Source: a phage. Taken from it: a DNA stretch of 64,000 bases. Below, in pieces: positions 1-64,000 of this stretch (positions within the stretch are counted from its first letter, which is position 1; every line of letters begins with the position of its first letter). The position numbers and the translations under genes are program-made. The stretch is taken from the sequence record PZ445551.1; one strand, written 5' to 3'. The notes beneath the pieces are model-generated. The model worked only from the letters and a program-made list of their open reading frames with translations. It did not search any database and was not told where the DNA came from.

Positions 1-115
1 AACAAGCAAAGAAACAACCGTTACCCGTGAGCGGGAAAATTATTGGTTATATATTGCAAGCATGATCGTAATCCTGGCAAAACAGCATAACGTGGCGTAA
101 TTAAGAGGAAGAAAC

Positions 116-253
116 ATGAACGCATCACAGCAGATCGAAAAATTCAACCGCAGCAAGGCGCGTAAAGATTGGAACGAAGAGATCACCAAAAAAGGCGACA
201 AGCGGAACAAAACAAAGAGAGATCGCAGCACAAAAAGATACTGGAACGAATAA
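116..253 (+). CDS. small basic protein (45 aa), not in ORF track
   Basis: ATG 116 after RBS aagaggaag; Lys/Arg-rich; followed by terminator hairpin. Confidence 0.4.
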   Translation: MNASQQIEKFNRSKARKDWNEEITKKGDKRNKTKRDRSTKRYWNE

Positions 254-259
254 CAAAAA

Positions 260-280
260 GGGCGCAATAAGCGCCCTTTT
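260..280 (+). terminator. rho-independent terminator
   Basis: gggcgc-aataa-gcgccc stem-loop followed by TTTT. Confidence 0.55.
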
Positions 281-370
281 AGCTTATATAGAGGCTTGTT
301 ACCCATAGGCAATGGTAACGCCAGGATAAGCCTATAAACCACGTTAGACAGCTTTACAGGAGCTTTAAAA

Positions 371-553
371 ATGAAATTAGACGAAATAAGCAAGGCACTA
401 GCCCAGGGGCAAAGGTTATGCGCCCGATATCGTGATCAATATGGCTTCATAACTAGCGGCGTGATCCTGGGGATTGAAGGCAATAAGATTTTTATTGACA
501 CGTTGAAAAACGTTGTATATAGTGACAATATAATCTCAATAAAACATATATGA
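371..553 (+). CDS. hypothetical protein (60 aa)
   Basis: track ORF; RBS caggag upstream. Confidence 0.5.
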   Translation: MKLDEISKALAQGQRLCARYRDQYGFITSGVILGIEGNKIFIDTLKNVVYSDNIISIKHI

Positions 554-561
554 GGCAAGAA

Positions 562-963
562 ATGAAAAAATTATTGATCGCTGGTTTAATCTCTTTTGGC
601 ATGGTTGGAACATCTAGCGCGGCGATATCCTCCACAGTAGCAGAATTAAGCGCCGTTGATGCAATGGAAAACGTCATGCTTATTAATAACGCGATCCCCG
701 ATGAAATCATGGAGGATTCACACATGATCGCTTATGGTGCTGTTACACAACTAACGGCAAAAATAGATAAATCTATTGTTAACGGCTTAAATGAAGATGT
801 GCCATGTGAAATTATTACCAGTGTGCTGACTACTCAAAATTTTACGCCGTGGTTAAAAAGTATTCAAAAAGTACACAGTACAGCCGCAGATCGTAGCAAT
901 GAAAAACTAGTGTCAGCACTTGCAACGTATACCCTAGCAAAATGCACCGAGATAAAAGATTGA
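562..963 (+). CDS. secreted/periplasmic hypothetical protein with signal peptide
   Basis: track ORF trimmed to MKKLLIAGLISFGMVGTSSA (signal-peptide-like); RBS gaggcaag. Confidence 0.55.
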   Translation: MKKLLIAGLISFGMVGTSSAAISSTVAELSAVDAMENVMLINNAIPDEIMEDSHMIAYGAVTQLTAKIDKSIVNGLNEDVPCEIITSVLTTQNFTPWLKSIQKVHSTAADRSNEKLVSALATYTLAKCTEIKD

Positions 964-1010
964 CAACATAGAAAGCACGTTATAAGATACACACAACAAA
1001 GGAGAACTAC

Positions 1011-1313
1011 ATGAACGGCATAGCTAAAACGTTTTTTCTTTTTTCTGGTGTAAATGATCCATCAATAAAAGTCGATAGTGTAAAAGAAAACAATACTATC
1101 ACCGCTAAATTGTTTCAAGATGAAACAAATAACGTGCTAATCATTAATCTTAAAGAAGTAACTAAAGGTTATTATACTATTGCTTACCATGCGATTTATC
1201 ATGCTGGTACTAGTGAGGAAGTGCAAACAAGCAACAACGAAAGCGCGGCGCTACCTGGTGATCTGGTGCTGGGCGTTATCAGTTTAATTGTCAATGATTT
1301 TTTTAAGGAGTAA
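1011..1313 (+). CDS. hypothetical protein (100 aa)
   Basis: track ORF; RBS aaggag 7 nt upstream. Confidence 0.55.
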   Translation: MNGIAKTFFLFSGVNDPSIKVDSVKENNTITAKLFQDETNNVLIINLKEVTKGYYTIAYHAIYHAGTSEEVQTSNNESAALPGDLVLGVISLIVNDFFKE

Positions 1314-1317
1314 AACC

Positions 1318-1413
1318 ATGCCCTATTTACATTTATTTTTCGGTATCTTATTGACAGGATCTTTTTTCTTCTGTATGCTTGTTTCTATTGTAAACCACGT
1401 TTTAAGACATTAA
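1318..1413 (+). CDS. small hydrophobic peptide (31 aa), not in track
   Basis: ATG 1318 after RBS aaggag; single predicted TM segment. Confidence 0.3.
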   Translation: MPYLHLFFGILLTGSFFFCMLVSIVNHVLRH

Positions 1414-1422
1414 GGAAACAGC

Positions 1423-1542
1423 ATGAAAATTATTCCCGTACAATATAGCGTAATAAATCCAGCATACGAGGAAGGAAGGAAAACAAGCATGGCTTTATGT
1501 TGTATTGCTACTATAGCCATGTTGTTATATATTGTGTTTTAA
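1423..1542 (+). CDS. small membrane peptide (39 aa), not in track
   Basis: ATG 1423 after RBS aaggaaac; hydrophobic C-terminus. Confidence 0.3.
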   Translation: MKIIPVQYSVINPAYEEGRKTSMALCCIATIAMLLYIVF

Positions 1543-1571
1543 TAGGTTTTATAGTTGTACGCTTTAAGGGC

Positions 1572-1627
1572 TTGACAATTTTTTGTTATGCTTTAAACTA
1601 TATCTTGAAAACGGCAAAGGCCGCAAA
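1572..1627 (+). promoter_or_regulatory. sigma70-like promoter (TTGACA-16-TAAACT) plus 5'-UTR hairpin cggc-aaag-gccg
   Basis: TTGACA at 1572-1577, -10 at 1594-1599, hairpin 1611-1627 upstream of ATG 1643. Confidence 0.4.
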
Positions 1628-1642
1628 CAAAAGGGTAAAATT

Positions 1643-1966
1643 ATGAAATCTGTGATCGGTGTTTATTTGGATAACTCTGATTTTTTCTATCATCGCGCTC
1701 GTTTCCTTGATGCGATTGAAATGATAGAATCAGGCTTTAAAGAGTATCGCCTTGCACATGATGACCTGGAAGCATTACAGGGCAATAGTGTTTTTACATT
1801 GCAAGCTAAAGCACTATGCAAAAGCCGGATCGACATTGCGAGCAAAAAGATAGAACGCGGCATGTCCTGGTTGCGCACCGCAGAAATCAACATGGGGCAA
1901 TGGTACGGCGAAAACTTAGAAAATAAACATACTTTTGTCAATGTAGAAAATATTGAAGATTATTGA
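1643..1966 (+). CDS. hypothetical protein (107 aa)
   Basis: track ORF 1583..1966 trimmed to Met with RBS aaaagggtaaaattATG. Confidence 0.5.
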   Translation: MKSVIGVYLDNSDFFYHRARFLDAIEMIESGFKEYRLAHDDLEALQGNSVFTLQAKALCKSRIDIASKKIERGMSWLRTAEINMGQWYGENLENKHTFVNVENIEDY

Positions 1967-2028
1967 TTGACAGCACACCTAACGGGTAGTATATTGTATC
2001 TCATAGAGCGGGGAAATGGTTTCCCCGC
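1967..2028 (+). promoter_or_regulatory. promoter + conserved 5'-UTR stem-loop cassette (PeSL-like), copy 1
   Basis: TTGACA 1967-1972, 17 nt spacer, TATATT 1990-1995; hairpin GCGGGGAAA-TGG-TTTCCCCGC 2008-2028. Confidence 0.6.
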
Positions 2029-2048
2029 CTTAAAAGAAGAGATAAGCT

Positions 2049-2333
2049 ATGAAGATCACAAAAGCACTTTCCAACTATGCAGCACGTCGCGGATTATGTT
2101 TAACCGTTGAAAATTTAGGGAAAGAAGATTTTTTGTGCTTTTGGGAGCTTGAGAATGATAATGAGTGGATCTTCTCTTATTCTATCTGCGAAGATCAAAA
2201 CGGTTGTTTATTAACCTGGCGCGGTAATATCTATTTACCGGAAGAAATCAAAGAAGAATTACCAGGCACGATCATGACTGAGAAACAGCTTAAGGAAGTG
2301 ATCAATTTTGTAGGGCAAAACATTAAAAAATAA
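2049..2333 (+). CDS. hypothetical protein (94 aa)
   Basis: track ORF downstream of promoter/hairpin cassette. Confidence 0.55.
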   Translation: MKITKALSNYAARRGLCLTVENLGKEDFLCFWELENDNEWIFSYSICEDQNGCLLTWRGNIYLPEEIKEELPGTIMTEKQLKEVINFVGQNIKK

Positions 2334-2334
2334 T

Positions 2335-2392
2335 TTGACACTAGGCAAACAACGTAGTAAAGTTTATCACATAGGGCGGCAATAGTGCCGCT
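2335..2392 (+). promoter_or_regulatory. promoter + conserved 5'-UTR stem-loop cassette, copy 2
   Basis: TTGACA 2335-2340, -10 TAAAGT 2358-2363, hairpin GGGCGGCAATAGTGCCGCTC 2374-2392. Confidence 0.55.
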
Positions 2393-2414
2393 CATAACAG
2401 AAGAGAAACAAATC

Positions 2415-2585
2415 ATGATCCCGACTATGTTTTATGTATCGCGCAAAGGTCACAATATTTTTTGGTCTGAAGATTTAAATGAAGCTATGACGTTTGCCCG
2501 TGATCGTGTCGCTATCGGTGGCGTTAACATCACTGTAACCGATGAAAACGGCATTGAATACTATAACGGCGACGATGAAGAGTAA
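2415..2585 (+). CDS. hypothetical protein (56 aa)
   Basis: track ORF 2385..2585 begins at GTG inside the hairpin; trimmed to ATG 2415 with RBS gaagag. Confidence 0.45.
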   Translation: MIPTMFYVSRKGHNIFWSEDLNEAMTFARDRVAIGGVNITVTDENGIEYYNGDDEE

Positions 2586-2592
2586 TCAACAA

Positions 2593-2610
2593 GGCGGGAT
2601 TAATCCCGCC
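2593..2610 (+). terminator. GC hairpin GGCGGGA-ttaa-TCCCGCC, terminator-like
   Basis: perfect 7-bp stem after stop of 2415..2585; weak T tract; stem sequence echoes the cassette hairpins. Confidence 0.35.
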
Positions 2611-2629
2611 TGTATTAAAGGGTAATATA

Positions 2630-2767
2630 ATGAAAACTTTCAACGCAACAGCCTCGACAATTGGTTATATTATTACAGTGCAAGCCGTTGACCTGGTAGC
2701 GGCAGCAAACAAGATTAAAAAGATGATCCCAACAGGCAGCGAATTTTCCGTTTGGGAAGTAAAATAA
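2630..2767 (+). CDS. small hypothetical protein (45 aa), not in track
   Basis: ATG 2630, in-frame stop 2765-2767; lies between two cassette units. Confidence 0.3.
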   Translation: MKTFNATASTIGYIITVQAVDLVAAANKIKKMIPTGSEFSVWEVK

Positions 2768-2770
2768 ATC

Positions 2771-2828
2771 TTGACAATAGTTTATTACTTGATAGAATGT
2801 ATTTCGTAGGGCGGCAATAGTGCCGCTC
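2771..2828 (+). promoter_or_regulatory. promoter + conserved 5'-UTR stem-loop cassette, copy 3
   Basis: TTGACA 2771-2776, -10 TAGAAT 2793-2798, hairpin GGGCGGCAATAGTGCCGCTC 2809-2828 (identical to copy 2). Confidence 0.6.
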
Positions 2829-2849
2829 ACAACTAAAAGAGAAATCATC

Positions 2850-3044
2850 ATGGCGCTTAAAAAATTAACAAGCAATACTCGTTGGGATGAAATCGACGGG
2901 GAAGTATACATTTTCGCCCGTAAACCAGGTGATCAAAAATGGTCAAAGGCTTTTACTTGCCACCCTGCAACAATAGATCTAATAAAAAGTAAAGGTTTAC
3001 GTGAAGCAGTAGCGAGAAGTTTACTGATCCCTTATAAAAAATAG
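2850..3044 (+). CDS. hypothetical protein (64 aa)
   Basis: track ORF trimmed to ATG 2850 after RBS aaaagagaaatc. Confidence 0.5.
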   Translation: MALKKLTSNTRWDEIDGEVYIFARKPGDQKWSKAFTCHPATIDLIKSKGLREAVARSLLIPYKK

Positions 3045-3107
3045 TTTGACAATATGCTGTTATCTGGTAAAGTGTACGACATAGGGCGGGGCAATAAGGC
3101 AACGCCC
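3045..3107 (+). promoter_or_regulatory. promoter + degenerate stem-loop cassette, copy 4
   Basis: TTGACA 3045-3050, -10 TAAAGT 3067-3072, GGGCGGGGCAATAAGGCAACGCCC variant hairpin. Confidence 0.45.
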
Positions 3108-3125
3108 ATTAATGAGGGTAGAATC

Positions 3126-3230
3126 ATGTTAGAGAAAATTTTCACGGTTGTAGTAGTTGGCCTGGCGTTATCGGTTGGATTGGTTGCAACTATGGCTAAC
3201 ATGATCCTATCTTCCCACGGTATTGGATAA
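3126..3230 (+). CDS. small membrane peptide (34 aa), not in track
   Basis: ATG 3126 after RBS gagggtagaatc; hydrophobic core VVVVGLALSVGLVATMA. Confidence 0.35.
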   Translation: MLEKIFTVVVVGLALSVGLVATMANMILSSHGIG

Positions 3231-3240
3231 GGTGAATCAA

Positions 3241-3456
3241 ATGATCACGAATAAGACAGGTAAAACAGAATTTTTACGCGGCTTGCAAATAGGTAAACCT
3301 GAGATCTGGCATTGCACTAAATCCGCGCATAATGAAATGAAAGATTTTACCGCTACTTTACAACGTGTTAAAATATCTATCACGCAGAAAAAAGCCTTGT
3401 TAGTAGTAGAAAACGAGATACCGCAAACCATTATTATTGTCGAGCGTACAGCATGA
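3241..3456 (+). CDS. hypothetical protein (71 aa)
   Basis: track ORF 3223..3456 trimmed to ATG 3241 with RBS aaggtg. Confidence 0.5.
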   Translation: MITNKTGKTEFLRGLQIGKPEIWHCTKSAHNEMKDFTATLQRVKISITQKKALLVVENEIPQTIIIVERTA

Positions 3457-3839
3457 AAACTGAAATCATTATTGAAATCATCAACGGTTATAAAGAAGCC
3501 TTTATTTTTGCTGAATCAGCCAGGGATCATGAAGGCTATTTTATTGATAACTTAGACGATTATGATTTTTCAGATCAAGCCCATCAGCGGATCATTCATG
3601 ACGTAGCGGCTTATTGTGATGCCAATGATGCTGCTATCTCTGAGGCAATGAGCGACGGCGCTACAGCAAACCAGATCGGGAATGATTTACATTTTACCCG
3701 TAACGGTCACGGCGTAGGCTTTTGGGATCGCCCTGAAATATACACTACTAACACCGCCAACCGCCTAACAAATGCAGCTAAATTAATGCCATCGGTGCAT
3801 GCTTACATTGGTGAAGATAATTTGATTTATATTGAATAA
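3453..3839 (+). CDS. hypothetical protein (128 aa)
   Basis: track ORF; ATGA start/stop overlap with upstream gene. Confidence 0.55.
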   Translation: MKTEIIIEIINGYKEAFIFAESARDHEGYFIDNLDDYDFSDQAHQRIIHDVAAYCDANDAAISEAMSDGATANQIGNDLHFTRNGHGVGFWDRPEIYTTNTANRLTNAAKLMPSVHAYIGEDNLIYIE

Positions 3840-3845
3840 AAAGTA

Positions 3846-3904
3846 TTGACACCGATCCCCCATATGGTATTATTTACCACGTAGGCGGGAAATGGTTTCC
3901 CGCC
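3846..3904 (+). promoter_or_regulatory. promoter + conserved 5'-UTR stem-loop cassette, copy 5
   Basis: TTGACA 3846-3851, -10 TATTAT 3868-3873, hairpin GGCGGGAAA-TGG-TTTCCCGCC 3884-3904. Confidence 0.6.
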
Positions 3905-3927
3905 AGGTAATCAAAAAGGTAAATACT

Positions 3928-4317
3928 ATGCGCAACCTGGTTTCTGTTTCTAACGTTGAAAAATTTCAATCCTTGCAGGGTATCGTTAACAACGTAGCGC
4001 CTTTTTTAGTCAATGGCTTGATTGCAAAGATGAAAAATAAACATCATGCGGCATGGTCTGCTTACTGCTTTGATAATGATGAAAAAGCGGCTGAAATGAT
4101 GTTAGATATGCTGTTAAATAGTGTAGAAACATCTTTACCGGAAAACATCGCAGAAGAGATCACCTATCGTTATAATATGGCGATCACTTACCAGGAGGTT
4201 GCGCAATTTAATATGATGGATGATGACGAACAACAGGATCAGGAAATGTTTTGGGAGTATGCAGATCGTCAATCGGCTTTTGATGAAAAGTTAGCGATGT
4301 ATTATAACGAATATTAA
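3928..4317 (+). CDS. hypothetical acidic protein (129 aa)
   Basis: track ORF 3892..4317 starts inside the hairpin loop; trimmed to ATG 3928. Confidence 0.5.
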   Translation: MRNLVSVSNVEKFQSLQGIVNNVAPFLVNGLIAKMKNKHHAAWSAYCFDNDEKAAEMMLDMLLNSVETSLPENIAEEITYRYNMAITYQEVAQFNMMDDDEQQDQEMFWEYADRQSAFDEKLAMYYNEY

Positions 4318-4333
4318 TACACGGTAAAAGAAA

Positions 4334-4357
4334 GGGGCGCACTAAGCGCCCTTTTTT
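4334..4357 (+). terminator. rho-independent terminator
   Basis: ggggcgc-actaa-gcgccc hairpin followed by TTTTTT. Confidence 0.65.
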
Positions 4358-4703
4358 GTATTCTTTTTTCACGATGGAAGTAACACGTAAAGAATAAACG
4401 TAAAAGGTGGTGTAAAACAGCCTAAAACCGATTATAACCGCTTAAACAAGGTAGTAATGACTAATCACCTTGCCAGGATGAAAAAGCTGTTATAAAGCTA
4501 TTTAGAGCGTTTAAAGCACATAGGAAATAATTTGCTTTTTATCTTGCCTTTTATCCTGCTTTTGATTATTATTATGGAACGGGCGGCACCTGGGGACAGG
4601 GGAAGGTAATCACCGGAAGATCCCGCTATATATTGATAGCTAATATCTATTAAACAACAAAACATCAAAGGAATAAACTATCAAATCTTTACAATTCTAC
4701 CTA

Positions 4704-4763
4704 TTGACACAGGATCACCCTTATAATAAGATGTATCCAGTAGGGCGGGAAATGGTTTCCCGC
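4704..4763 (+). promoter_or_regulatory. promoter + conserved 5'-UTR stem-loop cassette, copy 6
   Basis: TTGACA 4704-4709, 17 nt, TAAGAT 4727-4732; hairpin GCGGGAAATGGTTTCCCGC 4745-4763. Confidence 0.6.
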
Positions 4764-4782
4764 TTGATATAGGAATCATACC

Positions 4783-5016
4783 ATGATCGAACAAATTAAA
4801 AGCACTACACCAAATGTTAACGGCAATGTTTCACACTTTATCGGGGATAATGAAAGGGGTACACCATACGCCGCCGTAACCGTGCAACCTAATGGCGATT
4901 ATTGGTTTACCGTGTACGGATCATATTCTTTCGGACGCCCGGCACATGATAAGATCTTGCAAGCGGTTAAGCCTACTGGGAAGAATATCACAGCAGAAAA
5001 ATTTTATAAAAAATAG
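4783..5016 (+). CDS. hypothetical protein (77 aa)
   Basis: track ORF; RBS taggaatc. Confidence 0.55.
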   Translation: MIEQIKSTTPNVNGNVSHFIGDNERGTPYAAVTVQPNGDYWFTVYGSYSFGRPAHDKILQAVKPTGKNITAEKFYKK

Positions 5017-5091
5017 CTTGCTTTATAGTCTCTGTTAATTTATAGTTATCGTGTAGGGCAAACAATTTTAAACGGTAAACGAGGAATCACC

Positions 5092-5475
5092 ATGAGCAAT
5101 ATCAGCAACCTGGCGGCTACTGTAAACGGTAAAGATTTTAACGGCGCTGTAGATCGTGATCCTATGTGGTGCTTATCAGTGTTTAAAGGCGATCTGGTTG
5201 AAGTTAGAACAACCGAAGGGTATAGCGATGATTATAAATGCGAGATCCATTTACACAACTGGTACACGGGTAAAACTTATGCGCTGAATCATGCGTTTAT
5301 CGGCAAGGTTGAATATAGAGAAATGATCGACGAAGAAACGGGGCAAGATTTTAGCGAGCATGTTTATATTCGTTCCGAGACATTAGCCGAACGTTTGATC
5401 GAGAAAATGAAAGCAAAAAATAAAATTAATTTATCTCATTGGATTGATATAACAAACGATCCAGCTTATCAGTAA
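5092..5475 (+). CDS. hypothetical protein (127 aa)
   Basis: track ORF; RBS acgaggaatc. Confidence 0.55.
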   Translation: MSNISNLAATVNGKDFNGAVDRDPMWCLSVFKGDLVEVRTTEGYSDDYKCEIHLHNWYTGKTYALNHAFIGKVEYREMIDEETGQDFSEHVYIRSETLAERLIEKMKAKNKINLSHWIDITNDPAYQ

Positions 5476-5490
5476 ATAACATTTCATACC

Positions 5491-5516
5491 AGGGCGCACA
5501 AAGCGCCCTTTCTTTT
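5491..5516 (+). terminator. rho-independent terminator
   Basis: agggcgc-acaa-gcgccct hairpin followed by T-rich run. Confidence 0.6.
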
Positions 5517-5722
5517 TACCTAAATAAAGATGATAGCTTTTACCTATCAAAAACGTTCACCGAAAAAAGTGAATAGATCGCGGTATCGAGCTAATCAAGG
5601 AGCAGATGAACAACCATACCATGAAGATCATAAGGCGCTTACAACGTGTTTTAGACCGCTTATTTTTAATTTCTCAATGTAACTATCTGGCAAAAACAGC
5701 CTTTTTCTTGTCTTTCCTCTTA

Positions 5723-5740
5723 AATGATAATCATTCTTAT
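5723..5740. promoter_or_regulatory. Fur-box-like site AATGATAATCATTCTTAT
   Basis: near match to the enterobacterial Fur box GATAATGATAATCATTATC. Confidence 0.35.
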
Positions 5741-5780
5741 TTATAGCTGATTATTTATGCAATAAACTGAATAATGCAAT

Positions 5781-5797
5781 AATGATAATCATTCTTA
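5781..5797. promoter_or_regulatory. Fur-box-like site AATGATAATCATTCTTA
   Basis: second copy, preceded by ATAATGCAAT. Confidence 0.35.
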
Positions 5798-6090
5798 ACT
5801 TATGACCATCTAACCTATAAAATAATAAGTTATCTAACTAAATTAAAACTAATTATCTCACCTTTATTTATAACTTACTGTTACTATCTCATTGATAACC
5901 TTATATTAAACAACAATAACCAATATAAATCATTACTAAGCTAAATATAATCTATCTAACCTTTAAAACTATAACTATAATCTATCGAATTGTTGCACAA
6001 AGTAACTATTAAATTGTTAGTAACATTACTAAATAATTAATATCCTATCTATTTATGATCTAATCTTTATCTTCCTATCTATTACCTAAA

Positions 6091-6121
6091 TAATCATTTC
6101 ATACAGTAATCATTTCATACA
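6091..6121. repeat. tandem direct repeat AATCATTTCATACA x2
   Basis: two adjacent near-identical 15-16 bp units. Confidence 0.5.
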
Positions 6122-6157
6122 ATAATTATAACAAGAAATATAATTCGCAAGCGTATC

Positions 6158-6192
6158 ATTAGCAGCCTATGCCGGACACATAGGCGGCTAAT
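6158..6192. repeat. 14-bp inverted repeat ATTAGCAGCCTATG / CATAGGCGGCTAAT around 7-nt spacer
   Basis: one mismatch; GC-rich island in AT-rich context. Confidence 0.5.
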
Positions 6193-6663
6193 AATAACGC
6201 AACTACACACCCCACATAATAACCATCACCGATAGTTATTATTTGTGCTTATGTAGCTTGCAACAATTGCAAGCGCAACAATATACATGGTATATTGTAT
6301 CCCTTACATTGTTGCGGTGCGTTATTATTAGCTAATGTTTAGAACATTGGCTATAATATAAGCTAAGTAATAAGCTATGCAATAATAAACATGGTGAATA
6401 ATGACATTGATGATCATAATGCGCCACCTTCCAGGGGGCGCTATGTGAACACAAAGAAATCTTTCTTGTCAAGAAAAAATATTGCCATTATTGCGCAAAA
6501 TTATTTATATCTGAATAGATGATTTTTCATACTATTGCCCCATATAACATACCTCATTTGTTGAGCATAGTTATAGCCTATTTGTTGAGCCTACTTTCTT
6601 AAAAGCGCAATAAATCAGAATTATCTTGATTTTTAGTCTGTTTTATAGTATAGAAAGTATGCA

Positions 6664-6679
6664 AATGATAATCATTATC
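6664..6679. promoter_or_regulatory. Fur-box-like site AATGATAATCATTATC
   Basis: 16/16 identity to the 3' 16 nt of the Fur-box consensus. Confidence 0.4.
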
Positions 6680-6849
6680 AGCTATCTTCCACGGGTAGCA
6701 CTATTTCACGCCAGATCATTTCATTTGGCAAGGTGTATATAGATGTTTAGACTTGCCAAGCCATTGATTTACTTAGAATTTATCTGTTTTGTTGTGAGTA
6801 GAGCCTTTCTTGCTCAGAAAATAATCAAAAGTCTTATAAGTCATTGAAT

Positions 6850-6874
6850 GATAATGCAAATGATAATTATTCTC
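6850..6874. promoter_or_regulatory. Fur-box-like site GATAATGCAAATGATAATTATTCTC
   Basis: repeat of the ATAATGCAA-ATGATAAT unit seen at 5771-5797. Confidence 0.35.
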
Positions 6875-7236
6875 ATTGATATTTGAGGGGGACGGTCGGC
6901 AGAAATCGGGGGGCGCTGAAAATCGCGTTAAGCACCTCTCGCAAGCGAGCAGTATTTTGCGGCAAGTTATTGATATTATTGGCTTTACGCTTATGAAAAG
7001 GGGGTGTGTCGAAATAAATCGGGTATACCGGAAAATTTTTGTGGCATAGATATTTATTTGTCTATATTATGTACAAAAGGGTGTGTTAAAAATATTAGGT
7101 ATATATAGAATAATTGATAGGGAAATCCTATACTAATTCCTCCATTAATGATGTTTCTATGTTACTGTTCTTGTAACAGATGAAAAGACGCTGTATGATG
7201 TGTGGCATGAAACGTAAATTTATAAAGGAGTCTGAT

Positions 7237-7596
7237 ATGTGTGTTCCTCTTAGCAGTCCACTGCTGTTAGAATTTTACAAAGCATGGATGGAAGATCATT
7301 CCTCAATGCATCGTGAGAATGTTGGTTTGTGTAATTGCCTTATGGATTACCTGGCAACCACTATGTCAAAGAAAAAACCTACGGAAGAAGATATAGAATA
7401 TTTCAAGATGGTTCGTAGCAAAACGCTGGAAGAGATGAAACTGCAATTCACGTGTGCTGGGCTATCCTCCTTTCTACCCTTTAATTATGATCTTCTGTGT
7501 TATGAAGATGAAGGTAAGACACATTCTTGCCATACCAACCCAAAGAGATTGCAGTGGGTGAAAGATCGTATTGCCGATTCATGCAAGGGTGTGTAG
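7237..7596 (+). CDS. paralog family member 1 (LLxFYxxW...GLCxCL...QFxxAGL...LPFN...RxQWVxDRI)
   Basis: track ORF 7180..7596 trimmed to ATG 7237 after RBS aaggag; shares motif with 7743, 10034 and 11312 genes. Confidence 0.55.
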   Translation: MCVPLSSPLLLEFYKAWMEDHSSMHRENVGLCNCLMDYLATTMSKKKPTEEDIEYFKMVRSKTLEEMKLQFTCAGLSSFLPFNYDLLCYEDEGKTHSCHTNPKRLQWVKDRIADSCKGV

Positions 7597-7597
7597 A

Positions 7598-7753
7598 ATG
7601 TTGGAATTGATTGGGATAGTTTGGTTAATGATAAAAGCAGGTTTCGTCGGTTTCGGACTTCTTATAATTTTGTGTATGTTCCTTAGTGCAATACAGGCAT
7701 TCTTTTATCTGCTAGGTAGAATACTTAAGTTGGGAGGTGATAATGAAAAGTAA
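7598..7753 (+). CDS. small membrane protein (51 aa)
   Basis: track ORF 7571..7753 trimmed to ATG 7598; two hydrophobic segments. Confidence 0.4.
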   Translation: MLELIGIVWLMIKAGFVGFGLLIILCMFLSAIQAFFYLLGRILKLGGDNEK

Positions 7754-8111
7754 TATTCCGTTGAGTAGTGCAGCTTTAATACGATTCTATAAAGCATGGA
7801 TTGCCAACCATCCTGCAATGAATCGCACAACGAGTGGCTTATGTGGTTGTCTGGTAGATTATGTAGATGATTTTGTTGGTGAGATAACTAGAGAAGAAGA
7901 TAAAAGATGGCGTGATCGTTTGTTGGATAGTTTGAAATACGAAATGAGGAAACAATTTACATGTGCAGGACTGGACTACAATCTTCCGTTCAATGCAGAT
8001 TGCATGGATTACCTTTCAGAGTGTATAGACTTGGCGTGTCATACCAACACGTTACGTCTTCAATGGGTGAAAGACAGAATCGAAGATGCAAATAATGCTT
8101 GCATTGAATAG
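7743..8111 (+). CDS. paralog family member 2
   Basis: track ORF (GTG 7737) trimmed to ATG 7743 after RBS gggaggtg; conserved GLCGCL, QFTCAGL, LPFN, LQWVKDRI. Confidence 0.55.
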   Translation: MKSNIPLSSAALIRFYKAWIANHPAMNRTTSGLCGCLVDYVDDFVGEITREEDKRWRDRLLDSLKYEMRKQFTCAGLDYNLPFNADCMDYLSECIDLACHTNTLRLQWVKDRIEDANNACIE

Positions 8112-8181
8112 AAATGTCTGTACACTGTGTTCCATAAGATATACAATATCGCGCATAACAAACTACTAATGAGAGGTGTAA

Positions 8182-8640
8182 ATGAAAACTGTATCTTTGT
8201 ATCTTGCTAACACGGAGCGTGTACATAATCTTGTAAAAGAATGCGGTGTGAGTGTTCAATTTAATACAGGAAAGCCTTCCGTGGTGACAGGCAGTGAGAT
8301 ATGTGTTATTGATTTCCTCAATGAATATTTTCGTGGAAAACCTATTGCTCGTCACTTCATTCAAGAAATGCGAGATGTACTACAGGCTTATGAATTCTAC
8401 CCTGAAGTTTGTGAACGCTATGAAACGATTCTTAGCTCTGTAGAAGATCCAGATACTAGTGAAACAGGTGCTTCCCACTTGCTGTGGATGTTGAATGAAA
8501 TTCAGGATGGGTGTAATGGTATGTCTGAAACCAAACGCCATCGTTGGCTAGGCTATATTCAGGGTGTTATGGTTATGAAAAACCTTATTACAGTGAATGA
8601 TGAACGTAACGCTACACGCCCAGTCTTTAATGGAGCATAA
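8182..8640 (+). CDS. hypothetical protein (152 aa)
   Basis: track ORF; RBS gagaggtg. Confidence 0.55.
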   Translation: MKTVSLYLANTERVHNLVKECGVSVQFNTGKPSVVTGSEICVIDFLNEYFRGKPIARHFIQEMRDVLQAYEFYPEVCERYETILSSVEDPDTSETGASHLLWMLNEIQDGCNGMSETKRHRWLGYIQGVMVMKNLITVNDERNATRPVFNGA

Positions 8641-8641
8641 C

Positions 8642-8857
8642 ATGAAAAGCATTAGGGTGTGTATCGAAAATAATTGTGGTTATCTGGGGTTGACACACGT
8701 CGCTTTCCCTCTTATATTGGATGCCGATATAGCTTACAGCGGAGTTGCTTATGTGTCATTCAAAACAATGAGCCAAGTACCTGGCTGGAATTGGGAAGTG
8801 GTTGATGTTGTTGAAGGAGAAGACTATGTTTTCCTTCCACACGAATATACAGTTTAA
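8642..8857 (+). CDS. hypothetical protein (71 aa)
   Basis: track ORF 8597..8857 trimmed to ATG 8642 immediately after upstream stop. Confidence 0.45.
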   Translation: MKSIRVCIENNCGYLGLTHVAFPLILDADIAYSGVAYVSFKTMSQVPGWNWEVVDVVEGEDYVFLPHEYTV

Positions 8858-8871
8858 AAGAGGAAAAGAAG

Positions 8872-9048
8872 ATGGATAAACAAACTACTATGTACTTAGT
8901 AACAAAGAATACCCCAGGCTGGAGCCAATGCAGCACTGTTCCTTATAAGATCTGTGCAACATTAGAACTAGCACAACGTGCAGAAGCAGAAGTGAATGCC
9001 ATGCAATACAGCTATGGTGAAATCATTCCTTTTACTCTTGAACAATAA
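8872..9048 (+). CDS. small hypothetical protein (58 aa), not in track
   Basis: ATG 8872 after RBS aagaggaaaag; fills gap between track ORFs. Confidence 0.4.
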   Translation: MDKQTTMYLVTKNTPGWSQCSTVPYKICATLELAQRAEAEVNAMQYSYGEIIPFTLEQ

Positions 9049-9059
9049 GGATTTGTGTA

Positions 9060-9512
9060 ATGTTTGAAATTGGTAAAGTGTATCGTTTTAAGAACCCATC
9101 TTATATCCGTAAGTTTGCTAACGTGTCTGAGTGCAATAGCAGGATTGCTTCTTTCTTAGGTGATTCTTATTTTCGTGTATTAGATGTGGATGATTGGTAT
9201 GGTGTCACTGCTTTGCAATCCTTGGCAGGAGAACAAGAAATTATCGCTCAAAATGAAGGAGACTTTCTTCAGTGTTACACGTTGCTTGCAAAAAGTGAGT
9301 TTGAGTATTTTGTAGAAGTCTTAGAGGAAGCACCAAAAAGTAAACACGAAGAGAAATACCTGCTTGTAGTGGATGGAGTTCCGATCATGGAAACCATCTC
9401 CCGTGAGGAAGTTGAAAAAGAGGCGAAACGTTACAAACTGGATCGTACACAGAGTGTAGTTGAAATCTATTCTCTTGTTGGTGTTGCAGATATTAGTGTG
9501 AACATCGTATAA
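9060..9512 (+). CDS. hypothetical protein (150 aa)
   Basis: track ORF. Confidence 0.55.
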   Translation: MFEIGKVYRFKNPSYIRKFANVSECNSRIASFLGDSYFRVLDVDDWYGVTALQSLAGEQEIIAQNEGDFLQCYTLLAKSEFEYFVEVLEEAPKSKHEEKYLLVVDGVPIMETISREEVEKEAKRYKLDRTQSVVEIYSLVGVADISVNIV

Positions 9513-9515
9513 TAT

Positions 9516-9728
9516 ATGTGTAATGACAGATACATTCTCCGTGTATCTGATAAGTCTCCTATGTTTGACTGGCGGGGCTGGTGGCTACTAGCTCCGATGC
9601 AAGGTCTGACAGACGTGGAAAAGGAGGCTTATGTGTATACAAAAGAAGAGATAGAAGATAGCCTTTATTTGACAGATAACATTAAGAATGGTATCTTTGA
9701 GTGTAAATTGAAAGGAGAGGAAGAATGA
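9516..9728 (+). CDS. hypothetical protein (70 aa)
   Basis: track ORF; tight spacing. Confidence 0.5.
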   Translation: MCNDRYILRVSDKSPMFDWRGWWLLAPMQGLTDVEKEAYVYTKEEIEDSLYLTDNIKNGIFECKLKGEEE

Positions 9729-10024
9729 CTATTACAGAAAAACTGCGCTGTATTGCAAAGCAAAGTGGAGAAGGTTTATGGTTTCCTATTGAGGAAATTA
9801 TTCAGGACTGTTATGATCAGGCTAAGACTGGCAAATACTCCAAAGCATTTAAACCGTCTGTTTTCGGTTTGGATGACTATCCAAAAAATGAACAAGCAAA
9901 GAAACGACAAGTTGATTTGATTGATCTTGCTATGGAAGCACTACGAGAGCATGGGCTTAGTAAGGTGTATGCTTTAAACACCAAAGAGGGCTTTGTAGAT
10001 TCAGTGATCGTAGACTGGTATTAA
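9725..10024 (+). CDS. hypothetical protein (99 aa)
   Basis: track ORF; start overlaps upstream stop. Confidence 0.55.
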   Translation: MTITEKLRCIAKQSGEGLWFPIEEIIQDCYDQAKTGKYSKAFKPSVFGLDDYPKNEQAKKRQVDLIDLAMEALREHGLSKVYALNTKEGFVDSVIVDWY

Positions 10025-10033
10025 GGAGAAGCC

Positions 10034-10402
10034 ATGCAAGAAAATAATAAAGTGTGTAACATGAAAAGCAGCCCCTATTTGCTACAATTTTATGAGTGGT
10101 GGTTAGAACAAGAAGATACAAACTTTAGCAAAAAGCATTATGGTCTTTGCACGTGTCTTGTAGACTTCTTATACAATATTGCTTGGATAAAAGATGTTGA
10201 GAATGTAGCAAACCTCCAGTCCTCTGTACGAGAGGAAATGAAGGAACAGTTTAAGAAAGCAGGTTTGAACCATTTACACCCATTTAATACAGATTTCTCA
10301 CATTACTTTACGGAAACAGAGTTAGGCATTGCACACCTTAACAAAGAACGTGTACAATGGGTGATTGATCGTATTCGTGATATGGAGGAATATAATGGTT
10401 AA
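10034..10402 (+). CDS. paralog family member 3
   Basis: track ORF; LLQFYEWW, GLCTCL, QFKKAGL, HPFN, VQWVIDRI. Confidence 0.55.
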   Translation: MQENNKVCNMKSSPYLLQFYEWWLEQEDTNFSKKHYGLCTCLVDFLYNIAWIKDVENVANLQSSVREEMKEQFKKAGLNHLHPFNTDFSHYFTETELGIAHLNKERVQWVIDRIRDMEEYNG

Positions 10403-10604
10403 GTTTAAAACTTTCTGTGCAATCTCTGTTTGTCTTATTCTTGCATACGTGTTATTCTCTAGTATCATTCGTTTAGGTGAGTATATGGCAAGAGAAGCTC
10501 GTGAAAGTGAAGCTAAAAAAGAACAGTGCATCGTGTTAAAGCACCAAAGGGATGCTGAAAAATTTCTTGAACAGGATTGTGGGCGCTATGTGAATTATAA
10601 TTAG
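10395..10604 (+). CDS. small membrane protein; paralog of the 15393 gene
   Basis: track ORF 10365..10604 trimmed to ATG 10395 after RBS ggagg; N-terminal TM helix then KEQCIVLKHQRDAEKFLEQDC. Confidence 0.5.
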   Translation: MVKFKTFCAISVCLILAYVLFSSIIRLGEYMAREARESEAKKEQCIVLKHQRDAEKFLEQDCGRYVNYN

Positions 10605-10613
10605 GAGGGAAGT

Positions 10614-10862
10614 ATGTTAGATATTTTTACCTTTGATCGTGTTGGTACACCGATTACCGAAGAAGAACGTACCAAAATTGAACAAGAATTGGATGCTTTA
10701 CGTGCGTCTCTTACAGACACAGCCTCACTACAACGTGAAGCTGCACATCTCACAGAGATCACTGGTATTCAGTGGAGCACGGAGTGGGTTGTAATTACAA
10801 TTGAAGCGGATATTTGGGGACATGAAGAGACGCTACGTACCGGAGTAGTAACGGTTTGGTGA
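10614..10862 (+). CDS. hypothetical protein (82 aa)
   Basis: track ORF; RBS taggaggg. Confidence 0.55.
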   Translation: MLDIFTFDRVGTPITEEERTKIEQELDALRASLTDTASLQREAAHLTEITGIQWSTEWVVITIEADIWGHEETLRTGVVTVW

Positions 10863-10908
10863 TAGATGTTATTCTTTTGTGTTTCTTGATATATAAATAG
10901 GAGGGTTT

Positions 10909-11133
10909 ATGGTAAAACGTCTGGAATGGGATGCGTGTACTGCTCACGCTTGTCACTGTAATATTGTGGAAGATCCTAATGGAGAAATGGTGTATTATGA
11001 GGATTACGAAGCATTGCATAATGCTGTGATCGCTTTACTGGATGATATTAGCTCACGCTATCCAGGACAACAGTTTACGTGTCCACATATCCAACTATTA
11101 GCCAAACTTACGGAGTATCCAAGTGTTTCATAA
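10909..11133 (+). CDS. hypothetical protein (74 aa)
   Basis: track ORF; RBS taggaggg. Confidence 0.55.
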   Translation: MVKRLEWDACTAHACHCNIVEDPNGEMVYYEDYEALHNAVIALLDDISSRYPGQQFTCPHIQLLAKLTEYPSVS

Positions 11134-11134
11134 T

Positions 11135-11302
11135 ATGGGTGTCCCTGAACAACTCCTCTTTATTGTAGGATTAGTGGGCTTATTAGCGGCTGGAGCCAAA
11201 GCCGCTTCTCACACGCATCACATAATGTTAAGATTTCTGTTCCTACTCCCTTCTATCCTTGTATTATTAGTCATATTGATTGATAACATTTTTCACAATT
11301 AA
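11135..11302 (+). CDS. small membrane protein (55 aa), not in track
   Basis: ATG 11135; hydrophobic segments; weak RBS. Confidence 0.3.
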   Translation: MGVPEQLLFIVGLVGLLAAGAKAASHTHHIMLRFLFLLPSILVLLVILIDNIFHN

Positions 11303-11311
11303 GGAGAGGTT

Positions 11312-11896
11312 ATGAGTAAAATTATACCAAGCAGTTATGAATTATTGCAGTTTTATGTATATTACTTAGACTGGGTTAATAGATCGAATGTTAAAGACAA
11401 TGCGATGTTTAGTAAAAACATCTGTTTAACAGAAAGTATCTTCCGTTATTGGCACACAGGCAGAAAGTGTACACACAGTGAAGCTATGCGTATTGTAGGT
11501 GAATACCTGGAGCAATTGCAAAAAGCAGAACTTCCTGTCCTTCACCCATTCAACGAATCTAAAGAAGAATTAGAACAAGAGTGTAGAGAAGGTAAGTGCC
11601 ATTTAAATGAAAAACGTATCGAATGGGTGAGGCAACGTTTAGCCGATGCAGGAAAGACTCCTAGTGACTCTGACTATACGTGGTATGATGTAGAGGGTTT
11701 AGTTCAAGGTTTTGAGGCTTGTGCTATAGATAATACCAACTTTGCCAAAGTTTTATGTGAGGCTTATGATCTGGCAGATAAAATCCGAAATCACGGATGG
11801 AAACAAGAGCATAAAGAATCATATGAACGCCTTGACAAGATTTTCAAACAGATCTATTCTAACCACAAGAAGATGTTCCAAATGGAGGATGTGTAA
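11312..11896 (+). CDS. paralog family member 4 (extended C-terminus)
   Basis: track ORF; RBS aaggagagg; LLQFYVYYLDW, HPFN, IEWVRQRL. Confidence 0.55.
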   Translation: MSKIIPSSYELLQFYVYYLDWVNRSNVKDNAMFSKNICLTESIFRYWHTGRKCTHSEAMRIVGEYLEQLQKAELPVLHPFNESKEELEQECREGKCHLNEKRIEWVRQRLADAGKTPSDSDYTWYDVEGLVQGFEACAIDNTNFAKVLCEAYDLADKIRNHGWKQEHKESYERLDKIFKQIYSNHKKMFQMEDV

Positions 11897-12582
11897 TGAA
11901 AGAGATTATGTTTGAAGGGCATTGTTACGAAGTTCCAGACAATGCAAATTTCATGGCTCGTGATATCACTGGAGATGTGTTCTGGTTTGAAGATGAACCT
12001 ATGTTTTCTTCGAACAAACACTGGTTTTCACAACAATCTTCTTCGGAAAATATGACTTTTGGCTACGTAGAGTCTAAAGTACGTTGCAAAGCAGCTTCTT
12101 CTTTGGTAAAAATTTCCCAAGATGACCAAGAAAATACTCAAGATGTTGTTAGTGCGCTACTGAAGTACATTGCAGAACTTGAGAAGAAAATTAAAGAAGC
12201 AGAAACTAAGGTGAAAGCACGATCAGCAATCATCGAAACTATGTCTGAACGTATTTTAGAACTAGAAGATTTGTGTGGAGAGGCTTATCAAGTGGTTGGT
12301 GCGCTGGCGTGTGAAGCACAAATGTTTGAAACTTCAGAACAAGTTTCGCATATGTTAGATAATTTGAGTGAATGTAAAATGATTCATGATGATGTATTGC
12401 CATTTTGTTGCAATGTTAACAAAACAGAGCAAACACAAGATTCAGAAACAGTTTATGTTCCGCTAATGTGTGTTCCAGATCATCTAAAAGGTGTATTCTC
12501 TTGTAAATGGTCGCTGTTGAGCGTTACTAATTGTGGTGAAAACTATTCTGCCAACATTGAATTGCTAAAACACGTTAAATAA
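11896..12582 (+). CDS. hypothetical protein with central coiled-coil (228 aa)
   Basis: track ORF; ATGA overlap with upstream gene. Confidence 0.55.
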   Translation: MKEIMFEGHCYEVPDNANFMARDITGDVFWFEDEPMFSSNKHWFSQQSSSENMTFGYVESKVRCKAASSLVKISQDDQENTQDVVSALLKYIAELEKKIKEAETKVKARSAIIETMSERILELEDLCGEAYQVVGALACEAQMFETSEQVSHMLDNLSECKMIHDDVLPFCCNVNKTEQTQDSETVYVPLMCVPDHLKGVFSCKWSLLSVTNCGENYSANIELLKHVK

Positions 12583-12592
12583 GGAGAGTAAT

Positions 12593-12997
12593 ATGTGGTC
12601 TGTTAAAATCAAATATAATGCGCAGTATTATGGTGGAAAGCCTTACGAAGTTGTTATTTGTGATTGTATCTCTAAAGAAGTTGCACAGCTTTGTGGCGCT
12701 GGTGTTAGTGAAGCTATGAACAAAATGCATAACTCTACTGTGCGTTACTTGGATCAAGATATTCCAGAAGATGTAAATGACTATGCTTACGAAGTTATTT
12801 ACAGTGAAGGTAAGAAGCTCTCTATTGAAGATGCACTTAAAGCACTACCTGCTATGTGCAGCCCAACACCAAAAGCAGTTAAAGAGATTTTACCAGAATC
12901 CAACCCCGATGAATATGCTGCTATGGTTGCTTCGGACATGTGGAATCTCTGTCGAGAAACTATGATTAAAAATCTGGTGGAAATGGCGCATGAGTAA
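12593..12997 (+). CDS. hypothetical protein (134 aa)
   Basis: track ORF; RBS aaggagag. Confidence 0.55.
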   Translation: MWSVKIKYNAQYYGGKPYEVVICDCISKEVAQLCGAGVSEAMNKMHNSTVRYLDQDIPEDVNDYAYEVIYSEGKKLSIEDALKALPAMCSPTPKAVKEILPESNPDEYAAMVASDMWNLCRETMIKNLVEMAHE

Positions 12998-13208
12998 AAC
13001 GCACTTTATACATCCGTTTGATCCAAAGAACAAGGCGGTTATACACCGCCGTTGGACTGAAACGCGCATTACAAAATGTCCTGTGCCAGCAGCACAGGAA
13101 TATAACAAAACATATAAAGCAGAATTTGTGGAGTACACCTTTGTAAATAACAAAGGGAAGGAGGTTTATGTTCCAGAATACTGCCTTTGGATAAAATGGG
13201 AGGAATAA
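12990..13208 (+). CDS. hypothetical protein (72 aa)
   Basis: track ORF. Confidence 0.5.
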   Translation: MSKTHFIHPFDPKNKAVIHRRWTETRITKCPVPAAQEYNKTYKAEFVEYTFVNNKGKEVYVPEYCLWIKWEE

Positions 13209-13375
13209 TGCAAACATTTTTTATCGACAAGTTCAATAAAAGTATGAACACGTGGATGGCAACATTCACTATGCAATTTGCGTCATTTAAAGAAGCTCAA
13301 GAATGGTGCGATCAACACAAGGATTTTGATTTTTACTATCAAGTTAATGCAAACCTTTCTCCAGAGGAGAAATAA
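13208..13375 (+). CDS. hypothetical protein (55 aa)
   Basis: track ORF 13187..13375 trimmed to ATG 13208 after RBS gggagg. Confidence 0.45.
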   Translation: MQTFFIDKFNKSMNTWMATFTMQFASFKEAQEWCDQHKDFDFYYQVNANLSPEEK

Positions 13376-13376
13376 T

Positions 13377-13721
13377 ATGTTGGCTGATATTGAAATCCTT
13401 ATGTACCGACAAGGTATGATCAAAATGTGGCTAGATTCTTTTAGCAACATATACTGCACAGTACGATCAGCAGACGAGCGTAAAACGCTTATTTTATCTG
13501 CTATTGTTGATAAACAACGTTTCTTCAAAGAAATTTTGCAAACAGGCTTCTCCGATGCAGGAGTAGAGATTGCAACGCTTAGTCTTGGAGTGCTGTCTTA
13601 CTTGGAATCCGTTGTTTTATATGTCTTCTCTTTAGAAGAACACTTGCAATTTGAAGCATTAAAACTTATCTTAGATGCTGCAATTGACATAGAACAAAAT
13701 CGAATTGATTCTTTTGAATAA
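13377..13721 (+). CDS. hypothetical protein (114 aa)
   Basis: track ORF 13278..13721 trimmed to ATG 13377 after RBS gaggagaaa. Confidence 0.5.
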   Translation: MLADIEILMYRQGMIKMWLDSFSNIYCTVRSADERKTLILSAIVDKQRFFKEILQTGFSDAGVEIATLSLGVLSYLESVVLYVFSLEEHLQFEALKLILDAAIDIEQNRIDSFE

Positions 13722-13737
13722 AAATAAGGAGGAAACT

Positions 13738-14196
13738 ATGCAAGAGGTTAAACATTATCCACATGGTCGTAGTTTTGTAGCTGTATGGCATGTTCCTGCT
13801 CGTAATGAACTATTTTGCGCATCTTTTCATTACAAAGATGGACAATATTTCACCTATGACGAGACGATGGATGATTTCATCCCAGAGTGCGATCATGGGT
13901 ATACACCAATGTTCTTTAAACGTATGAAAGCTCGTTTCTTCGTTACAGATGTTGATGGTGAACCTACTTGGCACATCGAAGAAGATTGGCAAGATTCTGT
14001 GGATATTAAAGAAGCCCCAGAATGGGCTACATTACTGGTACACGTCAAAACCCCTACTCTTGACGTTATGGCGTGGGTTAATCATGATGATACCCATTAC
14101 CAATACATAAATGGTAGCACAGAGATTTCTGGTGAGATTATTGGTCGTTGGAAGCCTACGAATCAGGTTGCTATTGTCGGGTATAAGACAGTATAA
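13738..14196 (+). CDS. hypothetical protein (152 aa)
   Basis: track ORF 13705..14196 trimmed to ATG 13738 after RBS aaggagg. Confidence 0.55.
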   Translation: MQEVKHYPHGRSFVAVWHVPARNELFCASFHYKDGQYFTYDETMDDFIPECDHGYTPMFFKRMKARFFVTDVDGEPTWHIEEDWQDSVDIKEAPEWATLLVHVKTPTLDVMAWVNHDDTHYQYINGSTEISGEIIGRWKPTNQVAIVGYKTV

Positions 14197-14197
14197 T

Positions 14198-14392
14198 ATG
14201 AAAAATAGTGTAGATTGGGATGATTTATCCGATTTTGAAAAATGGTTCTTAGGTAGTGGTTGTTATGCAGATGGGGATCTCGAAAGAGATCCTTCTGGAA
14301 ACTACACTATGCCATTAACCCAAGGTTTTTATGAGTGCTGGTGCGCAGCACAAAACAACGTACTGAATAAGGAGACAACACAATGCAATTAA
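14198..14392 (+). CDS. hypothetical protein (64 aa)
   Basis: track ORF 14111..14392 trimmed to first non-overlapping ATG. Confidence 0.45.
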   Translation: MKNSVDWDDLSDFEKWFLGSGCYADGDLERDPSGNYTMPLTQGFYECWCAAQNNVLNKETTQCN

Positions 14393-14622
14393 ACATCGGA
14401 CAACCAATTTTTGATGCAGATACTGGTCAATATGCAGTGATTGTTGCTCGTATGAGCGGTGATGACCTTATTGTTTCAGAACTACTCGGATCAGATCCGC
14501 AACTGCGCGTAGTATGTGACCTATATCTTCGAGACGAAAGTGATCGCATTGCACTGAAAGAAGATGGTATGCTCTACTATACCTGGACTAGAGATCCTGG
14601 GGTAACGGAGGTAGAGGTATAA
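14383..14622 (+). CDS. hypothetical protein (79 aa)
   Basis: track ORF; RBS aaggagac. Confidence 0.55.
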   Translation: MQLNIGQPIFDADTGQYAVIVARMSGDDLIVSELLGSDPQLRVVCDLYLRDESDRIALKEDGMLYYTWTRDPGVTEVEV

Positions 14623-14921
14623 TGGTAAGGAATAGGGGTTTACATAAAAGAAGACACCTTACTTACTGGCATCGTAAAGTACATGAACCTGTATCAAAGA
14701 AAGAATGGCAATATCTGCCTTATGGGAAGGAGCGAAGAAAGTACCTGTTAGCTCACTTAAGGGTACATGGTTCTCTTCCTGTTAACAGTAAGTGGCAATT
14801 GCAAACAGCTTATGACGAAGATATGAAATATCTGTTAAAGAGAGGCATTATTTGCCTTGTTAAGATAGGACGATGGAAATCTCGTCAATCTTATATCGTA
14901 CTTAAACAGGAGAAACGATGA
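14622..14921 (+). CDS. basic hypothetical protein (99 aa)
   Basis: track ORF; Lys/Arg-rich. Confidence 0.5.
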   Translation: MVRNRGLHKRRHLTYWHRKVHEPVSKKEWQYLPYGKERRKYLLAHLRVHGSLPVNSKWQLQTAYDEDMKYLLKRGIICLVKIGRWKSRQSYIVLKQEKR

Positions 14922-15169
14922 ATATCAAAGATGTTGTAGCATACGTAGAAGATGAAGTTAAAAACCATACAAGTTTACTGAAAGTAATGGTTGTGGTTAA
15001 AGATGGTATTGGACAAGTAAACGTACAACATGTCTTATCTGACACTGTATATAATGTGTTTGAATGTAAAGAAACACCTCATGGAGTACGTGTGGTTTAT
15101 ATTGATAACAATTTCAAAGAATGTGTGAGACATACCTTAGAAAATGAACTAAGGATCACAATCTTATGA
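14918..15169 (+). CDS. hypothetical protein (83 aa)
   Basis: track ORF. Confidence 0.5.
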   Translation: MNIKDVVAYVEDEVKNHTSLLKVMVVVKDGIGQVNVQHVLSDTVYNVFECKETPHGVRVVYIDNNFKECVRHTLENELRITIL

Positions 15170-15339
15170 GTTATTATGTTGTACCTTATGCCAATAAGTG
15201 GAGAGTAAGAGAAACTTGTTTTCTATTCTCTTGGTGGGCTACGTTCGGAGATGGTTGTGGAAATGATACAGGAAAGCCTGTAGAGTACGACACAAAAGAA
15301 GAATGTGAACAGTGGATAAAATTAACACAAAGATGTTGA
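15166..15339 (+). CDS. small Cys/Trp-rich protein (57 aa), not in track
   Basis: ATG 15166 overlapping upstream stop (ATGA); in-frame TGA 15337-15339. Confidence 0.4.
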   Translation: MSYYVVPYANKWRVRETCFLFSWWATFGDGCGNDTGKPVEYDTKEECEQWIKLTQRC

Positions 15340-15392
15340 CACGATCTTAACTTCTTGTTAGTATCAATGTGTACTAACGATAAGGAGGGTTT

Positions 15393-15617
15393 ATGAAGTC
15401 TGTAAACAAGTTGCAACAATTTTTGTTATCAACAGCAATCTTTTTGCTTTTGTTAATTGGTATTCTGTATGGTGCATCTAACTTATACAATCTACATAAT
15501 GATGTAGAACAGAATAAAGAGAAGTGCATCATTCTAAAACACAAGAAACAAGCAGAAGATTTCTTAAAGAATAAGTGTTACAACTACATTGATTATGAGG
15601 AGACAAACAATGATTAA
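15393..15617 (+). CDS. small membrane protein; paralog of the 10395 gene
   Basis: track ORF; RBS aaggaggg; TM helix then KEKCIILKHKKQAEDFLKNKC. Confidence 0.55.
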   Translation: MKSVNKLQQFLLSTAIFLLLLIGILYGASNLYNLHNDVEQNKEKCIILKHKKQAEDFLKNKCYNYIDYEETNND

Positions 15618-15852
15618 AGAATTAGGTATGCGAGTATACAGTGAGTGGACTCCAAGCAATGGCCCAGGAGTTGTTGCAGCTAAATGTATCAATGGTCGTA
15701 TTGAGTACCTGGAAGGGTATGAAGATAATGAAGAGTTAGTAGATTATGCTAAATCTTTTATTGAAGATGATACAGACTTTATTGTATTATATGATACAGG
15801 AGAGTTAGAGTATGGGTATGATGGAGATGGGGATATCTTTGAACTTCAATAA
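15610..15852 (+). CDS. acidic hypothetical protein (80 aa)
   Basis: track ORF 15589..15852 trimmed to ATG 15610 after RBS gaggag. Confidence 0.5.
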   Translation: MIKELGMRVYSEWTPSNGPGVVAAKCINGRIEYLEGYEDNEELVDYAKSFIEDDTDFIVLYDTGELEYGYDGDGDIFELQ

Positions 15853-15872
15853 GAGTAGTAAGTAAGGTATAA

Positions 15873-15919
15873 AGAGTATATAGTTAGTTATAGAGTTAGT
15901 AACATTACATATACTCTTT
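15873..15919. repeat. perfect 11-bp inverted repeat AAAGAGTATAT / ATATACTCTTT flanking 25 nt
   Basis: read directly; loop contains AGTTAGT direct repeats. Confidence 0.55.
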
Positions 15920-16059
15920 CCATGTATAACATGGAATATTCTCTACCTCGCTATCGCTCGGTATATAAGATTAGGGTAGCATGTTTTTTACGAAAAGTAA
16001 AACTGTTTATACCGATTGATAGCAGGTTTTTAATAGATTCTATCTATGAGGAGTAGAAA

Positions 16060-16278
16060 GTGTACAAATTATATAAAGGAAAAGATAAGTTTACGGGTAA
16101 TACATCTGGTTTCTATGTAACACCACGTGGCGTTGCCGTATTTGATTGGATTCCTGGTACTCCAGATCGTGAAATGATCTCTCTTGTAAAACTGTCGGAA
16201 CAAGAGTACACTTACGGTGACATTACAACATTCTATTCTCGTGCAGAAAATCCAAAACTGATTGCGGAGTGGGAATAA
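16060..16278 (+). CDS. hypothetical protein (72 aa), GTG start
   Basis: track ORF; RBS gaggag 6 nt upstream of GTG 16060. Confidence 0.45.
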   Translation: MYKLYKGKDKFTGNTSGFYVTPRGVAVFDWIPGTPDREMISLVKLSEQEYTYGDITTFYSRAENPKLIAEWE

Positions 16279-16541
16279 TGGTTACACGATATGATTTAGA
16301 GGTGTACAGCCAAGGTGCTGCTGGTCAATGTGATATTGTACCAGATCCAGAAGGAGACTATGTTCTTCTTGCTGATTACAACAAGCTAGAAGAAAGACTT
16401 CTGGCTGTGTATGCTAAAGAGAACAAAACAATCTGTCCTTATTGCAATGGAATGGGTTGGGTGGTTGCAGATGTTGGACAAATGTATGAGTGTGTACCTT
16501 GTAAAACCACAGGCTTTATTGAAAAGGATACTGACAAATGA
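16269..16541 (+). CDS. hypothetical protein with CxxC...CxxC zinc-ribbon motif (90 aa)
   Basis: track ORF; CPYCNG ... CVPCKTTG. Confidence 0.5.
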   Translation: MGIMVTRYDLEVYSQGAAGQCDIVPDPEGDYVLLADYNKLEERLLAVYAKENKTICPYCNGMGWVVADVGQMYECVPCKTTGFIEKDTDK

Positions 16542-16786
16542 CTGTAGCAGATAAAATGAGAGAACTGGCAGAAAACGCAGAACTTAACAAAGCAAAGGAG
16601 AGTTTACAAAACATCTACGCGTATATTGAAAGAGCAGCTAAAGATGGAGACAGAGAAGCCGCTATATACACGCTTTATCCAACTTTTGTAAAAGTTAGTT
16701 TGGATGCTGAAGGTTTTTCAACTTTTATTGATACAGAAACATCTCATTACGATGAAAACTTTACTCGAATAGTTATTCGATGGTAA
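16538..16786 (+). CDS. hypothetical protein (82 aa)
   Basis: track ORF; ATGA overlap. Confidence 0.5.
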   Translation: MTVADKMRELAENAELNKAKESLQNIYAYIERAAKDGDREAAIYTLYPTFVKVSLDAEGFSTFIDTETSHYDENFTRIVIRW

Positions 16787-16891
16787 ATTTCTGATATTTA
16801 TGCGCCCTGGTTACCTGGGCGTAATAAATTCAGCTTATATTTGATCCGCGCCTTCGGCGCTTAGGCAAAGCCACGCCACACAGGAGAGTTT

Positions 16892-17302
16892 ATGTTCAAA
16901 TGGTTAAAAGAGTTTCTAACATCTTTGGTAGAACCTAAGCAAGACGTTATTAAAAGCTCTATCACAGGAAAACCGCTTGTTATAGTTACAGGCGGCTTTG
17001 GTCATGGGTTTTCTCTTAAACAAACAGATATAGGTTTACAGGGATCTTTGATTAGTTTTAGAATCACTCAATTAGGAGATAATAGACAAACAATCTTAGA
17101 CCTTTTCAATGGGGAATTTGATGACTATTTATCCAAGAGTGGTAAAGAACGTCTGATCGAGCATATAAAACACCGCTATGAGCATGGTGGTTACTACTTA
17201 GATACAAAACGTAATGCACAAGGTGATCTTGACATAGTTCGTATAGCGTGGGATAATGAATTTAAAACTAAACTTGGTAAACTTCTGGAGGAGTTATGGT
17301 AA
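16892..17302 (+). CDS. hypothetical protein (136 aa)
   Basis: track ORF; RBS caggagag. Confidence 0.55.
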   Translation: MFKWLKEFLTSLVEPKQDVIKSSITGKPLVIVTGGFGHGFSLKQTDIGLQGSLISFRITQLGDNRQTILDLFNGEFDDYLSKSGKERLIEHIKHRYEHGGYYLDTKRNAQGDLDIVRIAWDNEFKTKLGKLLEELW

Positions 17303-17478
17303 ATATTAAAACAGGTGATATTGTACGTCTTGCTAGTGAAGAAATGTTAATGACTGTAATGGTATCTACCTACGATACTTGCGAAGTGGTATGGTTTGAT
17401 GTTAATGAACAACTACAGAAAGCTACATTTGATAAACGTATGCTTCGTAAAGTTGAAGAAGTGAAGGAGGAAGAATAA
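17296..17478 (+). CDS. hypothetical protein (60 aa)
   Basis: track ORF. Confidence 0.45.
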   Translation: MVNIKTGDIVRLASEEMLMTVMVSTYDTCEVVWFDVNEQLQKATFDKRMLRKVEEVKEEE

Positions 17479-17479
17479 T

Positions 17480-17692
17480 ATGACAATGTTGCTTCGTATG
17501 TTTGTGTTTCTTATGTTCTGGATTATCGTTGGTAACGGTATTGTGTTTTTGATTTTTCCTGAAGTAATGACAGGTAATGAAAATAAGGCAGTGCCTTACA
17601 TTATGCTTATCGGTTACGGTATTGGTACACTCGGATTACTGTTTGCTGACTGGTTAGTCAATACTTTGTTCTCTAAGTACAGGAACAACTAA
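17480..17692 (+). CDS. two-TM membrane protein (70 aa)
   Basis: track ORF; hydrophobic segments. Confidence 0.5.
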   Translation: MTMLLRMFVFLMFWIIVGNGIVFLIFPEVMTGNENKAVPYIMLIGYGIGTLGLLFADWLVNTLFSKYRNN

Positions 17693-17693
17693 T

Positions 17694-17966
17694 ATGTCGG
17701 AAAAATTACCTAATGTTTTCTTTTGTTTTGTAGATTGTGTTACACAAGAAATTATAGTTGACGAAGAAGGTATGTTTACTTATTTTGCATCTGAAGAAGA
17801 GGCAAAACTGTCAGCTATGAAATGTATAAGCCAATTGTCAGTACCTGCTGTCAACAGGTTCGGTATTGCACAGGTGTATAAAACAGTAACAGAGTTTACA
17901 CCAGATCGAAAACTAACTTTTCTTAACGTTCACTTTGTTTGTAAGTTTAGTGAACTACGACATTAA
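17694..17966 (+). CDS. hypothetical protein (90 aa)
   Basis: track ORF. Confidence 0.5.
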   Translation: MSEKLPNVFFCFVDCVTQEIIVDEEGMFTYFASEEEAKLSAMKCISQLSVPAVNRFGIAQVYKTVTEFTPDRKLTFLNVHFVCKFSELRH

Positions 17967-17979
17967 ATCAGGAGTGAAA

Positions 17980-18579
17980 ATGAAAGAATATTGGAGTGGT
18001 GAGAAGGGCTTACTAAAGCCAGGAATGCTTTTGCGAGTGAAGAACATGTTGATCACACAAGATTACATAATGCCTAATCCTGGAGCATTAGTAGAATTCC
18101 TTACTGCGCGAGATCAACCTGGGGTTGGTGAAATGTGGATTGTAACGTGGATATCTCTCGATGGTAAATTGCGCGTTGCTCCTATTGACCCAAAACACCT
18201 AGAATCTCCTTACGCCAGTATTGATCCTCGGATCATAGATTTGGCTAGAGTTTATAAAGCTCGGACTGGTGTAGAATTAAATGTGGAAATTTTAAATCAA
18301 TGTATTGACTTCTTACCGGAAAAAGTGCATAATGCTCAACAAGAAGGTAACGGTTTAGAAGTTGTTCTTCTTAATGATGGGATGTTCTCTGGTTTGGCAT
18401 CCGTAGATTTTCCAATAACATTAAGATTGTTACCTGGAGAATATGTACTGGATGAAGATACTATTGCTATATCCTCTAAAATTTTAGAACTCATTCCAGG
18501 TGCAAGGTGTGTTGGTGATACATCTTCCTTGCTGTTTACTCTGAATGAAGAAGCCATTATAGTTAAAAAGGAGAAGTAA
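17980..18579 (+). CDS. hypothetical protein (199 aa)
   Basis: track ORF 17935..18579 trimmed to ATG 17980 after RBS caggagtg. Confidence 0.55.
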   Translation: MKEYWSGEKGLLKPGMLLRVKNMLITQDYIMPNPGALVEFLTARDQPGVGEMWIVTWISLDGKLRVAPIDPKHLESPYASIDPRIIDLARVYKARTGVELNVEILNQCIDFLPEKVHNAQQEGNGLEVVLLNDGMFSGLASVDFPITLRLLPGEYVLDEDTIAISSKILELIPGARCVGDTSSLLFTLNEEAIIVKKEK

Positions 18580-18684
18580 ATGATGACGTTTATTGTTGGT
18601 GTTGTTGTTGGTTATTTTGGTCACAAGTACCAGGATGTTATCATCGCTAAAGTTGACGAAGTAATCGAAAAATTTAAACACTAA
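18580..18684 (+). CDS. small membrane peptide (34 aa), not in track
   Basis: ATG 18580 after RBS aaggagaag. Confidence 0.3.
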   Translation: MMTFIVGVVVGYFGHKYQDVIIAKVDEVIEKFKH

Positions 18685-18735
18685 TTTTTTAAAAGGCTGT
18701 ACTGCTGTGCAGCCTATCTTTCAAAGGAGAGTAAA

Positions 18736-18909
18736 ATGTTCAAAGATACCAATTATAAATGTGTACATTGTGGTAAATCTTTTGGTGATCACAAAGCTAA
18801 AACATTCAATTGTCCACGAAAAGGGCGAGGTAGCTTTAAAGGTTTTAATCCATCCCACGTTTATTCTCCCAACTACGAGAAACCAGAAGAAGAAAAATTT
18901 GTAATCTGA
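18736..18909 (+). CDS. small zinc-ribbon-like protein (57 aa), not in track
   Basis: ATG 18736 after strong RBS aaaggagag; CVHCGK...CPRKG; preferred over track ORF 18707..18904 in another frame. Confidence 0.45.
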   Translation: MFKDTNYKCVHCGKSFGDHKAKTFNCPRKGRGSFKGFNPSHVYSPNYEKPEEEKFVI

Positions 18910-18918
18910 GGAGGCAAT

Positions 18919-19206
18919 ATGGAACTAGTGCAAGAAGTTTATGAAAAACTGAAAGAAGAGAATCTTGATTGGCCTGAACATGCTCTTATTGTCGTCAAAG
19001 ATACTAATGGTGAAATAAAATTCTCAAGTGTAAGTGAAGATGATGTTGTTTTAAGTCCTACAGGATATTATATGAGAGGTGTTACGTGTCTATTCAACAC
19101 CAAAGTGTATCCTGAAATTAAACTTAGTTACGGTGAACCTGATCATCCAGAAATCGTTACACGTAATGAATATGAAAATTATTATTTTGCTCGTGAAAGC
19201 AAATAA
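18919..19206 (+). CDS. hypothetical protein (95 aa)
   Basis: track ORF; RBS gaggagg. Confidence 0.55.
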   Translation: MELVQEVYEKLKEENLDWPEHALIVVKDTNGEIKFSSVSEDDVVLSPTGYYMRGVTCLFNTKVYPEIKLSYGEPDHPEIVTRNEYENYYFARESK

Positions 19207-19214
19207 GGAAAACT

Positions 19215-19538
19215 ATGCAAAAAATAAACACTGGTTCTCGTCCTAAACAGAAGCAAACAAAAGCAAGGGTATCTTATGTTGACAACTCTTGTTATAATTT
19301 CAAAAATGTTAAAGAAGTTATCATTGATGAAAAAGAAGGTTTGATTCACATTTCATCTGAACGTTTGAAAGGTAGTGTTACTCTTCGTGAGAATGTATCT
19401 ATACCTATGAAAGTTGTGGCTACACTCTGTGTTGATAAACCAGATGTTGTTAACTACTATGTGTTCCGTGATAGTTGTATTTCATTACATAATAAGATTT
19501 TTAAATCTTCGCACGTTAAAACAAAACACATTGTATAA
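19215..19538 (+). CDS. hypothetical protein (107 aa)
   Basis: track ORF. Confidence 0.55.
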   Translation: MQKINTGSRPKQKQTKARVSYVDNSCYNFKNVKEVIIDEKEGLIHISSERLKGSVTLRENVSIPMKVVATLCVDKPDVVNYYVFRDSCISLHNKIFKSSHVKTKHIV

Positions 19539-19544
19539 CACATA

Positions 19545-19567
19545 AACCCGCTTCGGCGGGTTTTCTT
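19545..19567 (+). terminator. rho-independent terminator
   Basis: cccgc-ttcg-gcggg hairpin followed by TTTTCTT. Confidence 0.6.
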
Positions 19568-19612
19568 GTATGTGTGTTTTTATTTGTCTTAGCATAAACA
19601 ATAGGAGGTATT

Positions 19613-19834
19613 ATGTCTGTAGTTGTAGAAGGTAGTATTGGCTTCTTAGTAGATAACCCTCACCCTTTCGTGGTTAAGGTTCATATTCAAGAAAAGGTAA
19701 GCAACAATACGTGGTTGTGCTTGTTAGATAGTAAGATACACTCTTACACAGAGGTTTATCTTCATACTTGGCAAATTGGTACGATAACAGCAGAGGATGA
19801 ATTGATAATTGAATTATATGAACGAGATCTATAG
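19613..19834 (+). CDS. hypothetical protein (73 aa)
   Basis: track ORF; RBS taggaggt. Confidence 0.55.
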   Translation: MSVVVEGSIGFLVDNPHPFVVKVHIQEKVSNNTWLCLLDSKIHSYTEVYLHTWQIGTITAEDELIIELYERDL

Positions 19835-19915
19835 ATGACTTTACTAGAGAGTATCGTAGTGTTAATCATCTTTATCATTGTTGTCATAGGATATTTTACA
19901 GAAGACTAAAATAAA

Positions 19916-19948
19916 GCCCCCTAGAAGCGATTCTAGGGGCTTTTGTTT
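19916..19948 (+). terminator. rho-independent terminator at end of plus-strand module
   Basis: gcccctagaa-gcga-ttctaggggc followed by TTTTGTTT. Confidence 0.6.
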
Positions 19949-20010
19949 GCATTAGATAGGGAAACGTATTACTAAAATAAAAAGTGCGTTAGAATGCGTT
20001 ACAGGAGGTT

Positions 20011-20268
20011 TTAGGAATGCATAAAATCTTCTTCAGGGCAGGTTGAGAGATAAGAGATGCACGTTGGGACAACAACAACATTATCTTTAAGGTTTGCAAC
20101 CAAGCCTTTTGTAATTCCAGCCACTGCCCCGTTAATATCTGCTTGACGGATACCAAAACCTTGTTGTGCGGATAGATAACAAAATCCCTCACCTTTCTGT
20201 TGATTATTATTGAAGTAATAAACGTAGTGCATCATAAAATGGTCTTTAACGATTTGTTCTGTGGTCAT
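20011..20268 (-). CDS. hypothetical protein (85 aa)
   Basis: track ORF; RBS aggag upstream on minus strand. Confidence 0.5.
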   Translation of the reverse strand: MTTEQIVKDHFMMHYVYYFNNNQQKGEGFCYLSAQQGFGIRQADINGAVAGITKGLVANLKDNVVVVPTCISYLSTCPEEDFMHS

Positions 20269-20283
20269 AATATTCTCCTATAA

Positions 20284-20306
20284 GAAAAAAGGGGCTTTCG
20301 CCCCTT
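20284..20306 (-). terminator. rho-independent terminator after Sir2-like gene
   Basis: minus strand reads GGGGC-gaaa-GCCCC then TTTTTT; same hairpin sequence recurs at 31572 and 45005. Confidence 0.6.
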
Positions 20307-20313
20307 GGTCAAG

Positions 20314-21126
20314 TTACTTAGTCAAATGATCTTCTATCATTTTTATGAAAGCAGGATTGCTAAAAGCATCTGCTGCCTTTTCTCTATAAACAAAGACTCC
20401 TCTATCTTCGTAAAGAAGAGTTTCTTCGTAATTAATTCCTGGGTTAACAACAATCATTTTTATACCCATAGTAAGTGCAGGGAATAATTCCCAATTAAAA
20501 TTGATAACTTGGTTTGAACATCCTACTACAACAACCAAATCTTGCATGGTCAAAGTATCAAACAAGTGAGCCATATCTGCATACAAAGGTGCAGCCTCAC
20601 CAAAAAATACAACATTAGGCTTCACCCAGTTATAATCATCTATGTTTATACTATTGTAACCAATGTCTACCAGTGTTTTGTAATCTCCAGGGTGCATACG
20701 GTAAACTACTTCAGGAAGATACCCGTGCACGTGAATAACAGAATCCCTGTCCACACCTGCTCGCTCTAGTAGATCATCAACGTTTGTTGTCAAGTTTACT
20801 ACTTGGTTAGGATATTCCTTAAACCACTTTGCTATTTGAATATGTGCAGCATTAGGTTGTACATCTTTAAGCTCAACACGTCTTTTGTTATAAAATTCGT
20901 GTGTTTTGGCATACAAGTCCATACCGTTCTCGTCTACACCACCGACCACTGGAAGATCTGGAGATGTTCTCACACGATAACCTGCTTGGAAAGCTCCAAT
21001 ATCGCAGACCTCTTCTAAATCATATTCTTCCCACAAGGCACGACCACTATCTGTGTCTGTTCGGAATGTTCGAATCCCACTGTCTGCACTTAAACCTGCG
21101 CCACTAACAAAAATTACTCTTCGCAT
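20314..21126 (-). CDS. Sir2-family (sirtuin-like) NAD+-dependent protein, no zinc-ribbon cysteines
   Basis: N-terminal GAGLSADSGIRTFR matches sirtuin GAGxSxxxGIPxFR; VIHVHG catalytic His; 270 aa. Confidence 0.7.
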   Translation of the reverse strand: MRRVIFVSGAGLSADSGIRTFRTDTDSGRALWEEYDLEEVCDIGAFQAGYRVRTSPDLPVVGGVDENGMDLYAKTHEFYNKRRVELKDVQPNAAHIQIAKWFKEYPNQVVNLTTNVDDLLERAGVDRDSVIHVHGYLPEVVYRMHPGDYKTLVDIGYNSINIDDYNWVKPNVVFFGEAAPLYADMAHLFDTLTMQDLVVVVGCSNQVINFNWELFPALTMGIKMIVVNPGINYEETLLYEDRGVFVYREKAADAFSNPAFIKMIEDHLTK

Positions 21127-21683
21127 TCAATATCCTCTTCGTAATCATCATCCCAAGAAGATGCGTCGTAACGCTCTTCCTCTTCGAAATCCCAATTAAT
21201 TTCTACTCCAAAATCTAAAAACAATTTAACAATGTTTTCTGTAGAGTAGTATTTATCATAAGCGTCAGCTAGTTCCCAATACTTGTCACTCAATTTTTTA
21301 TATTTAGGATCATTATAGTCATAATCTACTTTATAACCATAATCATACATCTCTTGTTCAGCTTTAAGCATAGCTTCTGGTGTAAGAAGATTAGGGAACG
21401 GACGATTTCTTTCTTTTAACTTAGAAACAATCCAGTTTGCAACATTTGCCACTTCACCATCTTGATTATCACCTAAACAACTTGCATAATCTCCATCTTC
21501 GTAAGTGCCTAAATCCCCACAGACCACATGTACAATACTTGAATACGATCCACACGTTTCACAATCTGAAAAAGTGTCTACTGTTGTAATATCAATAGAT
21601 AAAACTGGTAAAGCCATAGCTTCTTTCACACAAGCCTCCTCATATAATAACATATCATCAAAACCCATATATCCTCCACACAA
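21114..21683 (-). CDS. acidic hypothetical protein co-transcribed with Sir2-like gene
   Basis: track ORF; 13-nt overlap with Sir2-like start; very acidic C-terminus. Confidence 0.5.
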   Translation of the reverse strand: MCGGYMGFDDMLLYEEACVKEAMALPVLSIDITTVDTFSDCETCGSYSSIVHVVCGDLGTYEDGDYASCLGDNQDGEVANVANWIVSKLKERNRPFPNLLTPEAMLKAEQEMYDYGYKVDYDYNDPKYKKLSDKYWELADAYDKYYSTENIVKLFLDFGVEINWDFEEEERYDASSWDDDYEEDIECEE

Positions 21684-21687
21684 ATAA

Positions 21688-21708
21688 AGCCCCTGATTGG
21701 GGCTTTGG
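21688..21708 (-). terminator. hairpin terminator (agcccc/ggggct)
   Basis: GC hairpin between the 21723 and 21683 genes; moderate T tract. Confidence 0.35.
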
Positions 21709-21722
21709 TTAAGTTTTACGGA

Positions 21723-22331
21723 TTATACCAGACTTTTAAGGTACTTGTCAAGGGCTTCTTGATCACCTTGACAAACATAGCAACGGAAGTCTTGAGCAGA
21801 AGGTTCTTTGTCCTCGTCCCAATCCCAATAGACAGTACCTTTATAACGTGAGCCTGGGAACTCGAAATATGCTGTATGAGTAATATGATGTGGGCCACCC
21901 CAAAACTGTGTAAAAGTAAATTGAGGATACGCTGCTTTAACTGTATTTTCAAACCAAGTTTTACGATCTAATGCTTCGTTTATAAAATAAGCATGGCGTT
22001 CCATTTCATCCCAGTTTTTCCAAACGCATTTTTCATCCAGAGAAAAAACAAAATCTTCACTGTTGAATTCATCTGTATCTTCCAAAATATCATAATCATG
22101 TGCACTAGGTATCCACCATCCAGCTTCTAATAGTGCTTTCACGGGTACAAAACCTTTTTCAGCATATTGATCAAATTCTTTTACTCTACGTACAGTGCAG
22201 TATTCATCTTCACCACCAATGTCCAGTAGAAAAGCACCTTTGCGTCTTGCTGCAAGACCATGTGTATCAAAAACTACAACACTACCTTCACCATCTTCAC
22301 GATCTACTTGATATGCAACTTTTTGAGTCAT
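21723..22331 (-). CDS. hypothetical protein (202 aa)
   Basis: track ORF 21723..22487 trimmed to ATG 22331 so it no longer overlaps the methyltransferase gene. Confidence 0.45.
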   Translation of the reverse strand: MTQKVAYQVDREDGEGSVVVFDTHGLAARRKGAFLLDIGGEDEYCTVRRVKEFDQYAEKGFVPVKALLEAGWWIPSAHDYDILEDTDEFNSEDFVFSLDEKCVWKNWDEMERHAYFINEALDRKTWFENTVKAAYPQFTFTQFWGGPHHITHTAYFEFPGSRYKGTVYWDWDEDKEPSAQDFRCYVCQGDQEALDKYLKSLV

Positions 22332-22455
22332 ATTACCCCCCAATGTACATGGGAAATTAACCAAAAGATAAATTCCCAAAAACACCAACCAAGAAAAGTT
22401 AATGGAATTATAAAAGCTATCAGAGCAGTCTTCCAGCCTTTCCACAATGTTTCCA

Positions 22456-23445
22456 CTATTCCTCCATACATTTAAGAATATGTGCAATGACAGGTATAGT
22501 CCAACCGTTACCTAACATCTTATATGCTTGTGTGTTACTACTCACTTTAAAGTAATCATCTGGAACACCTTGTAAGCGGCAACACTCTTTAACCGTTAAC
22601 TTTCTATAATGTACGCCTTCACTCAATTTTTCAAAGGCATCTAGATATCTTCCAGGTGGAATGTAGGCTAATAGTACGTCTTTAGGCACAGTCGTGAGGC
22701 AACGAGTTTTTTCACTGTCCTGAACTTCCAAACAATGTACCAAACGATCAGTTTTAGATGTACTACGTTTGCCATTTTCATTAATTCTACGCCCATATAT
22801 TGCTGCCGGATAAAAAACCAGTTGTCTGCGACTCTTTTCAAAATACTGTTCTATATTACCACCTTTGGCATAATTTGCATCTATGCAATAAGCCTTATCT
22901 CTGTCTACAATACTATCATCTTCAATTATATCTTGCAACACTTCATTGGTAATCTCCCAGGGTTTTATTTCCCAGTTGCACCAGTATAAACGTTGTCTAT
23001 TCTGTGCCGTGAAATCTGCGGAGTTAATGAATACGGGATCAACACCTAAGTAACTTGTGATCACGTTTTCCCACTCCATTTTCATCTTAACGTTTTCAAG
23101 CATGAACTTAACATTAGGATTAAACTTTTTAATATGTTCAAGAATTTCAACATATTCGAAGAATAGCTTAGATCGTGGATCTTGAAAGTTCAAACCCTTA
23201 CCAGAAGAAGAGAAGCCTTGACACGGACTACCACCTAACAAAAGATCAATTTCTCCCCACGGGATATCCCATTCTCTCCATTTTGTAACATCACCTAACT
23301 GAATAATATCTGGAAAATTTGCTTGGCTTTCAGCTACGGCAAATTTGTCTAATTCTGAAGCGTAATATGTATCTACTTCAATACCTGCACTTTTTAGCGC
23401 AAGCATTCCTCCTGACATACCATCAAAAAGACTTAAAACTTTCAT
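22456..23445 (-). CDS. dcm: DNA (cytosine-5)-methyltransferase
   Basis: motif I LFDGMSGG, motif IV GGSPCQGFS, motif VI ENV; 329 aa. Confidence 0.85.
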   Translation of the reverse strand: MKVLSLFDGMSGGMLALKSAGIEVDTYYASELDKFAVAESQANFPDIIQLGDVTKWREWDIPWGEIDLLLGGSPCQGFSSSGKGLNFQDPRSKLFFEYVEILEHIKKFNPNVKFMLENVKMKMEWENVITSYLGVDPVFINSADFTAQNRQRLYWCNWEIKPWEITNEVLQDIIEDDSIVDRDKAYCIDANYAKGGNIEQYFEKSRRQLVFYPAAIYGRRINENGKRSTSKTDRLVHCLEVQDSEKTRCLTTVPKDVLLAYIPPGRYLDAFEKLSEGVHYRKLTVKECCRLQGVPDDYFKVSSNTQAYKMLGNGWTIPVIAHILKCMEE

Positions 23446-23447
23446 TA

Positions 23448-23858
23448 TTACTTCTTCTCCTTAACACTAGCTGGTAATTCTGCCTTGAGGCAGAAGTTTA
23501 AACGGTAAGCCTCATTCTCATTTAAAAGTACAGATTCACACGATAACCAGAACAAGAGATCCTCAATACCAGGACTGTTAAGCCAACAGTGCAGAAGAGA
23601 ATGTTGTTCTATATCAATGTAATTTAGTAACAAGGCTTGTAAGGCGTAACTAGTTCCTGTCGTTTTTGCTTTTTCAAGGATGATATTGTGTTTACTAACA
23701 ACTTTCTTCCTAAGACCAAACCATTTATTAACAACAACAGTCTCTTCTTGTAGTTGTTTTCTTATTTTCTCACATTCTTTAACTACAATCTGCATCTTAT
23801 CCACTGCTGATTGAAGTTGTTCTTTTGTTGGGTTTACAAAATAATCACTATAATACAT
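23448..23858 (-). CDS. hypothetical protein (136 aa)
   Basis: track ORF. Confidence 0.5.
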   Translation of the reverse strand: MYYSDYFVNPTKEQLQSAVDKMQIVVKECEKIRKQLQEETVVVNKWFGLRKKVVSKHNIILEKAKTTGTSYALQALLLNYIDIEQHSLLHCWLNSPGIEDLLFWLSCESVLLNENEAYRLNFCLKAELPASVKEKK

Positions 23859-23914
23859 GCTAAACTCCTCTTCTGTTTTTCTGTAGTCTATTCGAAAAAA
23901 CTGGTGTTGTCAAC

Positions 23915-23936
23915 AAAAAACCCGCCGAAGCGGGTT
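23915..23936 (-). terminator. bidirectional hairpin terminator
   Basis: cccgc-cgaa-gcggg flanked by A-run and T-run. Confidence 0.55.
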
Positions 23937-23940
23937 TATA

Positions 23941-24198
23941 TTATTCTACAGGAACTTCTTCACCAAGAGAAACTTCTAAACGGAATGCTTTACTTTCAAT
24001 ACATTCACTACCTTTTAGAAAATCAAATTGCACTATAGACTGACTTAATAGGATAGATAGAATCACATCACAATCTTCACTAGGAGCTAGATGTTTGTAT
24101 TCTTCCTTCAAGGTAACATCATAAAAACATAAATCCCCTACTCCTAGTTCATCCCATCCTTCCCACGCATCTACAAAGTTAAACTCTAAACCTTTCAT
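23941..24198 (-). CDS. hypothetical acidic protein (85 aa)
   Basis: track ORF. Confidence 0.5.
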   Translation of the reverse strand: MKGLEFNFVDAWEGWDELGVGDLCFYDVTLKEEYKHLAPSEDCDVILSILLSQSIVQFDFLKGSECIESKAFRLEVSLGEEVPVE

Positions 24199-24719
24199 AC
24201 AACCTCCTCGTAATTGTTATTGTGTTTTACTGTCTCAACATACAATAAAGATTCCATCTGTAATACATTACCAGAAATAATAAACCCATAAGCCATTTCA
24301 GATGTGTCTATATCATATGCCCCGTCTTCCGGTTTAGCAAAGTGTAAAACTATTTCATCTGGGTTTTCTTCATCCCATAGTTTAGAAATTTTCCGAACCA
24401 GAATGTTAGCTAAAATAGTTGACATTCGGGATAAAGCTGTATCCTCATATCTTTTAAAACCTAGCCAATAGAGGTTAAGAATTTCTACTTCTTCTTGTGT
24501 TAAGTTTTTGTCTAAAGTAATCAGATCTGTAGAGCACGGCGTTTTTGTTGAACCTACGGTTACAAAACCTGGAGTGTTATGAAAAACAATCTTAACTTTA
24601 TCACGTATAAAGTTTAAACCTTGTGCCTCAACTATATATTGTATTGTAGGTACAATATCGTTTGTTACATCAATAAAACTATCTTTAATGACGCTTATAT
24701 TATTTCTGGACAAGACCAT
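24195..24719 (-). CDS. hypothetical protein (174 aa)
   Basis: track ORF. Confidence 0.5.
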   Translation of the reverse strand: MVLSRNNISVIKDSFIDVTNDIVPTIQYIVEAQGLNFIRDKVKIVFHNTPGFVTVGSTKTPCSTDLITLDKNLTQEEVEILNLYWLGFKRYEDTALSRMSTILANILVRKISKLWDEENPDEIVLHFAKPEDGAYDIDTSEMAYGFIISGNVLQMESLLYVETVKHNNNYEEVV

Positions 24720-25278
24720 TCTCCTCTAAAATAGGCTTAATAAACTCGAAAATTTGTTTTTTACTTTTACCTCGAATATTAAAACAAGGAACATTAAACT
24801 TTTTAGCCAACATCCAAGCTGTTCTTGTACCACCTAAAGGATCTCCATTTTTATCTGTATTTGCACAAGCTAAAAGAAAACAAGATGGTTTTGGATTCTC
24901 AAGATCTCTTCCAAGAACTTGGTGAATATTTCTTTGATGTAATTTTTTAGAACCTTGAGATAATCTGTCCCAAGCTGGATGCAATTCTTTTGCATATTGC
25001 AAGGTTAGAGCATAGTTTACACTATCTGGTCTGTCAAGAACAATAACCTCTCCCTCTATTTCATTACCTTTAAACGAGAGCCAAGGGATGTATATTTCTT
25101 TCTTTGTATTGTTCCCACTATCATATACCCCGCATTCAAATGCGGAATCTGCACCTGCTGCTTTACCAGATCGCAAAATGAACCATGTAGATAACCATTT
25201 TGCAACAGATACCATAGTATCCCATTCTTCGTCTGTAATATCTCTGCTACCAACACCTGTGTAGAATAAATCGCTCAT
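24700..25278 (-). CDS. Rossmann-fold SLOG/DprA-like protein (192 aa)
   Basis: track ORF trimmed to MSDLF after RBS aaggag; YTGVGSR...RSGKAAGADSAFECG resembles the DprA/LOG/SLOG core. Confidence 0.4.
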   Translation of the reverse strand: MSDLFYTGVGSRDITDEEWDTMVSVAKWLSTWFILRSGKAAGADSAFECGVYDSGNNTKKEIYIPWLSFKGNEIEGEVIVLDRPDSVNYALTLQYAKELHPAWDRLSQGSKKLHQRNIHQVLGRDLENPKPSCFLLACANTDKNGDPLGGTRTAWMLAKKFNVPCFNIRGKSKKQIFEFIKPILEENGLVQK

Positions 25279-25288
25279 GGTTTTCTCC

Positions 25289-25609
25289 TTAACAAGTAAT
25301 ATTGGGAGTAACAATTGGATTAACAATTGGAGTAATAGGGTACGTAAACCAAGGGCTTCCAATTTCCCAAGGATTATAAGGTCTACGAGGATCAAATGGA
25401 GGAGTTACTTCAGGCTTTTTCCAAATCTCCGCTAGTTGTTTCTTCCATTTATCCCTTGCTGTCTCATTATCTTCATCCAACTGTTCATCATTATCTTTTA
25501 TTTCTGGTTTTGGAAATAAAAGCTCTTTGACTAACTCAACATCTTCCGTCTCAATAGTAGTTTCTTTCGTAAGTTCTCCTACTGTTTCTTTAATTGTGAT
25601 TTTATACAT
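25289..25609 (-). CDS. hypothetical protein (106 aa), Pro/Trp-rich C-terminus
   Basis: track ORF; RBS gaggagg; TAATG overlap. Confidence 0.5.
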   Translation of the reverse strand: MYKITIKETVGELTKETTIETEDVELVKELLFPKPEIKDNDEQLDEDNETARDKWKKQLAEIWKKPEVTPPFDPRRPYNPWEIGSPWFTYPITPIVNPIVTPNITC

Positions 25610-26355
25610 TAGTCCTCCTCTAAAGTAGAATAAAATTGTAACGTATTTGAATCATCAAAATATGCAAAGGTTAAATTACCATTGAAGCAAGATCCTGTGT
25701 CCATATATACCCTATTACTGCTAATCACAGGTTTAGGAACATAAGAATGCCCGTGAAATACATAATCTACTCCTGAAACCCTAGGGAGAAGAATTCCTTC
25801 AAGTGCGCAATCTATCATATCACGATCCCACATTAAAGATTCTGTGAATCGAGAAACTTGCTCTTTATTCATATTCAAACAAAATGGCAAAACTTCTGTC
25901 ACTGGTAAATGTTTCAAAACTGAAGGATACCCACCGTGAATAAAGCCTAGTTTCATATTACGATAATTGACAACAAGTACAACAGGTAAATCTTCTAGCA
26001 TCAAAGCAAGAGCAGTTGCACCCTCTTCTCCACACTCGTCTAGAACTGTATGGCCTCCGTTCTGAAACCAACATTCGTAATATCGTCTATCACCTTCTAG
26101 CAACCCTTTAATCATCATATCTTCATGATTTCCACGAATACCATAACGATTTAGCTTTCTGGTGAATTCAACAACACAACGAAAATTCTGCTTGCCGCGA
26201 TCTGTAAGATCTCCTAAAGATACAACAACATCTTGATCTCGGATACCTAAAGTATTAACACCTTTCTGGTACAAATCAAAGCAACCATGTAAATCACCAA
26301 TAATAAACAGGTCTTGATCATCTTTTACACTAATTTCTTGATATACTAGCATCAA
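25609..26355 (-). CDS. Ser/Thr protein phosphatase (PPP/lambda-phosphatase-like metallophosphoesterase)
   Basis: GDLHGC, GDLTDRG, GNHE motifs. Confidence 0.8.
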   Translation of the reverse strand: MMLVYQEISVKDDQDLFIIGDLHGCFDLYQKGVNTLGIRDQDVVVSLGDLTDRGKQNFRCVVEFTRKLNRYGIRGNHEDMMIKGLLEGDRRYYECWFQNGGHTVLDECGEEGATALALMLEDLPVVLVVNYRNMKLGFIHGGYPSVLKHLPVTEVLPFCLNMNKEQVSRFTESLMWDRDMIDCALEGILLPRVSGVDYVFHGHSYVPKPVISSNRVYMDTGSCFNGNLTFAYFDDSNTLQFYSTLEED

Positions 26356-26678
26356 CTCTCCTCAAAATCCATAAGTATAAAGATATTAACTTTACCTTCT
26401 ATATTATGTTCTACAACAAGATCTGCAAATTCTTTGTAGGCTTTTTCTTCTATTTGTTCAATGTGAGACGCTACATCTTTGTATATAGCGTCACCATCTA
26501 CTTTAACAAGGAGGAATAGAGATCTTACTTCAATCTCTTTATTTTTACGGGGTAGAAAATCGACGGCTTCTTGTATACGCCAGCCGAGATACCCTGGAGT
26601 CCTTTGAATATCCTCCAAATGACTTTCTAAGATTTCCCTTCCTTTGTCTATTAAAGCCTGTTCTGTCGTTATTTTCAT
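26352..26678 (-). CDS. hypothetical protein (108 aa)
   Basis: track ORF. Confidence 0.5.
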   Translation of the reverse strand: MKITTEQALIDKGREILESHLEDIQRTPGYLGWRIQEAVDFLPRKNKEIEVRSLFLLVKVDGDAIYKDVASHIEQIEEKAYKEFADLVVEHNIEGKVNIFILMDFEES

Positions 26679-26688
26679 CCCCTTCTCC

Positions 26689-27261
26689 TTAATGTGTTAA
26701 TGAAACTGCGTAACTAAACACAGGTTCAGATATTACATCGGCTACAGTAATAAAAACGTCTTCGTCTTGAGTTGTTTCTACACGACATACAGTTACACCA
26801 TTCACCACGAATTCAACGCAATGTGGAATATCTTCACAAACGAAGGTAGTGTAAGTAACACCCAAAGCATCATACAAAGATTTAACAGTGTTTGCAAGTG
26901 CCGCAGTTTCTTCTTTTTCTGAGACAATGAATGCTGTAACAACAAGATTGTTTGCATAGTTTAGACTGTCCTCTATAGCCAATGATTTACAAGGTAGTAA
27001 TGCAAAATATTTACCTGGTTTAATCAGACCTGCTTCCCATTGATTCAAAATTGCTTGGGATGGTTTAGTAATATAAAACAGATTTTCACTTGGGTTATCA
27101 ATATTACTTCTGGCGATACAACGTGAAGGATTATTAATATCAAACACATGATCAAAATCTACACAAACTGGTAAACTGAAAGGTGTGAATTTTTTACCTA
27201 ATAATCCTACTGCTGACAATATGTTTGCTGTGCTTATCTTCCCGTTAAAAGCTAAACGCAT
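26689..27261 (-). CDS. hypothetical protein (190 aa)
   Basis: track ORF. Confidence 0.5.
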   Translation of the reverse strand: MRLAFNGKISTANILSAVGLLGKKFTPFSLPVCVDFDHVFDINNPSRCIARSNIDNPSENLFYITKPSQAILNQWEAGLIKPGKYFALLPCKSLAIEDSLNYANNLVVTAFIVSEKEETAALANTVKSLYDALGVTYTTFVCEDIPHCVEFVVNGVTVCRVETTQDEDVFITVADVISEPVFSYAVSLTH

Positions 27262-27272
27262 ATTTAACTCCT

Positions 27273-27476
27273 TTAACTAGCAACCGTAACTTCCGAACTT
27301 TCTTCTTTCGTACTGTCTACGATATGCCTGGTGGCAATATACGAGACTTGCCAGTTACCATCTGGTGTAGTCTCAATAAGTACCCTATCTACTTCGAGAA
27401 AATGCAAAAATTCAACCATCGCTCGCTTCGATAGGAATTGTTTTTTAACAGTCTCCTCAAAAGATTGAACTGCCAT
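27273..27476 (-). CDS. hypothetical protein (67 aa)
   Basis: track ORF. Confidence 0.45.
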   Translation of the reverse strand: MAVQSFEETVKKQFLSKRAMVEFLHFLEVDRVLIETTPDGNWQVSYIATRHIVDSTKEESSEVTVAS

Positions 27477-27485
27477 GTTTCCTCC

Positions 27486-28148
27486 TTATTTAATATTCAA
27501 TTTTGCACAAAGACGTTGTACCGCTTTGGCATCGAACAAACTCCCACGAATAGTTCTCTTTCCTGATTCATTCAGATGTTTTGCAATCGTCATATATGGC
27601 GTTTTACAAGCTCTGTATGCAACTAAAGAATCTTTTAAAGAAAGCGCAAACTCTTTTGAGCGTTTTGCTTCTTCCGTTTTCGTATAATCTGTTCTTTTGT
27701 ATTTAGGGTTTGCTGCACCAAGAAGCGTTCCCTTCGCTTTTGCTACTTTAAGGCTCTTCTTAACACGATCAGATATTGCACGAGCCTCTTCTTCTGCCAG
27801 AACTGCTAAAATATTTATTATCATATTTTCAGCGGAGGGCATAGTTGCTATTCGTACATTAATCATCTCTAACAAGGTTGCAACAGAAGCTGTGTTACGT
27901 CCAAGACGGTCAACCTTAGCAACAACAAGTGTAGCACCTGTTTCTTTGCAAAGATTAACAGCTTTTACAAGCTCTCTACGTTGCTTCCAATCGCCTTTAC
28001 CCGAATAAAACTCTGCAAAGCTACCTACAATAGTATAATTTTCTTGTGAATCCAGGAAGCGTTGGATATCTGCTTCCTGTGATTCTATACCATACTGGTT
28101 GCCTTGTTGTTTCTTCTTAGAAAGTCGATGATACAGTACAAACTTCAT
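27486..28148 (-). CDS. serine recombinase (resolvase/invertase family)
   Basis: RLSKKKQ catalytic-Ser region, VVAKVDRLGRNTASVATLLE, AVLAEEEARAISDRVKKSLKVAKAKG, C-terminal HTH. Confidence 0.8.
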   Translation of the reverse strand: MKFVLYHRLSKKKQQGNQYGIESQEADIQRFLDSQENYTIVGSFAEFYSGKGDWKQRRELVKAVNLCKETGATLVVAKVDRLGRNTASVATLLEMINVRIATMPSAENMIINILAVLAEEEARAISDRVKKSLKVAKAKGTLLGAANPKYKRTDYTKTEEAKRSKEFALSLKDSLVAYRACKTPYMTIAKHLNESGKRTIRGSLFDAKAVQRLCAKLNIK

Positions 28149-28205
28149 AATACCCTCCTGTTCTGTTACAGGAAGTATGCACTACCTTAACGTTAAAGTC
28201 AACAG

Positions 28206-28421
28206 TTAAGTAGTGGTAATATCATCTTCTTGAATATCAGGATCAACTTCTGCAAAGATAGCTTCTACAGGAATTTCTTCACCTGCTATTCTAGAAAGAA
28301 GCACTGAACCAATAGCTTTTGCGTGTTCTTCGGATTCCGCATAAACATTAGTCCCTGTGTCTTTTTTCTTAGTTTCGTTAAAATATACCAGATAGTAATT
28401 GTATGCCATTATTCTTCCCAA
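28206..28421 (-). CDS. hypothetical protein (71 aa)
   Basis: track ORF. Confidence 0.45.
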   Translation of the reverse strand: MGRIMAYNYYLVYFNETKKKDTGTNVYAESEEHAKAIGSVLLSRIAGEEIPVEAIFAEVDPDIQEDDITTT

Positions 28422-28660
28422 TCGTTGTTACGAGCATTTTCAAGAACCTTGACAACTTCTGCATACTCTACAGCTAAACCAGCACACACTTCAGCTTGTT
28501 TTGCAATTGCTTGTTTAAAGAACATAGCGATTGCAACACTCTGTGTTGTGTGAATGTTATCTGCTTTAGTTGATACGTGAAGATCAAAATCTTCTTCATC
28601 AAAGGTGAGTTCCATAGTAACAATAAATTTCTCGGTCATAAAAATGCTCCTCTTAAACAA
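28409..28660 (-). CDS. hypothetical protein (83 aa)
   Basis: track ORF. Confidence 0.45.
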   Translation of the reverse strand: MFKRSIFMTEKFIVTMELTFDEEDFDLHVSTKADNIHTTQSVAIAMFFKQAIAKQAEVCAGLAVEYAEVVKVLENARNNDWEE

Positions 28661-29162
28661 AATAGAAAGGTTGAGTTAAACCCAGCCTGTTTTTTGGGTC
28701 GTAGACGTACCAAGCATATGCTGTCTTATCAGTACCACCTGCAACAAAAGATGGTCGTTCAGAAAGAACAATCAAATTTGTTGGTGGATTCTGTTTATGG
28801 AATTCCCTTCGTTTAATAGACTCTAGGAAACCAAGACGCAACAAGTATATGCAAACGTCTGCTTCTTTTAAGCTCTTTTGCAAGAACTCAAGTGCAAGTT
28901 TGAATGGGGGATTTGTGATTATAATATCCGGCTTAGTATGCCATTCGTGGTTAAAATAATCTTTCCCTTCTTCTAACTCACAATATTCTGATCCTTCTGG
29001 AAAATGTTGATAAATTGCAGCAGCAGCGCCTTTACACGGTTCTGCAAAAATAAAACCTTCTTCTTTAAGGTTATTAAAATCTATTACACTAAATAATGCA
29101 TTTATACATTTTTGTGGAGTAGGATAGTAATCAGTTGGTGGACGATCATACTTATTTGCCAC
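28653..29162 (-). CDS. putative N6-adenine methyltransferase (phage Dam-like, NPPF motif)
   Basis: DYYPTP and IIITNPPF motifs; 169 aa. Confidence 0.55.
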   Translation of the reverse strand: MANKYDRPPTDYYPTPQKCINALFSVIDFNNLKEEGFIFAEPCKGAAAAIYQHFPEGSEYCELEEGKDYFNHEWHTKPDIIITNPPFKLALEFLQKSLKEADVCIYLLRLGFLESIKRREFHKQNPPTNLIVLSERPSFVAGGTDKTAYAWYVYDPKNRLGLTQPFYFV

Positions 29163-29580
29163 TACTTAAAATCTCCTCTTTTGTGATTTCAGGGTCTTCT
29201 TCAAAAACCATAATATCTCTTAAGAACGTTAATTCTTCCATAGATACTGGTATTGTATCTTCTTCTGTTTTTCGTTTACATAAATCGTCAAGAAAGTTTT
29301 TAAAGTTTTCTGACAAATCGTAAAATTTCAACAGTTGATAATCACAGGAGGAGATCCTATCTAGTTCTAACATTCTTTCTAAGATATTTTCTGTGTTGCC
29401 ATACAGCACACGAACTTCTCCGAAAGGGTTGACTGAGTATTGTGAAGTTCTGAACCATCCCTTTTTAGATACAGTGTAACGCTGTTCTGCTAAACTTTCA
29501 ATAAAATTTTTAGCTCTTTTACAGTTTTGTTCTAAAGAGTAGTAGGCTTTTTCTACAAAGGTTACAGGTACTGGTAACAT
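29152..29580 (-). CDS. hypothetical protein (142 aa)
   Basis: track ORF. Confidence 0.5.
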   Translation of the reverse strand: MLPVPVTFVEKAYYSLEQNCKRAKNFIESLAEQRYTVSKKGWFRTSQYSVNPFGEVRVLYGNTENILERMLELDRISSCDYQLLKFYDLSENFKNFLDDLCKRKTEEDTIPVSMEELTFLRDIMVFEEDPEITKEEILSSGK

Positions 29581-29620
29581 ATCTCCTCCTAATAACCCCC
29601 TTGCGGGGGTTTATACTAGA

Positions 29621-30274
29621 TTAATTATCAGAGGACACTTTATCAAGTTTTTCAGAGACTGTCAATACTTTTTCTTGTGATTCTTTCATTTCTGCTAAAA
29701 TACTTTCAGCTTCATCACTATCAGGATCACCAGTCAACAGCATACTAATTAGTTGCTCCTTGCTGAAGTTCAGAATATCTTCCGCTGTTAGCTCCAGTTG
29801 TTCTTCGATCTCTTCAATAAAAGTTTCACCGCCGGAAAAAGCATCTCGTAGTTTTGCAACTTCCATCGCTTCTTCTGGAGTTGCCCCTGCATCTAAAGCT
29901 GCTAAAGCAAAATCTGCCCCACTACCAACAGCATAATAATCTTCAGTTAAAGGATATGCTCGCGTGGGATTATTACCCTCGTGCATATAAATTTTACCGT
30001 CTGGGTGAACAACCAATGCCACAAATTCTTCATCTTCTTTATCAGGATCTGACTGGATCACCAAACCTGGGATTGTCTCTTGTGCTGCTTGGCATTGTAA
30101 GTTTTGTTCGAACCAAGAAAAGAAAGTCAGGATAGAAGACAGACGTCCTGCACCACCAACAAGGTAGTCCCCAATTTTACGCACTTTCTTGAAATTTAAA
30201 GTGTCTACACGACTACCTACTGTTACTTTACCGTCAGACAGAATTTTGTTACGTGTTGCAATAATTGTTGTCAT
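29621..30274 (-). CDS. HslV-like Ntn-hydrolase (proteasome beta-type) protease subunit
   Basis: MTTIIATRN (Thr2), KVRKIGD, GGAG, AVGSGADFALAAL resemble HslV; acidic C-terminal extension. Confidence 0.6.
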   Translation of the reverse strand: MTTIIATRNKILSDGKVTVGSRVDTLNFKKVRKIGDYLVGGAGRLSSILTFFSWFEQNLQCQAAQETIPGLVIQSDPDKEDEEFVALVVHPDGKIYMHEGNNPTRAYPLTEDYYAVGSGADFALAALDAGATPEEAMEVAKLRDAFSGGETFIEEIEEQLELTAEDILNFSKEQLISMLLTGDPDSDEAESILAEMKESQEKVLTVSEKLDKVSSDN

Positions 30275-30765
30275 TGTACTTCCTCCTGTAGTGTTTTAAG
30301 GACTGCTTTACCACCGCTTACATATTTACGGAGGTAATCAATAGCTCTTAGTGTTTCTTTATCCACAAGAATTTTATTAGTTCTTGTTAGTGGATGATTT
30401 AGTAAATCACTGCAATTTCTTACTAACATAGATTTCTTGTGAAAGATACTGCTAAGAAAAAGAAGTTTAGAATCTTCTTCATCAATCAGGAGTAATTCTG
30501 AATTAGACCCAGCTATATTTATTATACACTCAAACAAGCCTTCTTGACTATCAGATAATTCCTGGTAATATTTAGTTAGCCAATCCTCGCCTTTTAACCA
30601 ACTAAAAAACATCTGAACTTTTTGCAAAGTTGTCATGTTCTCTAAACGAAGAGATATTTCTTTTTCAATCTTGTCAATATAAATCTGTCTAAACTCATTC
30701 GGCTTAACTAAGCCAGCTTGATAGCATTCATCAATACCATTGCGATCAATCTCAATTAGCGTCAT
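30271..30765 (-). CDS. hypothetical protein (164 aa)
   Basis: track ORF. Confidence 0.5.
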   Translation of the reverse strand: MTLIEIDRNGIDECYQAGLVKPNEFRQIYIDKIEKEISLRLENMTTLQKVQMFFSWLKGEDWLTKYYQELSDSQEGLFECIINIAGSNSELLLIDEEDSKLLFLSSIFHKKSMLVRNCSDLLNHPLTRTNKILVDKETLRAIDYLRKYVSGGKAVLKTLQEEVQ

Positions 30766-30801
30766 TTAACCTCCATAACAGGCATCCTTGCCTTGTAATT
30801 A

Positions 30802-31554
30802 TTAATATACTTCCGTGATGAACTGAGACAAACGGGAACGTTGGTTATCAGCAGTTGTCATTTCAACATAACCAATAAAATCCACAATAGCTTCCCTTTC
30901 TCCTTCTTCATTAATAGGAACAACACGATCTAACAAATCACCTAACCCGTTAGCTCTTCGTTTAATTGCATATGTTTGATTAACATCACCCATAATGACA
31001 ATACGTGTATTAAGACCTGCTCGCTCAAGGAGAAGTTTTACTGTATTTGGTGACATAAGTTGAACTTCATCAATAAGAATAATGCTGTTATCCCACGTAG
31101 CACCTAGTGCATAGTTTGGAATATTAAGTTCAATTTTGCCACTTGCAATATCGTTTTCCAATTTATTTGCAGTCATAAACTGTTGGAAAATTCTTTTAGT
31201 TGATTCGTAGTGTGCTGCTAGTTTATCAGTCTTATCTCCAGATAAGAAACCAATTTGATCATCACCTACTTCTGTCGGGTTTTTAAGGAAAATCAACTTT
31301 CTGAAATCACCAGCTTTAAGCATTTGCAATGCTTTCCACAGTGCTGTTGTCGTTTTTCCTGTTCCTGCTGGGGCATTAACAATGGTTAAATCATTCCAAA
31401 CCATGCTTCTTACAATAGCTTCTTGATTCCCAACAGGGGTAAATTCATCAAGACGGTAATCATCATTTCCTACTGCTTTAGCCGCATAACGACTGGCACG
31501 TTTGTCATCATTGGCTGCTGATTGACGACGAGCCTTTGCGGTTTTATTTCCCAT
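30802..31554 (-). CDS. phoH: PhoH-like ATPase
   Basis: Walker A NAPAGTGKTT and PhoH-like downstream region. Confidence 0.8.
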   Translation of the reverse strand: MGNKTAKARRQSAANDDKRASRYAAKAVGNDDYRLDEFTPVGNQEAIVRSMVWNDLTIVNAPAGTGKTTTALWKALQMLKAGDFRKLIFLKNPTEVGDDQIGFLSGDKTDKLAAHYESTKRIFQQFMTANKLENDIASGKIELNIPNYALGATWDNSIILIDEVQLMSPNTVKLLLERAGLNTRIVIMGDVNQTYAIKRRANGLGDLLDRVVPINEEGEREAIVDFIGYVEMTTADNQRSRLSQFITEVY

Positions 31555-31571
31555 GTTTGCACTCCTTATAA

Positions 31572-31590
31572 AAGGGGCTTTCGCCCCTTT
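31572..31590 (-). terminator. rho-independent terminator after lysozyme gene
   Basis: GGGGC-gaaa-GCCCC then TTTT on minus strand. Confidence 0.6.
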
Positions 31591-31592
31591 GT

Positions 31593-32093
31593 TTAGTTAT
31601 AAGCGTCTAATGTTCCAGTTTTAAGTACCTGAATTACACGCTCTGCGCGATTAGGCGTTTGGCGATACCATTTACTTTTACGTAAATTTATAGAGGCTTG
31701 AGTATAATATGAATTACTCACTAAAGTCAAGCTATTTTTGAAAGATTCTGCACCTTTCAATCCCATTTGAAATACCATATTGATAATAGCCATTTTACGA
31801 TTAGGACTTACTTTATCGTAAATAGGAGATAATATGGTACTTGAATGGATTTGTTGTATCGCTTTCTTTACGTCACTTTCAAAGATTCTTCTAGCTTCCG
31901 CTTCAGTAATAACTCCATTGGTTTTTCTACCTACTAAGTTATCAAGAATGCGTATAGCTTCTGCTTTATCTTTGAGTTTTGTCAGAAGGTGTCCAATACC
32001 AACTGTCCAATACCCTTCGGTATCAGGATATACAGTTAGCTTTAGTCCTTCATCAAAACGTAACATATCAAACACATCAACTACTTTAGCCAT
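31593..32093 (-). CDS. T4-type lysozyme (endolysin, GH24)
   Basis: MLRFDEGLKLTVYPDTEGYWTVGIGHLLTK matches the T4 e catalytic E/D/T region. Confidence 0.9.
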   Translation of the reverse strand: MAKVVDVFDMLRFDEGLKLTVYPDTEGYWTVGIGHLLTKLKDKAEAIRILDNLVGRKTNGVITEAEARRIFESDVKKAIQQIHSSTILSPIYDKVSPNRKMAIINMVFQMGLKGAESFKNSLTLVSNSYYTQASINLRKSKWYRQTPNRAERVIQVLKTGTLDAYN

Positions 32094-32105
32094 GTTTTCC
32101 TTATA

Positions 32106-32249
32106 TTAGTCGCCCTCCCCATGATCTAGCTCTTGAAACAGTAGGTGTTCAGGAGACATTTCACGTTTAGGCTTCGTCTTTTTAGTTTGGGACTTAAGCT
32201 CTGTTGCCAAAGCACGAGAAAAGATTTTACGTTTCTGTTTACCTTTCAT
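32106..32249 (-). CDS. small basic protein (47 aa), not in track
   Basis: ATG 32249 after RBS ggag; Lys-rich. Confidence 0.3.
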   Translation of the reverse strand: MKGKQKRKIFSRALATELKSQTKKTKPKREMSPEHLLFQELDHGEGD

Positions 32250-32253
32250 ATTG

Positions 32254-32520
32254 TTACTCCGCAATCTGAGCCATGAATTCACGTAGTTCAGAAAAACCTC
32301 CTACGTGGGTTAGCTGTTCACCATCTTCCACAAAAATCTGAGGAAATGTGCGTGGTAGAACACCTGTTTTCTCTAAAACCAGATTCTGAATCTGATCTAA
32401 AGAATAGTCTTCATCTAAGGTAAGGTATTTAAAATCCTGTTCACGCTGTTCTAGTAGAATCTTAGCGTTAGTGCAGAAAGGACAATTTGGTTTACCGTAG
32501 ATAATAAAATTCATTTTCAC
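32254..32520 (-). CDS. glutaredoxin/thioredoxin-like (NrdC/NrdH-type)
   Basis: CPFC active-site motif near N-terminus; 88 aa. Confidence 0.75.
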   Translation of the reverse strand: MKMNFIIYGKPNCPFCTNAKILLEQREQDFKYLTLDEDYSLDQIQNLVLEKTGVLPRTFPQIFVEDGEQLTHVGGFSELREFMAQIAE

Positions 32521-33347
32521 TCCTTGTTTAAAAGTATAGTTAAAGTTCTTACAATACCGCTATCAACACTTCGCGGATTTAAAGTAGGATCTGTTTTTAA
32601 ATAAGATGTTGCTGGTCTGACTGCTTTTGAATTATAGGTTGAAGCAGATACAGGATTAACTGTAACAGATAAATCTATAACAAGAAATATCTTTCGTGCA
32701 AAATCATACCAAGAAATATAATCTGCACCTGCATAGTGTACAATTTTACTATTTACACCATCTTTTACAAGTTTAAAAATTGTTTCTGCAAGATCAGGTG
32801 CATAAGTAGGACATGATAAATGATCACATACTACATTAAATTCTTTTTGACCACCGTTGTAGCGTTCCAACATAGTTTTCAAAAAGTTATGTCCAAATTC
32901 ACTATAAACAGAAGCTGTTCGGATAATAAGTGCTGTAGGACAAACTGTTTGTACTAAAGTTTCACCTAATTGTTTACTATAACCGTAGGTGTTCAAGGGG
33001 TTTGTTTTACTATCTTCTGTACCAGCAACATGCCCATCAAAAACATAGTCTGTTGAAATATGTACAAACTGTATCAGTAAATCATTACATGCTTTGGCAA
33101 TGTTTGTTGCACCGTATGCATTAACATTTATACAGGTGTTAACATCTTCTTCAGCTTTATCTACTGCCGTGTAAGCCGCACAATTCACAACAACATCAGG
33201 CACATGCTGTACAAGACTATTCATAACATCTTTAAAGTTGGTAATGTCTACATCACTTGCTTCAATCAAAATAACATCTTCGGGCGCAACTTTTGCCAAA
33301 GACTGTCCTAATTGACCTTTTGAACCAAAGACTAAAAATTTTGTCAA
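32517..33347 (-). CDS. rmlD: dTDP-4-dehydrorhamnose reductase
   Basis: N-terminal GxxGQLG Rossmann motif; position after rmlC. Confidence 0.75.
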   Translation of the reverse strand: MTKFLVFGSKGQLGQSLAKVAPEDVILIEASDVDITNFKDVMNSLVQHVPDVVVNCAAYTAVDKAEEDVNTCINVNAYGATNIAKACNDLLIQFVHISTDYVFDGHVAGTEDSKTNPLNTYGYSKQLGETLVQTVCPTALIIRTASVYSEFGHNFLKTMLERYNGGQKEFNVVCDHLSCPTYAPDLAETIFKLVKDGVNSKIVHYAGADYISWYDFARKIFLVIDLSVTVNPVSASTYNSKAVRPATSYLKTDPTLNPRSVDSGIVRTLTILLNKE

Positions 33348-33898
33348 AATATGATCTCCTTTAGTGTTTTGGCTTCCTGATCTTTTTGTGACAAGATAGG
33401 TTTAAAATTAATATCATTAAAGATTAAATCAAAACCCCAATCTATATTGATATCTGGATCATTCCACGCAAGACTACACTCTGAAGTCGGATCGTAATAT
33501 TCTGTACATTTGTATTCAAAATCAGCAATATCACTAATCACAACAAAGCCATGAGCGAAACCAGGAGGAATCCAAAATTGTGTTTTATTCTTTTCAGATA
33601 AGAGAACACCTACCCATTCTCCAAATGTTGGACTACCAACCCTAATATCTACAGCAACATCATAAACTTCACCACGAACACAGCGTACTAACTTCCCTTG
33701 TGGGTTTTTCTTTTGAAAATGAAGCCCACGTAGAACTCCTCGGATAGAACGTGAATGGTTATCTTGGACAAAGTTTTGTTTACCTATGTATTGATCATAT
33801 AAAGCCTGATTAAAACTTTCTAAGAAAAAGCCACGTTCATCTCCATAAACGTCAGGTTGAATGATCAACAAGTCTTCGATTTTTGTTGCTTGAATCAT
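33344..33898 (-). CDS. rmlC: dTDP-4-dehydrorhamnose 3,5-epimerase
   Basis: cupin-type RGLHFQ region; 184 aa. Confidence 0.8.
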   Translation of the reverse strand: MIQATKIEDLLIIQPDVYGDERGFFLESFNQALYDQYIGKQNFVQDNHSRSIRGVLRGLHFQKKNPQGKLVRCVRGEVYDVAVDIRVGSPTFGEWVGVLLSEKNKTQFWIPPGFAHGFVVISDIADFEYKCTEYYDPTSECSLAWNDPDINIDWGFDLIFNDINFKPILSQKDQEAKTLKEIIF

Positions 33899-33910
33899 TT
33901 AATTCCCCTT

Positions 33911-34780
33911 TTATTTTAATTTAAGTAAATACTTACCGTAGTCTGTTTTACTTAAAACCTCTCCAGAACTTTTTACAGAGTCTAAAGTAATCCATTCATT
34001 TTTAAAAGCAATCTCTTCCAGGCATGCAACCTTCATACCTTGTTGCTTCTCTATTGCATGAACAAATTGAGATGCTTCCATAAGACTTTCATGTGTTCCT
34101 GTATCCAGCCAAGTGAAACCTCTTCCTAGCTTACAGACACGTAAAGCCTTTTCTTTCCAGTACATCTCATTTATATCTGTGATCTCTAACTCCCCTCTAG
34201 CAGAAGGCTTAACGCTTTTAGCTTTCTGTATAACAGAATTATCGTAAAAGTACAAGCCTGTAATTGCATAGTTGCTTTTTGGTGCTTTTGGTTTTTCTTC
34301 AATACTTACCACTGTACCTTCAGAATCAAACTCAACAACACCAAATCTTTCAGGATCATTTACGTGATACCCAAAAATATTAGCTCCACCATTCTTTTCA
34401 ATATGTTCTTTAGCAGAATCTAAAATGCTACCAAAACTCTGACCAAAGAATAAATTATCACCTAGCACAAGTGCTACAGAATCTTCACCAATAAAGTTCT
34501 CACCAATAATAAACGCTTCTGCTAAACCTTTTGGGCTATCCTGTACTGCATACTGTAGGGAAATACCAAAAGAAGAACCGTCACCTAGAAGATTTACAAA
34601 ATTAATTTGATCTTCTGGTGTTGTAATTATTAGTATTTCCCTAATTCCAGAAAGCATTAGGACAGAGAGTGGATAATAAATCATAGGTTTATCGTAAATT
34701 GGTAATAGTTGTTTACTAACCCCTTTAGTAACTGGGTAAAGTCTTGTTCCACTACCACCTGCTAAGATAATACCTTTCAT
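33911..34780 (-). CDS. rmlA: glucose-1-phosphate thymidylyltransferase
   Basis: [19 protein letters not shown]-terminal signature. Confidence 0.85.
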
Positions 34781-34788
34781 ACTCCTCC

Positions 34789-35778
34789 TTAAACTTTATT
34801 TTCCCACCACTCTTTGTTATCTACATACCAATCAATGGTTGAATAAAGTTTTTCTTCAAATGTGCCTTTAGCTTTCCACCCTAATTCCTTTTCAATCTTA
34901 TAAGGATTCACTTCATATCTTAGATCATGCCCAGGCCTATCTGTAACCATCTCAATGAGGCTACAAGCATCTGTTTCAGATGGATATACCGCATCCATAT
35001 AATCACAAATCATATAGATTACATCAATATTAGTTCTAGGGTTTCTGCTCCCAATATTATATGTTTCTCCAGATTTGCCTTTAGTTACTACTAGGTGTAA
35101 TGCTTCTGCGTGATCGTCAACGTATAGCCAGTCTCTTACTTGAAGACCATTACCATAAACAGGGATTGGTTTATTCATTAAGATATTTGTTATCGTCTTA
35201 GGTATTAGTTTTTCTGGATGATGATATGCTCCAAAATTATTTGAACAATTTGTTATAACTGTCGGAATACCATAAGTACGATGCCACGCTCTTACCAAAT
35301 GATCGCTTGCAGCTTTAGATGCAGCATATGGACTACTTGGTTTATAAGGATTCTGTTCTGTAAACGGATAATCCCCTTCTTCCAGATCACCATACACTTC
35401 ATCTGTTGAAATATGATGGAACATTTTAAGATTTGATTTATCTCCCATTAAACGAACAGCTTCTAGAAGATTAAATGTCCCAACAATATTTGAATTTATA
35501 AAAACACTCGGTGATGCTATTGAATTATCTACGTGACTCTCTGCTGCAAGATGCATTATATAATCTGGATTAACATCTGCCACAATCTTAGCAGTTAACT
35601 GCGCATTTGTCAAGTCAACACGACAAAACTTTACATTAGGTGTTTCTGATAAATTCCTAGGGTCTGAAGCGTAACCCCATTTATCTATAACGTAAATATC
35701 ATTCTTAGTATTTTTAGCTAGGAAACGAACTACCGCACTTCCAATAAAGCCTAAACCACCTGTTACTAAGTATTTCAT
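34789..35778 (-). CDS. rmlB: dTDP-glucose 4,6-dehydratase
   Basis: TGGLGFIGS Rossmann motif, SDR YxxxK region. Confidence 0.85.
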
Positions 35779-35972
35779 TTAGTCTCCTTCCAATTATTCC
35801 CTTCAGTAAAAATAATACCTTCATAAAACAACCATCTGGAACCTTTTTCAACAGGAACAGGAAGCTCTTCTTCAGTAAAGTTATAAACCTCTCTAGCATC
35901 TTCTAAAAGTGATGCAAATGTTTTTGGACTTACTGTTACGCGAGGAGCATTGATCAGTTGATCTAGCATCAT
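35775..35972 (-). CDS. hypothetical protein (65 aa)
   Basis: track ORF 35775..36065 trimmed to MMLDQ after strong RBS aaggagg. Confidence 0.45.
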   Translation of the reverse strand: MMLDQLINAPRVTVSPKTFASLLEDAREVYNFTEEELPVPVEKGSRWLFYEGIIFTEGNNWKETK

Positions 35973-35985
35973 TCTACTATCCTCC

Positions 35986-36312
35986 TTACCAAACGTGTTG
36001 AGAAATAATAGTTTCCGTTTCAATGTTATATTTTTCAAGAAGTTGTGCATAGGCTTCTTTTGCATTTTTATTTAGTTGCTCAAGATCTACAGCTACACTT
36101 CCTTCGCCACCTTCTAAATAAATGCCATATATGCAATAAGATTCATCAGCATCATAGAAAGGAGAGATACGACTTAAATCAAGACCTTCTTGTAAGAACC
36201 AGTTAAAGTCTCCATCAAATTCTTCTTCAATTCTAGGATCTTCTCCTACAGCTTCTTCCCATTTATTAAAAGGTGCGCCCTGTAACATACGCCATTCAAT
36301 ATTAGTCCCCAT
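35986..36312 (-). CDS. hypothetical acidic protein (108 aa)
   Basis: track ORF. Confidence 0.5.
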   Translation of the reverse strand: MGTNIEWRMLQGAPFNKWEEAVGEDPRIEEEFDGDFNWFLQEGLDLSRISPFYDADESYCIYGIYLEGGEGSVAVDLEQLNKNAKEAYAQLLEKYNIETETIISQHVW

Positions 36313-36442
36313 TATCTTCCTCTTCTTCTTCAGTATGAACGAAACCTAAACCGTTACAATTCCAACAAGGAATAAATTGTTCCATACTAACAATAAAATT
36401 CCCAGTACCACCGCAGATAGGACAAATACTTACATCATCCAT
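36302..36442 (-). CDS. small zinc-ribbon protein (46 aa), not in track
   Basis: ATG 36442 after RBS gaggag; CPICGG ... CWNCNG. Confidence 0.35.
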   Translation of the reverse strand: MDDVSICPICGGTGNFIVSMEQFIPCWNCNGLGFVHTEEEEEDNGD

Positions 36443-36444
36443 TA

Positions 36445-36651
36445 TTAAAGCTCCTCAATCTTTTCTAACATCTGTTTTAACTCATTCTCTGTTAACAGAA
36501 TTTCTGTGATACCATCATAAGTTTCTACCATCAGAGTAAAACATTTCTCTCCATCTGAACACACAAAAGCACCACCTTCATCTTCTGTTAAGTCAGAATT
36601 AATATCTACATCAACAAAATCAATCATCTTTTTCTCCTTTGATAATTTCAA
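36445..36651 (-). CDS. hypothetical acidic protein (68 aa)
   Basis: track ORF; start uncertain. Confidence 0.4.
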   Translation of the reverse strand: MKLSKEKKMIDFVDVDINSDLTEDEGGAFVCSDGEKCFTLMVETYDGITEILLTENELKQMLEKIEEL

Positions 36652-36838
36652 ACTTGGCTACACCATTAACTATAATGTGACCGCAAGACATAACTCCTAG
36701 CCAATGATCACCATTCTTTTTTAAACGTTTACCGTAAACATCACAGAAACCATTCTGTAATTCGGAAGCCTCATAAGAGGCTCCCTTTTCGAAAACGTCT
36801 TTGAAGTCAGAAATTAATCCAACACAAAGTAGTTTCAT
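36620..36838 (-). CDS. hypothetical protein (72 aa)
   Basis: track ORF. Confidence 0.45.
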   Translation of the reverse strand: MKLLCVGLISDFKDVFEKGASYEASELQNGFCDVYGKRLKKNGDHWLGVMSCGHIIVNGVAKFEIIKGEKDD

Positions 36839-37923
36839 TAAAAGTCTAACTCCTCGTCATCACTTACATCTTTATTTGCTGAATTCAGTTTGTAAGCTGT
36901 AATTTGGATCTCCTGTGCTGCTGCTTGAATTTGATCTGGATTTAACCAAACATCCATCCAAGGCAGTGGACTTTTCTTCGGTGCACGGAATTTGTGTTTC
37001 ATTTTCAGTCTGCGATAGATAGGCGCAGCATTGAAGTAAACCCAAAGTTTGAACAACTCTGCGTTACCACCAACGATAATCCTTCCTTCACTAAACAGAT
37101 AGTCACACCAATCTTCCTCTTGTCCAACTACCGTGTCAAGAATTTCTGTCAGAACGTCGATATTATCTTCGTATACTTTTCTCCAGACAGGATCTTTCAG
37201 CAGTGCATCAATAATAGCATAATCCATTTTAACGTGCAATAGTTCATCCAACATAATTTTTTGAATGAGTTTAGCTGCACCTACAAACAGTTGCTGCTCT
37301 GCTAAGGCAAATGTTGCAGCAAAAGATGATATGAATTGAATGCCTTCCAGACCGATAAGTGCAATCATTCCTTTCAGAATCAGTAGACGAAGGTTATCAT
37401 CCTTCTCAATCAGACCTAGAGCATATTTATGCCCTGCCTCTGCCAGATCACTCATTATCTCTTCAACTATACCCATCCTCTGGAAGATTCTTTCGTTCTC
37501 CATAATCTGATCGATAACTTCATTTGGATTAGGGATACACTGACGAATAATTTCAGAATATGTCAAAGCGTGTAAAACTTCCATTTCTGATTGCTTCATC
37601 ATCATTGCACATGCTTCGTTGTTGCTTAAAAATGGTGCAAACAAAGTGATGATTGATTTAGCAAGTGAATCATTTTCCCACTGGAAAGATAGGTTTTTGA
37701 TCATAACATCATAGTTGCTTTTAGAACAAGCTACGAAATCTTTTCGTGTCTGATCTAAGTTTACTTCGTTTTCATCCCAGTCTTGCTGTTTTTGTAGTTT
37801 GTACAGACGATGCATTTCTGGGTATGTTACATTAATAGAATCAAAAATACCTAACTGTTCTCCCAAAAACACAGGGTAGAAACCTTCTTTGTAAGTGTCG
37901 TTGTATAAGTTAATTGCTGCCAT
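36838..37923 (-). CDS. nrdB: ribonucleotide reductase class Ia beta subunit
   Basis: ferritin-like di-iron protein of the right size (361 aa), adjacent to nrdA. Confidence 0.85.
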   Translation of the reverse strand: MAAINLYNDTYKEGFYPVFLGEQLGIFDSINVTYPEMHRLYKLQKQQDWDENEVNLDQTRKDFVACSKSNYDVMIKNLSFQWENDSLAKSIITLFAPFLSNNEACAMMMKQSEMEVLHALTYSEIIRQCIPNPNEVIDQIMENERIFQRMGIVEEIMSDLAEAGHKYALGLIEKDDNLRLLILKGMIALIGLEGIQFISSFAATFALAEQQLFVGAAKLIQKIMLDELLHVKMDYAIIDALLKDPVWRKVYEDNIDVLTEILDTVVGQEEDWCDYLFSEGRIIVGGNAELFKLWVYFNAAPIYRRLKMKHKFRAPKKSPLPWMDVWLNPDQIQAAAQEIQITAYKLNSANKDVSDDEELDF

Positions 37924-37945
37924 TTAAAAATTCTCCTCAATAAAA

Positions 37946-37965
37946 AGGGGCCGAAACCCCTTGAT
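37946..37965 (-). terminator. rho-independent terminator
   Basis: GGGG-tttcgg-CCCC then TTTTT on minus strand. Confidence 0.5.
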
Positions 37966-37967
37966 GT

Positions 37968-38624
37968 TTAGCCTTGGAACACTGTTTTTGTTTCTGCCAA
38001 GTGATAGTATAAATCTGCCTTGTTTATAAGAGTGTTGTATACCTCTTGACAAAAATGTTCTTCCTCTTTGTAACGATTCGCTGTTTCCCTGATCGACTTG
38101 GCTTTATCTTTTAACCAAGCGAAGTGTGCCTCTTCCTCTGTAGCGAAATAGCCTAAATGCTTGCTTTTGCTTCCAGAAGTTTTGGCATAAATCTTGCCAT
38201 CTTTCCTAATATGCGCTCCGAGTAAGTATTTCCTTTTATGTCTCTTGGCATAACTTAAAAGTGTATTGATATAGGGAGGAACAAACCTACAATATTCAGG
38301 ACAATAGACAGTATTTCCCTCAAGAACAAGATCTTTGTCTAAAACAAAACCTTCGACATTGTGTTCTTGATACCAATTATCAAAATTTGAAAAAGTAAAC
38401 CAAGCATCACAGACGGTAACATCTTTATACCCTGGTCTAATATCTTCCATCTTATATGCACGATGAAACATGCCTTTCCAAGCTGCATAGGAAGGGTCTA
38501 TGAATGTGTTAACCCTTTTCCCGTTGACAACGCCACCTTCCCACAATCTACGTTCAACATCCACAATCAAGGGGATTTCTCCCCTCTCTGTGAGAACAGT
38601 AACTTTACGTTTACCCTTCTTCAC
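37968..38624 (-). CDS. putative homing endonuclease with AP2-like DNA-binding domain
   Basis: HLGYFATEEEAHFAW AP2-like motif; free-standing between nrdA and nrdB. Confidence 0.55.
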   Translation of the reverse strand: MKKGKRKVTVLTERGEIPLIVDVERRLWEGGVVNGKRVNTFIDPSYAAWKGMFHRAYKMEDIRPGYKDVTVCDAWFTFSNFDNWYQEHNVEGFVLDKDLVLEGNTVYCPEYCRFVPPYINTLLSYAKRHKRKYLLGAHIRKDGKIYAKTSGSKSKHLGYFATEEEAHFAWLKDKAKSIRETANRYKEEEHFCQEVYNTLINKADLYYHLAETKTVFQG

Positions 38625-38632
38625 CTGTCCTC

Positions 38633-40897
38633 CTACATTTTACAGGCGCTACACCCCTCGTCTTCAGAATCTTCTTGAGCGAGTGAGGATGCCGATTTTG
38701 TTCTGCTATTTAGATAGTACAAAGATTTACCACCAAGTTTTGCAAACTGAAGAATATATTGCATTTCTGATTTAATGGATAAACGACCACCTTCCATCTT
38801 AGAGTAGTCAATCCACTTATCACATGATGCACCTTGATCTAAGAATTTAGTCAACAGGCCATATGCTTCAGCCATATCTTTATCTGGCGTATCCCAAGCC
38901 GATTGGTAAATATCTTTTAGTTTATCGTAATCTGGCACAATAAACAGAACATTACCTTTTTGGCTTTGTTTATAAACTATAGTATCACGTACAGGATACA
39001 CAGAGTTAGTCGTATTACTTACAAGACTACTGGACTCATTTGGAGCAATAGCTGCTAATACGCTATTTCGGATACCACCTTGTGCAATGATATCTTGTCG
39101 TAAACCTTCCCAATCCATTTTAAGTTTAAAATTGCCAATATCGTCTACAGCTTTAGCGTAGGTGTCAATAGGCAACCATCCTTCAGGCCATTTGGTTTTA
39201 TGCATCCATTCTGCATTACCTTTCTCTTTTGCCAAACGAAGAGAAGCTCTTGCTAACCAATAATAATGTCTTTCTGCTAATTCGTGAATTAGTTTTTTGC
39301 CGTAAGGATCTGAATAAGTAACAAAATTACTTGCCAGATAATGTGCAAGGTTTGTAATACCTACACCGATAGACCTACGTGCTTTAGCAGTGATTTCGTT
39401 ATGTTTAAACGGATACTGCATTGTTTCAATAACATTATCAATAGTCAGAACGGTATAATATGCAACATCTTCATATTCTTCTGGTGTAACACGACCAGCT
39501 ACAATAGAAGACAGGAAGCATAATGCCAATTCTTGATCTTCTGTATTCTCACCTGTGAAAAGATCAGTCATATTGTGAAATGCTTTCGTAGGTAAGAAAA
39601 TTTCTTGGCACAAGTTTGACTGGTAAATAACATCCTTAAACGGAGTATGTTTATTAGCATTATCCGCAAAGAACATATAAATACGTCCTGTCTCTGCTCT
39701 TTGTGTAATAATTTCTGCCAGAAGATCTCGTGCTTTTACAAACTTCTTCTTAATTCGTTTGCGACTAACTTTTTCATATACTTCTTCAAACTCTTCCTCG
39801 CTTTTATAAAGCGCCTCATAGAGTTCTGGTGCTTCGTCATAACTGACTAGCATCCAATCTTTACCTTTTGCTGCACGGCGCAGGAAAGCATTGTTTACTA
39901 CAATAGAGTAATCAAGTTTATCTACTCGTTTTTCACTAACAGTAGTTGGGTTTTTCAAACGTACCAGATCTTCAAAATCAGGTTCTAGTATTGTAAACGT
40001 TACTGTTGCACTTCCACCACGGCTTGCTTGTTTTGATGCTCCAACACTTGTTTCCATCCATTTCAGATATGGTAAAAGACCACCGTGAACGATACGGTTG
40101 TTCTTAACACCTTGTCCTGTAGCACGGGTTTGGAGGTTAACACCAATACCTGCATTATTCAATGTATATTCATGAGCAAGATAGTTAGCAATTGCTAAAG
40201 ATTCTGCTGTATCATCTGCTCTAAACAGGCAACAAGAAGCACTACCTTTAATCTTAGTACGCAAAGTTGTTAAATAAGGTGATGGTAAGTTAATCTTAAG
40301 ATCACTTACGTAGGTATATAGACGTTTAATGTCTTCTACTCTGCGATCTTTTGGTTGAATTTCCATTACCTTCATTGCTACACCAATGAATAAAAACTGT
40401 GGTGATTCAAAAACAACATCATTGATCGCATCTTTCACAAGATACTTATCAACCATCTGGCGCAGTACGGAATAACCATAAGTTAGGTTTTTATCGTGAT
40501 TGACAATTTTACCAATCTCAATAATTTCTTCTTCTGTATAATCCATTTTTCCCCAATAGCCTTTACTTACAGCCATATTGTAGAAATCCAGGAGGGAGGG
40601 GATATTATGATATCCCCCATGAGCCTGTTTATAAATCATACCAAGAAGTAACCGACCTGCCATATCACTATATGCCTGATCTTTCTTATCAATACATGCT
40701 GCTATCATAGCTTTATGTAAATCACGAGTAGGCACACCGTCGTAACAACGTTTAACAGCTTCAAGTTCAATTTCAGACCAATTTAATTTACCAGCAGCAA
40801 ACTCTGACCATTTACGAAGTTTTTCTGGATTAAATTCTTCTTTCTTGCCGTTTGTTTTTGTTACATAACGGATAGATTTGCTTAGATACTGAGTCAC
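38633..40897 (-). CDS. nrdA: ribonucleotide reductase class Ia alpha subunit
   Basis: 754 aa; conserved RNR large-subunit core with catalytic Cys and C-terminal CSAC. Confidence 0.9.
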   Translation of the reverse strand: MTQYLSKSIRYVTKTNGKKEEFNPEKLRKWSEFAAGKLNWSEIELEAVKRCYDGVPTRDLHKAMIAACIDKKDQAYSDMAGRLLLGMIYKQAHGGYHNIPSLLDFYNMAVSKGYWGKMDYTEEEIIEIGKIVNHDKNLTYGYSVLRQMVDKYLVKDAINDVVFESPQFLFIGVAMKVMEIQPKDRRVEDIKRLYTYVSDLKINLPSPYLTTLRTKIKGSASCCLFRADDTAESLAIANYLAHEYTLNNAGIGVNLQTRATGQGVKNNRIVHGGLLPYLKWMETSVGASKQASRGGSATVTFTILEPDFEDLVRLKNPTTVSEKRVDKLDYSIVVNNAFLRRAAKGKDWMLVSYDEAPELYEALYKSEEEFEEVYEKVSRKRIKKKFVKARDLLAEIITQRAETGRIYMFFADNANKHTPFKDVIYQSNLCQEIFLPTKAFHNMTDLFTGENTEDQELALCFLSSIVAGRVTPEEYEDVAYYTVLTIDNVIETMQYPFKHNEITAKARRSIGVGITNLAHYLASNFVTYSDPYGKKLIHELAERHYYWLARASLRLAKEKGNAEWMHKTKWPEGWLPIDTYAKAVDDIGNFKLKMDWEGLRQDIIAQGGIRNSVLAAIAPNESSSLVSNTTNSVYPVRDTIVYKQSQKGNVLFIVPDYDKLKDIYQSAWDTPDKDMAEAYGLLTKFLDQGASCDKWIDYSKMEGGRLSIKSEMQYILQFAKLGGKSLYYLNSRTKSASSLAQEDSEDEGCSACKM

Positions 40898-40908
40898 TTC
40901 CTCTCCTA

Positions 40909-41169
40909 TTAATTATGCATATTTAGAACATCTACATCATAACCGCCACGCATCTCGTTATATAAGCCATTTGCGTATAGAAAACCTTCAAAATGATCTA
41001 TACCTTCAAAACCTTTTGCCTTTGCTTTGCGGTCTGCTTCTTGTCTTTTTGGAGATAATCTTTTAGATGTATCAAGGATAACTGTTACATTGCAACCTAA
41101 TGTTTCATCAAAATAGACTTCAATTTCACAGCCTTCATATTTATTACTTTCTGTCATTTGGCCTCTCAA
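40909..41169 (-). CDS. hypothetical protein (86 aa)
   Basis: track ORF. Confidence 0.5.
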   Translation of the reverse strand: MRGQMTESNKYEGCEIEVYFDETLGCNVTVILDTSKRLSPKRQEADRKAKAKGFEGIDHFEGFLYANGLYNEMRGGYDVDVLNMHN

Positions 41170-41580
41170 TTAGAATTCAGAATCATCATCTCGTGATGGA
41201 TCATGTTCATTTCCGAAGTCTTCCATTTTGATATGAGAGCTACCCCAACCTGTAAAATCTTCTTCTCCAAAGTGCAAAATATCCACACCTTGATAGATTC
41301 GTTTATATTTATAGTCTTGACGAACTGGGAAAGTATACAATGTAGTATTTGCAAACACCACACGTCGATTGTTGTTACTACGAATATTAACACCACGTTC
41401 TACTGTATAATGTCCATCGGTAGACATACCAAGCATTACTAATGCTGCTCGCAATGTAGTGTTATGATACTCGTGAGGAATTTTTCCTCCGTGCTTTTTA
41501 GCCATTTCTTTCCAGATCGGTGTAGCCTTAATGGTAGACATACTTACGGTCGCCCAAATGGTTGTATTAATTAGTGACAT
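41170..41580 (-). CDS. hypothetical protein (136 aa)
   Basis: track ORF. Confidence 0.5.
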   Translation of the reverse strand: MSLINTTIWATVSMSTIKATPIWKEMAKKHGGKIPHEYHNTTLRAALVMLGMSTDGHYTVERGVNIRSNNNRRVVFANTTLYTFPVRQDYKYKRIYQGVDILHFGEEDFTGWGSSHIKMEDFGNEHDPSRDDDSEF

Positions 41581-41677
41581 AAATTCTCCTTCTCTCTTTT
41601 AAGGAGAGCATAGCTCTCCTAACGTTAGCCTATACTACACGAATCTCAATTAAAAGTCAACTATAATTTTAAGTTGA

Positions 41678-42649
41678 TCACCATTTTGTATGGTTAGTCA
41701 AAAGTTGACGATGTTGAATCCAACCACAGAAGTTTCCACTCCACAAACGATGTTTACGATCCATATGTGTAATACCTTCTTCCCAAGAGGAAGGGAACGG
41801 AGGAATATTAATACCACCTTTCTGTTGTTTTAATCCTGACAAATCCATTTCTTTCATTGGCGTTGCCTGGTGTTCAAACGGAGATGCATGTACCTTTTGT
41901 CCAGACAGCAAACGAGAATAGATATCCAATGCTTTATCTTTAGTATCATTCAACTTACGATAACTTACCTGAGCGCAACAAGAAGCTGAAATAGCTTTTG
42001 CTTCATCTTCTGTCAACATTTTCTCGTTGGAGAAGGTTTCACCCAAGAAATAACGGATCATACCAGTTTCTGGATCTCGATCACGATTAACGTAAGGTGT
42101 ATGCCACTCCCCTGGGAAAAGAAGATATGGTTCAGAAGATTCATACAGTTTTTTAATTTCTTTAGCAAGAGCCTCAATAGTAGGATCTGCATCAGCATCT
42201 ACGCGCAACCACAAGAAGTTTTCTAATTCTGTAGTGGTTACTACAGTCTTCATACGCTGGAATGGTTCTAGTAGTCGGTTTGCAACCTGTTTATGATAAC
42301 CAGCAAGGGCAAACTCTTCTGCAAAACGTGCAGCACTTAGTGCAGCCAAGTCCCACCATTCTTTTGCAGTGTAACCTGCATCAATCAGGGCATCGTGATC
42401 TGTGCCTTTATCTTGCATACCTGGTTGGTTAGCACCAAAACGATAAGGACGTGCTGGAGATTGCCGTACCATTTCAATCAGGGTTTTAACAGGGATAGCT
42501 CGACTTGATGCGGCATTACGAGAAAACAAACGATGCGTCATCAACTCAGAGTGAATGATTCGAGGATATTCAAGTTCAAAGGTAACAATATCCTTACCTT
42601 CAGATGTTTGAGAGTGTGCAATAATTTTTGCTGAAATAGAATCTGTCAT
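41678..42649 (-). CDS. thyX: flavin-dependent thymidylate synthase
   Basis: ThyX signature HRLFSRNAASSRAIP (RHR...S motif). Confidence 0.85.
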   Translation of the reverse strand: MTDSISAKIIAHSQTSEGKDIVTFELEYPRIIHSELMTHRLFSRNAASSRAIPVKTLIEMVRQSPARPYRFGANQPGMQDKGTDHDALIDAGYTAKEWWDLAALSAARFAEEFALAGYHKQVANRLLEPFQRMKTVVTTTELENFLWLRVDADADPTIEALAKEIKKLYESSEPYLLFPGEWHTPYVNRDRDPETGMIRYFLGETFSNEKMLTEDEAKAISASCCAQVSYRKLNDTKDKALDIYSRLLSGQKVHASPFEHQATPMKEMDLSGLKQQKGGINIPPFPSSWEEGITHMDRKHRLWSGNFCGWIQHRQLLTNHTKW

Positions 42650-42658
42650 TGTTTCTCC

Positions 42659-43249
42659 TTAAGGTAGTAAAATACTTTCAATTTCTTCCCACTGATTATC
42701 TAAACCAGTGATAATTACATTAGGAAGTTTCTTTAACTCTTCCAAATATGGATCTTCGTAAATAGTGTTGAAATATATTTTCAACGTTTCATCTGGAAAC
42801 AGGACAAGATTTTCAGCCCTATCATCAATAGTTACGTCGCAAGGCAATAAGTATTTTTCTTTTGTTGCGAAAAAACCATTACCAGATGTTCTACTAAAAT
42901 CCACTTTATCTAAAGACCGTGTTACGTGTCTATATTTAGAACTAAGGTGTCCACCCTTAGTGTGGCTTGCTATAGATATATTAGCTCCATTTGCAATTAT
43001 ACGATGAACAACATCTGTACTATTAGGTACTACTCCCATAGTATCATATAGATGTTGGTTATCCCAAAAAGAGTAAGGATCAACACCAAATTGCTTTTTA
43101 AAATCAGGGAAATATTTCGTAATATCATAATGCACAGTTTTATGTGTATTATCAAATTTGATATTAGATCTACTTACCGCATTTAACCAATTTAACCACT
43201 CTATATCCGCAGGAGCTATTACTAAATCCCAATCACATACTAGACGCAT
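42659..43249 (-). CDS. HAD-family 5'(3')-deoxyribonucleotidase-like protein
   Basis: track ORF trimmed to MRLVCDWDLV after RBS aggag; DxDxV-like motif I and IDDR motif. Confidence 0.45.
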   Translation of the reverse strand: MRLVCDWDLVIAPADIEWLNWLNAVSRSNIKFDNTHKTVHYDITKYFPDFKKQFGVDPYSFWDNQHLYDTMGVVPNSTDVVHRIIANGANISIASHTKGGHLSSKYRHVTRSLDKVDFSRTSGNGFFATKEKYLLPCDVTIDDRAENLVLFPDETLKIYFNTIYEDPYLEELKKLPNVIITGLDNQWEEIESILLP

Positions 43250-43796
43250 TATTTCTCCTGTTATAACATTTTCTACACATTGTTTCGTAAATGTCTTCTC
43301 CCCCAATAACAATCTGTTCTTTAGAGTCGATAAGTCTAGCATTGAAAATAGCTTTTCTTCCACATTTACAAATGCTTTTCAATTCTGTAATTGAATCTGC
43401 TATGGCTAATAACCGTTCAGAACCTTCAAACAATTCTGTAGCAAAATCTGTTTTAAGTCCATAACAGAATACAGGAATATCGTAATTATCTACCACATCT
43501 CCAAGAATGTCAACCATATCTTTAGTTAGGAATTGTGATTCGTCCACAAATACTGCATCTACTGGATTTTCTTTAAGCTGTGTATAAATTTCCAGCATAT
43601 CTTCTTTTGTTTTAACTGGTTTTGCTTCCTCTTTAATACCTATCCTAGAAGCAATAGCACTACCAGATCTGGTATCTAAAGCTGAAGTTAAAAGAAGAAC
43701 TTTCATATTTCTTTCTTTATAGTTCCAAGCTGTTTGTAGAAGATGTGTGCTTTTACCACTGTTCATTGGACTATATCGGAAATAAAGTTTAGCCAT
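43233..43796 (-). CDS. tdk: thymidine kinase
   Basis: Walker A SPMNSGKST, CxxC zinc pairs in C-terminus. Confidence 0.85.
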   Translation of the reverse strand: MAKLYFRYSPMNSGKSTHLLQTAWNYKERNMKVLLLTSALDTRSGSAIASRIGIKEEAKPVKTKEDMLEIYTQLKENPVDAVFVDESQFLTKDMVDILGDVVDNYDIPVFCYGLKTDFATELFEGSERLLAIADSITELKSICKCGRKAIFNARLIDSKEQIVIGGEDIYETMCRKCYNRRNNASSM

Positions 43797-43841
43797 ATTT
43801 TCTCCTCTAACGCTCCCATTTGTGGGAGCGATAATACTTTA

Positions 43842-44417
43842 TTATTTCTCTTCGTCAAGAAGAATTTTTACTATCTGTTTTCTTCGCTTATTTACTGTAC
43901 TTTCTGGTGAAATTCCGCGCTTCGTTAGCCAATTTTTATCCTTTTTAGACTGGCACAAAGCTATCGCTTCCTTCTCCGCTTTTGCTTCCCTGAATGTCAT
44001 ATCGTGCTTGTCAGCATAAGCCAGGATAGCGTTACACTGCTTACAAACTACACGCAGGTCGTCTTCTGTTACATACAATAGGCGTAAAACAAAACTTGGG
44101 ATATCTTCATAACAGGTTAATGTACCTGCTGCATTAATATGGTCTACTTGAAAGTCTTTCATACCTCCTGTGTGTCCACACAATTCACATTTACAATTCC
44201 AAACCTGTTTCGGTTTGCCTGTTTTCTTATCTAAAACTATATTGCCATCTTTATCCAATCTATCGGCTTTAAATCGTACAGATTGGATCTTTTTTATCTT
44301 ATTCGGGTGTCTCACCCATGCTTTCCTTAAGCAACCCCTTAAATATGTATAAAAGGCTGCTTGAGTTTTCCAAGGTGTTCCATCTCCCCAAATAACTTTA
44401 GGTTCTTTATTTTCCAA
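43842..44417 (-). CDS. HNH endonuclease
   Basis: CKCELCGH...DHINA...CKQCN HNH/zinc motif. Confidence 0.65.
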   Translation of the reverse strand: MENKEPKVIWGDGTPWKTQAAFYTYLRGCLRKAWVRHPNKIKKIQSVRFKADRLDKDGNIVLDKKTGKPKQVWNCKCELCGHTGGMKDFQVDHINAAGTLTCYEDIPSFVLRLLYVTEDDLRVVCKQCNAILAYADKHDMTFREAKAEKEAIALCQSKKDKNWLTKRGISPESTVNKRRKQIVKILLDEEK

Positions 44418-44601
44418 TAGTGCTCACCTTTTTAGCTACATAATCTCCAGGTGGAATGTTATACTTAAAGAAAAGCATACGGTCTAAACCAGCCTTACAC
44501 ATGTTTTCTGGGATTGTGATTGTATATAAGAGTTTATCTCCACGTTTATTGTATATTTTATATACTTCACCCTCTCCGTATTGTTTACCGTGAGAAGCCA
44601 T
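44407..44601 (-). CDS. hypothetical protein (64 aa)
   Basis: track ORF. Confidence 0.45.
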   Translation of the reverse strand: MASHGKQYGEGEVYKIYNKRGDKLLYTITIPENMCKAGLDRMLFFKYNIPPGDYVAKKVSTIGK

Positions 44602-44986
44602 CTACACTCTCCTTCAATTGTTCAATAGCATCTGCTGCTTCAATGTACTTACCTTTATACATTGCTTTTAAAGCCTTACGAACAAGATCATCGTCTGTGT
44701 ATAAATCAATTAGCTGGTTAGCTAACTCAATTTTTACAGGGTTTTTTAGATTAGGGTAGGCTTCATACAACATATTGTAATACTTATCACTTAATTCTTT
44801 TTCAATATGAATAACGTGAATCGCTTTGTTTAGGTTGATCACACGATCACCTTTGTTTCGACAAGCATACTTAGCTAACTTAGTGAAACAAGGAGTTGCA
44901 CCAATTAGATATGCAAGTTCCAAAGGTTGCATACGCATACGTTTGTAGTGATCACCATCAATTTGAATATCCAGTGCTGTAGTCAT
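44585..44986 (-). CDS. hypothetical protein (133 aa)
   Basis: track ORF. Confidence 0.5.
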   Translation of the reverse strand: MTTALDIQIDGDHYKRMRMQPLELAYLIGATPCFTKLAKYACRNKGDRVINLNKAIHVIHIEKELSDKYYNMLYEAYPNLKNPVKIELANQLIDLYTDDDLVRKALKAMYKGKYIEAADAIEQLKESVDGFSR

Positions 44987-45004
44987 AAATCCTCCAAAAA
45001 TAAA

Positions 45005-45024
45005 GGGGCTTTCGCCCCTTTTTA
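45005..45024 (-). terminator. bidirectional rho-independent terminator
   Basis: GGGGC-tttc-GCCCC flanked by A-run and T-run. Confidence 0.6.
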
Positions 45025-45987
45025 TTAAATTCCAATAACAGTGTTTACACGCTTCTCTTTGCTACGCAAATTAACACGTCCACGAGACAGGCTATTACAT
45101 GATGTGCATCTTAGCACTTGGAATGTACTAACCGCTGTTGTGTAAACCTTACCAGGAACAACTTCAAGGTGCTCTTTACCGCAACGAGGACAACGAAGTT
45201 TTTCATCGTCATAGAATGCAGATACGTTAGGATGTTGTGGAATCCATGCACGAAGTTTGATGTAAAGATCTCTAAGAGAAACAACATCACCATCATTGTA
45301 TGTTTGCATACGGAAGAAGGCATGTCTATCTCCTTCACAACATGCTTTCCACAAAGGAAAACCTTCATTATCAAGTTTAAAGTTTTCTGTATCAAAATAC
45401 AAACACATTTCTTTAAGCGCATTAGAAGGTAGTGCAAACTGCTTCTTAGCTGCCTTGAGTGTATCAATTACAACATAATGTGATGGTGGCTCCATACCGT
45501 GAAAAGCAAAACGTTGGTTAATATAAGCCTTATCAAACTTAATACCATTGTGCGCGATCACAATATCTGCATCGTCAAGTAAGTGCCAGAGATCTTGACA
45601 TAATTCCCAATCATCTGTATGATCTATGTCAAACAAAGGGTAATTGCTAAGGTTCTTACCTTCTACTTCCCCTGTTTCTAAATCAGCAGATGAATAGGAA
45701 AGCAAGTAACCTCGACGAATAACTTGTTCAGGTGCAATAAAGGCTTTGAAACGTGAGAAGCTATACACAATCTCCGGTGCTGTCTCTACGTCAATAATTT
45801 TAATTACTGGCCCACCTTTATCTTGCGGAGCACCGCGATGTGGTGAATTTACACGAGCTAAGTAATCATTTACTGTGCTCTTCTTAGTAGAACTTCCCAA
45901 CACCTCTTGTGCAATCTTACGCGAAGAATAACCTTGTGCTTTCATAGATACAATCAAGGCTTTCTGTTCGTCTGTTAATTTACTCAA
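45025..45987 (-). CDS. DnaQ-like 3'-5' exonuclease with N-terminal HTH and C-terminal zinc ribbon
   Basis: IIDVETA and AHNGIKFD exonuclease motifs; CPRCG...CTSCN. Confidence 0.6.
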   Translation of the reverse strand: MSKLTDEQKALIVSMKAQGYSSRKIAQEVLGSSTKKSTVNDYLARVNSPHRGAPQDKGGPVIKIIDVETAPEIVYSFSRFKAFIAPEQVIRRGYLLSYSSADLETGEVEGKNLSNYPLFDIDHTDDWELCQDLWHLLDDADIVIAHNGIKFDKAYINQRFAFHGMEPPSHYVVIDTLKAAKKQFALPSNALKEMCLYFDTENFKLDNEGFPLWKACCEGDRHAFFRMQTYNDGDVVSLRDLYIKLRAWIPQHPNVSAFYDDEKLRCPRCGKEHLEVVPGKVYTTAVSTFQVLRCTSCNSLSRGRVNLRSKEKRVNTVIGI

Positions 45988-47018
45988 TGTTCCTCCTGCT
46001 CTGAAATATATGCTTGTAGCATACTTTCAAAAGTTGTTTCATCATTCGCCCAACGTTTCATATATACCAACTGAAAAATTGTCTCTATCCATTCATCAGT
46101 TGTCATTTCTACTTCTTCACCATCCCAAGAAGTAAATTTAACGCCATCTGGGAACCATTCATAATACTGATCTTTAACTGTCTGAAAAAGTTCAGCCTGT
46201 GTTTTACATTTGGAAATAAGATTAAAGCAAGTAATATCTCCAAACTTAACATCGAAATCTTGGTAAGGTCGAATACTATCTGTCTTATCGCCCATTAGCA
46301 TTTGATAAGCTAACCAGTAACTACCCCAACCCTTAATTTCTTTTTTCTTACCTTTTTCTACGATCCAGATATCACCGATAGATTCATCAATCAGAATAAT
46401 ACAAGGATTTTTATAAACACCATCCTCTTTATAAAAGTTAAAGAGTAAACTTGGTGTGTGCAAGCTATCTTTGTCGATAGATGCTACAATATGAGAAAAC
46501 TTACCAGTTTCCTTGTAGGCTTTATACCCTGCATATCCATAGATTTCTAAAGCATCATCTGCCTCAATACCAGTAACAACGTCACCGTTATGTTTTTCAA
46601 CTAGATAATCTTTAGTATCTGATAAATGGATTGGTCTTAAATCTGATCGTTCTGATTTATATTCTTTTGGCATTTTGAAAGAATGCCGGAAGGTTTTTCC
46701 TACCCCAATGACACCGCAATACTTTTGAAGTTTTAGGTGATCCATCATCTGGGTTATTTTTGTCTTTGCAGCTTGAAACGTAAAAGAAATATTATCTGGG
46801 ACTATTTGAACATCTTTTATTTCAAAATCTTCTCTAGAGAACAACTTCTTACCAGCAGCTTCGCGTTGCGCGTTAAGTGCTCCTAACCATCCTCCAATAT
46901 TTTTTGAAGATTTACCCCAAAAATCTGTTCTTGTTTCAAACTCTTTTACATTACCGGAAGCCTTGTGTACAGCGTGGATTTTTCTTTGTTCTAAAGCTGA
47001 AGACGCTTGGAACGCCAC
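45984..47018 (-). CDS. FEN-family 5'-3' exonuclease / RNase H-like
   Basis: GIEADDAL, SIDKDSLH, LMGDKTDSI motifs; divergent N-terminus. Confidence 0.55.
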   Translation of the reverse strand: MAFQASSALEQRKIHAVHKASGNVKEFETRTDFWGKSSKNIGGWLGALNAQREAAGKKLFSREDFEIKDVQIVPDNISFTFQAAKTKITQMMDHLKLQKYCGVIGVGKTFRHSFKMPKEYKSERSDLRPIHLSDTKDYLVEKHNGDVVTGIEADDALEIYGYAGYKAYKETGKFSHIVASIDKDSLHTPSLLFNFYKEDGVYKNPCIILIDESIGDIWIVEKGKKKEIKGWGSYWLAYQMLMGDKTDSIRPYQDFDVKFGDITCFNLISKCKTQAELFQTVKDQYYEWFPDGVKFTSWDGEEVEMTTDEWIETIFQLVYMKRWANDETTFESMLQAYISEQEEH

Positions 47019-47110
47019 TTGATCGTAGTCTATTGCAAGAATTGTGTTCTCGTCAACATATTTGTGCAGGTCTTCCGGTTGGATTAAAATGTAACCGCTA
47101 ATATTACCTC

Positions 47111-47323
47111 CTATTCATCATCTGAACTCTCTGTTGAGAATGTTCGTGTATAGGGACACTGACGACTTGCAGAAACCTCTATAACCTTGTCGTACATACC
47201 GTTAGAGTAAAAACAGTATTTTGTACTTCCAGAAACTTGTTCTCCAGAATTAATTAAAGTTATTTGACCAGCATAAGAATAAGAACTGATTACTAAAAGT
47301 AAACCGACAAGAAGTTTTTTCAT
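47111..47323 (-). CDS. small secreted protein with signal peptide (70 aa)
   Basis: MKKLLVGLLLVISSYSYA signal-peptide-like N-terminus. Confidence 0.5.
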   Translation of the reverse strand: MKKLLVGLLLVISSYSYAGQITLINSGEQVSGSTKYCFYSNGMYDKVIEVSASRQCPYTRTFSTESSDDE

Positions 47324-47397
47324 GGTGTGTCTCCTTAAAAGCCCACCTAACTAAGTAGGTAGGCATATTAACACATATTAAATTAGTAAGTCAAGTA

Positions 47398-48282
47398 TTA
47401 TTTTTGAATAGTTGACTTAATAAGGTCTTGCATAATACCACGGATTTCATTAAAGCACAGAAGAACAGATGCTTCAAAAGATCCTTCTTCATCGTTAAAG
47501 TATTTAGGGAATTTAATACCACTCAACTTAAATTCTTTATCAACAATAAAGTTAACGAAACCGTCATATTCCAGGCCAATGGCAACAACGTGCTTACCAT
47601 CTTCCATAAGTTCTACTGCACGAGATTCATAAAGGGATTCTTTACTCCATACAACCACACCTTCCGAATCTTCAAGTTTAATATAATTACCAAGGGTCAG
47701 TCGTTCAGCCTCATGTTCTTCTAAGATGGTGTCAAAACCTTTAATAATGGCTTCTTCGTGTACACTAAACGGCAGAACTGGGAAAGTACCCAACACCTCA
47801 CGAAGAAACACAGCAATATCTTCACTAATTTTCTTAGAACCATTAAGAACGTAGGTAATACTGTTTTCAGTGTCTACAACAACATAGTTATAGAAATCAT
47901 CTGCCTCTGTTTCTGGGAGCAGAGAAAACACGATATCAGCCTCAATTGCTTTTTTACTTTCTTTGTCCAGGAAGAATTCTTTAGTAGGGTTTGCAGCAAT
48001 AAACTCTTGTTCCATCTCCTGGAGTTTTTCATTAAGAATGCGTTTAACTTTTTTCTTGTTAACTTTCTTAACAGATTGCCCTACTTTAATAACCTCTAAA
48101 CCAGAGAACACTTTTACATAGGAGCCATCATCTTCAAAACGAACAAGACCAATGGTATGTGCTTGTTGCCCCTGTGCCACAACAAAATCCAGCGGTTTGT
48201 CTGTTACTGTGTTCAGTGCTGAAATAGACAGACCATCACCAGAAATCAGGGTTACGCAAGATTTGAAATTTTTAGCAAACAT
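47398..48282 (-). CDS. hypothetical protein (294 aa)
   Basis: track ORF. Confidence 0.55.
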   Translation of the reverse strand: MFAKNFKSCVTLISGDGLSISALNTVTDKPLDFVVAQGQQAHTIGLVRFEDDGSYVKVFSGLEVIKVGQSVKKVNKKKVKRILNEKLQEMEQEFIAANPTKEFFLDKESKKAIEADIVFSLLPETEADDFYNYVVVDTENSITYVLNGSKKISEDIAVFLREVLGTFPVLPFSVHEEAIIKGFDTILEEHEAERLTLGNYIKLEDSEGVVVWSKESLYESRAVELMEDGKHVVAIGLEYDGFVNFIVDKEFKLSGIKFPKYFNDEEGSFEASVLLCFNEIRGIMQDLIKSTIQK

Positions 48283-48292
48283 AGTTTTCTCC

Positions 48293-48571
48293 TCAAATAA
48301 TAACTACAAAATATTTTACACCATCATATTCGACAATATGATCAGGATATTTAAATCCTTTATAAGATTTACCAAACAGACTAACAGCTTCATTAGCTTT
48401 GTTTTGCGGATTACTCAACCACTGTTCTTCTGTGTAAAACTTAAACTCTGTTCTCTTACCTTCTTTTTCTAAACCAACAATTTCCTGTGTGATATCTTCA
48501 ATACCTGCATTCTTCAAGGATTTGATTACCTGACGCAAACCGTGTTTAAAGATATCTTCTGCTGTTAACAT
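48293..48571 (-). CDS. hypothetical protein (92 aa)
   Basis: track ORF. Confidence 0.5.
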   Translation of the reverse strand: MLTAEDIFKHGLRQVIKSLKNAGIEDITQEIVGLEKEGKRTEFKFYTEEQWLSNPQNKANEAVSLFGKSYKGFKYPDHIVEYDGVKYFVVII

Positions 48572-48607
48572 AATACCTCCAATAAGCCCCCGAAGGGGCT
48601 TTATTTC

Positions 48608-49330
48608 TTAAGCAATGATTGCTGCGATATTAGGTTTAACAAAGGTAGATGGTTTCATAATTTTACCTTTGTCATCAAAGAATACGTACACCTTTTGAAC
48701 TTCGTTATATACAGCATGTACCCCAGTATAAGAACCTTCTGCACGATCTTTGCTTCGCATCTCGATAGCATCGCATTCTTTTTCAAGAGCTTCAATAATA
48801 TCCTTAGTTTCCCAAATAGCCAGGATTTGCTTCTTGGTAGGATACTTGGACTCATTGCTATTCAACACTTCACGCATAACCTTCTTCTCGTTATAGACAG
48901 AACGTACCAAAGTATCTCGTGCCATACGTGTAAGTGTAAGAGACATTAGGGCAAATTGCAAGTCATTTTCTACCATTTTATCAAATTCAATGATAACATC
49001 GTAAATGTTTTCTGCCAGAACATCCCCTGTCGGCATTTCCAGAGCTTTATCAACACCTTCTTTACCAAAGAACATAAATGCCAGGTAGGAGGCTACCACA
49101 AAAATATCTGCTGCTGCATCAAGTAATTCAACGTGATCATTTTCCTGTGCTGCTGCTTGGAACTCTTTAAGTTCTTCTCGTACAAAAGAAAGTTGAGCTT
49201 CAAACATCTCTTGAGTAAATTCTGGAGTTACTCCACCACGTGCCTTAGCATTCCAAGCAACAATTTGATCGGCAGCTTTGATAAAGAAGCTATTGTCCAC
49301 TTTTACTTGTTTGAAAAAATTCTCGATCAT
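48608..49330 (-). CDS. MazG-like nucleoside triphosphate pyrophosphohydrolase
   Basis: EExxE...ELLDAAADIFVV metal-binding region. Confidence 0.55.
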   Translation of the reverse strand: MIENFFKQVKVDNSFFIKAADQIVAWNAKARGGVTPEFTQEMFEAQLSFVREELKEFQAAAQENDHVELLDAAADIFVVASYLAFMFFGKEGVDKALEMPTGDVLAENIYDVIIEFDKMVENDLQFALMSLTLTRMARDTLVRSVYNEKKVMREVLNSNESKYPTKKQILAIWETKDIIEALEKECDAIEMRSKDRAEGSYTGVHAVYNEVQKVYVFFDDKGKIMKPSTFVKPNIAAIIA

Positions 49331-49339
49331 TGTTTCTCC

Positions 49340-49546
49340 TTATTTAAAATATTGTTCTAACAAAACACTAATGCGAACTACAGATTCGCCCATATACGCC
49401 CCAGCACAGAGGAAAACAACAAATCTACAAAAATTGCAGTACCATTTGTCCACTGGAAACGACGCTAACATTATAATTGCAATAGCAATTAACATCATAA
49501 GAACTGTTACTAATACCATATTACCTCTTACTCTGCTGGTTCCCAA
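49340..49546 (-). CDS. small membrane protein (68 aa)
   Basis: track ORF; hydrophobic. Confidence 0.45.
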   Translation of the reverse strand: MGTSRVRGNMVLVTVLMMLIAIAIIMLASFPVDKWYCNFCRFVVFLCAGAYMGESVVRISVLLEQYFK

Positions 49547-50643
49547 GTACCTGGAATCATCTTACGTACACGTACCCCAACAGGCTTGGTAGGAATACCT
49601 TCATCTGAAAATTCTTCGTACTCAATTTCAACAAATTGACCAATAAGTGTCAAAGCATTTTCTTCTTTACGATAGTTAATGGTTTCATCTGAATCCTTAC
49701 GCATCAGGAATTCGACTACTTTACCATTTTCCATCTCGCCTGTCAATACCCCGTCACCATTTTTATCACGCTTTGCACTTACCACTTTAACTTCAAGCGT
49801 CTGCCGTGGTTTACGTTTAATAACATCATAAGAACGTTTATCAAACTCGTAAACACCTTGTGCATTACGATACACAACACCTTCCGCTTTCTCACGCAGA
49901 GCTTTTGCATAGAATTCATCAAACTGCTCTTGGTTTTCAATGTACTCTGTATGTACTACACAAATAAGTTCATCTAAACCTTTATCTTCAACAACGTCTT
50001 TTAGAGCAGCCAAAACTTCAACCCTCTTCTCAAATGGTACAGATGGCACAGGAACATCATATACATAGTATTTAAGAAGCGGAGTGTTAGCATTATGCTT
50101 TTTCCACGCACTATTAATTTGTTGAAGGCTAAGGACACCCAAACCAGCAAAAACTTCACCGTCAAGAGGATGACCAACTACTTCTTTAATGAAGGTTGGA
50201 ATTTCTTTCCAGTGAGGTGGAAGTTTATATACTTCCCCAGCTTTAGATAAACATTCACCTTGCATGTTAATCATTGAACGTAGACCATTCAATTTATATT
50301 GTGCATAACCTGGGAACAAAACACGATCAGCATAATCTTTATAATCCTGACATTTCATGGGTGTGGAAGGAACATGGTTTTCAGCTTCCTCTTTTGTTTT
50401 ATAATACCCATTCTTAAGTTGTTTTGTCCATTTGGCAAGAGCTTCTATTTCAGCTTGTTCTTCTGCTGTTGTTTCATTTGAGCGACCAATATTTTTAGGT
50501 TCTGCTGTATAAGATTTGCTAGTGATCTTTCCACCTAATTGACCATGAGCAACAGTTACAACACTACCTTCGGTATAGACTGACCACTGTTTAATTTTAC
50601 CTGTAGAAGTTTTACCATACAATGTAGGATTAGTTTGTTTCAT
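49528..50643 (-). CDS. ATP-dependent polynucleotide ligase-like nucleotidyltransferase (DNA ligase candidate)
   Basis: track ORF trimmed to MKQTNP after RBS ggagg; motif I KLNGLR, LDGEVF, EGVVYR, KRKP. Confidence 0.55.
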   Translation of the reverse strand: MKQTNPTLYGKTSTGKIKQWSVYTEGSVVTVAHGQLGGKITSKSYTAEPKNIGRSNETTAEEQAEIEALAKWTKQLKNGYYKTKEEAENHVPSTPMKCQDYKDYADRVLFPGYAQYKLNGLRSMINMQGECLSKAGEVYKLPPHWKEIPTFIKEVVGHPLDGEVFAGLGVLSLQQINSAWKKHNANTPLLKYYVYDVPVPSVPFEKRVEVLAALKDVVEDKGLDELICVVHTEYIENQEQFDEFYAKALREKAEGVVYRNAQGVYEFDKRSYDVIKRKPRQTLEVKVVSAKRDKNGDGVLTGEMENGKVVEFLMRKDSDETINYRKEENALTLIGQFVEIEYEEFSDEGIPTKPVGVRVRKMIPGTWEPAE

Positions 50644-50833
50644 CTTTAACCTCCAGTTGCGAAAGAACCCATTTAGCCATTTCAATTTCACCGTGTAGTC
50701 TGCCTAGTTCATAGGCATCATCAATATTACCACCAGTGTAATCATCCACCATAAAGTAAGGATCTTCACTACTGTTAGGCGCGTTTGCAATTCTCGTTAG
50801 TTCTTCAATAAATGTCATAGTTAACCTTACCAA
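50630..50833 (-). CDS. hypothetical protein (67 aa)
   Basis: track ORF. Confidence 0.45.
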   Translation of the reverse strand: MVRLTMTFIEELTRIANAPNSSEDPYFMVDDYTGGNIDDAYELGRLHGEIEMAKWVLSQLEVKDETN

Positions 50834-51051
50834 TTATACACAAGAGTTTGAATTTCTTCCATCAAGTCTTCAAGATCTGTATCAACATATTCAGAAGATG
50901 TTGCCATAAAGTATGTAATCATTGTGAACCCTTCAGAAGAAAGGGCATCAAGGATATCATTAAACATATCTTCCATTTCAGTATTCTCACCAAATGAAAA
51001 TAACATTTGTTGATCTTCGCTTACACCTTTAACATAGATAGCTGTACTCAT
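50827..51051 (-). CDS. hypothetical acidic protein (74 aa)
   Basis: track ORF. Confidence 0.45.
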   Translation of the reverse strand: MSTAIYVKGVSEDQQMLFSFGENTEMEDMFNDILDALSSEGFTMITYFMATSSEYVDTDLEDLMEEIQTLVYNW

Positions 51052-51054
51052 ATA

Positions 51055-51375
51055 TTAATCCTTAAGACGTTCATTTAAATCTGCAATAACATCACCTAAA
51101 TCTTCACATTCTAGGGTTAACTCTGAAACTTGTCCATTCAAATAACAAACTTCTTCATTTAGATCTGAAATAATGTTTTCTAATGAATCTACTTGGTCAT
51201 CATATGAACGTTTTGTTTCTTCAAGGTCTTCCATAAGACTATCAATCAAATGCAGCAAAGATAAGATATAGCCGTCTCCTGTCTCGTTCCTCCACTCACT
51301 TCCGTAGCGATAAATAATAATTTCACCATTATCGACTACTGTAAAATACTTACCTTCACCAGAATAAATTTCCAT
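51055..51375 (-). CDS. hypothetical coiled-coil protein (106 aa)
   Basis: track ORF. Confidence 0.5.
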   Translation of the reverse strand: MEIYSGEGKYFTVVDNGEIIIYRYGSEWRNETGDGYILSLLHLIDSLMEDLEETKRSYDDQVDSLENIISDLNEEVCYLNGQVSELTLECEDLGDVIADLNERLKD

Positions 51376-51384
51376 ACACTCTCC

Positions 51385-51789
51385 TTATTGTAGCTTAAGT
51401 GAACTGCGAAGACGTTTTTCTTGCTGATCACGAATATGTTTTGGAACCTCATGAATTGAATCGTTACCGTGCCTATTTTCAACTACTAAAGAGATAACTT
51501 GATAACCAAACTCTTCAGCAAGAGTTAAATAAGGTTTAAGTTCTTTCTCTGTGGTTGAAGTGTTAGAGACAATAATCTTTTTAATATTAGATGCCATAGC
51601 ATCACGAACAATACTCTGACACCATGCGTGTGCTTTACCTACATTCTCTGGCTTCCAATCGTAAACACCACTTTCTGTGTAATGATATTGATCTGCCTCA
51701 CAGATAGGCCAATAACCTTCAGAAATAATTTCTGCTACTGTAGATTTACCTGCACCTGAAACACCACGTAAGATGATAAGTTGTTTCAT
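51385..51789 (-). CDS. P-loop polynucleotide kinase-like protein
   Basis: Walker A GVSGAGKST; 134 aa; directly upstream-adjacent to the RNA ligase-like gene. Confidence 0.55.
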   Translation of the reverse strand: MKQLIILRGVSGAGKSTVAEIISEGYWPICEADQYHYTESGVYDWKPENVGKAHAWCQSIVRDAMASNIKKIIVSNTSTTEKELKPYLTLAEEFGYQVISLVVENRHGNDSIHEVPKHIRDQQEKRLRSSLKLQ

Positions 51790-52722
51790 TTAGCCTCCAA
51801 AGAAGTTTTCTATTTCTTTACGTCTCTCTTGTGGATCGAGAGCAGCCCATTGAGCCTTCGTAAATTTATTTCGAAGCCATTCTAGCAAAGTATAATATTC
51901 TTCGTCAACAATTTGTTTAGCATTGTTTGGGTTGTCCCAAATCATATCCCACTTCTTATTGCCACCACGCATAAGGAATTTCTTAGCAAGATAGTATGGT
52001 GACTTAATCTTTAACAGTAAGTTAAACGGGTAGTTTGTTTCACGAACAACAAACCCTTCGTGTTTACAATGTTTAGACATTTCAACAACATCTGAAAATT
52101 TAATCATCGGATAAACTTCAGGACGTTTAAACTTTGTAATAGATGCAATCCCATCAAGAACACCTTCAGGTAACATGAAACTTGTCCCATCAAGATTTTG
52201 AATTCTTGCTCCAATTAAGTATGCGCCTGGTTCTTCTTCGACAATATGTGGATCAGAAGGATCACAGATTTCAAAAAGAAAAGTTGCTTTTGCACTTTCT
52301 GTCCACTTAATGAAATACTCTATGTCGTCACACTCGGAAACAATACGGTTCTTTGCCATAATTGCAAAATCTGATTCTAGACTCCCTGTTGTTGATACAA
52401 CAAGTTTCCCTTTGTACACACCTACAGATGCCATAAAACCGTTTACTTTACGGACAGCATCTACAATTTCGTCTGCTGGAAGATCTGTACCATTTTCAAA
52501 ACGATTAAAGATTTTAGTAAAAGGCCAAATAACAACATTGTCTTCTGAGTCAACAACCAACCCACGACAATCTAAAAGTCGTTTGTCAACGTTCCACAAG
52601 TTATCCCAGAATACATTGTTTTTGTATTTAAGTACAGCAAGACCAGCATACTCTCCAGATTTAACTTCTTTTTTATGCACTAAACCTTTTGCAATCAGGT
52701 CATCACAATTGAACTTAGCCAC
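51790..52722 (-). CDS. RNA ligase-like nucleotidyltransferase (Rnl2-type candidate)
   Basis: motif I KVNGFM, EGFVVRE, KIKSPYY. Confidence 0.55.
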   Translation of the reverse strand: MAKFNCDDLIAKGLVHKKEVKSGEYAGLAVLKYKNNVFWDNLWNVDKRLLDCRGLVVDSEDNVVIWPFTKIFNRFENGTDLPADEIVDAVRKVNGFMASVGVYKGKLVVSTTGSLESDFAIMAKNRIVSECDDIEYFIKWTESAKATFLFEICDPSDPHIVEEEPGAYLIGARIQNLDGTSFMLPEGVLDGIASITKFKRPEVYPMIKFSDVVEMSKHCKHEGFVVRETNYPFNLLLKIKSPYYLAKKFLMRGGNKKWDMIWDNPNNAKQIVDEEYYTLLEWLRNKFTKAQWAALDPQERRKEIENFFGG

Positions 52723-52723
52723 C

Positions 52724-53275
52724 TTAATCTCCTTTGATTATCTTATGATGATCTACAACAATAATATCACGCTTATCCATAATAGAAATGATTTCGTCAA
52801 AATGCAAGATTTTCCCGTGTGCATCCCAACCAACATCCAACATTTTCCCATACAAATGATCAGGGAATGATCCGTGAGAGTGTCCGTGTAGCATGATTGA
52901 TCCATGCCCTTGTTTATTCCAGGCAGCCATAGGGTAATGACTTAAGACGAAGAACAGCTTCTGATATTTCACTTCGTCATAATACACAACTTCTCCATAC
53001 TCTGCAAGCACTTTTCTGTGTTTACTATAATCATGGTTCCCAACACAGTAAGTAATATCCCCTTGGAGACGGGAAGCAATCTTACGGGTATCTTCTTCAG
53101 TCCCGAAACAGAAGTCCCCAAGATGGTACATCTTTACTCCTGGTGTTGTGGCACATTTATTCCATGCTTCGATCAGTGCTTCTGTCATATGCTCCATATC
53201 TTCCCACGGACGATATTCAGGAGCAAACTCTCGGATACGTTTGTGCATAAAATGCAAATCACTTGTAATAAACAT
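52724..53275 (-). CDS. calcineurin-like metallophosphoesterase (candidate 2',3'-phosphatase)
   Basis: SDLHF, HLGDFCFG, VGNHDY motifs. Confidence 0.65.
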   Translation of the reverse strand: MFITSDLHFMHKRIREFAPEYRPWEDMEHMTEALIEAWNKCATTPGVKMYHLGDFCFGTEEDTRKIASRLQGDITYCVGNHDYSKHRKVLAEYGEVVYYDEVKYQKLFFVLSHYPMAAWNKQGHGSIMLHGHSHGSFPDHLYGKMLDVGWDAHGKILHFDEIISIMDKRDIIVVDHHKIIKGD

Positions 53276-53634
53276 TAGTATAATCCCTCGCTGAATAGTT
53301 CACTGTTGTGACCATTTCTTTCGTAGTTAATTTGTTTGGCGTTATCTGCAATGATATAAGCATCTTTGCGACTCCACCAGTTATAATACTGATCAATAAA
53401 CCCTTGATTATCAGGTAAGCAAAACAGTTTATCAATCAATCCTGCATCTTTTAAAACATTAAGTTGTGCAGATAGTACAGGATTTGCATGCCTAACACAA
53501 GGAATAATTAACTCTTCGCCATTATTGAGAATATACTTATTCGCAGCGCAGACTATAACACGTTGAGCATAGTGATCCTCACCAAGCCAAGTAAGAGGTT
53601 GGTAACAAATATCATGTTGATTAGTAGCGCACAT
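53275..53634 (-). CDS. hypothetical protein (119 aa)
   Basis: track ORF (TTG 53637) trimmed to ATG 53634. Confidence 0.5.
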   Translation of the reverse strand: MCATNQHDICYQPLTWLGEDHYAQRVIVCAANKYILNNGEELIIPCVRHANPVLSAQLNVLKDAGLIDKLFCLPDNQGFIDQYYNWWSRKDAYIIADNAKQINYERNGHNSELFSEGLY

Positions 53635-53792
53635 CAATTTTCCCCATACTCTTTTAATCTATCAGCGAAAAAACTGTAATCAGGAAGTAAAAGATCATTA
53701 CTCGTATCGCTACAGTTTTCTTCCTCTTTATAGATAAAATGCCCTTCATCCTCTTCTTGCTCTGACCAAACTGAGTAATGCATAATACCTAC

Positions 53793-54134
53793 TTAATAGT
53801 TAACACGTTTAATTTCAACACCATAGGATGAAATAAAATTTTCCTTAGCTAACATATATTTACCAGCAGCAGAAGGATTTGATGTATGAACATAGATAGT
53901 TTTAAGAGCATCCCATTCACCCGCGTACAACATACATTCTACGTCTAAGAACGCATGATATCCTTCTTGATCTTCTCCAAGATCATTATCGAAGTGTATC
54001 TCTGAGATATTATTGAAATTATCTTCATCTGAAACAAAAGATAACCAATCCTCAAAAGATTTTAACCAAATGGCATCCTCATAACCATAATCTTTAGGAT
54101 CTCTTAAATCGTCTAACCAAAGAATTTTAGCCAC
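53793..54134 (-). CDS. hypothetical acidic protein (113 aa)
   Basis: track ORF. Confidence 0.5.
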   Translation of the reverse strand: MAKILWLDDLRDPKDYGYEDAIWLKSFEDWLSFVSDEDNFNNISEIHFDNDLGEDQEGYHAFLDVECMLYAGEWDALKTIYVHTSNPSAAGKYMLAKENFISSYGVEIKRVNY

Positions 54135-54137
54135 TAT

Positions 54138-54329
54138 CTACCCCCCTTCCTGTTTCTCTTCTTTCCAAGTTTTACCATTATCTACCAACTTCTTAGAAAC
54201 AGCAAATCTTTCTCCATTGATATAAAACAAATAAAGAATAAAGGATTTTCCTATAGTTACAGTATCTGCTACTTCTACACGCTTTACACCTTGCATGTAT
54301 TTGGCTTTACCTGAATAAATAAGAAACAT
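54138..54329 (-). CDS. hypothetical protein (63 aa)
   Basis: track ORF. Confidence 0.45.
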   Translation of the reverse strand: MFLIYSGKAKYMQGVKRVEVADTVTIGKSFILYLFYINGERFAVSKKLVDNGKTWKEEKQEGG

Positions 54330-54607
54330 TACTTATTCCTTTTGTTGTTGATCACATCTAAAGCTGTGTAAGGTTTGTTTGTACCGCTGTATTCAAGAAT
54401 AATTGGTACATATTCATAGACCAACTCAAAAGTGCCATACACAGAATCTGCAACTGAAATAAGCATTTCAGTGCCTTCGTCGTTCTTAATTAATGAAAAT
54501 CTTGCCCCTGGTTTATTGAGCACTTCATATTTCTTACCTGCTGTCAGCAAACCTGAATACCATTCATTTTGCACAACAGACAAACACTTCAGATAAGTTT
54601 TTCTCAT
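54329..54607 (-). CDS. hypothetical protein (92 aa)
   Basis: track ORF. Confidence 0.5.
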   Translation of the reverse strand: MRKTYLKCLSVVQNEWYSGLLTAGKKYEVLNKPGARFSLIKNDEGTEMLISVADSVYGTFELVYEYVPIILEYSGTNKPYTALDVINNKRNK

Positions 54608-54945
54608 TTCTTTTTGCTCCTTCTTTTAGGCTTCTCGTATAAACCTAACACAGCCGATTCTTTTGCACAAATAGGAACTGACTTCATTCCTCGTTTTTTA
54701 GCTTCTGGTAGATTCAAAACCCACCAGCCAAACCAGTACAATTCATCTTCTGTGAAAGGATCTGCCATAGGATCTGCATCACGTGCTTCAAATTTAGCAA
54801 GAGCTTCTTCTATCTTTTCTATTGGAGTATCAAAGACAAAAGCCTCTGTGTCAAATTTTTGTTTCTTAGGAGCGGCTTTTGCCGCCCCATCTTTAGATGC
54901 GCGCTTTGTTACGGATCGCTTCTTCGGTGTTTTCGCCATCAACAA
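54604..54945 (-). CDS. hypothetical protein with Lys-rich N-terminus (113 aa)
   Basis: track ORF; KKRSVTKRASKDGAAKAAPKKQK tail. Confidence 0.5.
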   Translation of the reverse strand: MLMAKTPKKRSVTKRASKDGAAKAAPKKQKFDTEAFVFDTPIEKIEEALAKFEARDADPMADPFTEDELYWFGWWVLNLPEAKKRGMKSVPICAKESAVLGLYEKPKRRSKKK

Positions 54946-55132
54946 CCTCCATGCGGTGTAAGAAATCTTGCTGGAATCGCCAATACTGTTGACCAGTCCT
55001 TACATCTTCGTAGATCACAACAGGATCAAATACTTTAGATACACCCGCTGGTTTAGGAAAGCCAACTACACGATATAAACCGCCTTTGCTAATACAAGAA
55101 TATGTTACATCAGTTAAAATTTCTTTTTTCAT
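54893..55132 (-). CDS. hypothetical protein (79 aa)
   Basis: track ORF; overlaps downstream gene by about 50 nt. Confidence 0.4.
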   Translation of the reverse strand: MKKEILTDVTYSCISKGGLYRVVGFPKPAGVSKVFDPVVIYEDVRTGQQYWRFQQDFLHRMEVVDGENTEEAIRNKARI

Positions 55133-55326
55133 TTCTTAATAAACTCCAATACAGGTACGTGATCAGCAGTTAAAGTTACACAATTGTAACTCACCTTTTC
55201 AACTTCAGAGAATGCTTCAACCCAAAGCAAGAAATTCTCTTTAGCTTCTTCATAATTCAATGTTGACTTAACAACATGGAACTCACCAAGGATGACTCTA
55301 TAGATTGTTTGCATAGTTTGATTCAT
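55129..55326 (-). CDS. hypothetical protein (65 aa)
   Basis: track ORF. Confidence 0.45.
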   Translation of the reverse strand: MNQTMQTIYRVILGEFHVVKSTLNYEEAKENFLLWVEAFSEVEKVSYNCVTLTADHVPVLEFIKK

Positions 55327-55392
55327 TTATTTTTCCTTTGTTTAAAATGTGTTAAACAATCGCAAATGCTTGTGACGCACTTTGTGATCCCA

Positions 55393-55761
55393 CTAATTAA
55401 TGTCAGCACTATGATTGTTGAGAGTATAGGATACTCCATCGCCCAAGTCAACATGAATCTCAACTCCTAACTGTCTTTCTAATGGTAAACGTTTTGAGAA
55501 TTGATAATTACAAAGTTTACAGTCTAAGTCAAGCAATTCATGTTTGCTTAAACCTAGGATGATAACTTTGCTTCCCACTGTCCACTCAATACCTTCAAAG
55601 TTATCTCTTCTTTTCAAAATGTCAAGTAAGAAGATGATTTGTTGCCATTCCGTAGACAAGTCTTCTTCATAGAACGCAGAACAAAAAGTTTTATCATCGT
55701 AGAAAGCATACATTATGCCTCCATCTATTGTTTCACTTCTAACGTAACGTGTGACCCTCAT
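55393..55761 (-). CDS. hypothetical protein (122 aa), first gene of the minus-strand module
   Basis: track ORF; RBS aggagg upstream. Confidence 0.5.
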   Translation of the reverse strand: MRVTRYVRSETIDGGIMYAFYDDKTFCSAFYEEDLSTEWQQIIFLLDILKRRDNFEGIEWTVGSKVIILGLSKHELLDLDCKLCNYQFSKRLPLERQLGVEIHVDLGDGVSYTLNNHSADIN

Positions 55762-56102
55762 TATTTCCTCCTGTACGGCTCTGTAACGAGCTAATAGCCT
55801 CTAAGATATGCAATCACCTTACCTCACAGTAAAACTCGTTACAATCGTTTTTAGGAGGTTTAGGTTGTACTTAAAAATAATCTAAAAAGGTGTTGACAAA
55901 CGCAAAAAAGTATGCTACCCTAACCCCCGAAAAACGCCGAGCGCAGCGAGGGGGTGTTATCTAATCTTGTGATACATGATCTAACAGACAACTGAGTAGT
56001 CTACATATAGCACTATGTTATGTCTATAATACTAACATACATACTCTATACTAACAATAGATTCTTTATTAATTTTATTATTAATTAAATAATAAATATC
56101 TA

Positions 56103-56131
56103 TTGACTTTAGATCTATCTGTATGTAGAGT
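56103..56131 (+). promoter_or_regulatory. sigma70-like promoter TTGACT-17-TAGAGT
   Basis: read directly upstream of the Prs-like gene. Confidence 0.5.
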
Positions 56132-56170
56132 AGAGAACATAAAGTCCTAACTCAACTAAGGAGATAAACA

Positions 56171-57064
56171 ATGAAAGTTAGTATTCTACATGGTGTTGAC
56201 TGTTATGTTACTGATGTAGACGTTAAAGTCTTTACATTCTCTGGTGGAGAACAACATGTTCAACTAGATACGAATCTATCAGGTTTCAATCATGCTACAG
56301 ACAGAATCTTACTCTCTTTAGAAGTAAGATCTGCTAAAGACTTGATGACTTTGGTTATGACTAAGAATGCATTGGACAATATGCTATATCATAAACCATA
56401 TTGTGTTGATTTACTCATGCTGTATGTGCCATATGCACGACAAGACAGAGTGTGTGAACCTGGGGAAGCATTCGGAGTTAAAGCATTTGCTTCTATAATT
56501 AATTCATTAAATTTCTCACGTGTTATCGTTGCTGATCCACATAGTGATGTTACTCCAGCAGTGTTTGACAGACTCTGTGTAATACCTCAAGAAGAGATTG
56601 CTTACGAAACTTTAAAATGGAAGTTACGTATGGAGAATTTTGCTCTTGTTAGCCCTGATGGTGGTGCTCTTAAGAAAATATTTAAATTATCTAAGAAAAT
56701 GTCTTTAGATGTGTTCTGTGCAGAGAAGGTTAGAGATACCGCAACAGGTGCTATTGTTCGTACAGACATTTCTGTACAGGATTTCAATAAGCGTAACCTG
56801 ATGATCGTAGATGATATCTGTGATGGTGGTAGAACTTTTATCGAATTGGCTAAAGTGCTACGTGCTCGTAACGCAGGTAAGATTGAGTTATATGTTACAC
56901 ACGGTATCTTTTCTAAAGGTCTTAAAGAGTTAAGTGAGCACTTTGACTGCATTCATTCTCTTAATGTGTGGGAAGATAACATCCAAGAAGATTCCGGTGT
57001 TCTTGTTAAGAATCAGTCAGATTTGCAACAACAAATTGTATCTCCATACGTGTGGAATTTTTAA
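56171..57064 (+). CDS. ribose-phosphate pyrophosphokinase (Prs) family protein; candidate ADP-ribose pyrophosphate synthetase (Adps-like)
   Basis: VPYARQDR, VSPDGGA, MIVDDICDGGRT, VTHGIFS motifs of the PRPP synthetase fold. Confidence 0.75.
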   Translation: MKVSILHGVDCYVTDVDVKVFTFSGGEQHVQLDTNLSGFNHATDRILLSLEVRSAKDLMTLVMTKNALDNMLYHKPYCVDLLMLYVPYARQDRVCEPGEAFGVKAFASIINSLNFSRVIVADPHSDVTPAVFDRLCVIPQEEIAYETLKWKLRMENFALVSPDGGALKKIFKLSKKMSLDVFCAEKVRDTATGAIVRTDISVQDFNKRNLMIVDDICDGGRTFIELAKVLRARNAGKIELYVTHGIFSKGLKELSEHFDCIHSLNVWEDNIQEDSGVLVKNQSDLQQQIVSPYVWNF

Positions 57065-57074
57065 ATAATAAGTG

Positions 57075-57103
57075 TTGACAACAGGGAGTATGCTTAGTAA
57101 GAT
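57075..57103 (+). promoter_or_regulatory. sigma70-like promoter TTGACA-17-TAAGAT overlapped by 7-bp inverted repeat GGGAGTA/TACTCCC
   Basis: read directly upstream of the NAMPT-like gene. Confidence 0.5.
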
Positions 57104-57135
57104 ACTCCCACACTAACAAACAAGGAGACATAACT

Positions 57136-58884
57136 ATGAATATTTTTGCACCTTTTGCTACTGATTGGTATAAACCTGGTCACAAGCAGATGTACAACCA
57201 AAATACAAAACTCATTTTCTCTAATTTAACTCCTCGTAATGATAAAAACTTTGCACACTATGCAGATCGTGAAGCACGTGGTGTGATTGTTTTAGGTATT
57301 CGTCGAGCAGTCACCGATGCCCTTGTAACTATGTGGGACAGCTTCTTTAAAATGTCTCGTAGTGCAGCAGTAAATAAATTTTATCGTATGTCTAAAAATG
57401 CATTAGGTGCTTCTGCTCCTTCTGCTGAATGTTGGGGAGAATTGCACGATTTAGGTTATCTTCCGCTAGAAGTTCGATCTCTGCCAGAAGGTGTTTTGTG
57501 TCCTATTGGTGTTCCTGTGTTTACTGTGCATAACACTTTAGAAAAATTCTTTTGGTTAACTAACTATGTGGAAACACTATTGTCAGATGAAACTTGGAAG
57601 ACAATGACTAACGCCACAGCAGCTTTTCAGTATAAGCGTATCGCTATGGCGTATGCGATGGCAACGTGTGATAACATTGATCACGTTAATTTCCAGTGTC
57701 ATGACTTTAGTCTACGTGGCTTAAGCAATATCGAAGATGGTTATAAGAGTGGTATCGCTCATTTGGCATCTTTCACAGGAACAGATAATATTCTGGCTAT
57801 TGAAACTGTGCATGATTACTATGGTATTGATTATGATCAATTTGTTGCAGGTTCTATTCCGGCAACAGAACATTCAGTAGCAACGACTAACATTGGAGCT
57901 ATTGTTGAAGATCTGAAGAAACATTTCCCACATCTTAAAGATGATGTTGATGGGCTTCGTTATGTAGCAGAGAAAGAGTTTCTTCGCCGCTATATTGAAG
58001 AAATTGTCCCAGAAGGTTTTTGTTCATATGTAGCAGATTCTTATGATTACTGGGCTGTCTTGACTCGCATTCTGGTAGAATTGAAAGAGTCCATTATGTC
58101 ACGAAATGGTCGTCTTGTTATTCGTCCAGATTCAGGAGATCCGGTTAAAGTTGTTGCAGGATACAATGTTGAATCTTTTGATAACTATGAAGACCTTTTA
58201 AATAATGGTATTGCTACAGCCACTGAAGTAGTACATTTGGCTGATGTTAATAAGTATTACAATGTTCTTCAGGATTGCAGTGTTGCTGATTGTATCGATG
58301 AAACTTATGAGATTCCTTATTGTGAAGCAGTAGGTTCTATTCAAATCCTTTGGGAAGTGTTTGGCGGTACTATCAACCGAAAAGGCTACAAGGTTCTTGA
58401 TCAGCACATCGGTATGATTTATGGTGATTCTATTACTGTTGAACGAGAACACGAAATCTTACGCCGACTGAAGAAGAAAGGCTTTGCTGCTTCCAATATT
58501 GTATTTGGTGTTGGTAGTTATACTTATCAGTTCAATACACGAGATACTTTTGGTTTTGCTGTTAAAGCAACAGGTAGTATCATCGGTGAACACGAAATTT
58601 TGGTAAGTAAGGAGCCTAAAACTGATCCTGGTAAACGCTCTGCAAAAGGTTTTATTAAGGTTGTTAAGGATACAAATGGTAAACTTTCTCTTGTGGATAA
58701 TCTTTCTTTTAAAGATATCCAAGATGAAGACAATGAGTTAAAAGTTATCTTCAGGGATGGTACGGTTATTACACCACAAGTAGAAGGACGTGATGAAACA
58801 TTTACTGATATCCGTAACCGTGTTGATGTAGAGGTTCTTCGTACTATGGGAACCATCCAGGTTGACTACATAAAAACTTCGTGA
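57136..58884 (+). CDS. nicotinamide phosphoribosyltransferase (NAMPT/NadV) family protein; candidate nicotinamide ADPR transferase (Namat-like)
   Basis: N-terminal TDWYKPGHKQMY matches the NAMPT TDSYK.TH motif; 582 aa. Confidence 0.75.
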   Translation: MNIFAPFATDWYKPGHKQMYNQNTKLIFSNLTPRNDKNFAHYADREARGVIVLGIRRAVTDALVTMWDSFFKMSRSAAVNKFYRMSKNALGASAPSAECWGELHDLGYLPLEVRSLPEGVLCPIGVPVFTVHNTLEKFFWLTNYVETLLSDETWKTMTNATAAFQYKRIAMAYAMATCDNIDHVNFQCHDFSLRGLSNIEDGYKSGIAHLASFTGTDNILAIETVHDYYGIDYDQFVAGSIPATEHSVATTNIGAIVEDLKKHFPHLKDDVDGLRYVAEKEFLRRYIEEIVPEGFCSYVADSYDYWAVLTRILVELKESIMSRNGRLVIRPDSGDPVKVVAGYNVESFDNYEDLLNNGIATATEVVHLADVNKYYNVLQDCSVADCIDETYEIPYCEAVGSIQILWEVFGGTINRKGYKVLDQHIGMIYGDSITVEREHEILRRLKKKGFAASNIVFGVGSYTYQFNTRDTFGFAVKATGSIIGEHEILVSKEPKTDPGKRSAKGFIKVVKDTNGKLSLVDNLSFKDIQDEDNELKVIFRDGTVITPQVEGRDETFTDIRNRVDVEVLRTMGTIQVDYIKTS

Positions 58885-58940
58885 TAAGATTAAGGTAAGG
58901 AGAGCCTGCAACTGCCCTGGATGGGCTTCACGAAGGATTT

Positions 58941-59162
58941 ATGAAACAACATAATTTTTATTTTCGTTGCCGAGCCTGTAACAGACACTTGACTAATCAC
59001 TCCCGTAGAGACAGGAATGGTAATATTCAAGAGTCGGATCTATGCTCGATTTGTACAAGTTTGGCATTCGACGACAGTCCCGAAAGGGTTTATCAACATC
59101 AAAGTGTAACTGATCTTCTTCTAAATTACACAGCACCAGAGGAGGAATTAGATTTCACATAA
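58941..59162 (+). CDS. small zinc-ribbon protein (73 aa)
   Basis: track ORF; CRACN ... CSIC. Confidence 0.5.
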   Translation: MKQHNFYFRCRACNRHLTNHSRRDRNGNIQESDLCSICTSLAFDDSPERVYQHQSVTDLLLNYTAPEEELDFT

Positions 59163-59175
59163 TTAAGGAAACAGT

Positions 59176-59286
59176 ATGTCTACAGAAATTATTTTTGGCT
59201 TATCTGTTTTTATTGCTCTTGTATCTTTTGTATGCGGTTATACACTAGGTTACAGATCAAGAAAAAATATTGTAAAAACTAGTTGA
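59176..59286 (+). CDS. small membrane peptide (36 aa), not in track
   Basis: ATG 59176 after RBS aaggaaacag; one TM segment. Confidence 0.35.
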   Translation: MSTEIIFGLSVFIALVSFVCGYTLGYRSRKNIVKTS

Positions 59287-59342
59287 CAACATAGCTAGTT
59301 ATTTGCTAAGATAAGCCCAAGTTAAACAAAAAGGAGAAAACT

Positions 59343-59609
59343 ATGACAGAACGTACTTATGGTAAAGAATTGATTGAGAAGCACGTATTGATTGATAATA
59401 AAGGTGGAGCAATCTTTATTTTTGAACCTGAATCAGTTCTTACTGAAAACGAAAATGGTAGCGTTAGCCTTAAAACAGAAAGTTTGGTAATTGACTTCCT
59501 TGCTCTTCTGGATGAAATGGGGCTTCCTCACGAAGAAGAAGCAGCTATTGCTTTGATTGCAGTTCTTCTGGAGAAACGCGAAGCTGGTGAAATGACCCAG
59601 TATGCTTAA
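59343..59609 (+). CDS. hypothetical protein (88 aa)
   Basis: track ORF; RBS aaggagaaa. Confidence 0.55.
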   Translation: MTERTYGKELIEKHVLIDNKGGAIFIFEPESVLTENENGSVSLKTESLVIDFLALLDEMGLPHEEEAAIALIAVLLEKREAGEMTQYA

Positions 59610-59616
59610 TATTCAA

Positions 59617-59692
59617 GGTTCCATAGCTCACTGACGAGAGCGCACACCTCATAAGTGTCGAGGGCAGGGATTGTAACCCTGGGGAACCTCCA
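59617..59692 (+). tRNA. tRNA-Met(CAT) (or Ile2), atypical T-loop ATTGTAA
   Basis: manual cloverleaf: acceptor GGTTCCA/GGGAACC, D-arm GCTC..GAGC, anticodon loop CTCATAA, CCA encoded. Confidence 0.6.
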
Positions 59693-59723
59693 TTTAAAAG
59701 GAGGTGCTATGCATCTCCTATAT

Positions 59724-59809
59724 GCAAGTGTGGTGGAATTGGTGATACACATTGTGCTTAAAACGCAACGCTTAAATGCTTGAGGGTTCGAATCCCTCCA
59801 CTTGCACCA
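59724..59809 (+). tRNA. tRNA-Leu(TAA), type II
   Basis: acceptor GCAAGTG/CACTTGC, anticodon loop CTTAAAA, long variable arm, T-arm GAGGG-TTCGAAT-CCCTC. Confidence 0.75.
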
Positions 59810-59824
59810 ACACCTAAAAATATC

Positions 59825-59853
59825 TTGACATTTACTTAGTTTTTTGTTATAGT
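59825..59853 (+). promoter_or_regulatory. sigma70-like promoter TTGACA-17-TATAGT
   Basis: read directly; 11 nt upstream of the tRNA-like element. Confidence 0.5.
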
Positions 59854-59864
59854 TACTATGAAAA

Positions 59865-59946
59865 CGGGGTGTATCTCACCTGACTTCTAATCAGGCGTTA
59901 ACCGAGTAATTGGAGTATGCAGGTTCGAATCCTGTCACCCCGGCCA
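59865..59946 (+). tRNA. atypical tRNA-Arg(TCT)-like element lacking a D-arm
   Basis: perfect acceptor CGGGGTG/CACCCCG, T-arm GCAGG-TTCGAAT-CCTGT, anticodon hairpin CCTGA-CTTCTAA-TCAGG, but only 7 nt between acceptor and anticodon stem and a 23-nt insert before the T-arm. Confidence 0.4.
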
Positions 59947-60009
59947 AAAAGTTTTAAAAACTACTTGACAAGCAAGATAGTTTTATGTTAGATTTAAAGT
60001 ATAATAACT

Positions 60010-60099
60010 GGAAGGTAGGGCGCAGCGGTGCGCAACCAGGTTTGAACCCTGGCCCATTGTAGCGATACGGTGATGGTTCGACTCCATTATCTTCCTCCA
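60010..60099 (+). tRNA. tRNA-Ser(TGA), type II
   Basis: acceptor GGAAGGT/ATCTTCC, anticodon loop TTTGAAC, long variable arm, CCA encoded. Confidence 0.75.
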
Positions 60100-60117
60100 A
60101 ATTCTCTTAGGAGCTTT

Positions 60118-60270
60118 ATGAATTATAAAACTATTGGACAGGTTGTTACCGGAGTTAAGATTGTAAATAATAAAGTTGTTTATGAGTATTCTAATCTTCA
60201 ACAATCTGAAGATGGTAAGAATATTCGTATGGTAAAAACAGAACAAAAAGATTCCGGTTGTTTTGAATAA
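60118..60270 (+). CDS. small hypothetical protein (50 aa) embedded in tRNA array
   Basis: track ORF 60070..60270 trimmed to ATG 60118 after RBS aggag so it no longer overlaps tRNA-Ser. Confidence 0.45.
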   Translation: MNYKTIGQVVTGVKIVNNKVVYEYSNLQQSEDGKNIRMVKTEQKDSGCFE

Positions 60271-60278
60271 TTAAAAAC

Positions 60279-60364
60279 GGTAGATTGGTGAAATGGTAGC
60301 CACAACAGTTTGCTAAACTGTCGTCGGAAACGGCGTGTAGGTTCAAGTCCTACATCTACCGCCA
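60279..60364 (+). tRNA. tRNA-Ser(GCT), type II
   Basis: acceptor GGTAGAT/ATCTACC, anticodon loop TTGCTAA, long variable arm, T-arm GTAGG-TTCAAGT-CCTAC. Confidence 0.8.
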
Positions 60365-60498
60365 AGTTATCTTTAATGTAGCTTGTAATCTTACTTTAGC
60401 AGAGTAAATCTTCGGCAAGTGGCGGTAACCACTTTACCGATACCCCAATACTTCATAGCTAAGTGCCGCAAACACTGGCTATTTTAAAGATAATTTAT

Positions 60499-60574
60499 AC
60501 ATCGTTAGCTTAGTTGGTAGAGCAAGGGGCTTTTAACTCCAAGGTCGAAGGTTCGAATCCTTCACGATGTACCA
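60499..60574 (+). tRNA. tRNA-Lys(TTT)
   Basis: acceptor ACATCGT/ACGATGT, D-arm GCTT..GAGC, anticodon loop CTTTTAA, T-arm GAAGG-TTCGAAT-CCTTC. Confidence 0.85.
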
Positions 60575-60579
60575 AACAC

Positions 60580-60666
60580 GTAGGTATCGCATAGCGGCAA
60601 TTGCTGGAGACTGTAAATCTCCTGCCCTTCGGGGCTTCGTTGGTTCGAGTCCAACTACCTGCACCA
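60580..60666 (+). tRNA. tRNA-Tyr(GTA), type II
   Basis: anticodon arm GGAGA-CTGTAAA-TCTCC, variable-arm hairpin GCCCC-TTCG-GGGC, T-arm GTTGG-TTCGAGT-CCAAC. Confidence 0.8.
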
Positions 60667-60673
60667 AATTAAA

Positions 60674-60758
60674 GATGGATTGGCCTAGTGGTTGGGCGAC
60701 GGACTGTTAATCCGTGAACGAAAGTTCTAGCAAGGTTCAAATCCTTGATCCATCGCCA
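60674..60758 (+). tRNA. tRNA-Asn(GTT) with unusually long (15-nt) variable arm
   Basis: acceptor GATGGAT/ATCCATC, anticodon arm ACGGA-CTGTTAA-TCCGT, variable hairpin GAAC-GAAA-GTTC, T-arm CAAGG-TTCAAAT-CCTTG. Confidence 0.7.
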
Positions 60759-60837
60759 AATAGTGCTTGTAGAGTTAATAGAAACCTCTAGAATTTTCTA
60801 GAATTGTAGGTATCAAATCCTACCAAGCAAATATTTT

Positions 60838-60912
60838 GCTCCTATCGTATAACGGCTATTACGGTTGCCTTGTAAGCAACTTATCAGGGTTCGAGTCCTT
60901 GTGGGAGCACCA
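60838..60912 (+). tRNA. tRNA-Thr(TGT)
   Basis: acceptor GCTCCTA/TGGGAGC, anticodon arm GTTGC-CTTGTAA-GCAAC, T-arm CAGGG-TTCGAGT-CCTTG. Confidence 0.8.
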
Positions 60913-60935
60913 ATTTTAACTCTAAAGGAGTGTAT

Positions 60936-61259
60936 GTGACAGAAAAAGAGTTAGAGAAATATTTTAATATCAATGTTTTCGATGGTTTTGATGATATTGA
61001 AGATGTTGAAAGATATTATGAAGTAGAGTTAGATAAGGATAACATTGTAATTCTTTCTGCCACTTATGATTGTGCATATTATGAAGGCGAATCTCACGTT
61101 TATTTTTATGATATGAAAACATCTTTGTTTTATGAAGTACACGCATATCATTGTTCTTGTTATGGCTTAGAAGGTCAGTGGGAACCTGAAGAAATAGGTG
61201 ATTTGGACTTTACTATTGCATATCTAAACAGACGTGGTTCATCTACTATTTTAAAATAA
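60936..61259 (+). CDS. hypothetical acidic protein (about 107 aa) embedded in tRNA array
   Basis: track ORF 60930..61259; likely GTG start at 60936, 5 nt after RBS aaggag. Confidence 0.5.
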   Translation: MTEKELEKYFNINVFDGFDDIEDVERYYEVELDKDNIVILSATYDCAYYEGESHVYFYDMKTSLFYEVHAYHCSCYGLEGQWEPEEIGDLDFTIAYLNRRGSSTILK

Positions 61260-61273
61260 ATATCAAAAGCCTC

Positions 61274-61303
61274 TTGACAAAGGGGCTAATAATATGTTAG
61301 AGT
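61274..61303 (+). promoter_or_regulatory. sigma70-like promoter TTGACA-18-TAGAGT
   Basis: read directly; about 12 nt upstream of tRNA-Gly. Confidence 0.5.
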
Positions 61304-61314
61304 AATATTATTAA

Positions 61315-61389
61315 GCGGGTATAGTGTTAATGGTAGCATATGAGGTTTCCACCCTCCAGGTGCAGGTTCAAGTCCTGTTACTCGCTCCA
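61315..61389 (+). tRNA. tRNA-Gly(TCC)
   Basis: acceptor GCGGGTA/TACTCGC, anticodon loop TTTCCAC, T-arm GCAGG-TTCAAGT-CCTGT. Confidence 0.8.
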
Positions 61390-61488
61390 AGATTATTTAA
61401 ATGGAATCGTTAGAGAAAATTTCTCTTTTCGCTCATGGTTTTCTCCTTCAAACTCTAGCGGTTCTTTTTAAGTGATTTTTTAGTTTAT

Positions 61489-61563
61489 TGGAGATTAGCC
61501 TAGTGGGAAGGCAACGGCCTTTGAAGTCGTGATGACTAGGTTCGATTCCTAGATCTCCAGCCA
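61489..61563 (+). tRNA. tRNA-Gln(TTG)
   Basis: acceptor TGGAGAT/ATCTCCA, anticodon arm ACGGC-CTTTGAA-GTCGT, T-arm CTAGG-TTCGATT-CCTAG. Confidence 0.8.
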
Positions 61564-61570
61564 ATATTTA

Positions 61571-61646
61571 CAGTGCGTAGCGCAGTTGGTAGCGTGGGAG
61601 CCTTGGACGCTTCAGGTCGCAGGTTCGAGTCCTGCCGCACTGACCA
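61571..61646 (+). tRNA. tRNA-Pro(TGG)
   Basis: acceptor CAGTGCG/CGCACTG, D-arm GCGC-AGTTGGTA-GCGT, anticodon loop CTTGGAC, T-arm GCAGG-TTCGAGT-CCTGC. Confidence 0.85.
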
Positions 61647-61651
61647 AATTT

Positions 61652-61726
61652 GCAGAGATAGCTGAGACGGATTAGTGCTACCCTGAAAAGGTAGAAAGGA
61701 TGGATCGTTACCATCTCTCTGCACCA
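61652..61726 (+). tRNA. tRNA-Phe(GAA), atypical T-loop ATCGTTA
   Basis: acceptor GCAGAGA/TCTCTGC, anticodon arm CTACC-CTGAAAA-GGTAG, T-stem GATGG/CCATC. Confidence 0.75.
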
Positions 61727-61803
61727 AATAACACCATCCAAGGAGTAGACTTGGTTAACTGTCAATAGCACATTGAGGCTTCTTACAGTGGTGTACTTAT
61801 TAT

Positions 61804-61888
61804 GGCTAAGTGGTGGAATGGTATACACGATACGCTTAGAACGTATTGCCCCAAGGGATTGTGAGTTCGAGTCTCACCTTAGCTACCA
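61804..61888 (+). tRNA. tRNA-Leu(TAG), type II
   Basis: acceptor GGCTAAG/CTTAGCT, anticodon arm ATACG-CTTAGAA-CGTAT, long variable arm, T-arm GTGAG-TTCGAGT-CTCAC. Confidence 0.8.
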
Positions 61889-61903
61889 AATTATTACAGA
61901 TTG

Positions 61904-61982
61904 TGCGGGATAGAGGAGTCTGGTCGTCCTCGCCAGTTTCATATGCTGGAGATCATCGGTTCGAATCCGATTCCCGCCTCCA
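61904..61982 (+). tRNA. tRNA-Met(CAT) (second CAT tRNA; elongator Met, initiator or Ile2)
   Basis: anticodon arm CCAGT-TTCATAT-GCTGG, T-arm ATCGG-TTCGAAT-CCGAT, acceptor with mismatched 1-72 pair. Confidence 0.7.
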
Positions 61983-62040
61983 ATAAATACCTCCCTTCTG
62001 GTGTAATGATTAAGTTACATTGACACTTCAAGGAACTCAT

Positions 62041-62123
62041 AGCCGGGTAGATTTAAAAGAGTATGGTACTCAATATGGCTCCAAACCATAGATCAAGGGG
62101 TTCGATTCCTCACCTTGCTGCCA
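62041..62123 (+). tRNA. atypical tRNA-Trp(CCA)-like element (possible pseudo-tRNA)
   Basis: anticodon arm TATGG-CTCCAAA-CCATA and T-loop TTCGATT present, but 11-nt insert between acceptor 5' strand and D-arm and imperfect acceptor/T stems. Confidence 0.3.
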
Positions 62124-62128
62124 ATTAT

Positions 62129-62204
62129 TGTGGTATCGTACAGATGGTTAGTACACTCGACCGATAATCGAGAAACAACGGTTCGACTCCGTTTACCACG
62201 ACCA
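62129..62204 (+). tRNA. tRNA-Ile(GAT)
   Basis: acceptor TGTGGTA/TACCACG, D-arm GTAC-AGATGGTTA-GTAC, anticodon arm CTCGA-CCGATAA-TCGAG, T-arm AACGG-TTCGACT-CCGTT. Confidence 0.8.
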
Positions 62205-62312
62205 AACTCCGTGCCAGCGGTGTCTTCGAAGAACAAGCCTAGTTCCTTCTGAGATGGAGGGGTGCGACTCCTTAACGCACATACTACTACTAAATACTTA
62301 TCAGGAGATATT

Positions 62313-62582
62313 ATGTATACTTTAAAAGTAATTCGCAAGTTTCCTCAAGAAGAGGAAGTAAGAATTTATAACACTGTCCCATTCGTAGTAAATGAAGAAG
62401 AATTCTTTTATTGCTTAGAAGATGAAGTGATTATTCAATATCATTGGGAAGGTTATGACAGACCAGATGGTGTTGTAGCTTCTGTGATTGCTGGTGAAAG
62501 AGTGTTATTCATTCACAAAACTGAATCAGCATATTTAATGAATGATAAAGGACAAACTGTTAAAGTAATTAACAGACCATAA
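62313..62582 (+). CDS. hypothetical protein (89 aa)
   Basis: track ORF 62262..62582 trimmed to ATG 62313 after RBS caggag. Confidence 0.5.
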   Translation: MYTLKVIRKFPQEEEVRIYNTVPFVVNEEEFFYCLEDEVIIQYHWEGYDRPDGVVASVIAGERVLFIHKTESAYLMNDKGQTVKVINRP

Positions 62583-62595
62583 AGAATTTTATAAA

Positions 62596-62619
62596 AGCCT
62601 CCTTTTTGGAGGTTTTTTA
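62596..62619 (+). terminator. rho-independent terminator
   Basis: agcctcc-ttttt-ggaggtt followed by TTTTTT. Confidence 0.65.
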
Positions 62620-62688
62620 TTATCTATAAAATAAAGATCTTTACAAAACGTATAAAATATGTTATCCTTAAGTAAGGAGGTGCATATT

Positions 62689-62979
62689 ATGCCTAAATTG
62701 AAAAGAGGTCGAGGTAGACCTACAGCCGAAATGCAACAGATTTATGCTATGGATGCTGCACAGGCGCAAGTAAAAGAAATTTTTGCTGGTCGTTATTTAG
62801 ATGCTATGCGTTACATTGCAGATCTTGTTGTAGATGAAAAGGCTTCTGCTAATATTAAGTTGACTGCTTCTAAGATCATCAAAGAACAAGTAGAAGAATG
62901 GCTGGAAGAACATTATGAATCTATGGAAGAAGAAGATATTCTTCCAGAAAATTCTCCCCCTCAAAAAATCGTTATCTAA
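62689..62979 (+). CDS. small protein with N-terminal AT-hook (KRGRGRP) and acidic C-terminus
   Basis: track ORF 62659..62979 trimmed to ATG 62689 after RBS aaggagg. Confidence 0.5.
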   Translation: MPKLKRGRGRPTAEMQQIYAMDAAQAQVKEIFAGRYLDAMRYIADLVVDEKASANIKLTASKIIKEQVEEWLEEHYESMEEEDILPENSPPQKIVI

Positions 62980-63026
62980 TTCTCCTCTCTTGGGAACTTT
63001 GTTCCCCCTCTCCTTGTTAATTAACA

Positions 63027-63056
63027 CCCCTTTCCGAAAGGTTAGGGGGTTTTTTA
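63027..63056 (+). terminator. rho-independent terminator
   Basis: cccc...ggggg hairpin followed by TTTTTT. Confidence 0.5.
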
Positions 63057-63116
63057 TTTATACCTATTGCTTTTATATATGTTTTTATGATATGATTAAT
63101 ACAGGAGGATTATAAA

Positions 63117-63290
63117 ATGAGAAACTATGTAGCTAAACACGATTTCAATAGGGCTTCTTATCACAGAGATAAGAAGAACAGTTATTCGCGTAAATGGGAT
63201 CTGGAGGAAGAGTTAGACTATGATTACAGAAGAACAATGGAAGGAGATTTTGGAGAATGCACAACCGATGGTAGTGAAGAAGATAGTTAA
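63117..63290 (+). CDS. small hypothetical protein (57 aa), not in track
   Basis: ATG 63117 after strong RBS caggagga. Confidence 0.45.
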   Translation: MRNYVAKHDFNRASYHRDKKNSYSRKWDLEEELDYDYRRTMEGDFGECTTDGSEEDS

Positions 63291-63325
63291 TAATTCACCA
63301 AGTCTCCCTAAAGTAAAATTTAAAG

Positions 63326-63757
63326 ATGATGATACTGACTATGTTAATAAACCTACTGAAGAATAAATGGGTTAGGTATTTTGTTCTTATTATAGCACTG
63401 TTTGGTGGTTTGTATGTTGGTTTAAACAAATTACACGATGACGTGTATGCACAAGGCTACAACGCAGGTGTTGCTAAACAAGAACAAATATTACAACAAA
63501 ACCAAATTAAAGCAAAACAGCAATTCGATATCTTACAAGCAAAAGCAGATGCAGAAAGATCTAAATTGAATGAAAAAATTCATTCATTAACGAAAGAAAG
63601 AAATGATCTTCTTACACAACTGGATAAGAAGAGTAATAACATAACACAAGAGAGAATAGATTATGCGAAAACATCTTCTGGCGCTATGTCTTGTTTTAGC
63701 CCTAATGATGACGGGTTGCGCATCATCAACAACAGCTTCCCAGCCTCTACTGATTGA
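63326..63757 (+). CDS. i-spanin (Rz-like): N-terminal TM anchor plus periplasmic coiled-coil
   Basis: hydrophobic VRYFVLIIALFGGLYVGL then Gln/Lys/Glu-rich helical region; o-spanin gene overlaps its 3' end. Confidence 0.55.
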   Translation: MMILTMLINLLKNKWVRYFVLIIALFGGLYVGLNKLHDDVYAQGYNAGVAKQEQILQQNQIKAKQQFDILQAKADAERSKLNEKIHSLTKERNDLLTQLDKKSNNITQERIDYAKTSSGAMSCFSPNDDGLRIINNSFPASTD

Positions 63758-63992
63758 GCAGTGTAAAGCTGTAGCAACACAACAAATAAAAGCCCCTGAT
63801 TCTGTCAGTATGGAAAAACCATCTACCCCTGTTTTATATACCCCTAATCAAATAAAAAAAGGAGTTACAAGATCAGAGGTAGTTGATAATCAAACTTTAA
63901 ATAACGCTTTGTGGGAGAAGGATAGGATAAAACTTATCAGTTTACAAAATTATATTAAAACATTACAAAGCGAAGGAATAATTTCTAATTAG
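63663..63992 (+). CDS. o-spanin (Rz1-like outer-membrane lipoprotein)
   Basis: lipoprotein signal MRKHLLALCLVLALMMTGC (lipobox MTGC); starts inside the i-spanin gene in another frame. Confidence 0.55.
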   Translation: MRKHLLALCLVLALMMTGCASSTTASQPLLIEQCKAVATQQIKAPDSVSMEKPSTPVLYTPNQIKKGVTRSEVVDNQTLNNALWEKDRIKLISLQNYIKTLQSEGIISN

Positions 63993-64000
63993 GAGGAGAT

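Follow-up and report, generated by a model that had tools for sequence, protein, structure and literature searches.

A stand-alone DprA-type SLOG protein of phi92-like phages, a candidate module of the phage ADP-ribose counter-defence toolkit

Canonical DprA/Smf proteins (PF02481; structures 4LJK and 4LJR from H. pylori, 3MAJ from R. palustris and 3UQZ from S. pneumoniae) have a multi-domain architecture and belong to a competence and recombination context. The ssDNA-binding DprA domain was defined by Wang et al. (PMC3950713) through two motifs: G-S/T/A-R, in which Arg52 gates the pocket and touches the phosphate, and F/L/Y-x-x-R-N/D, in which Arg143 and Asn144 orient the flipped-in base. In the same study, these motifs were set against the LOG motif P-G-G-x-G-T-x-x-E, the isolated DprA domain of HpDprA was sufficient for ssDNA binding (Kd about 30 nM), and single-domain DprA proteins were reported to exist. 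A cellular DprA-like protein, ShosA, serves as the antitoxin of ShosTA and binds both ssDNA and RecA (PMC12961424).

In phages, a survey of jumbo phages suggested that DprA/Smf acts as an additional ssDNA-binding protein (PMC7824862), and viral SLOG domains were proposed to sense or degrade cADPR-like host signals (Iyer et al. 2022, PMC9503650). The viral SLOGs described by Iyer et al. are mostly YpsA-like, and occur either by themselves or in fusions with Macro, NADAR or DUF4326 domains (PMC9503650). Both functional ideas pre-exist as predictions, on partly different SLOG clades, and no experimental study of the phage stand-alone DprA-like SLOG family was found in the literature. Two other phage proteins, the NADAR protein AdfN (T4 30.3) and the Macro protein AdfM (T4 Tk.4), counter DarTG1 and DarTG2, which ADP-ribosylate ssDNA bases (PMC11543638, PMC11125620, PMC11825919; bioRxiv 10.1101/2025.11.20.689424).

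Here, we describe a DprA-type SLOG protein encoded in a phage DNA of 64,000 nucleotides (the whole stretch analysed, referred to below as the window). The window matches Escherichia phage VivaForever (PP925843.1), a phi92-like phage, at 100% identity, and phage phi92 (genus Justusliebigvirus) at 99.2%. Converting window position x to record position 94105-x places the SLOG, SIR2 and NAPRTase-family genes at their recorded coordinates. The gene and its immediate surroundings comprise:

24700..25278, minus strand: CDS of 192 aa for the stand-alone DprA-type SLOG protein, the same as Phi92_gp047 and VivaForever CDS0106 (gp047 below)
25285..25290, minus strand: ribosome-binding site AAGGAG, read from the sequence, 6 nt 5' of the ATG and overlapping the stop of the upstream ORF
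25279..25395, minus strand: Leu-rich N-terminal extension of 39 codons with a TTG start, part of the mechanical ORF and outside the gene
25289..25609, minus strand: ORF of 106 aa, Phi92_gp048 (phrog_15301), lying between the phosphatase and SLOG genes
25609..26355, minus strand: NinI-like/calcineurin-like Ser/Thr phosphatase, Phi92_gp049 (Pfam Metallophos, E=2e-13; PHROG 246, E=1e-75)
24195..24719, minus strand: downstream ORF of 174 aa, Phi92_gp046 (phrog_8569)

The product of 24700..25278 starts MSDLFYTGVGSRDITDEEW and includes RSGKAAGADSAFECG. The mechanical ORF is longer (24700..25395, 231 aa, with a TTG at 25395); however, the extension is spurious, since it overlaps the gene at 25289..25609 in another frame and homologues begin at MxxxYTGVGSR. 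The ATG at 25278 is the start in both GenBank records (phi92 and VivaForever). Its AAGGAG box overlaps the TAA stop of 25289..25609 and coincides with a site at which the phi92 record annotates the ribosome-binding site AGGAG. A preliminary description of this DNA had placed the gene at 24700-25278, preferred the start backed by this box to the one 39 codons upstream in a Leu-rich stretch, and pointed out the YTGVGSR pattern. The ribosome-binding site, the overlap, the homologue starts and the GenBank starts agree with it on coordinates and start codon, and the motif is real, with G10-S11-R12 invariant. The ATG of Phi92_gp046 lies 20 nt inside the SLOG gene and the two are probably translationally coupled; this downstream ORF is restricted to one lineage.

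gp047 belongs to a known and very large phage family and has been annotated before. It appears in the phi92 record as a 'potential DNA processing protein like fold', its current label is 'DprA-like DNA recombination-mediator protein', and it matched PHROG 768 with E=4e-59 (residues 2-186 on profile positions 2-184 of 191). The single sequence had no Pfam match even at E<=10 and none in NCBIfam, and a PDB sequence search returned nothing significant (sole match NSA2, E=1.1). By tblastn, gp047 matched 1231 of 50,697 phage records; most of these phages are large and virulent and infect Pseudomonas, Klebsiella, Escherichia, Aeromonas, Vibrio and Acinetobacter. Among 1.84 billion representatives, a profile search detected 6015 clusters at E<=1e-3, 2051 of them at E<=1e-30; these approximately 6000 clusters are counted at 50% identity.

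An AlphaFold2 model of gp047 based on a 59-sequence alignment had a pLDDT of 96.7 and a pTM of 0.92. It predicts one Rossmannoid domain (residues 5-186) with five core strands and a segment inserted after strand 3, and this three-layer alpha/beta fold with a 5-stranded parallel sheet matches known SLOG domains. Structural comparison scores were highest for the MoCo carrier protein (16.0), followed by DprA 3MAJ (15.2), TM1055 (14.9), DprA 4LJK (14.7, 21% identity), LOG/PpnN (14.4-11), ShosA (13.4), YpsA (12.1) and the ThsA SLOG with 3'cADPR (10.7). ThsA was the most distant among the best 15 SLOG structural matches. Foldseek ranked H. pylori DprA first (E about 2e-6). In BFVD, gp047 clusters at TM 0.63-0.86 with phage entries named Phi92_gp047, DprA-like or DNA recombination-mediator protein A, and viral YspA/DUF2493 and LOG proteins are far from it (TM about 0.45). 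Both the model and the Foldseek ranking support the SLOG/DprA-like Rossmann assignment of the preliminary description.

Conserved blocks were located in an alignment of 59 relatives that are 37-77% identical to gp047:

25243..25251, minus strand: DprA motif 1, G10-S11-R12, in the loop that follows strand 1 (strand 5-10), invariant in the 59 relatives and aligned with GSR/GTR of DprA and ShosA
25147..25173, minus strand: Gly-rich loop R36-S37-G38-x-A40-x-G42-x-D44 after strand 2 (34-37), invariant columns aligned with SGLARGID of DprA
24910..24942, minus strand: DprA motif 2, L113-H114-x-R116-N117, then Q120 and G123, in a predicted helix (108-122, AlphaFold2), aligned with FPRRN of DprA
24817..24834, minus strand: G149-G150-T151-x-T153-A154 at the N-terminus of helix 150-160, invariant columns in hhalign register with SGSLIT of DprA

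Both published DprA motifs are present in the family; in the second, R116, N117, H114, Q120 and G123 are invariant in the 59 relatives and L113 is at least 90% conserved. Conserved polar and Gly-rich loops follow strands 1 and 2, as in other members of the SLOG superfamily. In the second loop, SG-A-G-D is common to DprA and R36 is family-specific. The LOG motif PGGxGTxxE is absent from the alignment, where the segment reads G149-G150-T151-(R/A)-T153-A154-W with no conserved Glu.

Profile comparisons gave a similar picture. When compared by hhalign with five DprA/ShosA domains rebuilt from PDB alignments, the family aligned colinearly over its full length with E=3.5e-4 and a probability of just 16%, the latter because the template is tiny. 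Four blocks came into register: GSR, SG-A-G-D, LHxRN with FPRRN, and GGT-TA with SGSLIT. Against a single sequence, E. coli Smf, only the N-terminal 41 residues of the family profile were aligned. A Pfam scan of the 59 relatives yielded 48 DNA_processg_A matches at E<=0.1, which were sub-threshold (best E=3.6e-6), and nine relatives matched SLOG cluster 4, whereas none matched YpsA, YAcAr or LOG (Lysine_decarbox). gp047 did not reach the gathering threshold of PF02481 (29.6 bits), its fused relatives scored 14.8-20.8 bits, and a PDB profile search reached DprA only at E 0.07-0.4. gp047 likewise falls outside the profiles of the YpsA, YAcAr and ThsA SLOG families. Given the DprA motifs, the absence of the LOG motif and the Pfam pattern of the relatives, gp047 is by its sequence a divergent single-domain DprA-type SLOG, and not one of the ThsA, YpsA or LOG type. 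The comparison with SLOG, LOG and DprA profiles, which the preliminary description had proposed as a check, pointed to no unrelated fold.

Several features distinguish gp047 from its described relatives. Unlike canonical DprA, this single domain of 192 aa has neither the SAM nor the C-terminal winged-helix/DML1 domain. Because single-domain DprA proteins exist, the missing domains do not exclude DprA kinship. The family adds a specific segment (roughly residues 55-107) that carries an E-I-Y-I-P-W motif. Polar residues invariant beyond the DprA motifs are R36, H114, Q120, S132, T151, T153 and N167, of which R36, H114, Q120, S132 and N167 are additions relative to canonical DprA. In the model, these residues are predicted to surround the canonical ligand pocket from strand-end and helix-start positions. 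The C-terminal helix is poorly conserved, and the pI of family members (median 7.7, range 5.4-9.5) fails to separate a DNA binder from a small-molecule binder. ShosA (8ZVA/9VZO) is also a DprA-type SLOG, and motif-based mapping indicates that its ssDNA-binding Arg residues are conserved in gp047; however, ShosA is a cellular protein that carries a SAM domain at its N-terminus, has a PRTase toxin as its partner and binds RecA. gp047 differs from LOG/PpnN phosphoribohydrolases and the MoCo carrier protein in having DprA motifs instead of the LOG catalytic PGGxGTxxE.

Domain fusions were observed in a minority of the family. Stand-alone proteins of 170-215 aa make up most of the family, and 13 of the 150 best representatives (approximately 9%) are clearly multi-domain. 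The architectures included NADAR + SLOG (P0138, P0193), DUF4326 + SLOG (P0221, P0223, P0224), SLOG + A1S_2505_Nterm (phrog_2072; P0185, P0201) and phrog_9995 + SLOG (P0200, P0203), as well as a polyvalent fusion of about 1480 aa in which a gp047-type SLOG is joined to a YAcAr SLOG, an LDcluster4 SLOG and NADAR (P0121, P0122). Among the 150, NADAR was fused in four, DUF4326 in three and A1S_2505 in two. gp047 itself is unfused; fusion to, or neighbourhood with, Macro, NADAR or DUF4326 is a property of the family. Viral YspA/DUF2493 (cpYpsA-related) SLOGs resemble the gp047 family in being stand-alone and in co-occurring or fusing with Macro, NADAR and DUF4326, but they form a separate clade (BFVD TM about 0.45 versus 0.63-0.86; YAcAr Pfam matches in 0 of 59 relatives). 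The A1S_2505 domain was considered as a Macro-like candidate; this was unsupported, as we found no PDB sequence relative of it and no literature on it.

In VivaForever, the SLOG gene lies within a long co-directional block that contains genes for RNA ligase/phosphoesterase, DNA ligase, exonucleases, a polymerase exonuclease subunit, TK, TS, RNR, dTDP-rhamnose synthesis, PhoH, HslV, methyltransferases, invertase, phosphatase and SIR2. Companion genes were detected both in the window and elsewhere in the record:

window 20314..21126: SIR2 protein (Pfam E=1.3e-22)
window 56171..57064 and 57136..58884: PRPP-synthetase-like/NAPRTase-family pair
record 108617..109003, outside the window: DUF4326 homologue (E=4.7e-18)
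record 119778..120512, outside the window: Macro homologue (E=1.2e-32 to Pakpunavirus Macro)
record 99823..100374, outside the window: weak NADAR-like ORF (E=2.5e-5)

The Macro, DUF4326 and weak NADAR-like genes are located 30-50 kb from the SLOG gene, and their co-occurrence in one genome may reflect its large size. The VivaForever annotation contains no RecA-like recombinase and no SSB. Two genes labelled 'ATPase' were considered as RecA candidates; they resemble AAA+ proteins instead.

Gene neighbourhoods were assessed by clustering ORFs up to 6 kb away in 80 IMG/VR loci and the window, which gave 71 loci with a called SLOG ORF, representing 32 SLOG lineages at 60% identity. Recurrent neighbours (counts read as members/lineage groups) were PhoH, often immediately upstream (34/10), methyltransferase (26/5), HslV-like (21/6), metallophosphatase (18/5), ClpP-like (18/7), the small and large RNR subunits (15/4 each), dCMP deaminase (13/6), CCA-adding/HD enzyme (13/3), glutaredoxin (12/4), PRPP-synthetase-like (10/4), NAPRTase-like (10/4) and Macro (10/5) proteins, with Macro neighbours in 9 loci. 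The commonest of these (PhoH, RNR, dCMP deaminase, glutaredoxin, methyltransferase and HslV/ClpP-like) are generic early-region or nucleotide-metabolism genes. No RecA, UvsX or SSB cluster was present among the top 30 neighbour clusters of the 71 loci. In Pakpunaviruses, a PRPP-synthetase-like/NAPRTase-like pair and a Macro gene precede the SLOG gene. In T4-like phages, it is situated in a variable region beside gene 24, between gene 24 and hoc/inh, near rnlB. A functional link with RNA ligase was considered and rejected: the proximity to rnlB is that of the variable region, and the Aeromonas ZPAH1 homologue is wrongly labelled 'RNA ligase'.

The gene had also been described as lying next to a protein phosphatase. 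The phosphatase is indeed nearby, with the 106-aa ORF between the two genes, but a functional link is weak. A phosphatase homologue occurred within 6 kb in 17 of the 71 loci, 12 of which fall in the phi92-related clade (SLOG at least 60% identical), where the phosphatase is 214-441 nt upstream throughout. The other five co-occurrences are in distant lineages at variable distances (172-4993 nt), and SLOG-phosphatase fusions were not found. With this clade-bound distribution, only five distant lineages and no fusions, the adjacency is largely synteny.

Bacterial homologues are few and are mostly found on Vicinamibacterales MAG chromosomes beside NYN and ParB-like genes, a setting that suggests mobile elements. 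Bacterial contigs were searched with a narrower alignment, yielding 50 loci, mostly MAGs, and only the NYN and ParB-like neighbours were confirmed because ORF calling is noisy in high-GC contigs.

The conserved pocket of gp047 combines the G-S-R and S-G-x-A-x-G-x-D loops with the L-H-x-R-N helix and the G-G-T helix cap. The SLOG fold with DprA motifs, the single domain, the fusions, the co-encoded genes and the lack of association with recombinases imply that this pocket most likely holds one nucleotide (base plus phosphate), by analogy with the DprA pocket, which holds one flipped-in ssDNA base. The usual partners of the family process ADP-ribose on nucleic-acid bases or ADP-ribose-derived nucleotides. 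On this basis, we tentatively propose, with a probability of roughly 0.4, that gp047 serves the phage ADP-ribose counter-defence toolkit as a DprA-type module that binds nucleotides or ssDNA and possibly processes glycosidic bonds. Its most likely targets would be nucleotides of single-stranded nucleic acid that carry ADP-ribose, or the products of their breakdown, and its putative catalysis would act on N-glycosidic bonds within ADP-ribose/NAD+ counter-defence. In such a toolkit, gp047 would work beside Macro, NADAR-like and DUF4326 proteins that have genes of their own, and it would not be a classical RecA-loading mediator.

The T4 proteins AdfN and AdfM offer a functional parallel, as stand-alone phage anti-DarT factors whose domain types recur around the gp047 SLOG family: NADAR is fused to it, and Macro and NADAR-like proteins are co-encoded with it. 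Both are thought to act on ADP-ribosylated ssDNA, a substrate class that a DprA-type pocket could recognise. However, their folds are unrelated to that of gp047, and their anti-defence role is experimentally shown whereas that of gp047 is a proposal. A more specific and rather unlikely version is that the DprA-type pocket recognises an ADP-ribosylated base flipped out of phage ssDNA, or removes the ADP-ribose from it, which would make the family a third, hitherto unnoticed class of anti-DarT-type factor. gp047 could then cleave the ribosyl-base N-glycosidic bond by LOG-like chemistry in a DprA scaffold, or could direct NADAR, Macro or DUF4326 enzymes to ssDNA as their targeting subunit. Such a reading would account for the NADAR/DUF4326 fusions in some phages and the co-encoding in VivaForever.

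The strongest alternative is a classical DprA role, in which a dimer binds phage ssDNA, shields it and loads RecA of the host, or a different recombinase, to support recombination-dependent replication or repair, as proposed for phage DprA/Smf (PMC7824862). The retention of the exact DprA motifs is equally expected of a plain ssDNA-binding protein. In addition, DNA_processg_A is the nearest Pfam family, the best Foldseek matches are to HpDprA, the isolated domain of which binds ssDNA with the affinity given above (PMC3950713), and the co-directional block contains DNA ligase, exonucleases and a polymerase exonuclease subunit. The ParB-like, NYN and (by eye) RadC-like genes beside bacterial homologues are as on conjugative elements, which enter as ssDNA. 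We consider this role possible, at a level well short of even odds. Recombinases and SSB are not among the recurrent neighbours in the 71 loci, the SAM and C-terminal domains are missing and the C-terminal helix varies, the fusion partners are ADP-ribose-processing domains and no recombination proteins, and the number of polar residues that are invariant outside the DprA motifs points to a more specific ligand. Whereas canonical DprA belongs to competence and recombination, the gp047 family occurs in a context of phage nucleotide and ADP-ribose metabolism.

The preliminary description had favoured neither of two functions, DNA processing or the sequestration of an immune signal. In the second, a free SLOG would act as a sponge or hydrolase for cyclic ADPR-type Thoeris signals; the ThsA SLOG of type I Thoeris (7UXS, 8WC0) is of the same superfamily and its equivalent pocket binds 3'cADPR. 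The DprA-like SLOG identity was upheld by motifs and fold, but the sponge is disfavoured and in our view improbable, given the DprA-type sequence signatures and the last place of ThsA among the top SLOG matches. The YpsA, YAcAr and LOG Pfam models are unmatched in the relatives, viral YspA/DUF2493 SLOGs are a distant group in BFVD, known sponges are absent among the fold matches listed, and the prediction of Iyer et al. mainly concerns the YpsA-like clade. Even less probable is a LOG/PpnN-like nucleotide N-glycosidase that would remodel the nucleotide pool; although the gene lies in a phage nucleotide-metabolism block, GGT(R/A)TA replaces the PGGxGTxxE motif with its catalytic Glu, and Lysine_decarbox matches 0 of the 59 relatives. 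Finally, an orphan antitoxin that mimics ShosA, replacing the unstable DprA-like antitoxin and neutralising ShosT, has precedent among phage orphan antitoxins (PMC11825919) and would fit the likely equivalence of ShosA ssDNA-binding R139 and R234 with gp047 R12 and R116, judged from the GTR/RRN motifs (PMC12961424), yet it is very improbable, as gp047 is no nearer to ShosA than to ordinary DprA, lacks the SAM domain needed for ShosA stability (PMC12961424) and belongs to a family whose spread across phages of many hosts may point to a broader role.

PHROG 768 is among the larger phage families without a tested function, and annotation pipelines label it 'recombination mediator' on distant DprA similarity alone. 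Our analysis adds that the family passes the published DprA motif test and fails the LOG and YpsA/ThsA tests, that NADAR/DUF4326 fusions extend to a DprA-type family, beyond the YpsA-like viral SLOGs, and that VivaForever has companion Macro, DUF4326 and NAD-salvage genes and no annotated recombinase. The finding is ordinary if gp047 does no more than bind ssDNA or load RecA. As it stands, gp047 is a reasonable, though unproven, anti-defence candidate. If the family does belong to an ADP-ribose/NAD+ toolkit, the 'recombination mediator' label misleads in thousands of genomes, and the family would lend itself to screening against DarTG, Thoeris and further systems based on NAD+, also in therapeutic phages that infect E. 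coli, Klebsiella, Pseudomonas and Acinetobacter.

The genes within the window that concern the neighbourhood of the SLOG gene, and its wider genomic setting, are as follows.

Genes and clusters within the window (window positions; VivaForever record positions in brackets where given)
24195..24719: gene directly downstream of the SLOG gene, phrog_8569
20314..21126 (-): SIR2-family protein, Pfam SIR2 E=1.3e-22
56171..57064 (+): PRPP-synthetase-like gene
57136..58884 (+): NAPRTase-family gene, adjacent to the preceding one
26689..27261 (-): 190-aa protein labelled 'histidyl tRNA synthetase', phrog_4806, E=4e-60
27486..28148 (-): serine recombinase/DNA invertase
about 32517..35778 (record 58327..61588): dTDP-rhamnose biosynthesis cluster of four genes, followed by a thioredoxin-domain gene
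about 59724..62201 (record 31904..34381): tRNA cluster of 15 annotated genes, including one 'tRNA-OTHER'

The downstream gene overlaps the SLOG gene at 24700..24719. Its start lies 20 nt within the SLOG gene and is preceded by a GAGGAG box, an arrangement of the sequence that suggests translational coupling of the two genes. Occurrence of phrog_8569 as a partner of the SLOG gene was limited to the phi92-related lineage. The SLOG gene shares its co-directional block with the SIR2-family gene, which lies some 3.6 kb further downstream; sirtuin genes are uncommon in phages. In Pakpunaviruses, a pair homologous to the PRPP-synthetase-like and NAPRTase-family genes of the window (E=6e-47 and 5e-141, respectively) adjoins the SLOG gene. 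The pair in the window resembles Adps + Namat, the two genes of NARP1, an NAD+ reconstitution pathway.

Three additional genes, all located outside the window, matched ADP-ribose-handling domains known to be fused to or co-encoded with the SLOG family.

Matches in the VivaForever record outside the window (record positions; positions in L141 and L142, two stretches of this record, in brackets)
108617..109003 (L142 8617..9003): DUF4326 match, hmmsearch E=4.7e-18
119778..120512 (L142 19778..20512): Macro-domain match, E=1.2e-32 to a phage Macro-domain protein
99823..100374 (L141 49823..50000 and L142 1..374): hypothetical protein, weak NADAR-like match, E=2.5e-5, with an HMM of four sequences (NADAR domains fused to the SLOG family)

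In GenBank, the DUF4326-matching gene is named 'NrdA-like ribonucleotide reductase' and the Macro-matching gene 'phosphatase'; both names look wrong. A SLOG homologue in Aeromonas phage ZPAH1 (MW272540.1 134509..135075; L086 3001..3567) was annotated as 'RNA ligase', but is actually a 188-aa DprA-type SLOG protein; the wrong label was probably transferred from rnlB, which lies nearby. Among metagenomic representatives of the family, P0121 (1488 aa) and P0122 (1475 aa) are giant polyvalent proteins that contain three different SLOG-type domains (DprA-type, as in the SLOG gene product, YAcAr and LDcluster4) and a NADAR domain at the C-terminal end, with approximately 600 residues lacking domain assignment.

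The proteins labelled 'histidyl tRNA synthetase' are, at 190 aa, far too short for a synthetase. A Pfam scan of the window copy gave no match, and a paralogous second copy was found at record positions 112365..112937. The tRNA cluster lies just past the NAD-salvage (PRPP-synthetase-like/NAPRTase-family) pair. According to the phi92 record, the dTDP-rhamnose cluster encodes dTDP-D-glucose 4,6-dehydratase, glucose-1-phosphate thymidylyltransferase, 3,5-epimerase and reductase; such a complete phage nucleotide-sugar pathway may have a bearing on DNA or surface modification.

The serine recombinase/DNA invertase gene sits in a virulent-type 146-kb myovirus genome, and its homologues were found near the SLOG gene in three lineages. 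The gene table of the Vequintavirus Bas54 has no entry between the PhoH-like ATPase and a 103-aa ORF (bioRxiv 10.1101/2025.11.20.689424, supplement), whereas comparable IMG/VR loci that run from PhoH to ClpP (L057-L065) have the SLOG gene immediately after PhoH. This difference suggests that the SLOG gene is accessory and variably present.

In approximately 20 acidobacterial chromosomes (Vicinamibacterales MAGs, L099-L128), the SLOG homologue adjoins NYN-domain and ParB-like genes. Genes that by eye resemble RadC and PAPS reductase were also present at these loci, the latter without a match in a Pfam scan. The Vicinamibacterales loci may represent an integrative mobile element that carries the SLOG family outside phages.

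What the first reader, a model, noticed from the sequence alone, without database searches (positions are those of the whole stretch)
27486..28148. Serine recombinase in an apparently virulent phage module
A clear resolvase/invertase-family protein (VDRLGRNTASVATLLE, AVLAEEEARAISDRV, C-terminal HTH) sits among small unknown genes, with no tail-fibre genes or repressor in the window. It could drive inversion of a nearby segment, resolve replication multimers, or mark a mobile cassette.
Basis: partly seen in the sequence, partly recalled or inferred. Interest (0 to 1): 0.45.

Follow-up and report, generated by a model that had tools for sequence, protein, structure and literature searches.

The report
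Conserved serine recombinase of phi92-like phages
The ORF is a real, intact serine recombinase gene (phage phi92 gp053), already annotated in dozens of published genomes of these strictly lytic E. coli phages; it is strongly conserved, but no target site, inverted segment or prophage form could be found, so what it does is still unknown.

Summary
Window 27486-28148 (-) encodes a 220-aa serine recombinase: Pfam Resolvase E=8e-22, with catalytic R8, S10, D80, R81 and R84 intact. The window is Escherichia phage VivaForever (63,999 of 64,000 bases), a virulent phi92-like myovirus. The gene is phi92 gp053 and is already annotated as DNA invertase, resolvase or serine recombinase in many GenBank records.

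New here:
- It is under strong purifying selection (dN/dS about 0.07-0.17).
- It keeps the same position in lineages down to about 50% identity.
- It has its own sigma-70-type promoter in every lineage checked except one with a mis-called start.
- Relatives' C-terminal domains match the first half of the large-serine-integrase "Recombinase" domain, not the resolvase HTH.
- Phapecoctavirus lacks it at this site (a clean empty site) and carries a more divergent copy in its early block.
- One isolate (Schickermooser) has a decayed copy.

Comparing about 95% of the genome with about 56 relatives shows no inversion, and there are no paired repeats or res-like array. No bacterial genome encodes a close relative. 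So the invertase and integrase readings are disfavoured. A single-site, resolvase-type role on phage DNA is the best remaining guess and is unproven. This is an ordinary, known kind of gene with an unresolved function.

The parts
27486..28148 (-). Serine recombinase CDS, 220 aa plus stop; orthologue of phi92 gp053
   Evidence: ORF list; Pfam PF00239 at 78.3 bits; PHROG 125; 100% identical to the annotated 'DNA invertase' of VivaForever and phi92.
27834..28148 (-). Catalytic alpha/beta domain, about residues 1-105. It includes R8, the nucleophile S10 (codon TCT at 28119-28121), R57, D80, R81 and R84.
   Evidence: These residues are invariant or nearly invariant in the 26-sequence family alignment, down to about 30% identity. 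The AF2 model has pLDDT mostly above 85 in this region. Foldseek matches the Sin, gamma-delta and Bxb1 catalytic domains.
27735..27827 (-). Long helix E (residues 108-138), the dimer/tetramer interface helix of serine recombinases; contains the invariant E121 and R128
   Evidence: AF2 secondary structure H108-138; alignment; phmmer alignments to Tn3, gamma-delta and Sin.
27501..27689 (-). C-terminal four-helix DNA-binding domain (residues 154-216), joined by a disordered linker (139-153)
   Evidence: AF2 model. The C-terminal domains of family members match positions 4-51 of the 102-position Pfam PF07508 'Recombinase' profile, at E from 6e-8 to 7e-4. No member matches HTH_7. The window protein's own C-terminus gives no hit.
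28174..28202 (-). Sigma-70-type promoter of the recombinase gene: TTGACT, 17 nt, CATACT
   Evidence: Consensus scan. A TTGACA/TTGACT box followed 17-18 nt later by a -10-like hexamer precedes the gene in 10 of the 11 orthologues printed, including the relocated Phapecoctavirus copies and a Vibrio phage. The exception is L013, whose called start is extended upstream. Only the -35 box, parts of the -10 box and the RBS are conserved in the spacer. This is a consensus match supported by conservation; it has not been shown experimentally.
28153..28159 (-). Ribosome-binding site AGGAGGG, 4 nt upstream of the ATG
   Evidence: Read directly from the sequence; conserved among orthologues.
28149..28205 (-). 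57-bp non-coding spacer between the upstream 67-71-aa gene and the recombinase gene. With the ORF it forms the roughly 0.7-kb unit that is absent from the Phapecoctavirus empty site.
   Evidence: Three-way alignment of two occupied sites and one empty site. An equivalent spacer of about 50-145 bp is present in every syntenic lineage examined.

Best explanation
The ORF encodes an intact, catalytically competent small serine recombinase that phi92-like virulent myoviruses have carried for a long time.

Shown:
- The catalytic domain has all active-site residues.
- The gene is under strong purifying selection.
- It keeps the same place in the DNA-metabolism module across deeply diverged lineages.
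- It has its own sigma-70-type promoter.

Inferred from the enzyme family: host RNA polymerase transcribes it early. Dimers bind a short dyad-symmetric crossover site through the C-terminal helical domain. Two bound sites synapse into a tetramer. Ser10 cuts all four strands with a 2-nt stagger and forms 5'-phosphoserine links. A 180-degree subunit rotation followed by religation exchanges the strands.

Most likely role (inference, not shown): a resolvase-type reaction between two directly oriented copies of one site per genome. That would convert dimers or concatemer junctions, or the ends of the incoming DNA with its direct terminal repeats, into monomer circles, much as multimer-resolution recombinases of small plasmids and Cre/lox of phage P1 do. 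It is not an invertase of a phage segment and not an integrase. The function is accessory, because one viable isolate has lost it.
For: Identity and activity:
- Pfam, PHROG and solved-structure matches.
- R8, S10, R57, D80, R81, R84, E121 and R128 are invariant or nearly so across 26 homologues down to about 30% identity.
- The AF2 model (pLDDT 87) has the serine-recombinase fold, and the top Foldseek hits are Bxb1, Sin and gamma-delta.

Selection:
- pN is 0.09-0.14 while pS is about 0.7 (saturated), giving dN/dS of about 0.07-0.17.
- The recombinase and the methyltransferase are the least divergent genes of the neighbourhood.
- 56 records hold a copy at least 99% identical to the window protein. 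63 hold one at least 99% identical to the Phapecoctavirus copy, and the 60 listed match full-length.
- Phapecoctavirus lost the copy at this site but keeps a more divergent one: 57% identity against 65-88% for flanking core genes. This suggests pressure to keep such an enzyme.

Autonomous early expression:
- A conserved TTGACA, 17-18 nt, -10 promoter in 10 of the 11 orthologues printed.

Single-site, resolvase-type role:
- The absence of any repeated site pair is what a one-site-per-genome system predicts.
- The nearest non-phage relatives (about 35% identity, full length) are plasmid 'recombinase family' genes. Two lie on 6-7 kb non-mobilizable plasmids, one of them with Rep and ParA and neither with a transposase.
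- The gene sits among replication and recombination genes: DprA-like, exonucleases, ligase.
- The genome has fixed ends with 343-bp direct terminal repeats. A site inside the repeat would therefore be a direct-repeat pair on every injected molecule.
Against: - No recombination site has been identified. There is no res-like array of dyads next to the gene; the 57-bp spacer is conserved only at the promoter and RBS.
- Nothing links the terminal repeat to the enzyme. The terminal region is conserved only within the genus.
- To my knowledge, phages with short terminal repeats normally form concatemers by homologous recombination or annealing and package from concatemers. A monomerising resolvase is therefore not obviously useful and could even be harmful.
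- The replication mode of these phages is not described in the papers I could read.
- Schickermooser is viable with a destroyed catalytic domain.
- The plasmid analogy rests on about 35% identity and on gene content, not on any experiment.
Confidence: 0.4

Rival explanations
1. It acts on DNA other than the phage's own, such as the host chromosome, a resident prophage, a defence island, a plasmid or a co-infecting phage. As an early host-takeover or counter-defence function it would invert, delete or fuse DNA at a conserved foreign site.
For: Expression from a host-type promoter, independent of the surrounding operon. No target pair or res-like array was found in the 144 kb of the phage genome scanned. 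The Phapecoctavirus copy lies in the early small-gene block, a block I take to hold host-takeover genes (my inference). The DNA-binding domain diverges faster than the catalytic domain between phages of different hosts.
Against: No candidate host site is known and none was searched for. Serine recombinases need two specific sites. phi92-like phages infect many E. coli and Salmonella strains with variable accessory genomes, so a universal host target is not obvious. I found no precedent in the papers searched.
Confidence: 0.2
2. It is a selfish or moron-like promoter-plus-gene cassette that spreads horizontally among large virulent phages and gives them little or nothing.
For: The unit is self-contained: promoter, RBS and ORF, preceded by a terminator in KP13-16 and L014. 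Phapecoctavirus has a clean empty site at the phi92 position and a copy at another locus that is more divergent than the flanking core genes. One isolate carries a decayed copy. Related genes occur in unrelated Vibrio, Shewanella and Cellulophaga phages.
Against: The position is stable across lineages diverged to about 50% identity, and identity tracks or exceeds that of core genes, which points to vertical descent. dN/dS is far below 1 and the gene is among the most constrained in its neighbourhood. It is present at 99% identity or more in 56 and 63 database records of the two genera. There are no terminal repeats or target duplications at the junctions.
Confidence: 0.1
3. It is a DNA invertase of the Hin/Gin/Mpi type that flips a phage segment or promoter to switch host range or expression.
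For: Public annotation as 'DNA invertase' through PHROG 125. A weak NCBIfam match to the Mpi master invertase over its whole length. Invertases of temperate phages Mu and P1 switch tail fibres (established knowledge).
Against: No inverted-repeat pair better than chance near the gene or anywhere in the 144 kb scanned. About 56 related assemblies are co-linear over about 139 of 146 kb, including the tail-fibre and tailspike module. The gene is embedded in a tightly packed co-directional operon. The Mpi score is 33.5 against a cut-off of 272. No HTH_7 domain.
Confidence: 0.05
4. It has become mainly a DNA-binding regulator or architectural protein, and recombination is no longer its role.
For: In Schickermooser only the catalytic half is destroyed, while the helix E plus DNA-binding half stays an open 128-aa ORF. 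No recombination products are detectable in genome comparisons.
Against: Every catalytic residue is strictly conserved across the clade. The catalytic domain is more conserved than the DNA-binding domain, which is the opposite of what a pure DNA-binding role predicts.
Confidence: 0.07
5. It is an integrase that allows cryptic lysogeny or pseudolysogeny.
For: The fold and the C-terminal domain resemble the N-terminal parts of large serine integrases. PHROG 95 'integrase' matches at E=1.5e-25.
Against: At 220 aa it lacks the second half of the recombinase domain, the zinc-ribbon domain and the coiled coil that attP/attB selection requires. No close relative was found in one genome for each of 185,579 bacterial species, so there is no prophage form. 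There is no repressor in the window, and papers on these phages report no lysogeny genes.
Confidence: 0.03

Closest known systems
Tn3 / gamma-delta / Sin resolvases (small serine recombinases)
   Same: N-terminal catalytic domain with the Ser nucleophile and the R/D/R/R set, a long helix E, and a small C-terminal DNA-binding domain. On this basis the chemistry (2-nt staggered cuts, subunit rotation) is expected to be the same.
   Different: Only about 25 bits of sequence similarity. The C-terminal domain is not HTH_7. No adjacent multi-subsite res array and no transposon or plasmid context.
Plasmid 'recombinase family proteins' of 200-235 aa (for example on the Synechococcus pIITB3_2 and Phaeobacter pP18_i plasmids)
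   Same: Full-length alignment at about 35% identity with the same two-domain layout. They are single genes on small non-mobilizable plasmids, one of them next to Rep and ParA, with no transposase. This is the most plausible functional analogue: one site per replicon, resolving multimers.
   Different: None has been characterised experimentally as far as I could find. They sit on plasmids rather than in a virulent phage with linear, terminally repeated DNA.
Hin / Gin / Cin / Pin DNA invertases and Bacteroides Mpi
   Same: Same superfamily and similar size. The public annotation of this gene is 'DNA invertase'. Mpi aligns over its whole length.
   Different: No invertible segment, no flanking inverted repeats and no inversion isomers among about 56 genomes. 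Gin matches at only 22.6 bits. The Mpi model scores far below its cut-off.
Large serine integrases (Bxb1, phiC31, A118, CcrB)
   Same: Bxb1 is the best Foldseek hit and CcrB the best NCBIfam hit, over residues 4-212. Relatives' C-terminal domains match the first half of the PF07508 recombinase domain.
   Different: 220 aa against 450-650 aa. It lacks the rest of the recombinase domain, the zinc-ribbon domain and the coiled coil. No att sites and no prophage form.
Cre/lox of phage P1 (a functional analogue only; Cre is a tyrosine recombinase)
   Same: A phage-encoded site-specific recombinase that can cyclise terminally redundant incoming DNA and resolve dimers using one site per genome (established knowledge). 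This is the model for the proposed role.
   Different: Unrelated protein family and chemistry. P1 is temperate and maintained as a plasmid. No lox-like site has been identified here.

Membership tests
Serine recombinase superfamily (Pfam PF00239 Resolvase catalytic domain) | Profile match above the curated threshold | tested here: met
   78.3 bits against a gathering score of 23.3; residues 4-141 cover profile positions 2-144 of 145.
Serine recombinase superfamily (Pfam PF00239 Resolvase catalytic domain) | Catalytic Ser nucleophile near position 10, plus the conserved Arg/Asp/Arg/Arg set (gamma-delta R8, S10, D67, R68, R71) | tested here: met
   R8, S10, D80, R81 and R84 are present and invariant or nearly invariant in 26 homologues.
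Serine recombinase superfamily (Pfam PF00239 Resolvase catalytic domain) | Mixed alpha/beta catalytic fold followed by the long helix E | tested here: met
   AF2 model with pLDDT 87 and helix 108-138. Foldseek gives probability 1.00 to Sin, gamma-delta, Bxb1 and TP901-1.
Serine recombinase superfamily (Pfam PF00239 Resolvase catalytic domain) | Site-specific strand exchange activity | not testable with these tools
   Needs purified protein or genetics.
DNA invertases (Hin/Gin/Cin/Pin) | Invertible segment next to the gene, bounded by inverted crossover sites of about 26 bp | tested here: not met
   Within 11.5 kb only 70-86% matches of 19-31 nt, as chance gives in AT-rich DNA. In the 144 kb scanned only terminator hairpins. 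The flanking genes are co-directional and tightly packed.
DNA invertases (Hin/Gin/Cin/Pin) | Both orientations of a segment occur among isolates or populations | tested here: not met
   About 56 related assemblies are co-linear over about 139 of 146 kb. Consensus assemblies cannot exclude a minority isomer within a single lysate.
DNA invertases (Hin/Gin/Cin/Pin) | Fis-bound recombinational enhancer in the 5' part of the gene | not tested
   No reliable sequence test was available.
DNA invertases (Hin/Gin/Cin/Pin) | C-terminal HTH_7-type domain and close similarity to Hin or Gin | tested here: not met
   No HTH_7 hit. Gin (3uj3) matches at only 22.6 bits, E=8e-4.
Tn3/gamma-delta-type resolvases | res site with several dimer-binding subsites immediately upstream of the gene | tested here: not met
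   The upstream spacer is 57 bp. Across orthologues it is conserved only at the -35 box, -10 box and RBS, and it has no conserved dyads. Sites hidden inside coding DNA cannot be excluded.
Tn3/gamma-delta-type resolvases | Part of a transposon (adjacent transposase and terminal inverted repeats) or a plasmid | tested here: not met
   The neighbours are phage DNA-metabolism genes, and there are no terminal repeats at the insertion junctions.
Large serine recombinases / integrases | 400-700 aa with a complete recombinase domain, a zinc-ribbon domain and a coiled coil | tested here: not met
   220 aa. Only the first half of PF07508 is matched, and only in relatives. CcrB and XisF models score far below their cut-offs.
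Large serine recombinases / integrases | Integrated (prophage or island) form in bacterial genomes | tested here: not met
   No relative was confirmed in one genome for each of 185,579 species. This single-protein scan finds close relatives only.
IS607-type serine transposases | N-terminal MerR-like HTH followed by a C-terminal catalytic domain | tested here: not met
   The domain order is the reverse: the catalytic domain is N-terminal.
Mpi master invertase family (NCBIfam NF009949) | Score above the curated equivalog cut-off | tested here: not met
   33.5 bits against a cut-off of 272.

The most novel reading that the evidence does not exclude
An early-expressed serine recombinase of a strictly virulent phage either (a) uses a site inside the 343-bp direct terminal repeats to cyclise the injected linear genome, a Cre/lox-like step that would protect the ends and seed replication, or (b) rearranges host or competitor DNA as a takeover or counter-defence function. 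Either would be a new biological role for small serine recombinases in lytic phages.
Probability: 0.15. Interest if true: 0.6.

Novelty: already known. Interest (0 to 1): 0.27.

Why it matters
On the practical side, phi92-like and phAPEC8-like phages are candidates for phage therapy. A recombinase gene can be read as a lysogeny marker, while several genome papers on these phages say no recombinase or lysogeny gene is present. Showing that the gene is real and conserved, yet has no prophage form, no att-type architecture and no inversion target, puts that annotation in context.

On the biological side, a site-specific recombinase kept under strong purifying selection across a whole subfamily of strictly lytic phages, and apparently replaced rather than lost in one genus, has no known job. 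Finding its site would reveal either a step in how these genomes are processed or a host-directed function. As it stands it is an ordinary member of a well-known enzyme family.

Tried and rejected
1. Inverted and direct repeats as crossover sites. In the window and in the 144 kb of the genome fetched, the only exact repeats are rho-independent terminator hairpins, some fused to early-promoter boxes.
2. Inversion polymorphism. Six megablast blocks covering about 95% of the genome against about 56 relatives found none. The low coverage for Paula, ESCO8 and ESCO32 looked suspicious, but for Paula it was an artefact of how pieces were joined; local blastn shows Paula is fully co-linear. ESCO8 and ESCO32 were not rechecked individually.
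3. 'Itinerant mobile gene with many insertion sites'. KP13-16 first looked like a third site, but it keeps the MTase, small gene, recombinase order within a rearranged module. Only Phapecoctavirus differs.
4. 'Pseudogene in phAPEC8'. This was my misreading of an annotation note. phAPEC8 has an intact copy, and only Schickermooser is broken.
5. A conserved operator or res site in the upstream spacer. Only promoter and RBS positions are conserved.
6. A link between the terminal-repeat region and the recombinase. The terminal region is conserved only within the genus, and its dyads look like Fur boxes instead.
7. 'CTATCTA iterons' near the terminus are not significant: 14 matches against 8.9 +- 2.8 expected.
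8. Distant chromosomal relatives through the family alignment.
9. Literature. No paper found discusses this gene's function.

Full report
WHAT THE WINDOW IS. The 64-kb window matches Escherichia phage VivaForever (PP925843.1) at 63,999 of 64,000 bases. The one difference is at window 15231, and the window runs on the reverse strand of record 30105-94104. VivaForever is a phi92-like myovirus (genus Justusliebigvirus, subfamily Stephanstirmvirinae). The papers read report no lysogeny genes for BME3, a member of the genus, or for ESCO5/ESCO13 of the sister genus Phapecoctavirus. The window holds three blocks:
- a block of small early genes on the + strand (1 to about 20000);
- a long co-directional DNA-metabolism and replication module on the - strand (about 20000-56000);
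- a tRNA cluster plus NAMPT, PRPP-synthetase and spanin genes (about 56000-64000).

THE OBSERVATION. Pfam Resolvase (PF00239) matches residues 4-141 at 78.3 bits against a threshold of 23.3. PHROG 125 'DNA invertase' matches at E=1e-31. The solved structures it resembles by sequence are Sin, Tn3 and gamma-delta resolvases and Gin. The gene is phi92 gp053. GenBank records already label it DNA invertase, resolvase, serine recombinase, site-specific recombinase or hypothetical protein.

IS THE ENZYME INTACT AND UNDER SELECTION? I aligned 26 homologues spanning 88% to 30% identity. The active-site set R8, S10, R57, D80, R81, R84, E121 and R128 is invariant or nearly so. An AlphaFold2 model (pLDDT 87) shows:
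- the catalytic alpha/beta domain;
- the long helix E (108-138);
- a disordered linker (139-153);
- a four-helix C-terminal domain (154-216).
Foldseek returns only serine recombinases at the top: Bxb1, Sin, gamma-delta, phiC31 and TP901-1. The C-terminal domains of family members match the first half (positions 4-51 of 102) of Pfam PF07508 'Recombinase', the DNA-binding domain of large serine integrases, and none matches the resolvase HTH_7. The window protein's own C-terminus gives no Pfam hit. Between lineages, synonymous sites are saturated (pS about 0.7) while pN is 0.09-0.14, so dN/dS is roughly 0.07-0.17. Together with the adjacent methyltransferase, the recombinase is the least divergent gene of its neighbourhood. 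56 records hold a copy at least 99% identical to the window protein. 63 hold one at least 99% identical to the Phapecoctavirus copy, and the 60 listed match full-length in one piece. This is a functional gene, not a relic.

CONTEXT AND HISTORY. The gene is preceded by a 57-bp spacer carrying TTGACT, 17 nt, CATACT and a strong RBS. Of the 11 orthologues I printed, 10 have a TTGACA-type -35 box followed 17-18 nt later by a -10-like hexamer. These include the Klebsiella phages phi1_175008 and KP13-16, the metagenomic lineages at 72% and 50% identity, three Phapecoctavirus genomes and a Vibrio phage. In KP13-16 and L014 a terminator hairpin comes just before it. The exception is L013 (60% identity), whose called start is extended upstream. 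Within the spacer only these promoter positions and the RBS are conserved. The gene is therefore an autonomous unit, probably transcribed by host RNA polymerase.

Its position after the small N6-adenine methyltransferase gene, usually with one or two tiny genes in between and with the 'HisRS-like' and phosphatase genes downstream in most lineages, is kept down to about 50% identity. In those lineages its identity tracks or exceeds that of neighbouring core genes, as expected for vertical descent.

Phapecoctavirus is the exception. The syntenic module has the two flanking small genes next to each other with a 46-bp spacer, which is a clean empty site. Its recombinase lies instead in the convergent early-gene block. 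That copy is only 57% identical, whereas flanking core genes are 65-88% identical. This looks like replacement by a more distant homologue rather than simple relocation.

One isolate, Schickermooser, has a copy with six deletions (1, 1, 7, 1, 2 and 7 bp), all in the first roughly 300 bp. These destroy the catalytic domain, while the C-terminal half remains an open frame. I first thought phAPEC8 shared this defect, but it does not.

SEARCH FOR A SUBSTRATE. Repeat searches near the gene, across the window and across the 144 kb of the genome fetched found only terminator hairpins and chance-level matches. To test for inversion I compared six blocks covering about 139 of 146 kb with the roughly 56 Justusliebigvirus assemblies in the phage collection. 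Every genome is co-linear on one strand. Extra 'places' arise where a record's ends cut the block or from short repeated terminator elements, and multi-piece hits are insertions or deletions: tailspike genes, homing endonucleases, inteins and small early genes. One suspicious case, Paula, was checked directly and is co-linear. No close relative of the protein is encoded in one genome for each of 185,579 bacterial species, so there is no sign of a prophage form. The nearest non-phage relatives (about 35% identity, full length) are 'recombinase family' genes on plasmids. These include 6-7 kb non-mobilizable plasmids, one carrying Rep and ParA and neither carrying a transposase. That is the usual setting of a multimer-resolution system, but this is an inference from gene content.

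GENOME ENDS. Many records begin at window 6588. phi92 and UAB_1 annotate 343-bp direct terminal repeats, which correspond to window 6588-6930. These phages therefore have fixed ends and are not circularly permuted. This matters for any model in which the recombinase acts on genome topology. Nothing I found links the repeat to the enzyme, and the terminal region is conserved only within the genus.

INTERPRETATION.
- Shown: an intact serine recombinase gene with its own promoter-like element, long-term synteny, strong purifying selection, one replacement and one loss.
- Inferred from the family: the standard mechanism, namely dimer binding, synapsis into a tetramer, attack by Ser10 with 2-nt staggered double-strand breaks, 180-degree subunit rotation and religation.
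- Best guess at the role (about 0.4): a resolvase-type reaction at one site per phage genome, giving monomerisation or cyclisation of replicating or incoming DNA. This fits the absence of any site pair, the plasmid relatives and the replication/recombination neighbourhood. It lacks an identified site and a clear rationale in a phage that packages from concatemers.
- Rivals: action on host or competitor DNA (0.2), a selfish promoter-gene cassette (0.1), a non-catalytic regulator (0.07), a DNA invertase (0.05) and an integrase (0.03).
The public label 'DNA invertase' is not supported by any feature specific to invertases.

VERDICT. The finding is real but ordinary. It is a known, already annotated member of a well-understood enzyme family, and its biological role in strictly lytic phages is unknown. 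Of its three suggested roles, nearby inversion is disfavoured, a mobile cassette is weakly supported, and multimer resolution remains possible but untested.

Noticed in passing
window 6588-6930: The physical ends of the phage genome fall inside the window. Many records (phi92, VEcB, PHB05, W22, UAB_1) start at window 6588. phi92 and UAB_1 annotate 343-bp direct terminal repeats whose right-end copy ends at window 6930. A small tandem repeat, ATTTGTTGAGCCT x3, sits at the left boundary at 6556-6593.
   Followed up: partly
window 5722-6890 (5778-5796, 6661-6679, 6856-6874; weaker copy near 6401): Dyad-symmetric AATGATAATCATT(ATC) elements lie in the gene-poor stretch around the terminal repeat, and two of them are inside it. 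The copy at 6661 differs from the E. coli Fur-box consensus GATAATGATAATCATTATC at only 2 of 19 positions. The consensus is from my own knowledge. They may mark iron/Fur-regulated early promoters in a virulent phage.
   Followed up: partly
L011 (Escherichia phage Schickermooser NC_048196.1) about 3390-4046: The recombinase orthologue is a pseudogene. Six deletions of 1-7 bp are clustered in the catalytic-domain half, while the downstream half stays a 128-aa ORF with substitutions only. Such clustering of deletions within about 250 bp, in otherwise roughly 98%-identical DNA, is unusual.
   Followed up: yes
L008 (Escherichia phage anhysbys NC_052656.1) 22045-22090 and 5950-6621: Phapecoctavirus has a clean empty site where phi92-like phages carry the recombinase. 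It has a more divergent copy (57% identity against 65-88% for flanking core genes) in the convergent early block.
   Followed up: yes
window 1-5000 and PP925843.1 94000-98400: The early region contains repeated terminator-plus-promoter cassettes, for example GAGCGGCACTATTGCCGCCCTATGTGATA and GGCGGGAAA(C/T)(C/G)GTTTCCCGCC, with up to 42 nt identical between copies. The region is also the most variable in insertions and deletions among relatives, with 4-11 pieces per genome.
   Followed up: no
window 26689-27261 (-): The gene two places downstream of the recombinase (PHROG 4806, labelled 'histidyl tRNA synthetase', 190 aa, no Pfam hit) appears to have a paralogue, judged by the same label and length, at PP925843.1 112365-112937. 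The label looks doubtful for a 190-aa protein.
   Followed up: no
window about 38000-45000 and relatives: Two HNH homing-endonuclease genes lie in the nucleotide-metabolism module, one between the two ribonucleotide-reductase subunit genes. Some relatives annotate inteins in the UvrD-type helicase and the DNA polymerase. These are likely candidates for many of the two- and three-piece matches among otherwise co-linear genomes; I did not map which insertions account for them.
   Followed up: no
phage collection records MG065639, MG065645, MG065656, MG065689, MG065650: Records named 'Campylobacter phage' with host C. jejuni are 97-99% identical to these E. coli phages over their genomes. They are probably mislabelled or contaminant assemblies.
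   Followed up: no
window 29621-30274 (-), 20418-21230 (-) and 30802-31554 (-): The module around the recombinase encodes an HslV/proteasome-like peptidase, a Sir2-family deacetylase and a PhoH-like ATPase. The Sir2 and PhoH-like genes are among the most conserved between genera, at 81% and 76%.
   Followed up: no

Follow-up and report, generated by a model that had tools for sequence, protein, structure and literature searches.

A compact proteasome-like peptidase with an acidic C-terminal extension, encoded near a PhoH-like ATPase in a phi92-like coliphage

Introduction

What a proteasome-type peptidase subunit might do in a tailed phage that encodes no HslU is the question raised by a 217-residue product of a 64,000-nucleotide stretch of phage DNA (the window). 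The initial annotation, made from the letters of the sequence, described an HslV-like protein that might pair with host HslU or ClpX to redirect proteolysis, or might act as a scaffold. The window comes from a phi92-like Escherichia myophage and is 100% identical at the peptidase gene to phage VivaForever; the gene corresponds to phi92 gp058 and VivaForever CDS0095 (100% identity to GenBank phage records). Dozens of phi92-like coliphages in GenBank and RefSeq, phi92 with its gp058 included, already have it annotated as "peptidase HslV family". The protein is of a known kind, one of a class of phage proteasome homologs already published, a point that the initial annotation overlooked. Our search of the literature on the function of HslV-family proteins, phage proteasome homologs (PPH), and any PhoH-proteasome pairing returned mentions at the level of annotation only, with no biochemical work on any member.

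Results

The gene and its surroundings

The open reading frame is exactly as first delimited, encoding 217 residues that begin MTTIIATRN (Table 1). Its strand, however, had been given wrongly. The matching frame exists on the minus strand only, and the plus-strand reading was rejected because it contains stops throughout. The gene is preceded, at a distance of 7 nt, by a strong Shine-Dalgarno sequence (AGGAGG), and its ATG overlaps the stop codon of the upstream 164-aa gene as ATGA. That upstream gene has homologs in Stephanstirmvirinae-like contigs only, and its product is modeled by AF2 as an all-alpha fold (pLDDT 93) for which no match was found in PDB. Being confined to Stephanstirmvirinae and having an orphan fold, it was uninformative and was rejected as a conserved partner. 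The downstream 142-aa gene was dropped as a partner as well, its conservation being limited to phAPEC8-like phages. A scan for promoters and terminators found sites no more numerous than in shuffled sequence. The annotated neighborhood includes dTDP-sugar, RNR, methyltransferase, and glutaredoxin genes, and the peptidase gene is probably expressed within a minus-strand cluster that also holds genes for nucleotide metabolism, DNA modification, and PhoH. The PADLOC defense and anti-defense libraries gave no match. No second proteasome-like gene was found in this phage, unlike Aeromonas phage 2L372D, which carries one.

Table 1. Coordinates of the peptidase gene, its parts, and neighboring features within the window.
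Feature	Position	Strand	Basis or remark
Proteasome-like (PPH-type, "peptidase HslV family") gene	29621..30274	minus	217 aa plus stop; ORF, PHROG 1040, PF00227
Catalytic core, residues 1-155	29810..30274	minus	invariant residues, AF2 model, Foldseek
Acidic loop DPDKEDEEF, residues 76-84	30023..30049	minus	replaces helix H2 and the HslV basic pore cluster
Acidic C-terminal extension, residues 156-217	29624..29809	minus	net charge -12; predicted helices 164-169, 172-181, 188-214
Helix motif FSKEQLISMLLTG, residues 170-182	29729..29767	minus	family consensus [ST]K[ED][EQ]L[IL]..[LM][LF].G
9-bp direct repeat AGCAGCACA in peptidase gene, codons ~62-65	30081..30089	minus	right breakpoint of VEcB deletion
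Upstream 164-aa gene (phrog_14834)	30271..30765	minus	translationally coupled to the peptidase gene via ATGA overlap
PhoH-like P-loop ATPase, 250 aa, basic N-terminal tail	30802..31554	minus	Pfam PF02562, E=1e-35
9-bp direct repeat AGCAGCACA in PhoH	31211..31219	minus	left breakpoint of VEcB deletion
GC-rich tetraloop hairpin CCCCC-GCAA-GGGGG	29597..29609	minus	directly after the peptidase stop codon
Downstream 142-aa gene (phrog_15078)	29152..29580	minus	conserved in close relatives only

A proteasome-superfamily fold with an intact active site

Membership in the proteasome/HslV superfamily, as first proposed, is supported by several methods of detection. PHROG 1040, "peptidase HslV family", gives a full-length profile match (E=1.3e-61, covering residues 1-212), the Pfam Proteasome model PF00227 scores 25.1 bits, passing its family threshold of 22.4, and PDB chains of HslV are matched down to E=5e-8. 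The AF2 model (pLDDT 85, pTM 0.70) has a proteasome-beta-like order of strands and helices. Foldseek pairs it with HslV/ClpQ, archaeal 20S beta subunits, and BPH at E values of about 1e-9 to 1e-8 and probability 1.00, with a target-normalized TM score of about 0.65 for HslV and 0.51-0.54 for BPH. The predicted fold is thus the alpha-beta-beta-alpha Ntn sandwich of the proteasome-beta/HslV type. The peptidase occurs in 167 phage records, with Escherichia, Klebsiella, Vibrio, Aeromonas, and Shewanella among the hosts, and its metagenomic matches sit on phage contigs of 140-155 kb.

Eight residues (T2, D14, K30, G43, S118, D144, S147, and G148) are invariant in all 32 homologs aligned, which range from 43 to 100% identity, and by alignment the active-site residues are kept both in more distant phage proteins (32-36% identity) and in forms of ~140 aa. 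T2, D14, K30, and S118 align to HslV T1, D17, K33, and S124. The mature Thr1 corresponds to T2 (codon 30269-30271), and the sequences of 197 out of 226 family members begin MTT, so the N-terminal Thr noted at the outset is a conserved feature of the family. The motifs first remarked on are all present, as KKVRKIGD (residues 29-36), GGAG (40-43), and AVGSGADFALAAL (115-127), and residues 143-149 form an additional "RDxxSGG" motif. By analogy to E. coli HslV, which likewise starts with (f)Met-Thr-Thr, host methionine aminopeptidase would remove Met1 and expose Thr1. Conservation then points to a catalytic triad of Thr1, D14, and K30, an oxyanion hole at G43, and supporting roles for S118, D144, and S147.

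Because every catalytic residue is invariant, a purely scaffolding role, one of the functions initially suggested, is disfavored. An intact active site is still no guarantee of general protease activity, since standard peptidase assays detected no activity of the related BPH (PMC5777263). That inertness, together with the inclusion of the ligase connectase among proteasome homologs (PMC8665760), is what might recommend a non-proteolytic Ntn enzyme, either a connectase-like ligase or transpeptidase or else an amidohydrolase with a small molecule or a modified nucleotide or sugar as its substrate; the dTDP-sugar, RNR, methyltransferase, and glutaredoxin neighbors would suit the latter. We regard such an enzyme as very improbable, given that the complete proteasome-type residue set is conserved, RDxxSGG included, that the model has no connectase-like helical insertion between S3 and S4, and that no conserved small-molecule pathway partner was seen across distant phages, the one conserved neighbor being PhoH.

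Relationship to HslV, BPH, and the 20S proteasome

The more specific identification as HslV did not hold up. With the NCBIfam HslV equivalog models, the protein reaches 34 bits where NF003964 requires 137, and 31.6 bits where TIGR03692 requires 157.75. HslV (ClpQ) chains are its best pairwise sequence matches, at 24-28% identity, and the two share the fold, a Met-Thr-Thr N-terminus without propeptide, D17, K33, and the GSG motif. The phage peptidase departs from HslV by three deletions (4 aa in the first hairpin, ~12 aa covering the end of H2 with the basic pore cluster, and 9 aa behind the GSG helix), by its C-terminal extension, and by a 20S-type RDxxSGG where HslV has GDICIYTN.

The second of these deletions bears on pairing with HslU. 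In a MAFFT alignment to E. coli HslV, HslV residues ~80-91 are deleted in all PPH-type proteins compared. The AF2 model shows a single long helix (residues 45-67) followed by coil (68-83), with no H2, and the HslV cluster R83/R86/R89/K90 is gone along with its segment, an acidic loop standing in its place. Across the 32 homologs, D81 and F84 of this loop are invariant and E82 is at least 90% conserved. HslV K28 contacts the C-terminal carboxylate of HslU; its position is variable in the phage family (Thr, Ser, Gln, or Leu). With equivalog scores below cutoff, H2 and the pore cluster missing, and no cognate hslU, the peptidase is not an ortholog of HslV.

The remark that no AAA+ partner is adjacent can be extended for HslU and ClpX to the whole genome: neither appears in the annotation of the 146-kb VivaForever genome, and tblastn with E. 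coli HslU against the phage genome found no match at E<=1. Other ATPases had been missed, namely the PhoH-type P-loop ATPase 0.5 kb upstream and two classic AAA ATPases (PF00004, phrog_2376) that lie outside the window, 38-53 kb from the peptidase gene. The latter pair, which finds only weak matches in PDB (Cdc48/p97 D2 at E about 1e-4), was rejected as a specific partner because phrog_2376 is widespread in phages of Enterococcus, Bacillus, Staphylococcus, and Lactococcus, genera that are absent among the 167 peptidase-carrying records.

Gammaproteobacteria, to which all known hosts of the family belong, generally encode HslUV. Phage dodecamers of HslV type could therefore be imagined to dock on host HslU, or on ClpX, and redirect host ATP-dependent proteolysis; HslV chains are the best sequence matches, and the MTTI N-terminus is in the same style as that of E. 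coli HslV. Binding of ClpX to ClpP relies on IGF loops, to which nothing in the phage peptidase corresponds. For HslU, the low equivalog scores and the variable K28 position count against such docking, as does the replacement of the R83/R86/R89/K90 segment by an acidic loop, a change similar to one in BPH, which gave no HslU pull-down (PMC5777263). Pairing with host HslU, as first suggested, is accordingly disfavored, and we consider it quite improbable.

BPH, the Betaproteobacteria proteasome homolog, offers a precedent for operation without HslU. This bacterial protein is independent of HslU, showing the same kind of pore change and a loss of HslU-interface residues (PMC5777263). Like the phage peptidase, it is an HslV-derived, stand-alone protein with a full active site and with an acidic loop at the pore; it likewise lacks a propeptide and has no known partner ATPase (Fuchs et al. 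2018). It differs in retaining H2, in having a long inserted pore loop, in being bacterial, and in having no C-terminal extension. Subunits of the phage protein probably form rings with the DPDKEDEEF loop lining the pore, by analogy to BPH and HslV, and the loss of the H2 pore cluster and of K28, with the absence of a phage HslU, suggests that the rings would operate free of HslU. Resemblance to 20S proteasome beta subunits extends to the fold, to RDxxSGG, and to equivalents of Thr1, Asp17, Lys33, Gly47, Ser129, Asp166, and Ser169, but the phage protein is much shorter, lacks a propeptide, H2, and the S12/H5 elements, and has no alpha-subunit partner. With the NCBIfam archaeal beta model it reaches 26 bits, the cutoff being 224.

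An extended form of the phage proteasome homolog

Proteins of the PPH class are ~140 aa in length, lack H2, and are found in Caudovirales; the RPC class is listed from Proteobacteria alone and not from phages (Fuchs et al. 2021, PMC8665760). The compact PPH type, here with an acidic C-terminal extension, is the best fit for the phage peptidase, a placement that goes by the published description and does not separate PPH from RPC. The shared traits are a compact group-I core without H2 (~155 aa here, and 137-160 aa in the nearest relatives outside the subfamily), equivalents of Thr1, Asp17, and Lys33, the absence of a propeptide, and a tailed-phage source, which applies both to the 167 phage records and to the metagenomic phage contigs. 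In a profile search, 57 clusters of extended forms merge gradually with proteins of 137-160 aa, which make up more than 1,000 clusters, and the ~140-aa proteins share with the phage peptidase the motifs GSG..[FY]A.GAM.AGA...A...A...D.[YF][ST]GG. The best viral structural neighbors outside the subfamily are Caulobacter phage proteins of 131-146 aa (TM 0.81-0.88).

The phage peptidase is set apart from these short forms by length (217 aa rather than ~140), through a conserved acidic linker, a helix motif, and a variable tail, and by its tight linkage to PhoH, the short forms being mostly unlinked. The extension, first described as acidic and of about 60 residues, comprises 62 residues and carries a net charge of -12. 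Model pLDDT falls along it from about 80 to about 50 toward the C-terminus. Homologs as distant as 32% identity, from phages of Vibrio, Aeromonas, Shewanella, and Klebsiella and from metagenomes, retain the FSKEQLISMLLTG helix motif, which is absent from the ~140-aa forms. No extra Pfam domains were detected in the C-termini of longer homologs. Judged by eye, the terminal helices of the Vibrio, Shewanella, Aeromonas, and Klebsiella forms are HeH/SAP-like. The tail, with its conserved SKEELIxxLFG helix, may extend from the ring and serve for docking or regulation.

Linkage to PhoH and a natural deletion

A PhoH gene lies 46-2,666 bp away in all 29 loci of the extended subfamily with a peptidase ORF of at least 120 bits and sufficient flank, although these loci are not independent because a shared gene order (RNR, glutaredoxin, lysin, PhoH, peptidase) recurs in related myophages. 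By contrast, among ~30 short-form loci no PhoH was found within the flank (up to 10 kb), with L065 the sole exception. The arrangement takes three forms. PhoH may lie upstream or, as in L036, downstream of the peptidase gene on its strand, or else downstream but on the opposite strand, as in L012. Every peptidase-linked PhoH protein has a K/R-rich N-terminal tail. Between Vibrio and Shewanella phages, the peptidases are 55% identical, while the adjacent PhoH proteins are only 28% identical. We did not find this linkage described in the literature.

Phage VEcB, a propagated isolate and RefSeq exemplar, carries a natural 1,130-bp deletion between the 9-bp repeats AGCAGCACA (Table 1), likewise not found described in the literature. 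It removes the C-terminal half of PhoH, the entire 164-aa gene, and residues 1-63 of the peptidase. Since VEcB propagates with both PhoH and the catalytic N-terminus destroyed and the gene between them gone, the PhoH/peptidase module is dispensable for propagation, which suggests a role in host takeover or conditional fitness rather than in virion maturation. A head-maturation (prohead) or other essential morphogenetic protease would have precedent, self-compartmentalizing maturation proteases being common in phages, and in one metagenomic locus (L036) PhoH and the peptidase adjoin a portal-like gene. Here, though, the gene lies in the early/metabolic cluster, ~36 kb from the portal/capsid module, and the propagation of VEcB without a catalytic N-terminus largely refutes a maturation role, to which we give hardly any credence.

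Discussion

We hold, with moderate confidence, that the protein is an accessory, phage-specific threonine peptidase with an N-terminal nucleophile, in the proteasome-beta/HslV superfamily and of MEROPS type T1, which would work without HslU and whose gene is linked to that of PhoH. The peptidase would act together with the PhoH ATPase or in the same pathway; the observed linkage is genomic, and physical or functional coupling is what we infer from it.

A more definite proposal is that the ring peptidase and PhoH make up a two-component machine, in which the acidic tail or helix docks onto the basic tail at the PhoH N-terminus, and which degrades RNA-bound proteins or remodels host RNPs. Adjacency in all informative extended loci, in three arrangements and with discordant PhoH clades, argues for it, as do the co-occurrence of the C-terminal extension with PhoH linkage (short forms mostly have neither), the opposite charges of the K/R-rich PhoH tails and the peptidase tail, and the single VEcB deletion that strikes both genes. 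On the other side, PhoH is common without the peptidase (a chimera query retrieved 244 records, against 167 for the peptidase alone), the intervening genes vary in number from 0 to 6, and no fusion was seen besides the deletion chimera. The linkage could in part be inherited synteny, and may be merely that or co-regulation. PhoH, moreover, is described as an SF1-helicase-like RNA-dependent ATPase in a family of RNA helicases and ATPases, and is not a known unfoldase (PMC7824862). We judge a PhoH-coupled protease of this kind to be a tentative possibility, on the unlikely side. Rather doubtful, too, is the general form of the idea, a phage two-component machine built from a proteasome-like ring and an SF1-helicase-like PhoH by docking of the acidic C-terminal helix or tail; in a variant, the tail would be a cis activator mimicking the HslU tail (EDLSRFIL, compared with EQLISMLL here). 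If the idea is right, a first functional partner would be known for phage PhoH, which is widespread as an "auxiliary metabolic gene".

As it stands, the peptidase gene of these phi92-like coliphages is an ordinary accessory gene. Its main value is as a way into the biology of the phage proteasome homologs, which have no assigned substrate, partner, or phenotype, and of phage PhoH, which serves as a marker gene for marine viruses. Both can be approached in an easy E. coli system, thanks to the natural deletion mutant VEcB and to the strict linkage of the extended subfamily to PhoH.

A putative proteasome-type peptidase encoded by a phage

The 217-residue peptidase is the product of an open reading frame that occupies exactly 29621-30274 on the minus strand. 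The initial annotation had these coordinates right, but the plus-strand reading is rejected because its translated frame is full of stops. The N-terminus is MTTIIATRN, and every motif previously quoted for the product is found in it (see table). A Shine-Dalgarno sequence, AGGAGG, lies 7 nt 5' of the ATG, and the ATG shares an ATGA overlap with the TGA stop of the upstream gene, which encodes a 164-residue protein. In a megablast search, Escherichia phage VivaForever (PP925843.1) matched window 28000-33000 at 100% identity, and about 55 further phi92-like myophages (genus Justusliebigvirus, subfamily Stephanstirmvirinae) matched at 99%. In phi92 the gene is gp058. A tblastn search found the peptidase in 167 phage records (Escherichia 107, Aeromonas 15, Vibrio 12, Klebsiella 10, Shewanella 4, and others). 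Labels in GenBank and RefSeq include "peptidase HslV family", "putative proteasome component", "putative 20S proteasome", and "ATP-dependent protease subunit HslV". The feature is genuine, but databases annotate it already, and it falls within a class of phage proteasome homologues described in print.

Coordinates of features discussed in the text
Feature	Sequence	Position	Strand	Remark
KKVRKIGD motif	peptidase	residues 29-36		
GGAG motif	peptidase	residues 40-43		
AVGSGADFALAAL motif	peptidase	residues 115-127		
Helix motif FSKEQLISMLLTG	peptidase	residues 170-182		family consensus [ST]K[ED][EQ]L[IL]..[LM][LF].G
164-aa gene, phrog_14834	window	30271-30765	minus	translationally coupled to peptidase gene
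PhoH	window	30802-31554	minus	0.5 kb upstream of peptidase, one 164-aa gene between
AGCAGCACA repeats at VEcB deletion ends	window	31211-31219, 30081-30089	minus	
VEcB chimeric gene	L074 (VEcB locus)	2501-3304		RefSeq label merely "peptidase HslV family"
Paralogous classic-AAA ATPases (PF00004), phrog_2376	L003 (VivaForever locus)	15623-16750, 30730-31890		two genes, outside window
Same ATPases	VivaForever record	101622-102749, 116729-117889		
Tandem proteasome-like genes	L005 (Aeromonas phage 2L372D)	3432-3983, 4001-4885		
Intein-split PhoH gene	L009 (metagenomic phage)	4084-5946		beside peptidase
GC-rich tetraloop stem-loops	window	31571-31590, 30780-30793, 29597-29609		before PhoH, after PhoH, after peptidase gene
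190-aa ORF	window	26689-27261	minus	VivaForever label "histidyl tRNA synthetase"
Counterpart of 190-aa ORF	record	112365-112937		same size and name

Active site, fold, and family placement

The peptidase matches PHROG 1040, "peptidase HslV family", at E=1.3e-61, and scores 25.1 bits to Pfam Proteasome model PF00227, narrowly over the gathering score of 22.4. Its closest solved structures are HslV chains (Thermotoga 1m4y, E=5e-8). Scores to the two NCBIfam HslV equivalog models, 34 and 32 bits, fall far under the cutoffs of 137 and 158, and the protein must therefore be viewed as a superfamily member rather than an HslV orthologue; the original description as HslV-like holds in the former sense only. 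In an alignment of 32 homologues at 43-100% identity, residues T2, T3, D14, G15, K30, G41, A42, G43, R44, G117, S118, G119, D144, S147, G148, and G149 are invariant, a set that covers the equivalents of proteasome beta Thr1, Asp17, Lys33, Gly47, Ser129, Asp166, and Ser169. An MTT start occurs in 197 of 226 family proteins, and those without it include visible fragments and one chimera. An AlphaFold2 model built from the same alignment (pLDDT 85, pTM 0.70) matches HslV/ClpQ, archaeal 20S beta, and the Betaproteobacteria proteasome homologue BPH in a Foldseek search against PDB, each at E ~1e-9 and probability 1.00. The threonine is conserved and the predicted fold is of the Ntn type, so neither of the two results that would have refuted the initial annotation was obtained.

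Fuchs, Alva and Lupas (2021, PMC8665760) described several groups of such proteins, among them the compact PPH, the PPH-related RPC, which has a C-terminal extension, and the further groups AAH and CPH. Our profile search covered 1.84 billion representatives and returned 1,273 clusters at E<=1e-10. At E<=1e-30 there were 57, with lengths of 155-350 residues, mostly 180-350; beyond these runs a continuum of 137-160-residue proteins that match profile positions 1-155 and share the core motifs of the peptidase. In BFVD, the top structural neighbours outside the extended subfamily are Caulobacter phage proteins of 131-146 residues (TM 0.81-0.88). This continuum, the shared motifs, and the structural neighbours fit the PPH type. 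Going by the published PPH and RPC descriptions, the window protein is best described as a core of that type to which a conserved C-terminal extension is added, with RPC as the alternative assignment.

The extension follows core residues 1-155 as an acidic linker, a helix motif, and a variable tail. The last 62 residues carry a net charge of -12, in keeping with the acidic extension first reported. Relatives as distant as 32% identity keep the helix motif: it occurs in phages qdvp001 (Vibrio), 2L372D (Aeromonas), 1/40 (Shewanella), and FBKp34 (Klebsiella) as well as in metagenomic members, and is missing from the aligned short forms. The longer homologues, of 240-379 residues (P0061, P0069, P0073-P0078; loci L004, L006, L007), have extra C-terminal segments, which the phi92-type protein lacks and for which no Pfam match was found. 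One kind is a CxxC...CxxC stretch; the Vibrio, Shewanella, Aeromonas, and Klebsiella phage forms end in a helix pair that appears HeH/SAP-like by eye.

Differences from HslV and the question of a partner ATPase

In a MAFFT alignment with E. coli K-12 HslV as reference, the peptidase lacks four first-hairpin residues, HslV residues ~80-91 (KDWRTDRMLRKL), and nine residues after the GSG helix; the same three segments are missing from its phage relatives and the ~140-residue forms. The AlphaFold2 model has a single long helix, 45-67, followed by coil, 68-83, and helix H2 is absent. Residues 143-149 read RDxxSGG, the 20S-beta form, where E. coli HslV has GDICIYTN. HslV K28 binds the C-terminal carboxylate of HslU; in the phage proteins this position varies among T, S, Q, and L. 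The deleted H2 segment contains HslV R83, R86, R89, and K90, and in place of this basic cluster the peptidase carries DPDKEDEEF, in which D81 and F84 are invariant. In HslV, R86, R89, and K90 line the pore, are required for activity, and respond to HslU; BPH, which is independent of HslU, carries an acidic loop in the pore at that position and has lost the HslU-interface residues (Fuchs et al., PMC5777263).

The reported absence of an adjacent HslU extends to the entire phage: neither HslU nor ClpX is annotated in the 146-kb genome, and E. coli HslU as a tblastn query gave no match at E<=1. The two phrog_2376 ATPases, variously labelled "ATPase", "FtsH-like protease", or "ATPase or Zn metalloprotease", were rejected as a specific partner, as no specific link was seen. 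Their family is widespread in phages of Enterococcus, Bacillus, Staphylococcus, and Lactococcus, host genera absent from the 167 peptidase records.

Linkage to PhoH

The extended-subfamily peptidases are linked to PhoH. When 69 loci were scanned with HMMs for PhoH and for the peptidase family, PhoH lay 46-2,666 bp from the peptidase in all 29 loci with a peptidase ORF of at least 120 bits and enough flank. These loci are phylogenetically non-independent, and the phages have in common a syntenic block made up of RNR, glutaredoxin, lysin, PhoH, and peptidase genes. About 30 short-form loci have no PhoH within the flank examined (up to 10 kb), the sole exception being L065, where a 159-residue form overlaps the PhoH end. 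PhoH itself is far more widespread than the peptidase. It may lie upstream on the same strand, downstream on the same strand (locus L036), or downstream on the opposite strand (locus L012). Phages phAPEC8 and FBKp34 keep the gene order of the window; two ORFs intervene in qdvp001 and six, including a second proteasome-like gene, in 2L372D; the genes are directly adjacent in Shewanella phage 1/40 and in a metagenomic phage whose PhoH bears an intein (Hint and LAGLIDADG domains). Between Vibrio and Shewanella, the peptidase cores share 55% identity but the PhoH proteins beside them only 28%, and adjacency is thus maintained even where PhoH clades are discordant; the Shewanella PhoH is 51-54% identical to those of FBKp34 and L012. 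All peptidase-linked PhoH proteins (loci L004-L036, L065) have K/R-rich N-terminal tails.

The 164-residue protein is confined to Stephanstirmvirinae-like contigs, and its confident all-alpha prediction (pLDDT 93) has no fold match in PDB. The downstream 142-residue protein is kept only in phAPEC8-like phages. PADLOC gave no match for the peptidase or neighbouring proteins. In 2L372D, a 183-residue protein of a different clade, starting (M)TCIIA, is encoded directly 5' of a 294-residue subfamily member, and the two could form a heteromeric pair; no second proteasome-like gene was found in the window phage. The intergenic stem-loops, for example GGGGC-GAAA-GCCCC followed by TTTT, each lie just 5' of the next gene's ribosome-binding site and may be attenuators or mRNA-stability elements; in a consensus scan, sites of this type were no commoner than chance. 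The 190-residue "histidyl tRNA synthetase" ORF is far too short for HisRS.

A natural deletion in phage VEcB

In phage VEcB, protein P0043 joins PhoH residues 1-113 in frame to residues 64-217 of the peptidase, and RefSeq shows a single 804-bp gene flanked by the lysozyme gene and the gene for the 142-residue protein. DNA comparison shows a deletion of 1,130 bp between two copies of AGCAGCACA, which removes the C-terminal half of PhoH, the entire 164-residue gene, and peptidase Thr1, D14, and K30, a natural triple knockout. Since VEcB is a propagated isolate, the PhoH-peptidase module can be dispensed with under laboratory conditions; this counts against an essential morphogenetic protease. 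The 9-mer AGCAGCACA has five copies in the window (13088, 30081, 31211, 36914, 49146; four on the minus strand) vs 0.48 expected from shuffles, and 0 of 100 shuffles reached five.

Discussion

The literature mentions that we found are at annotation level only: a jumbo-phage paper reports an HslV gene without HslU (PMC7823757), and others count a "proteasome" gene among auxiliary genes. Our literature search found no biochemical or genetic study of the peptidase and no PPH follow-up since 2021. The conserved active site, the fold, the linkage to PhoH, and dispensability are shown by the data; that the protein is an active enzyme, assembles into rings, works without HslU, and is coupled to PhoH is inferred. 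Most likely, it is a Thr1 peptidase that acts alone, independently of HslU. Its subunits probably assemble into rings, which would probably present an acidic loop at the pore and an acidic tail for docking, and its role is probably accessory and bound up functionally with the PhoH module. Useful leads come from the PhoH linkage and the VEcB mutant.
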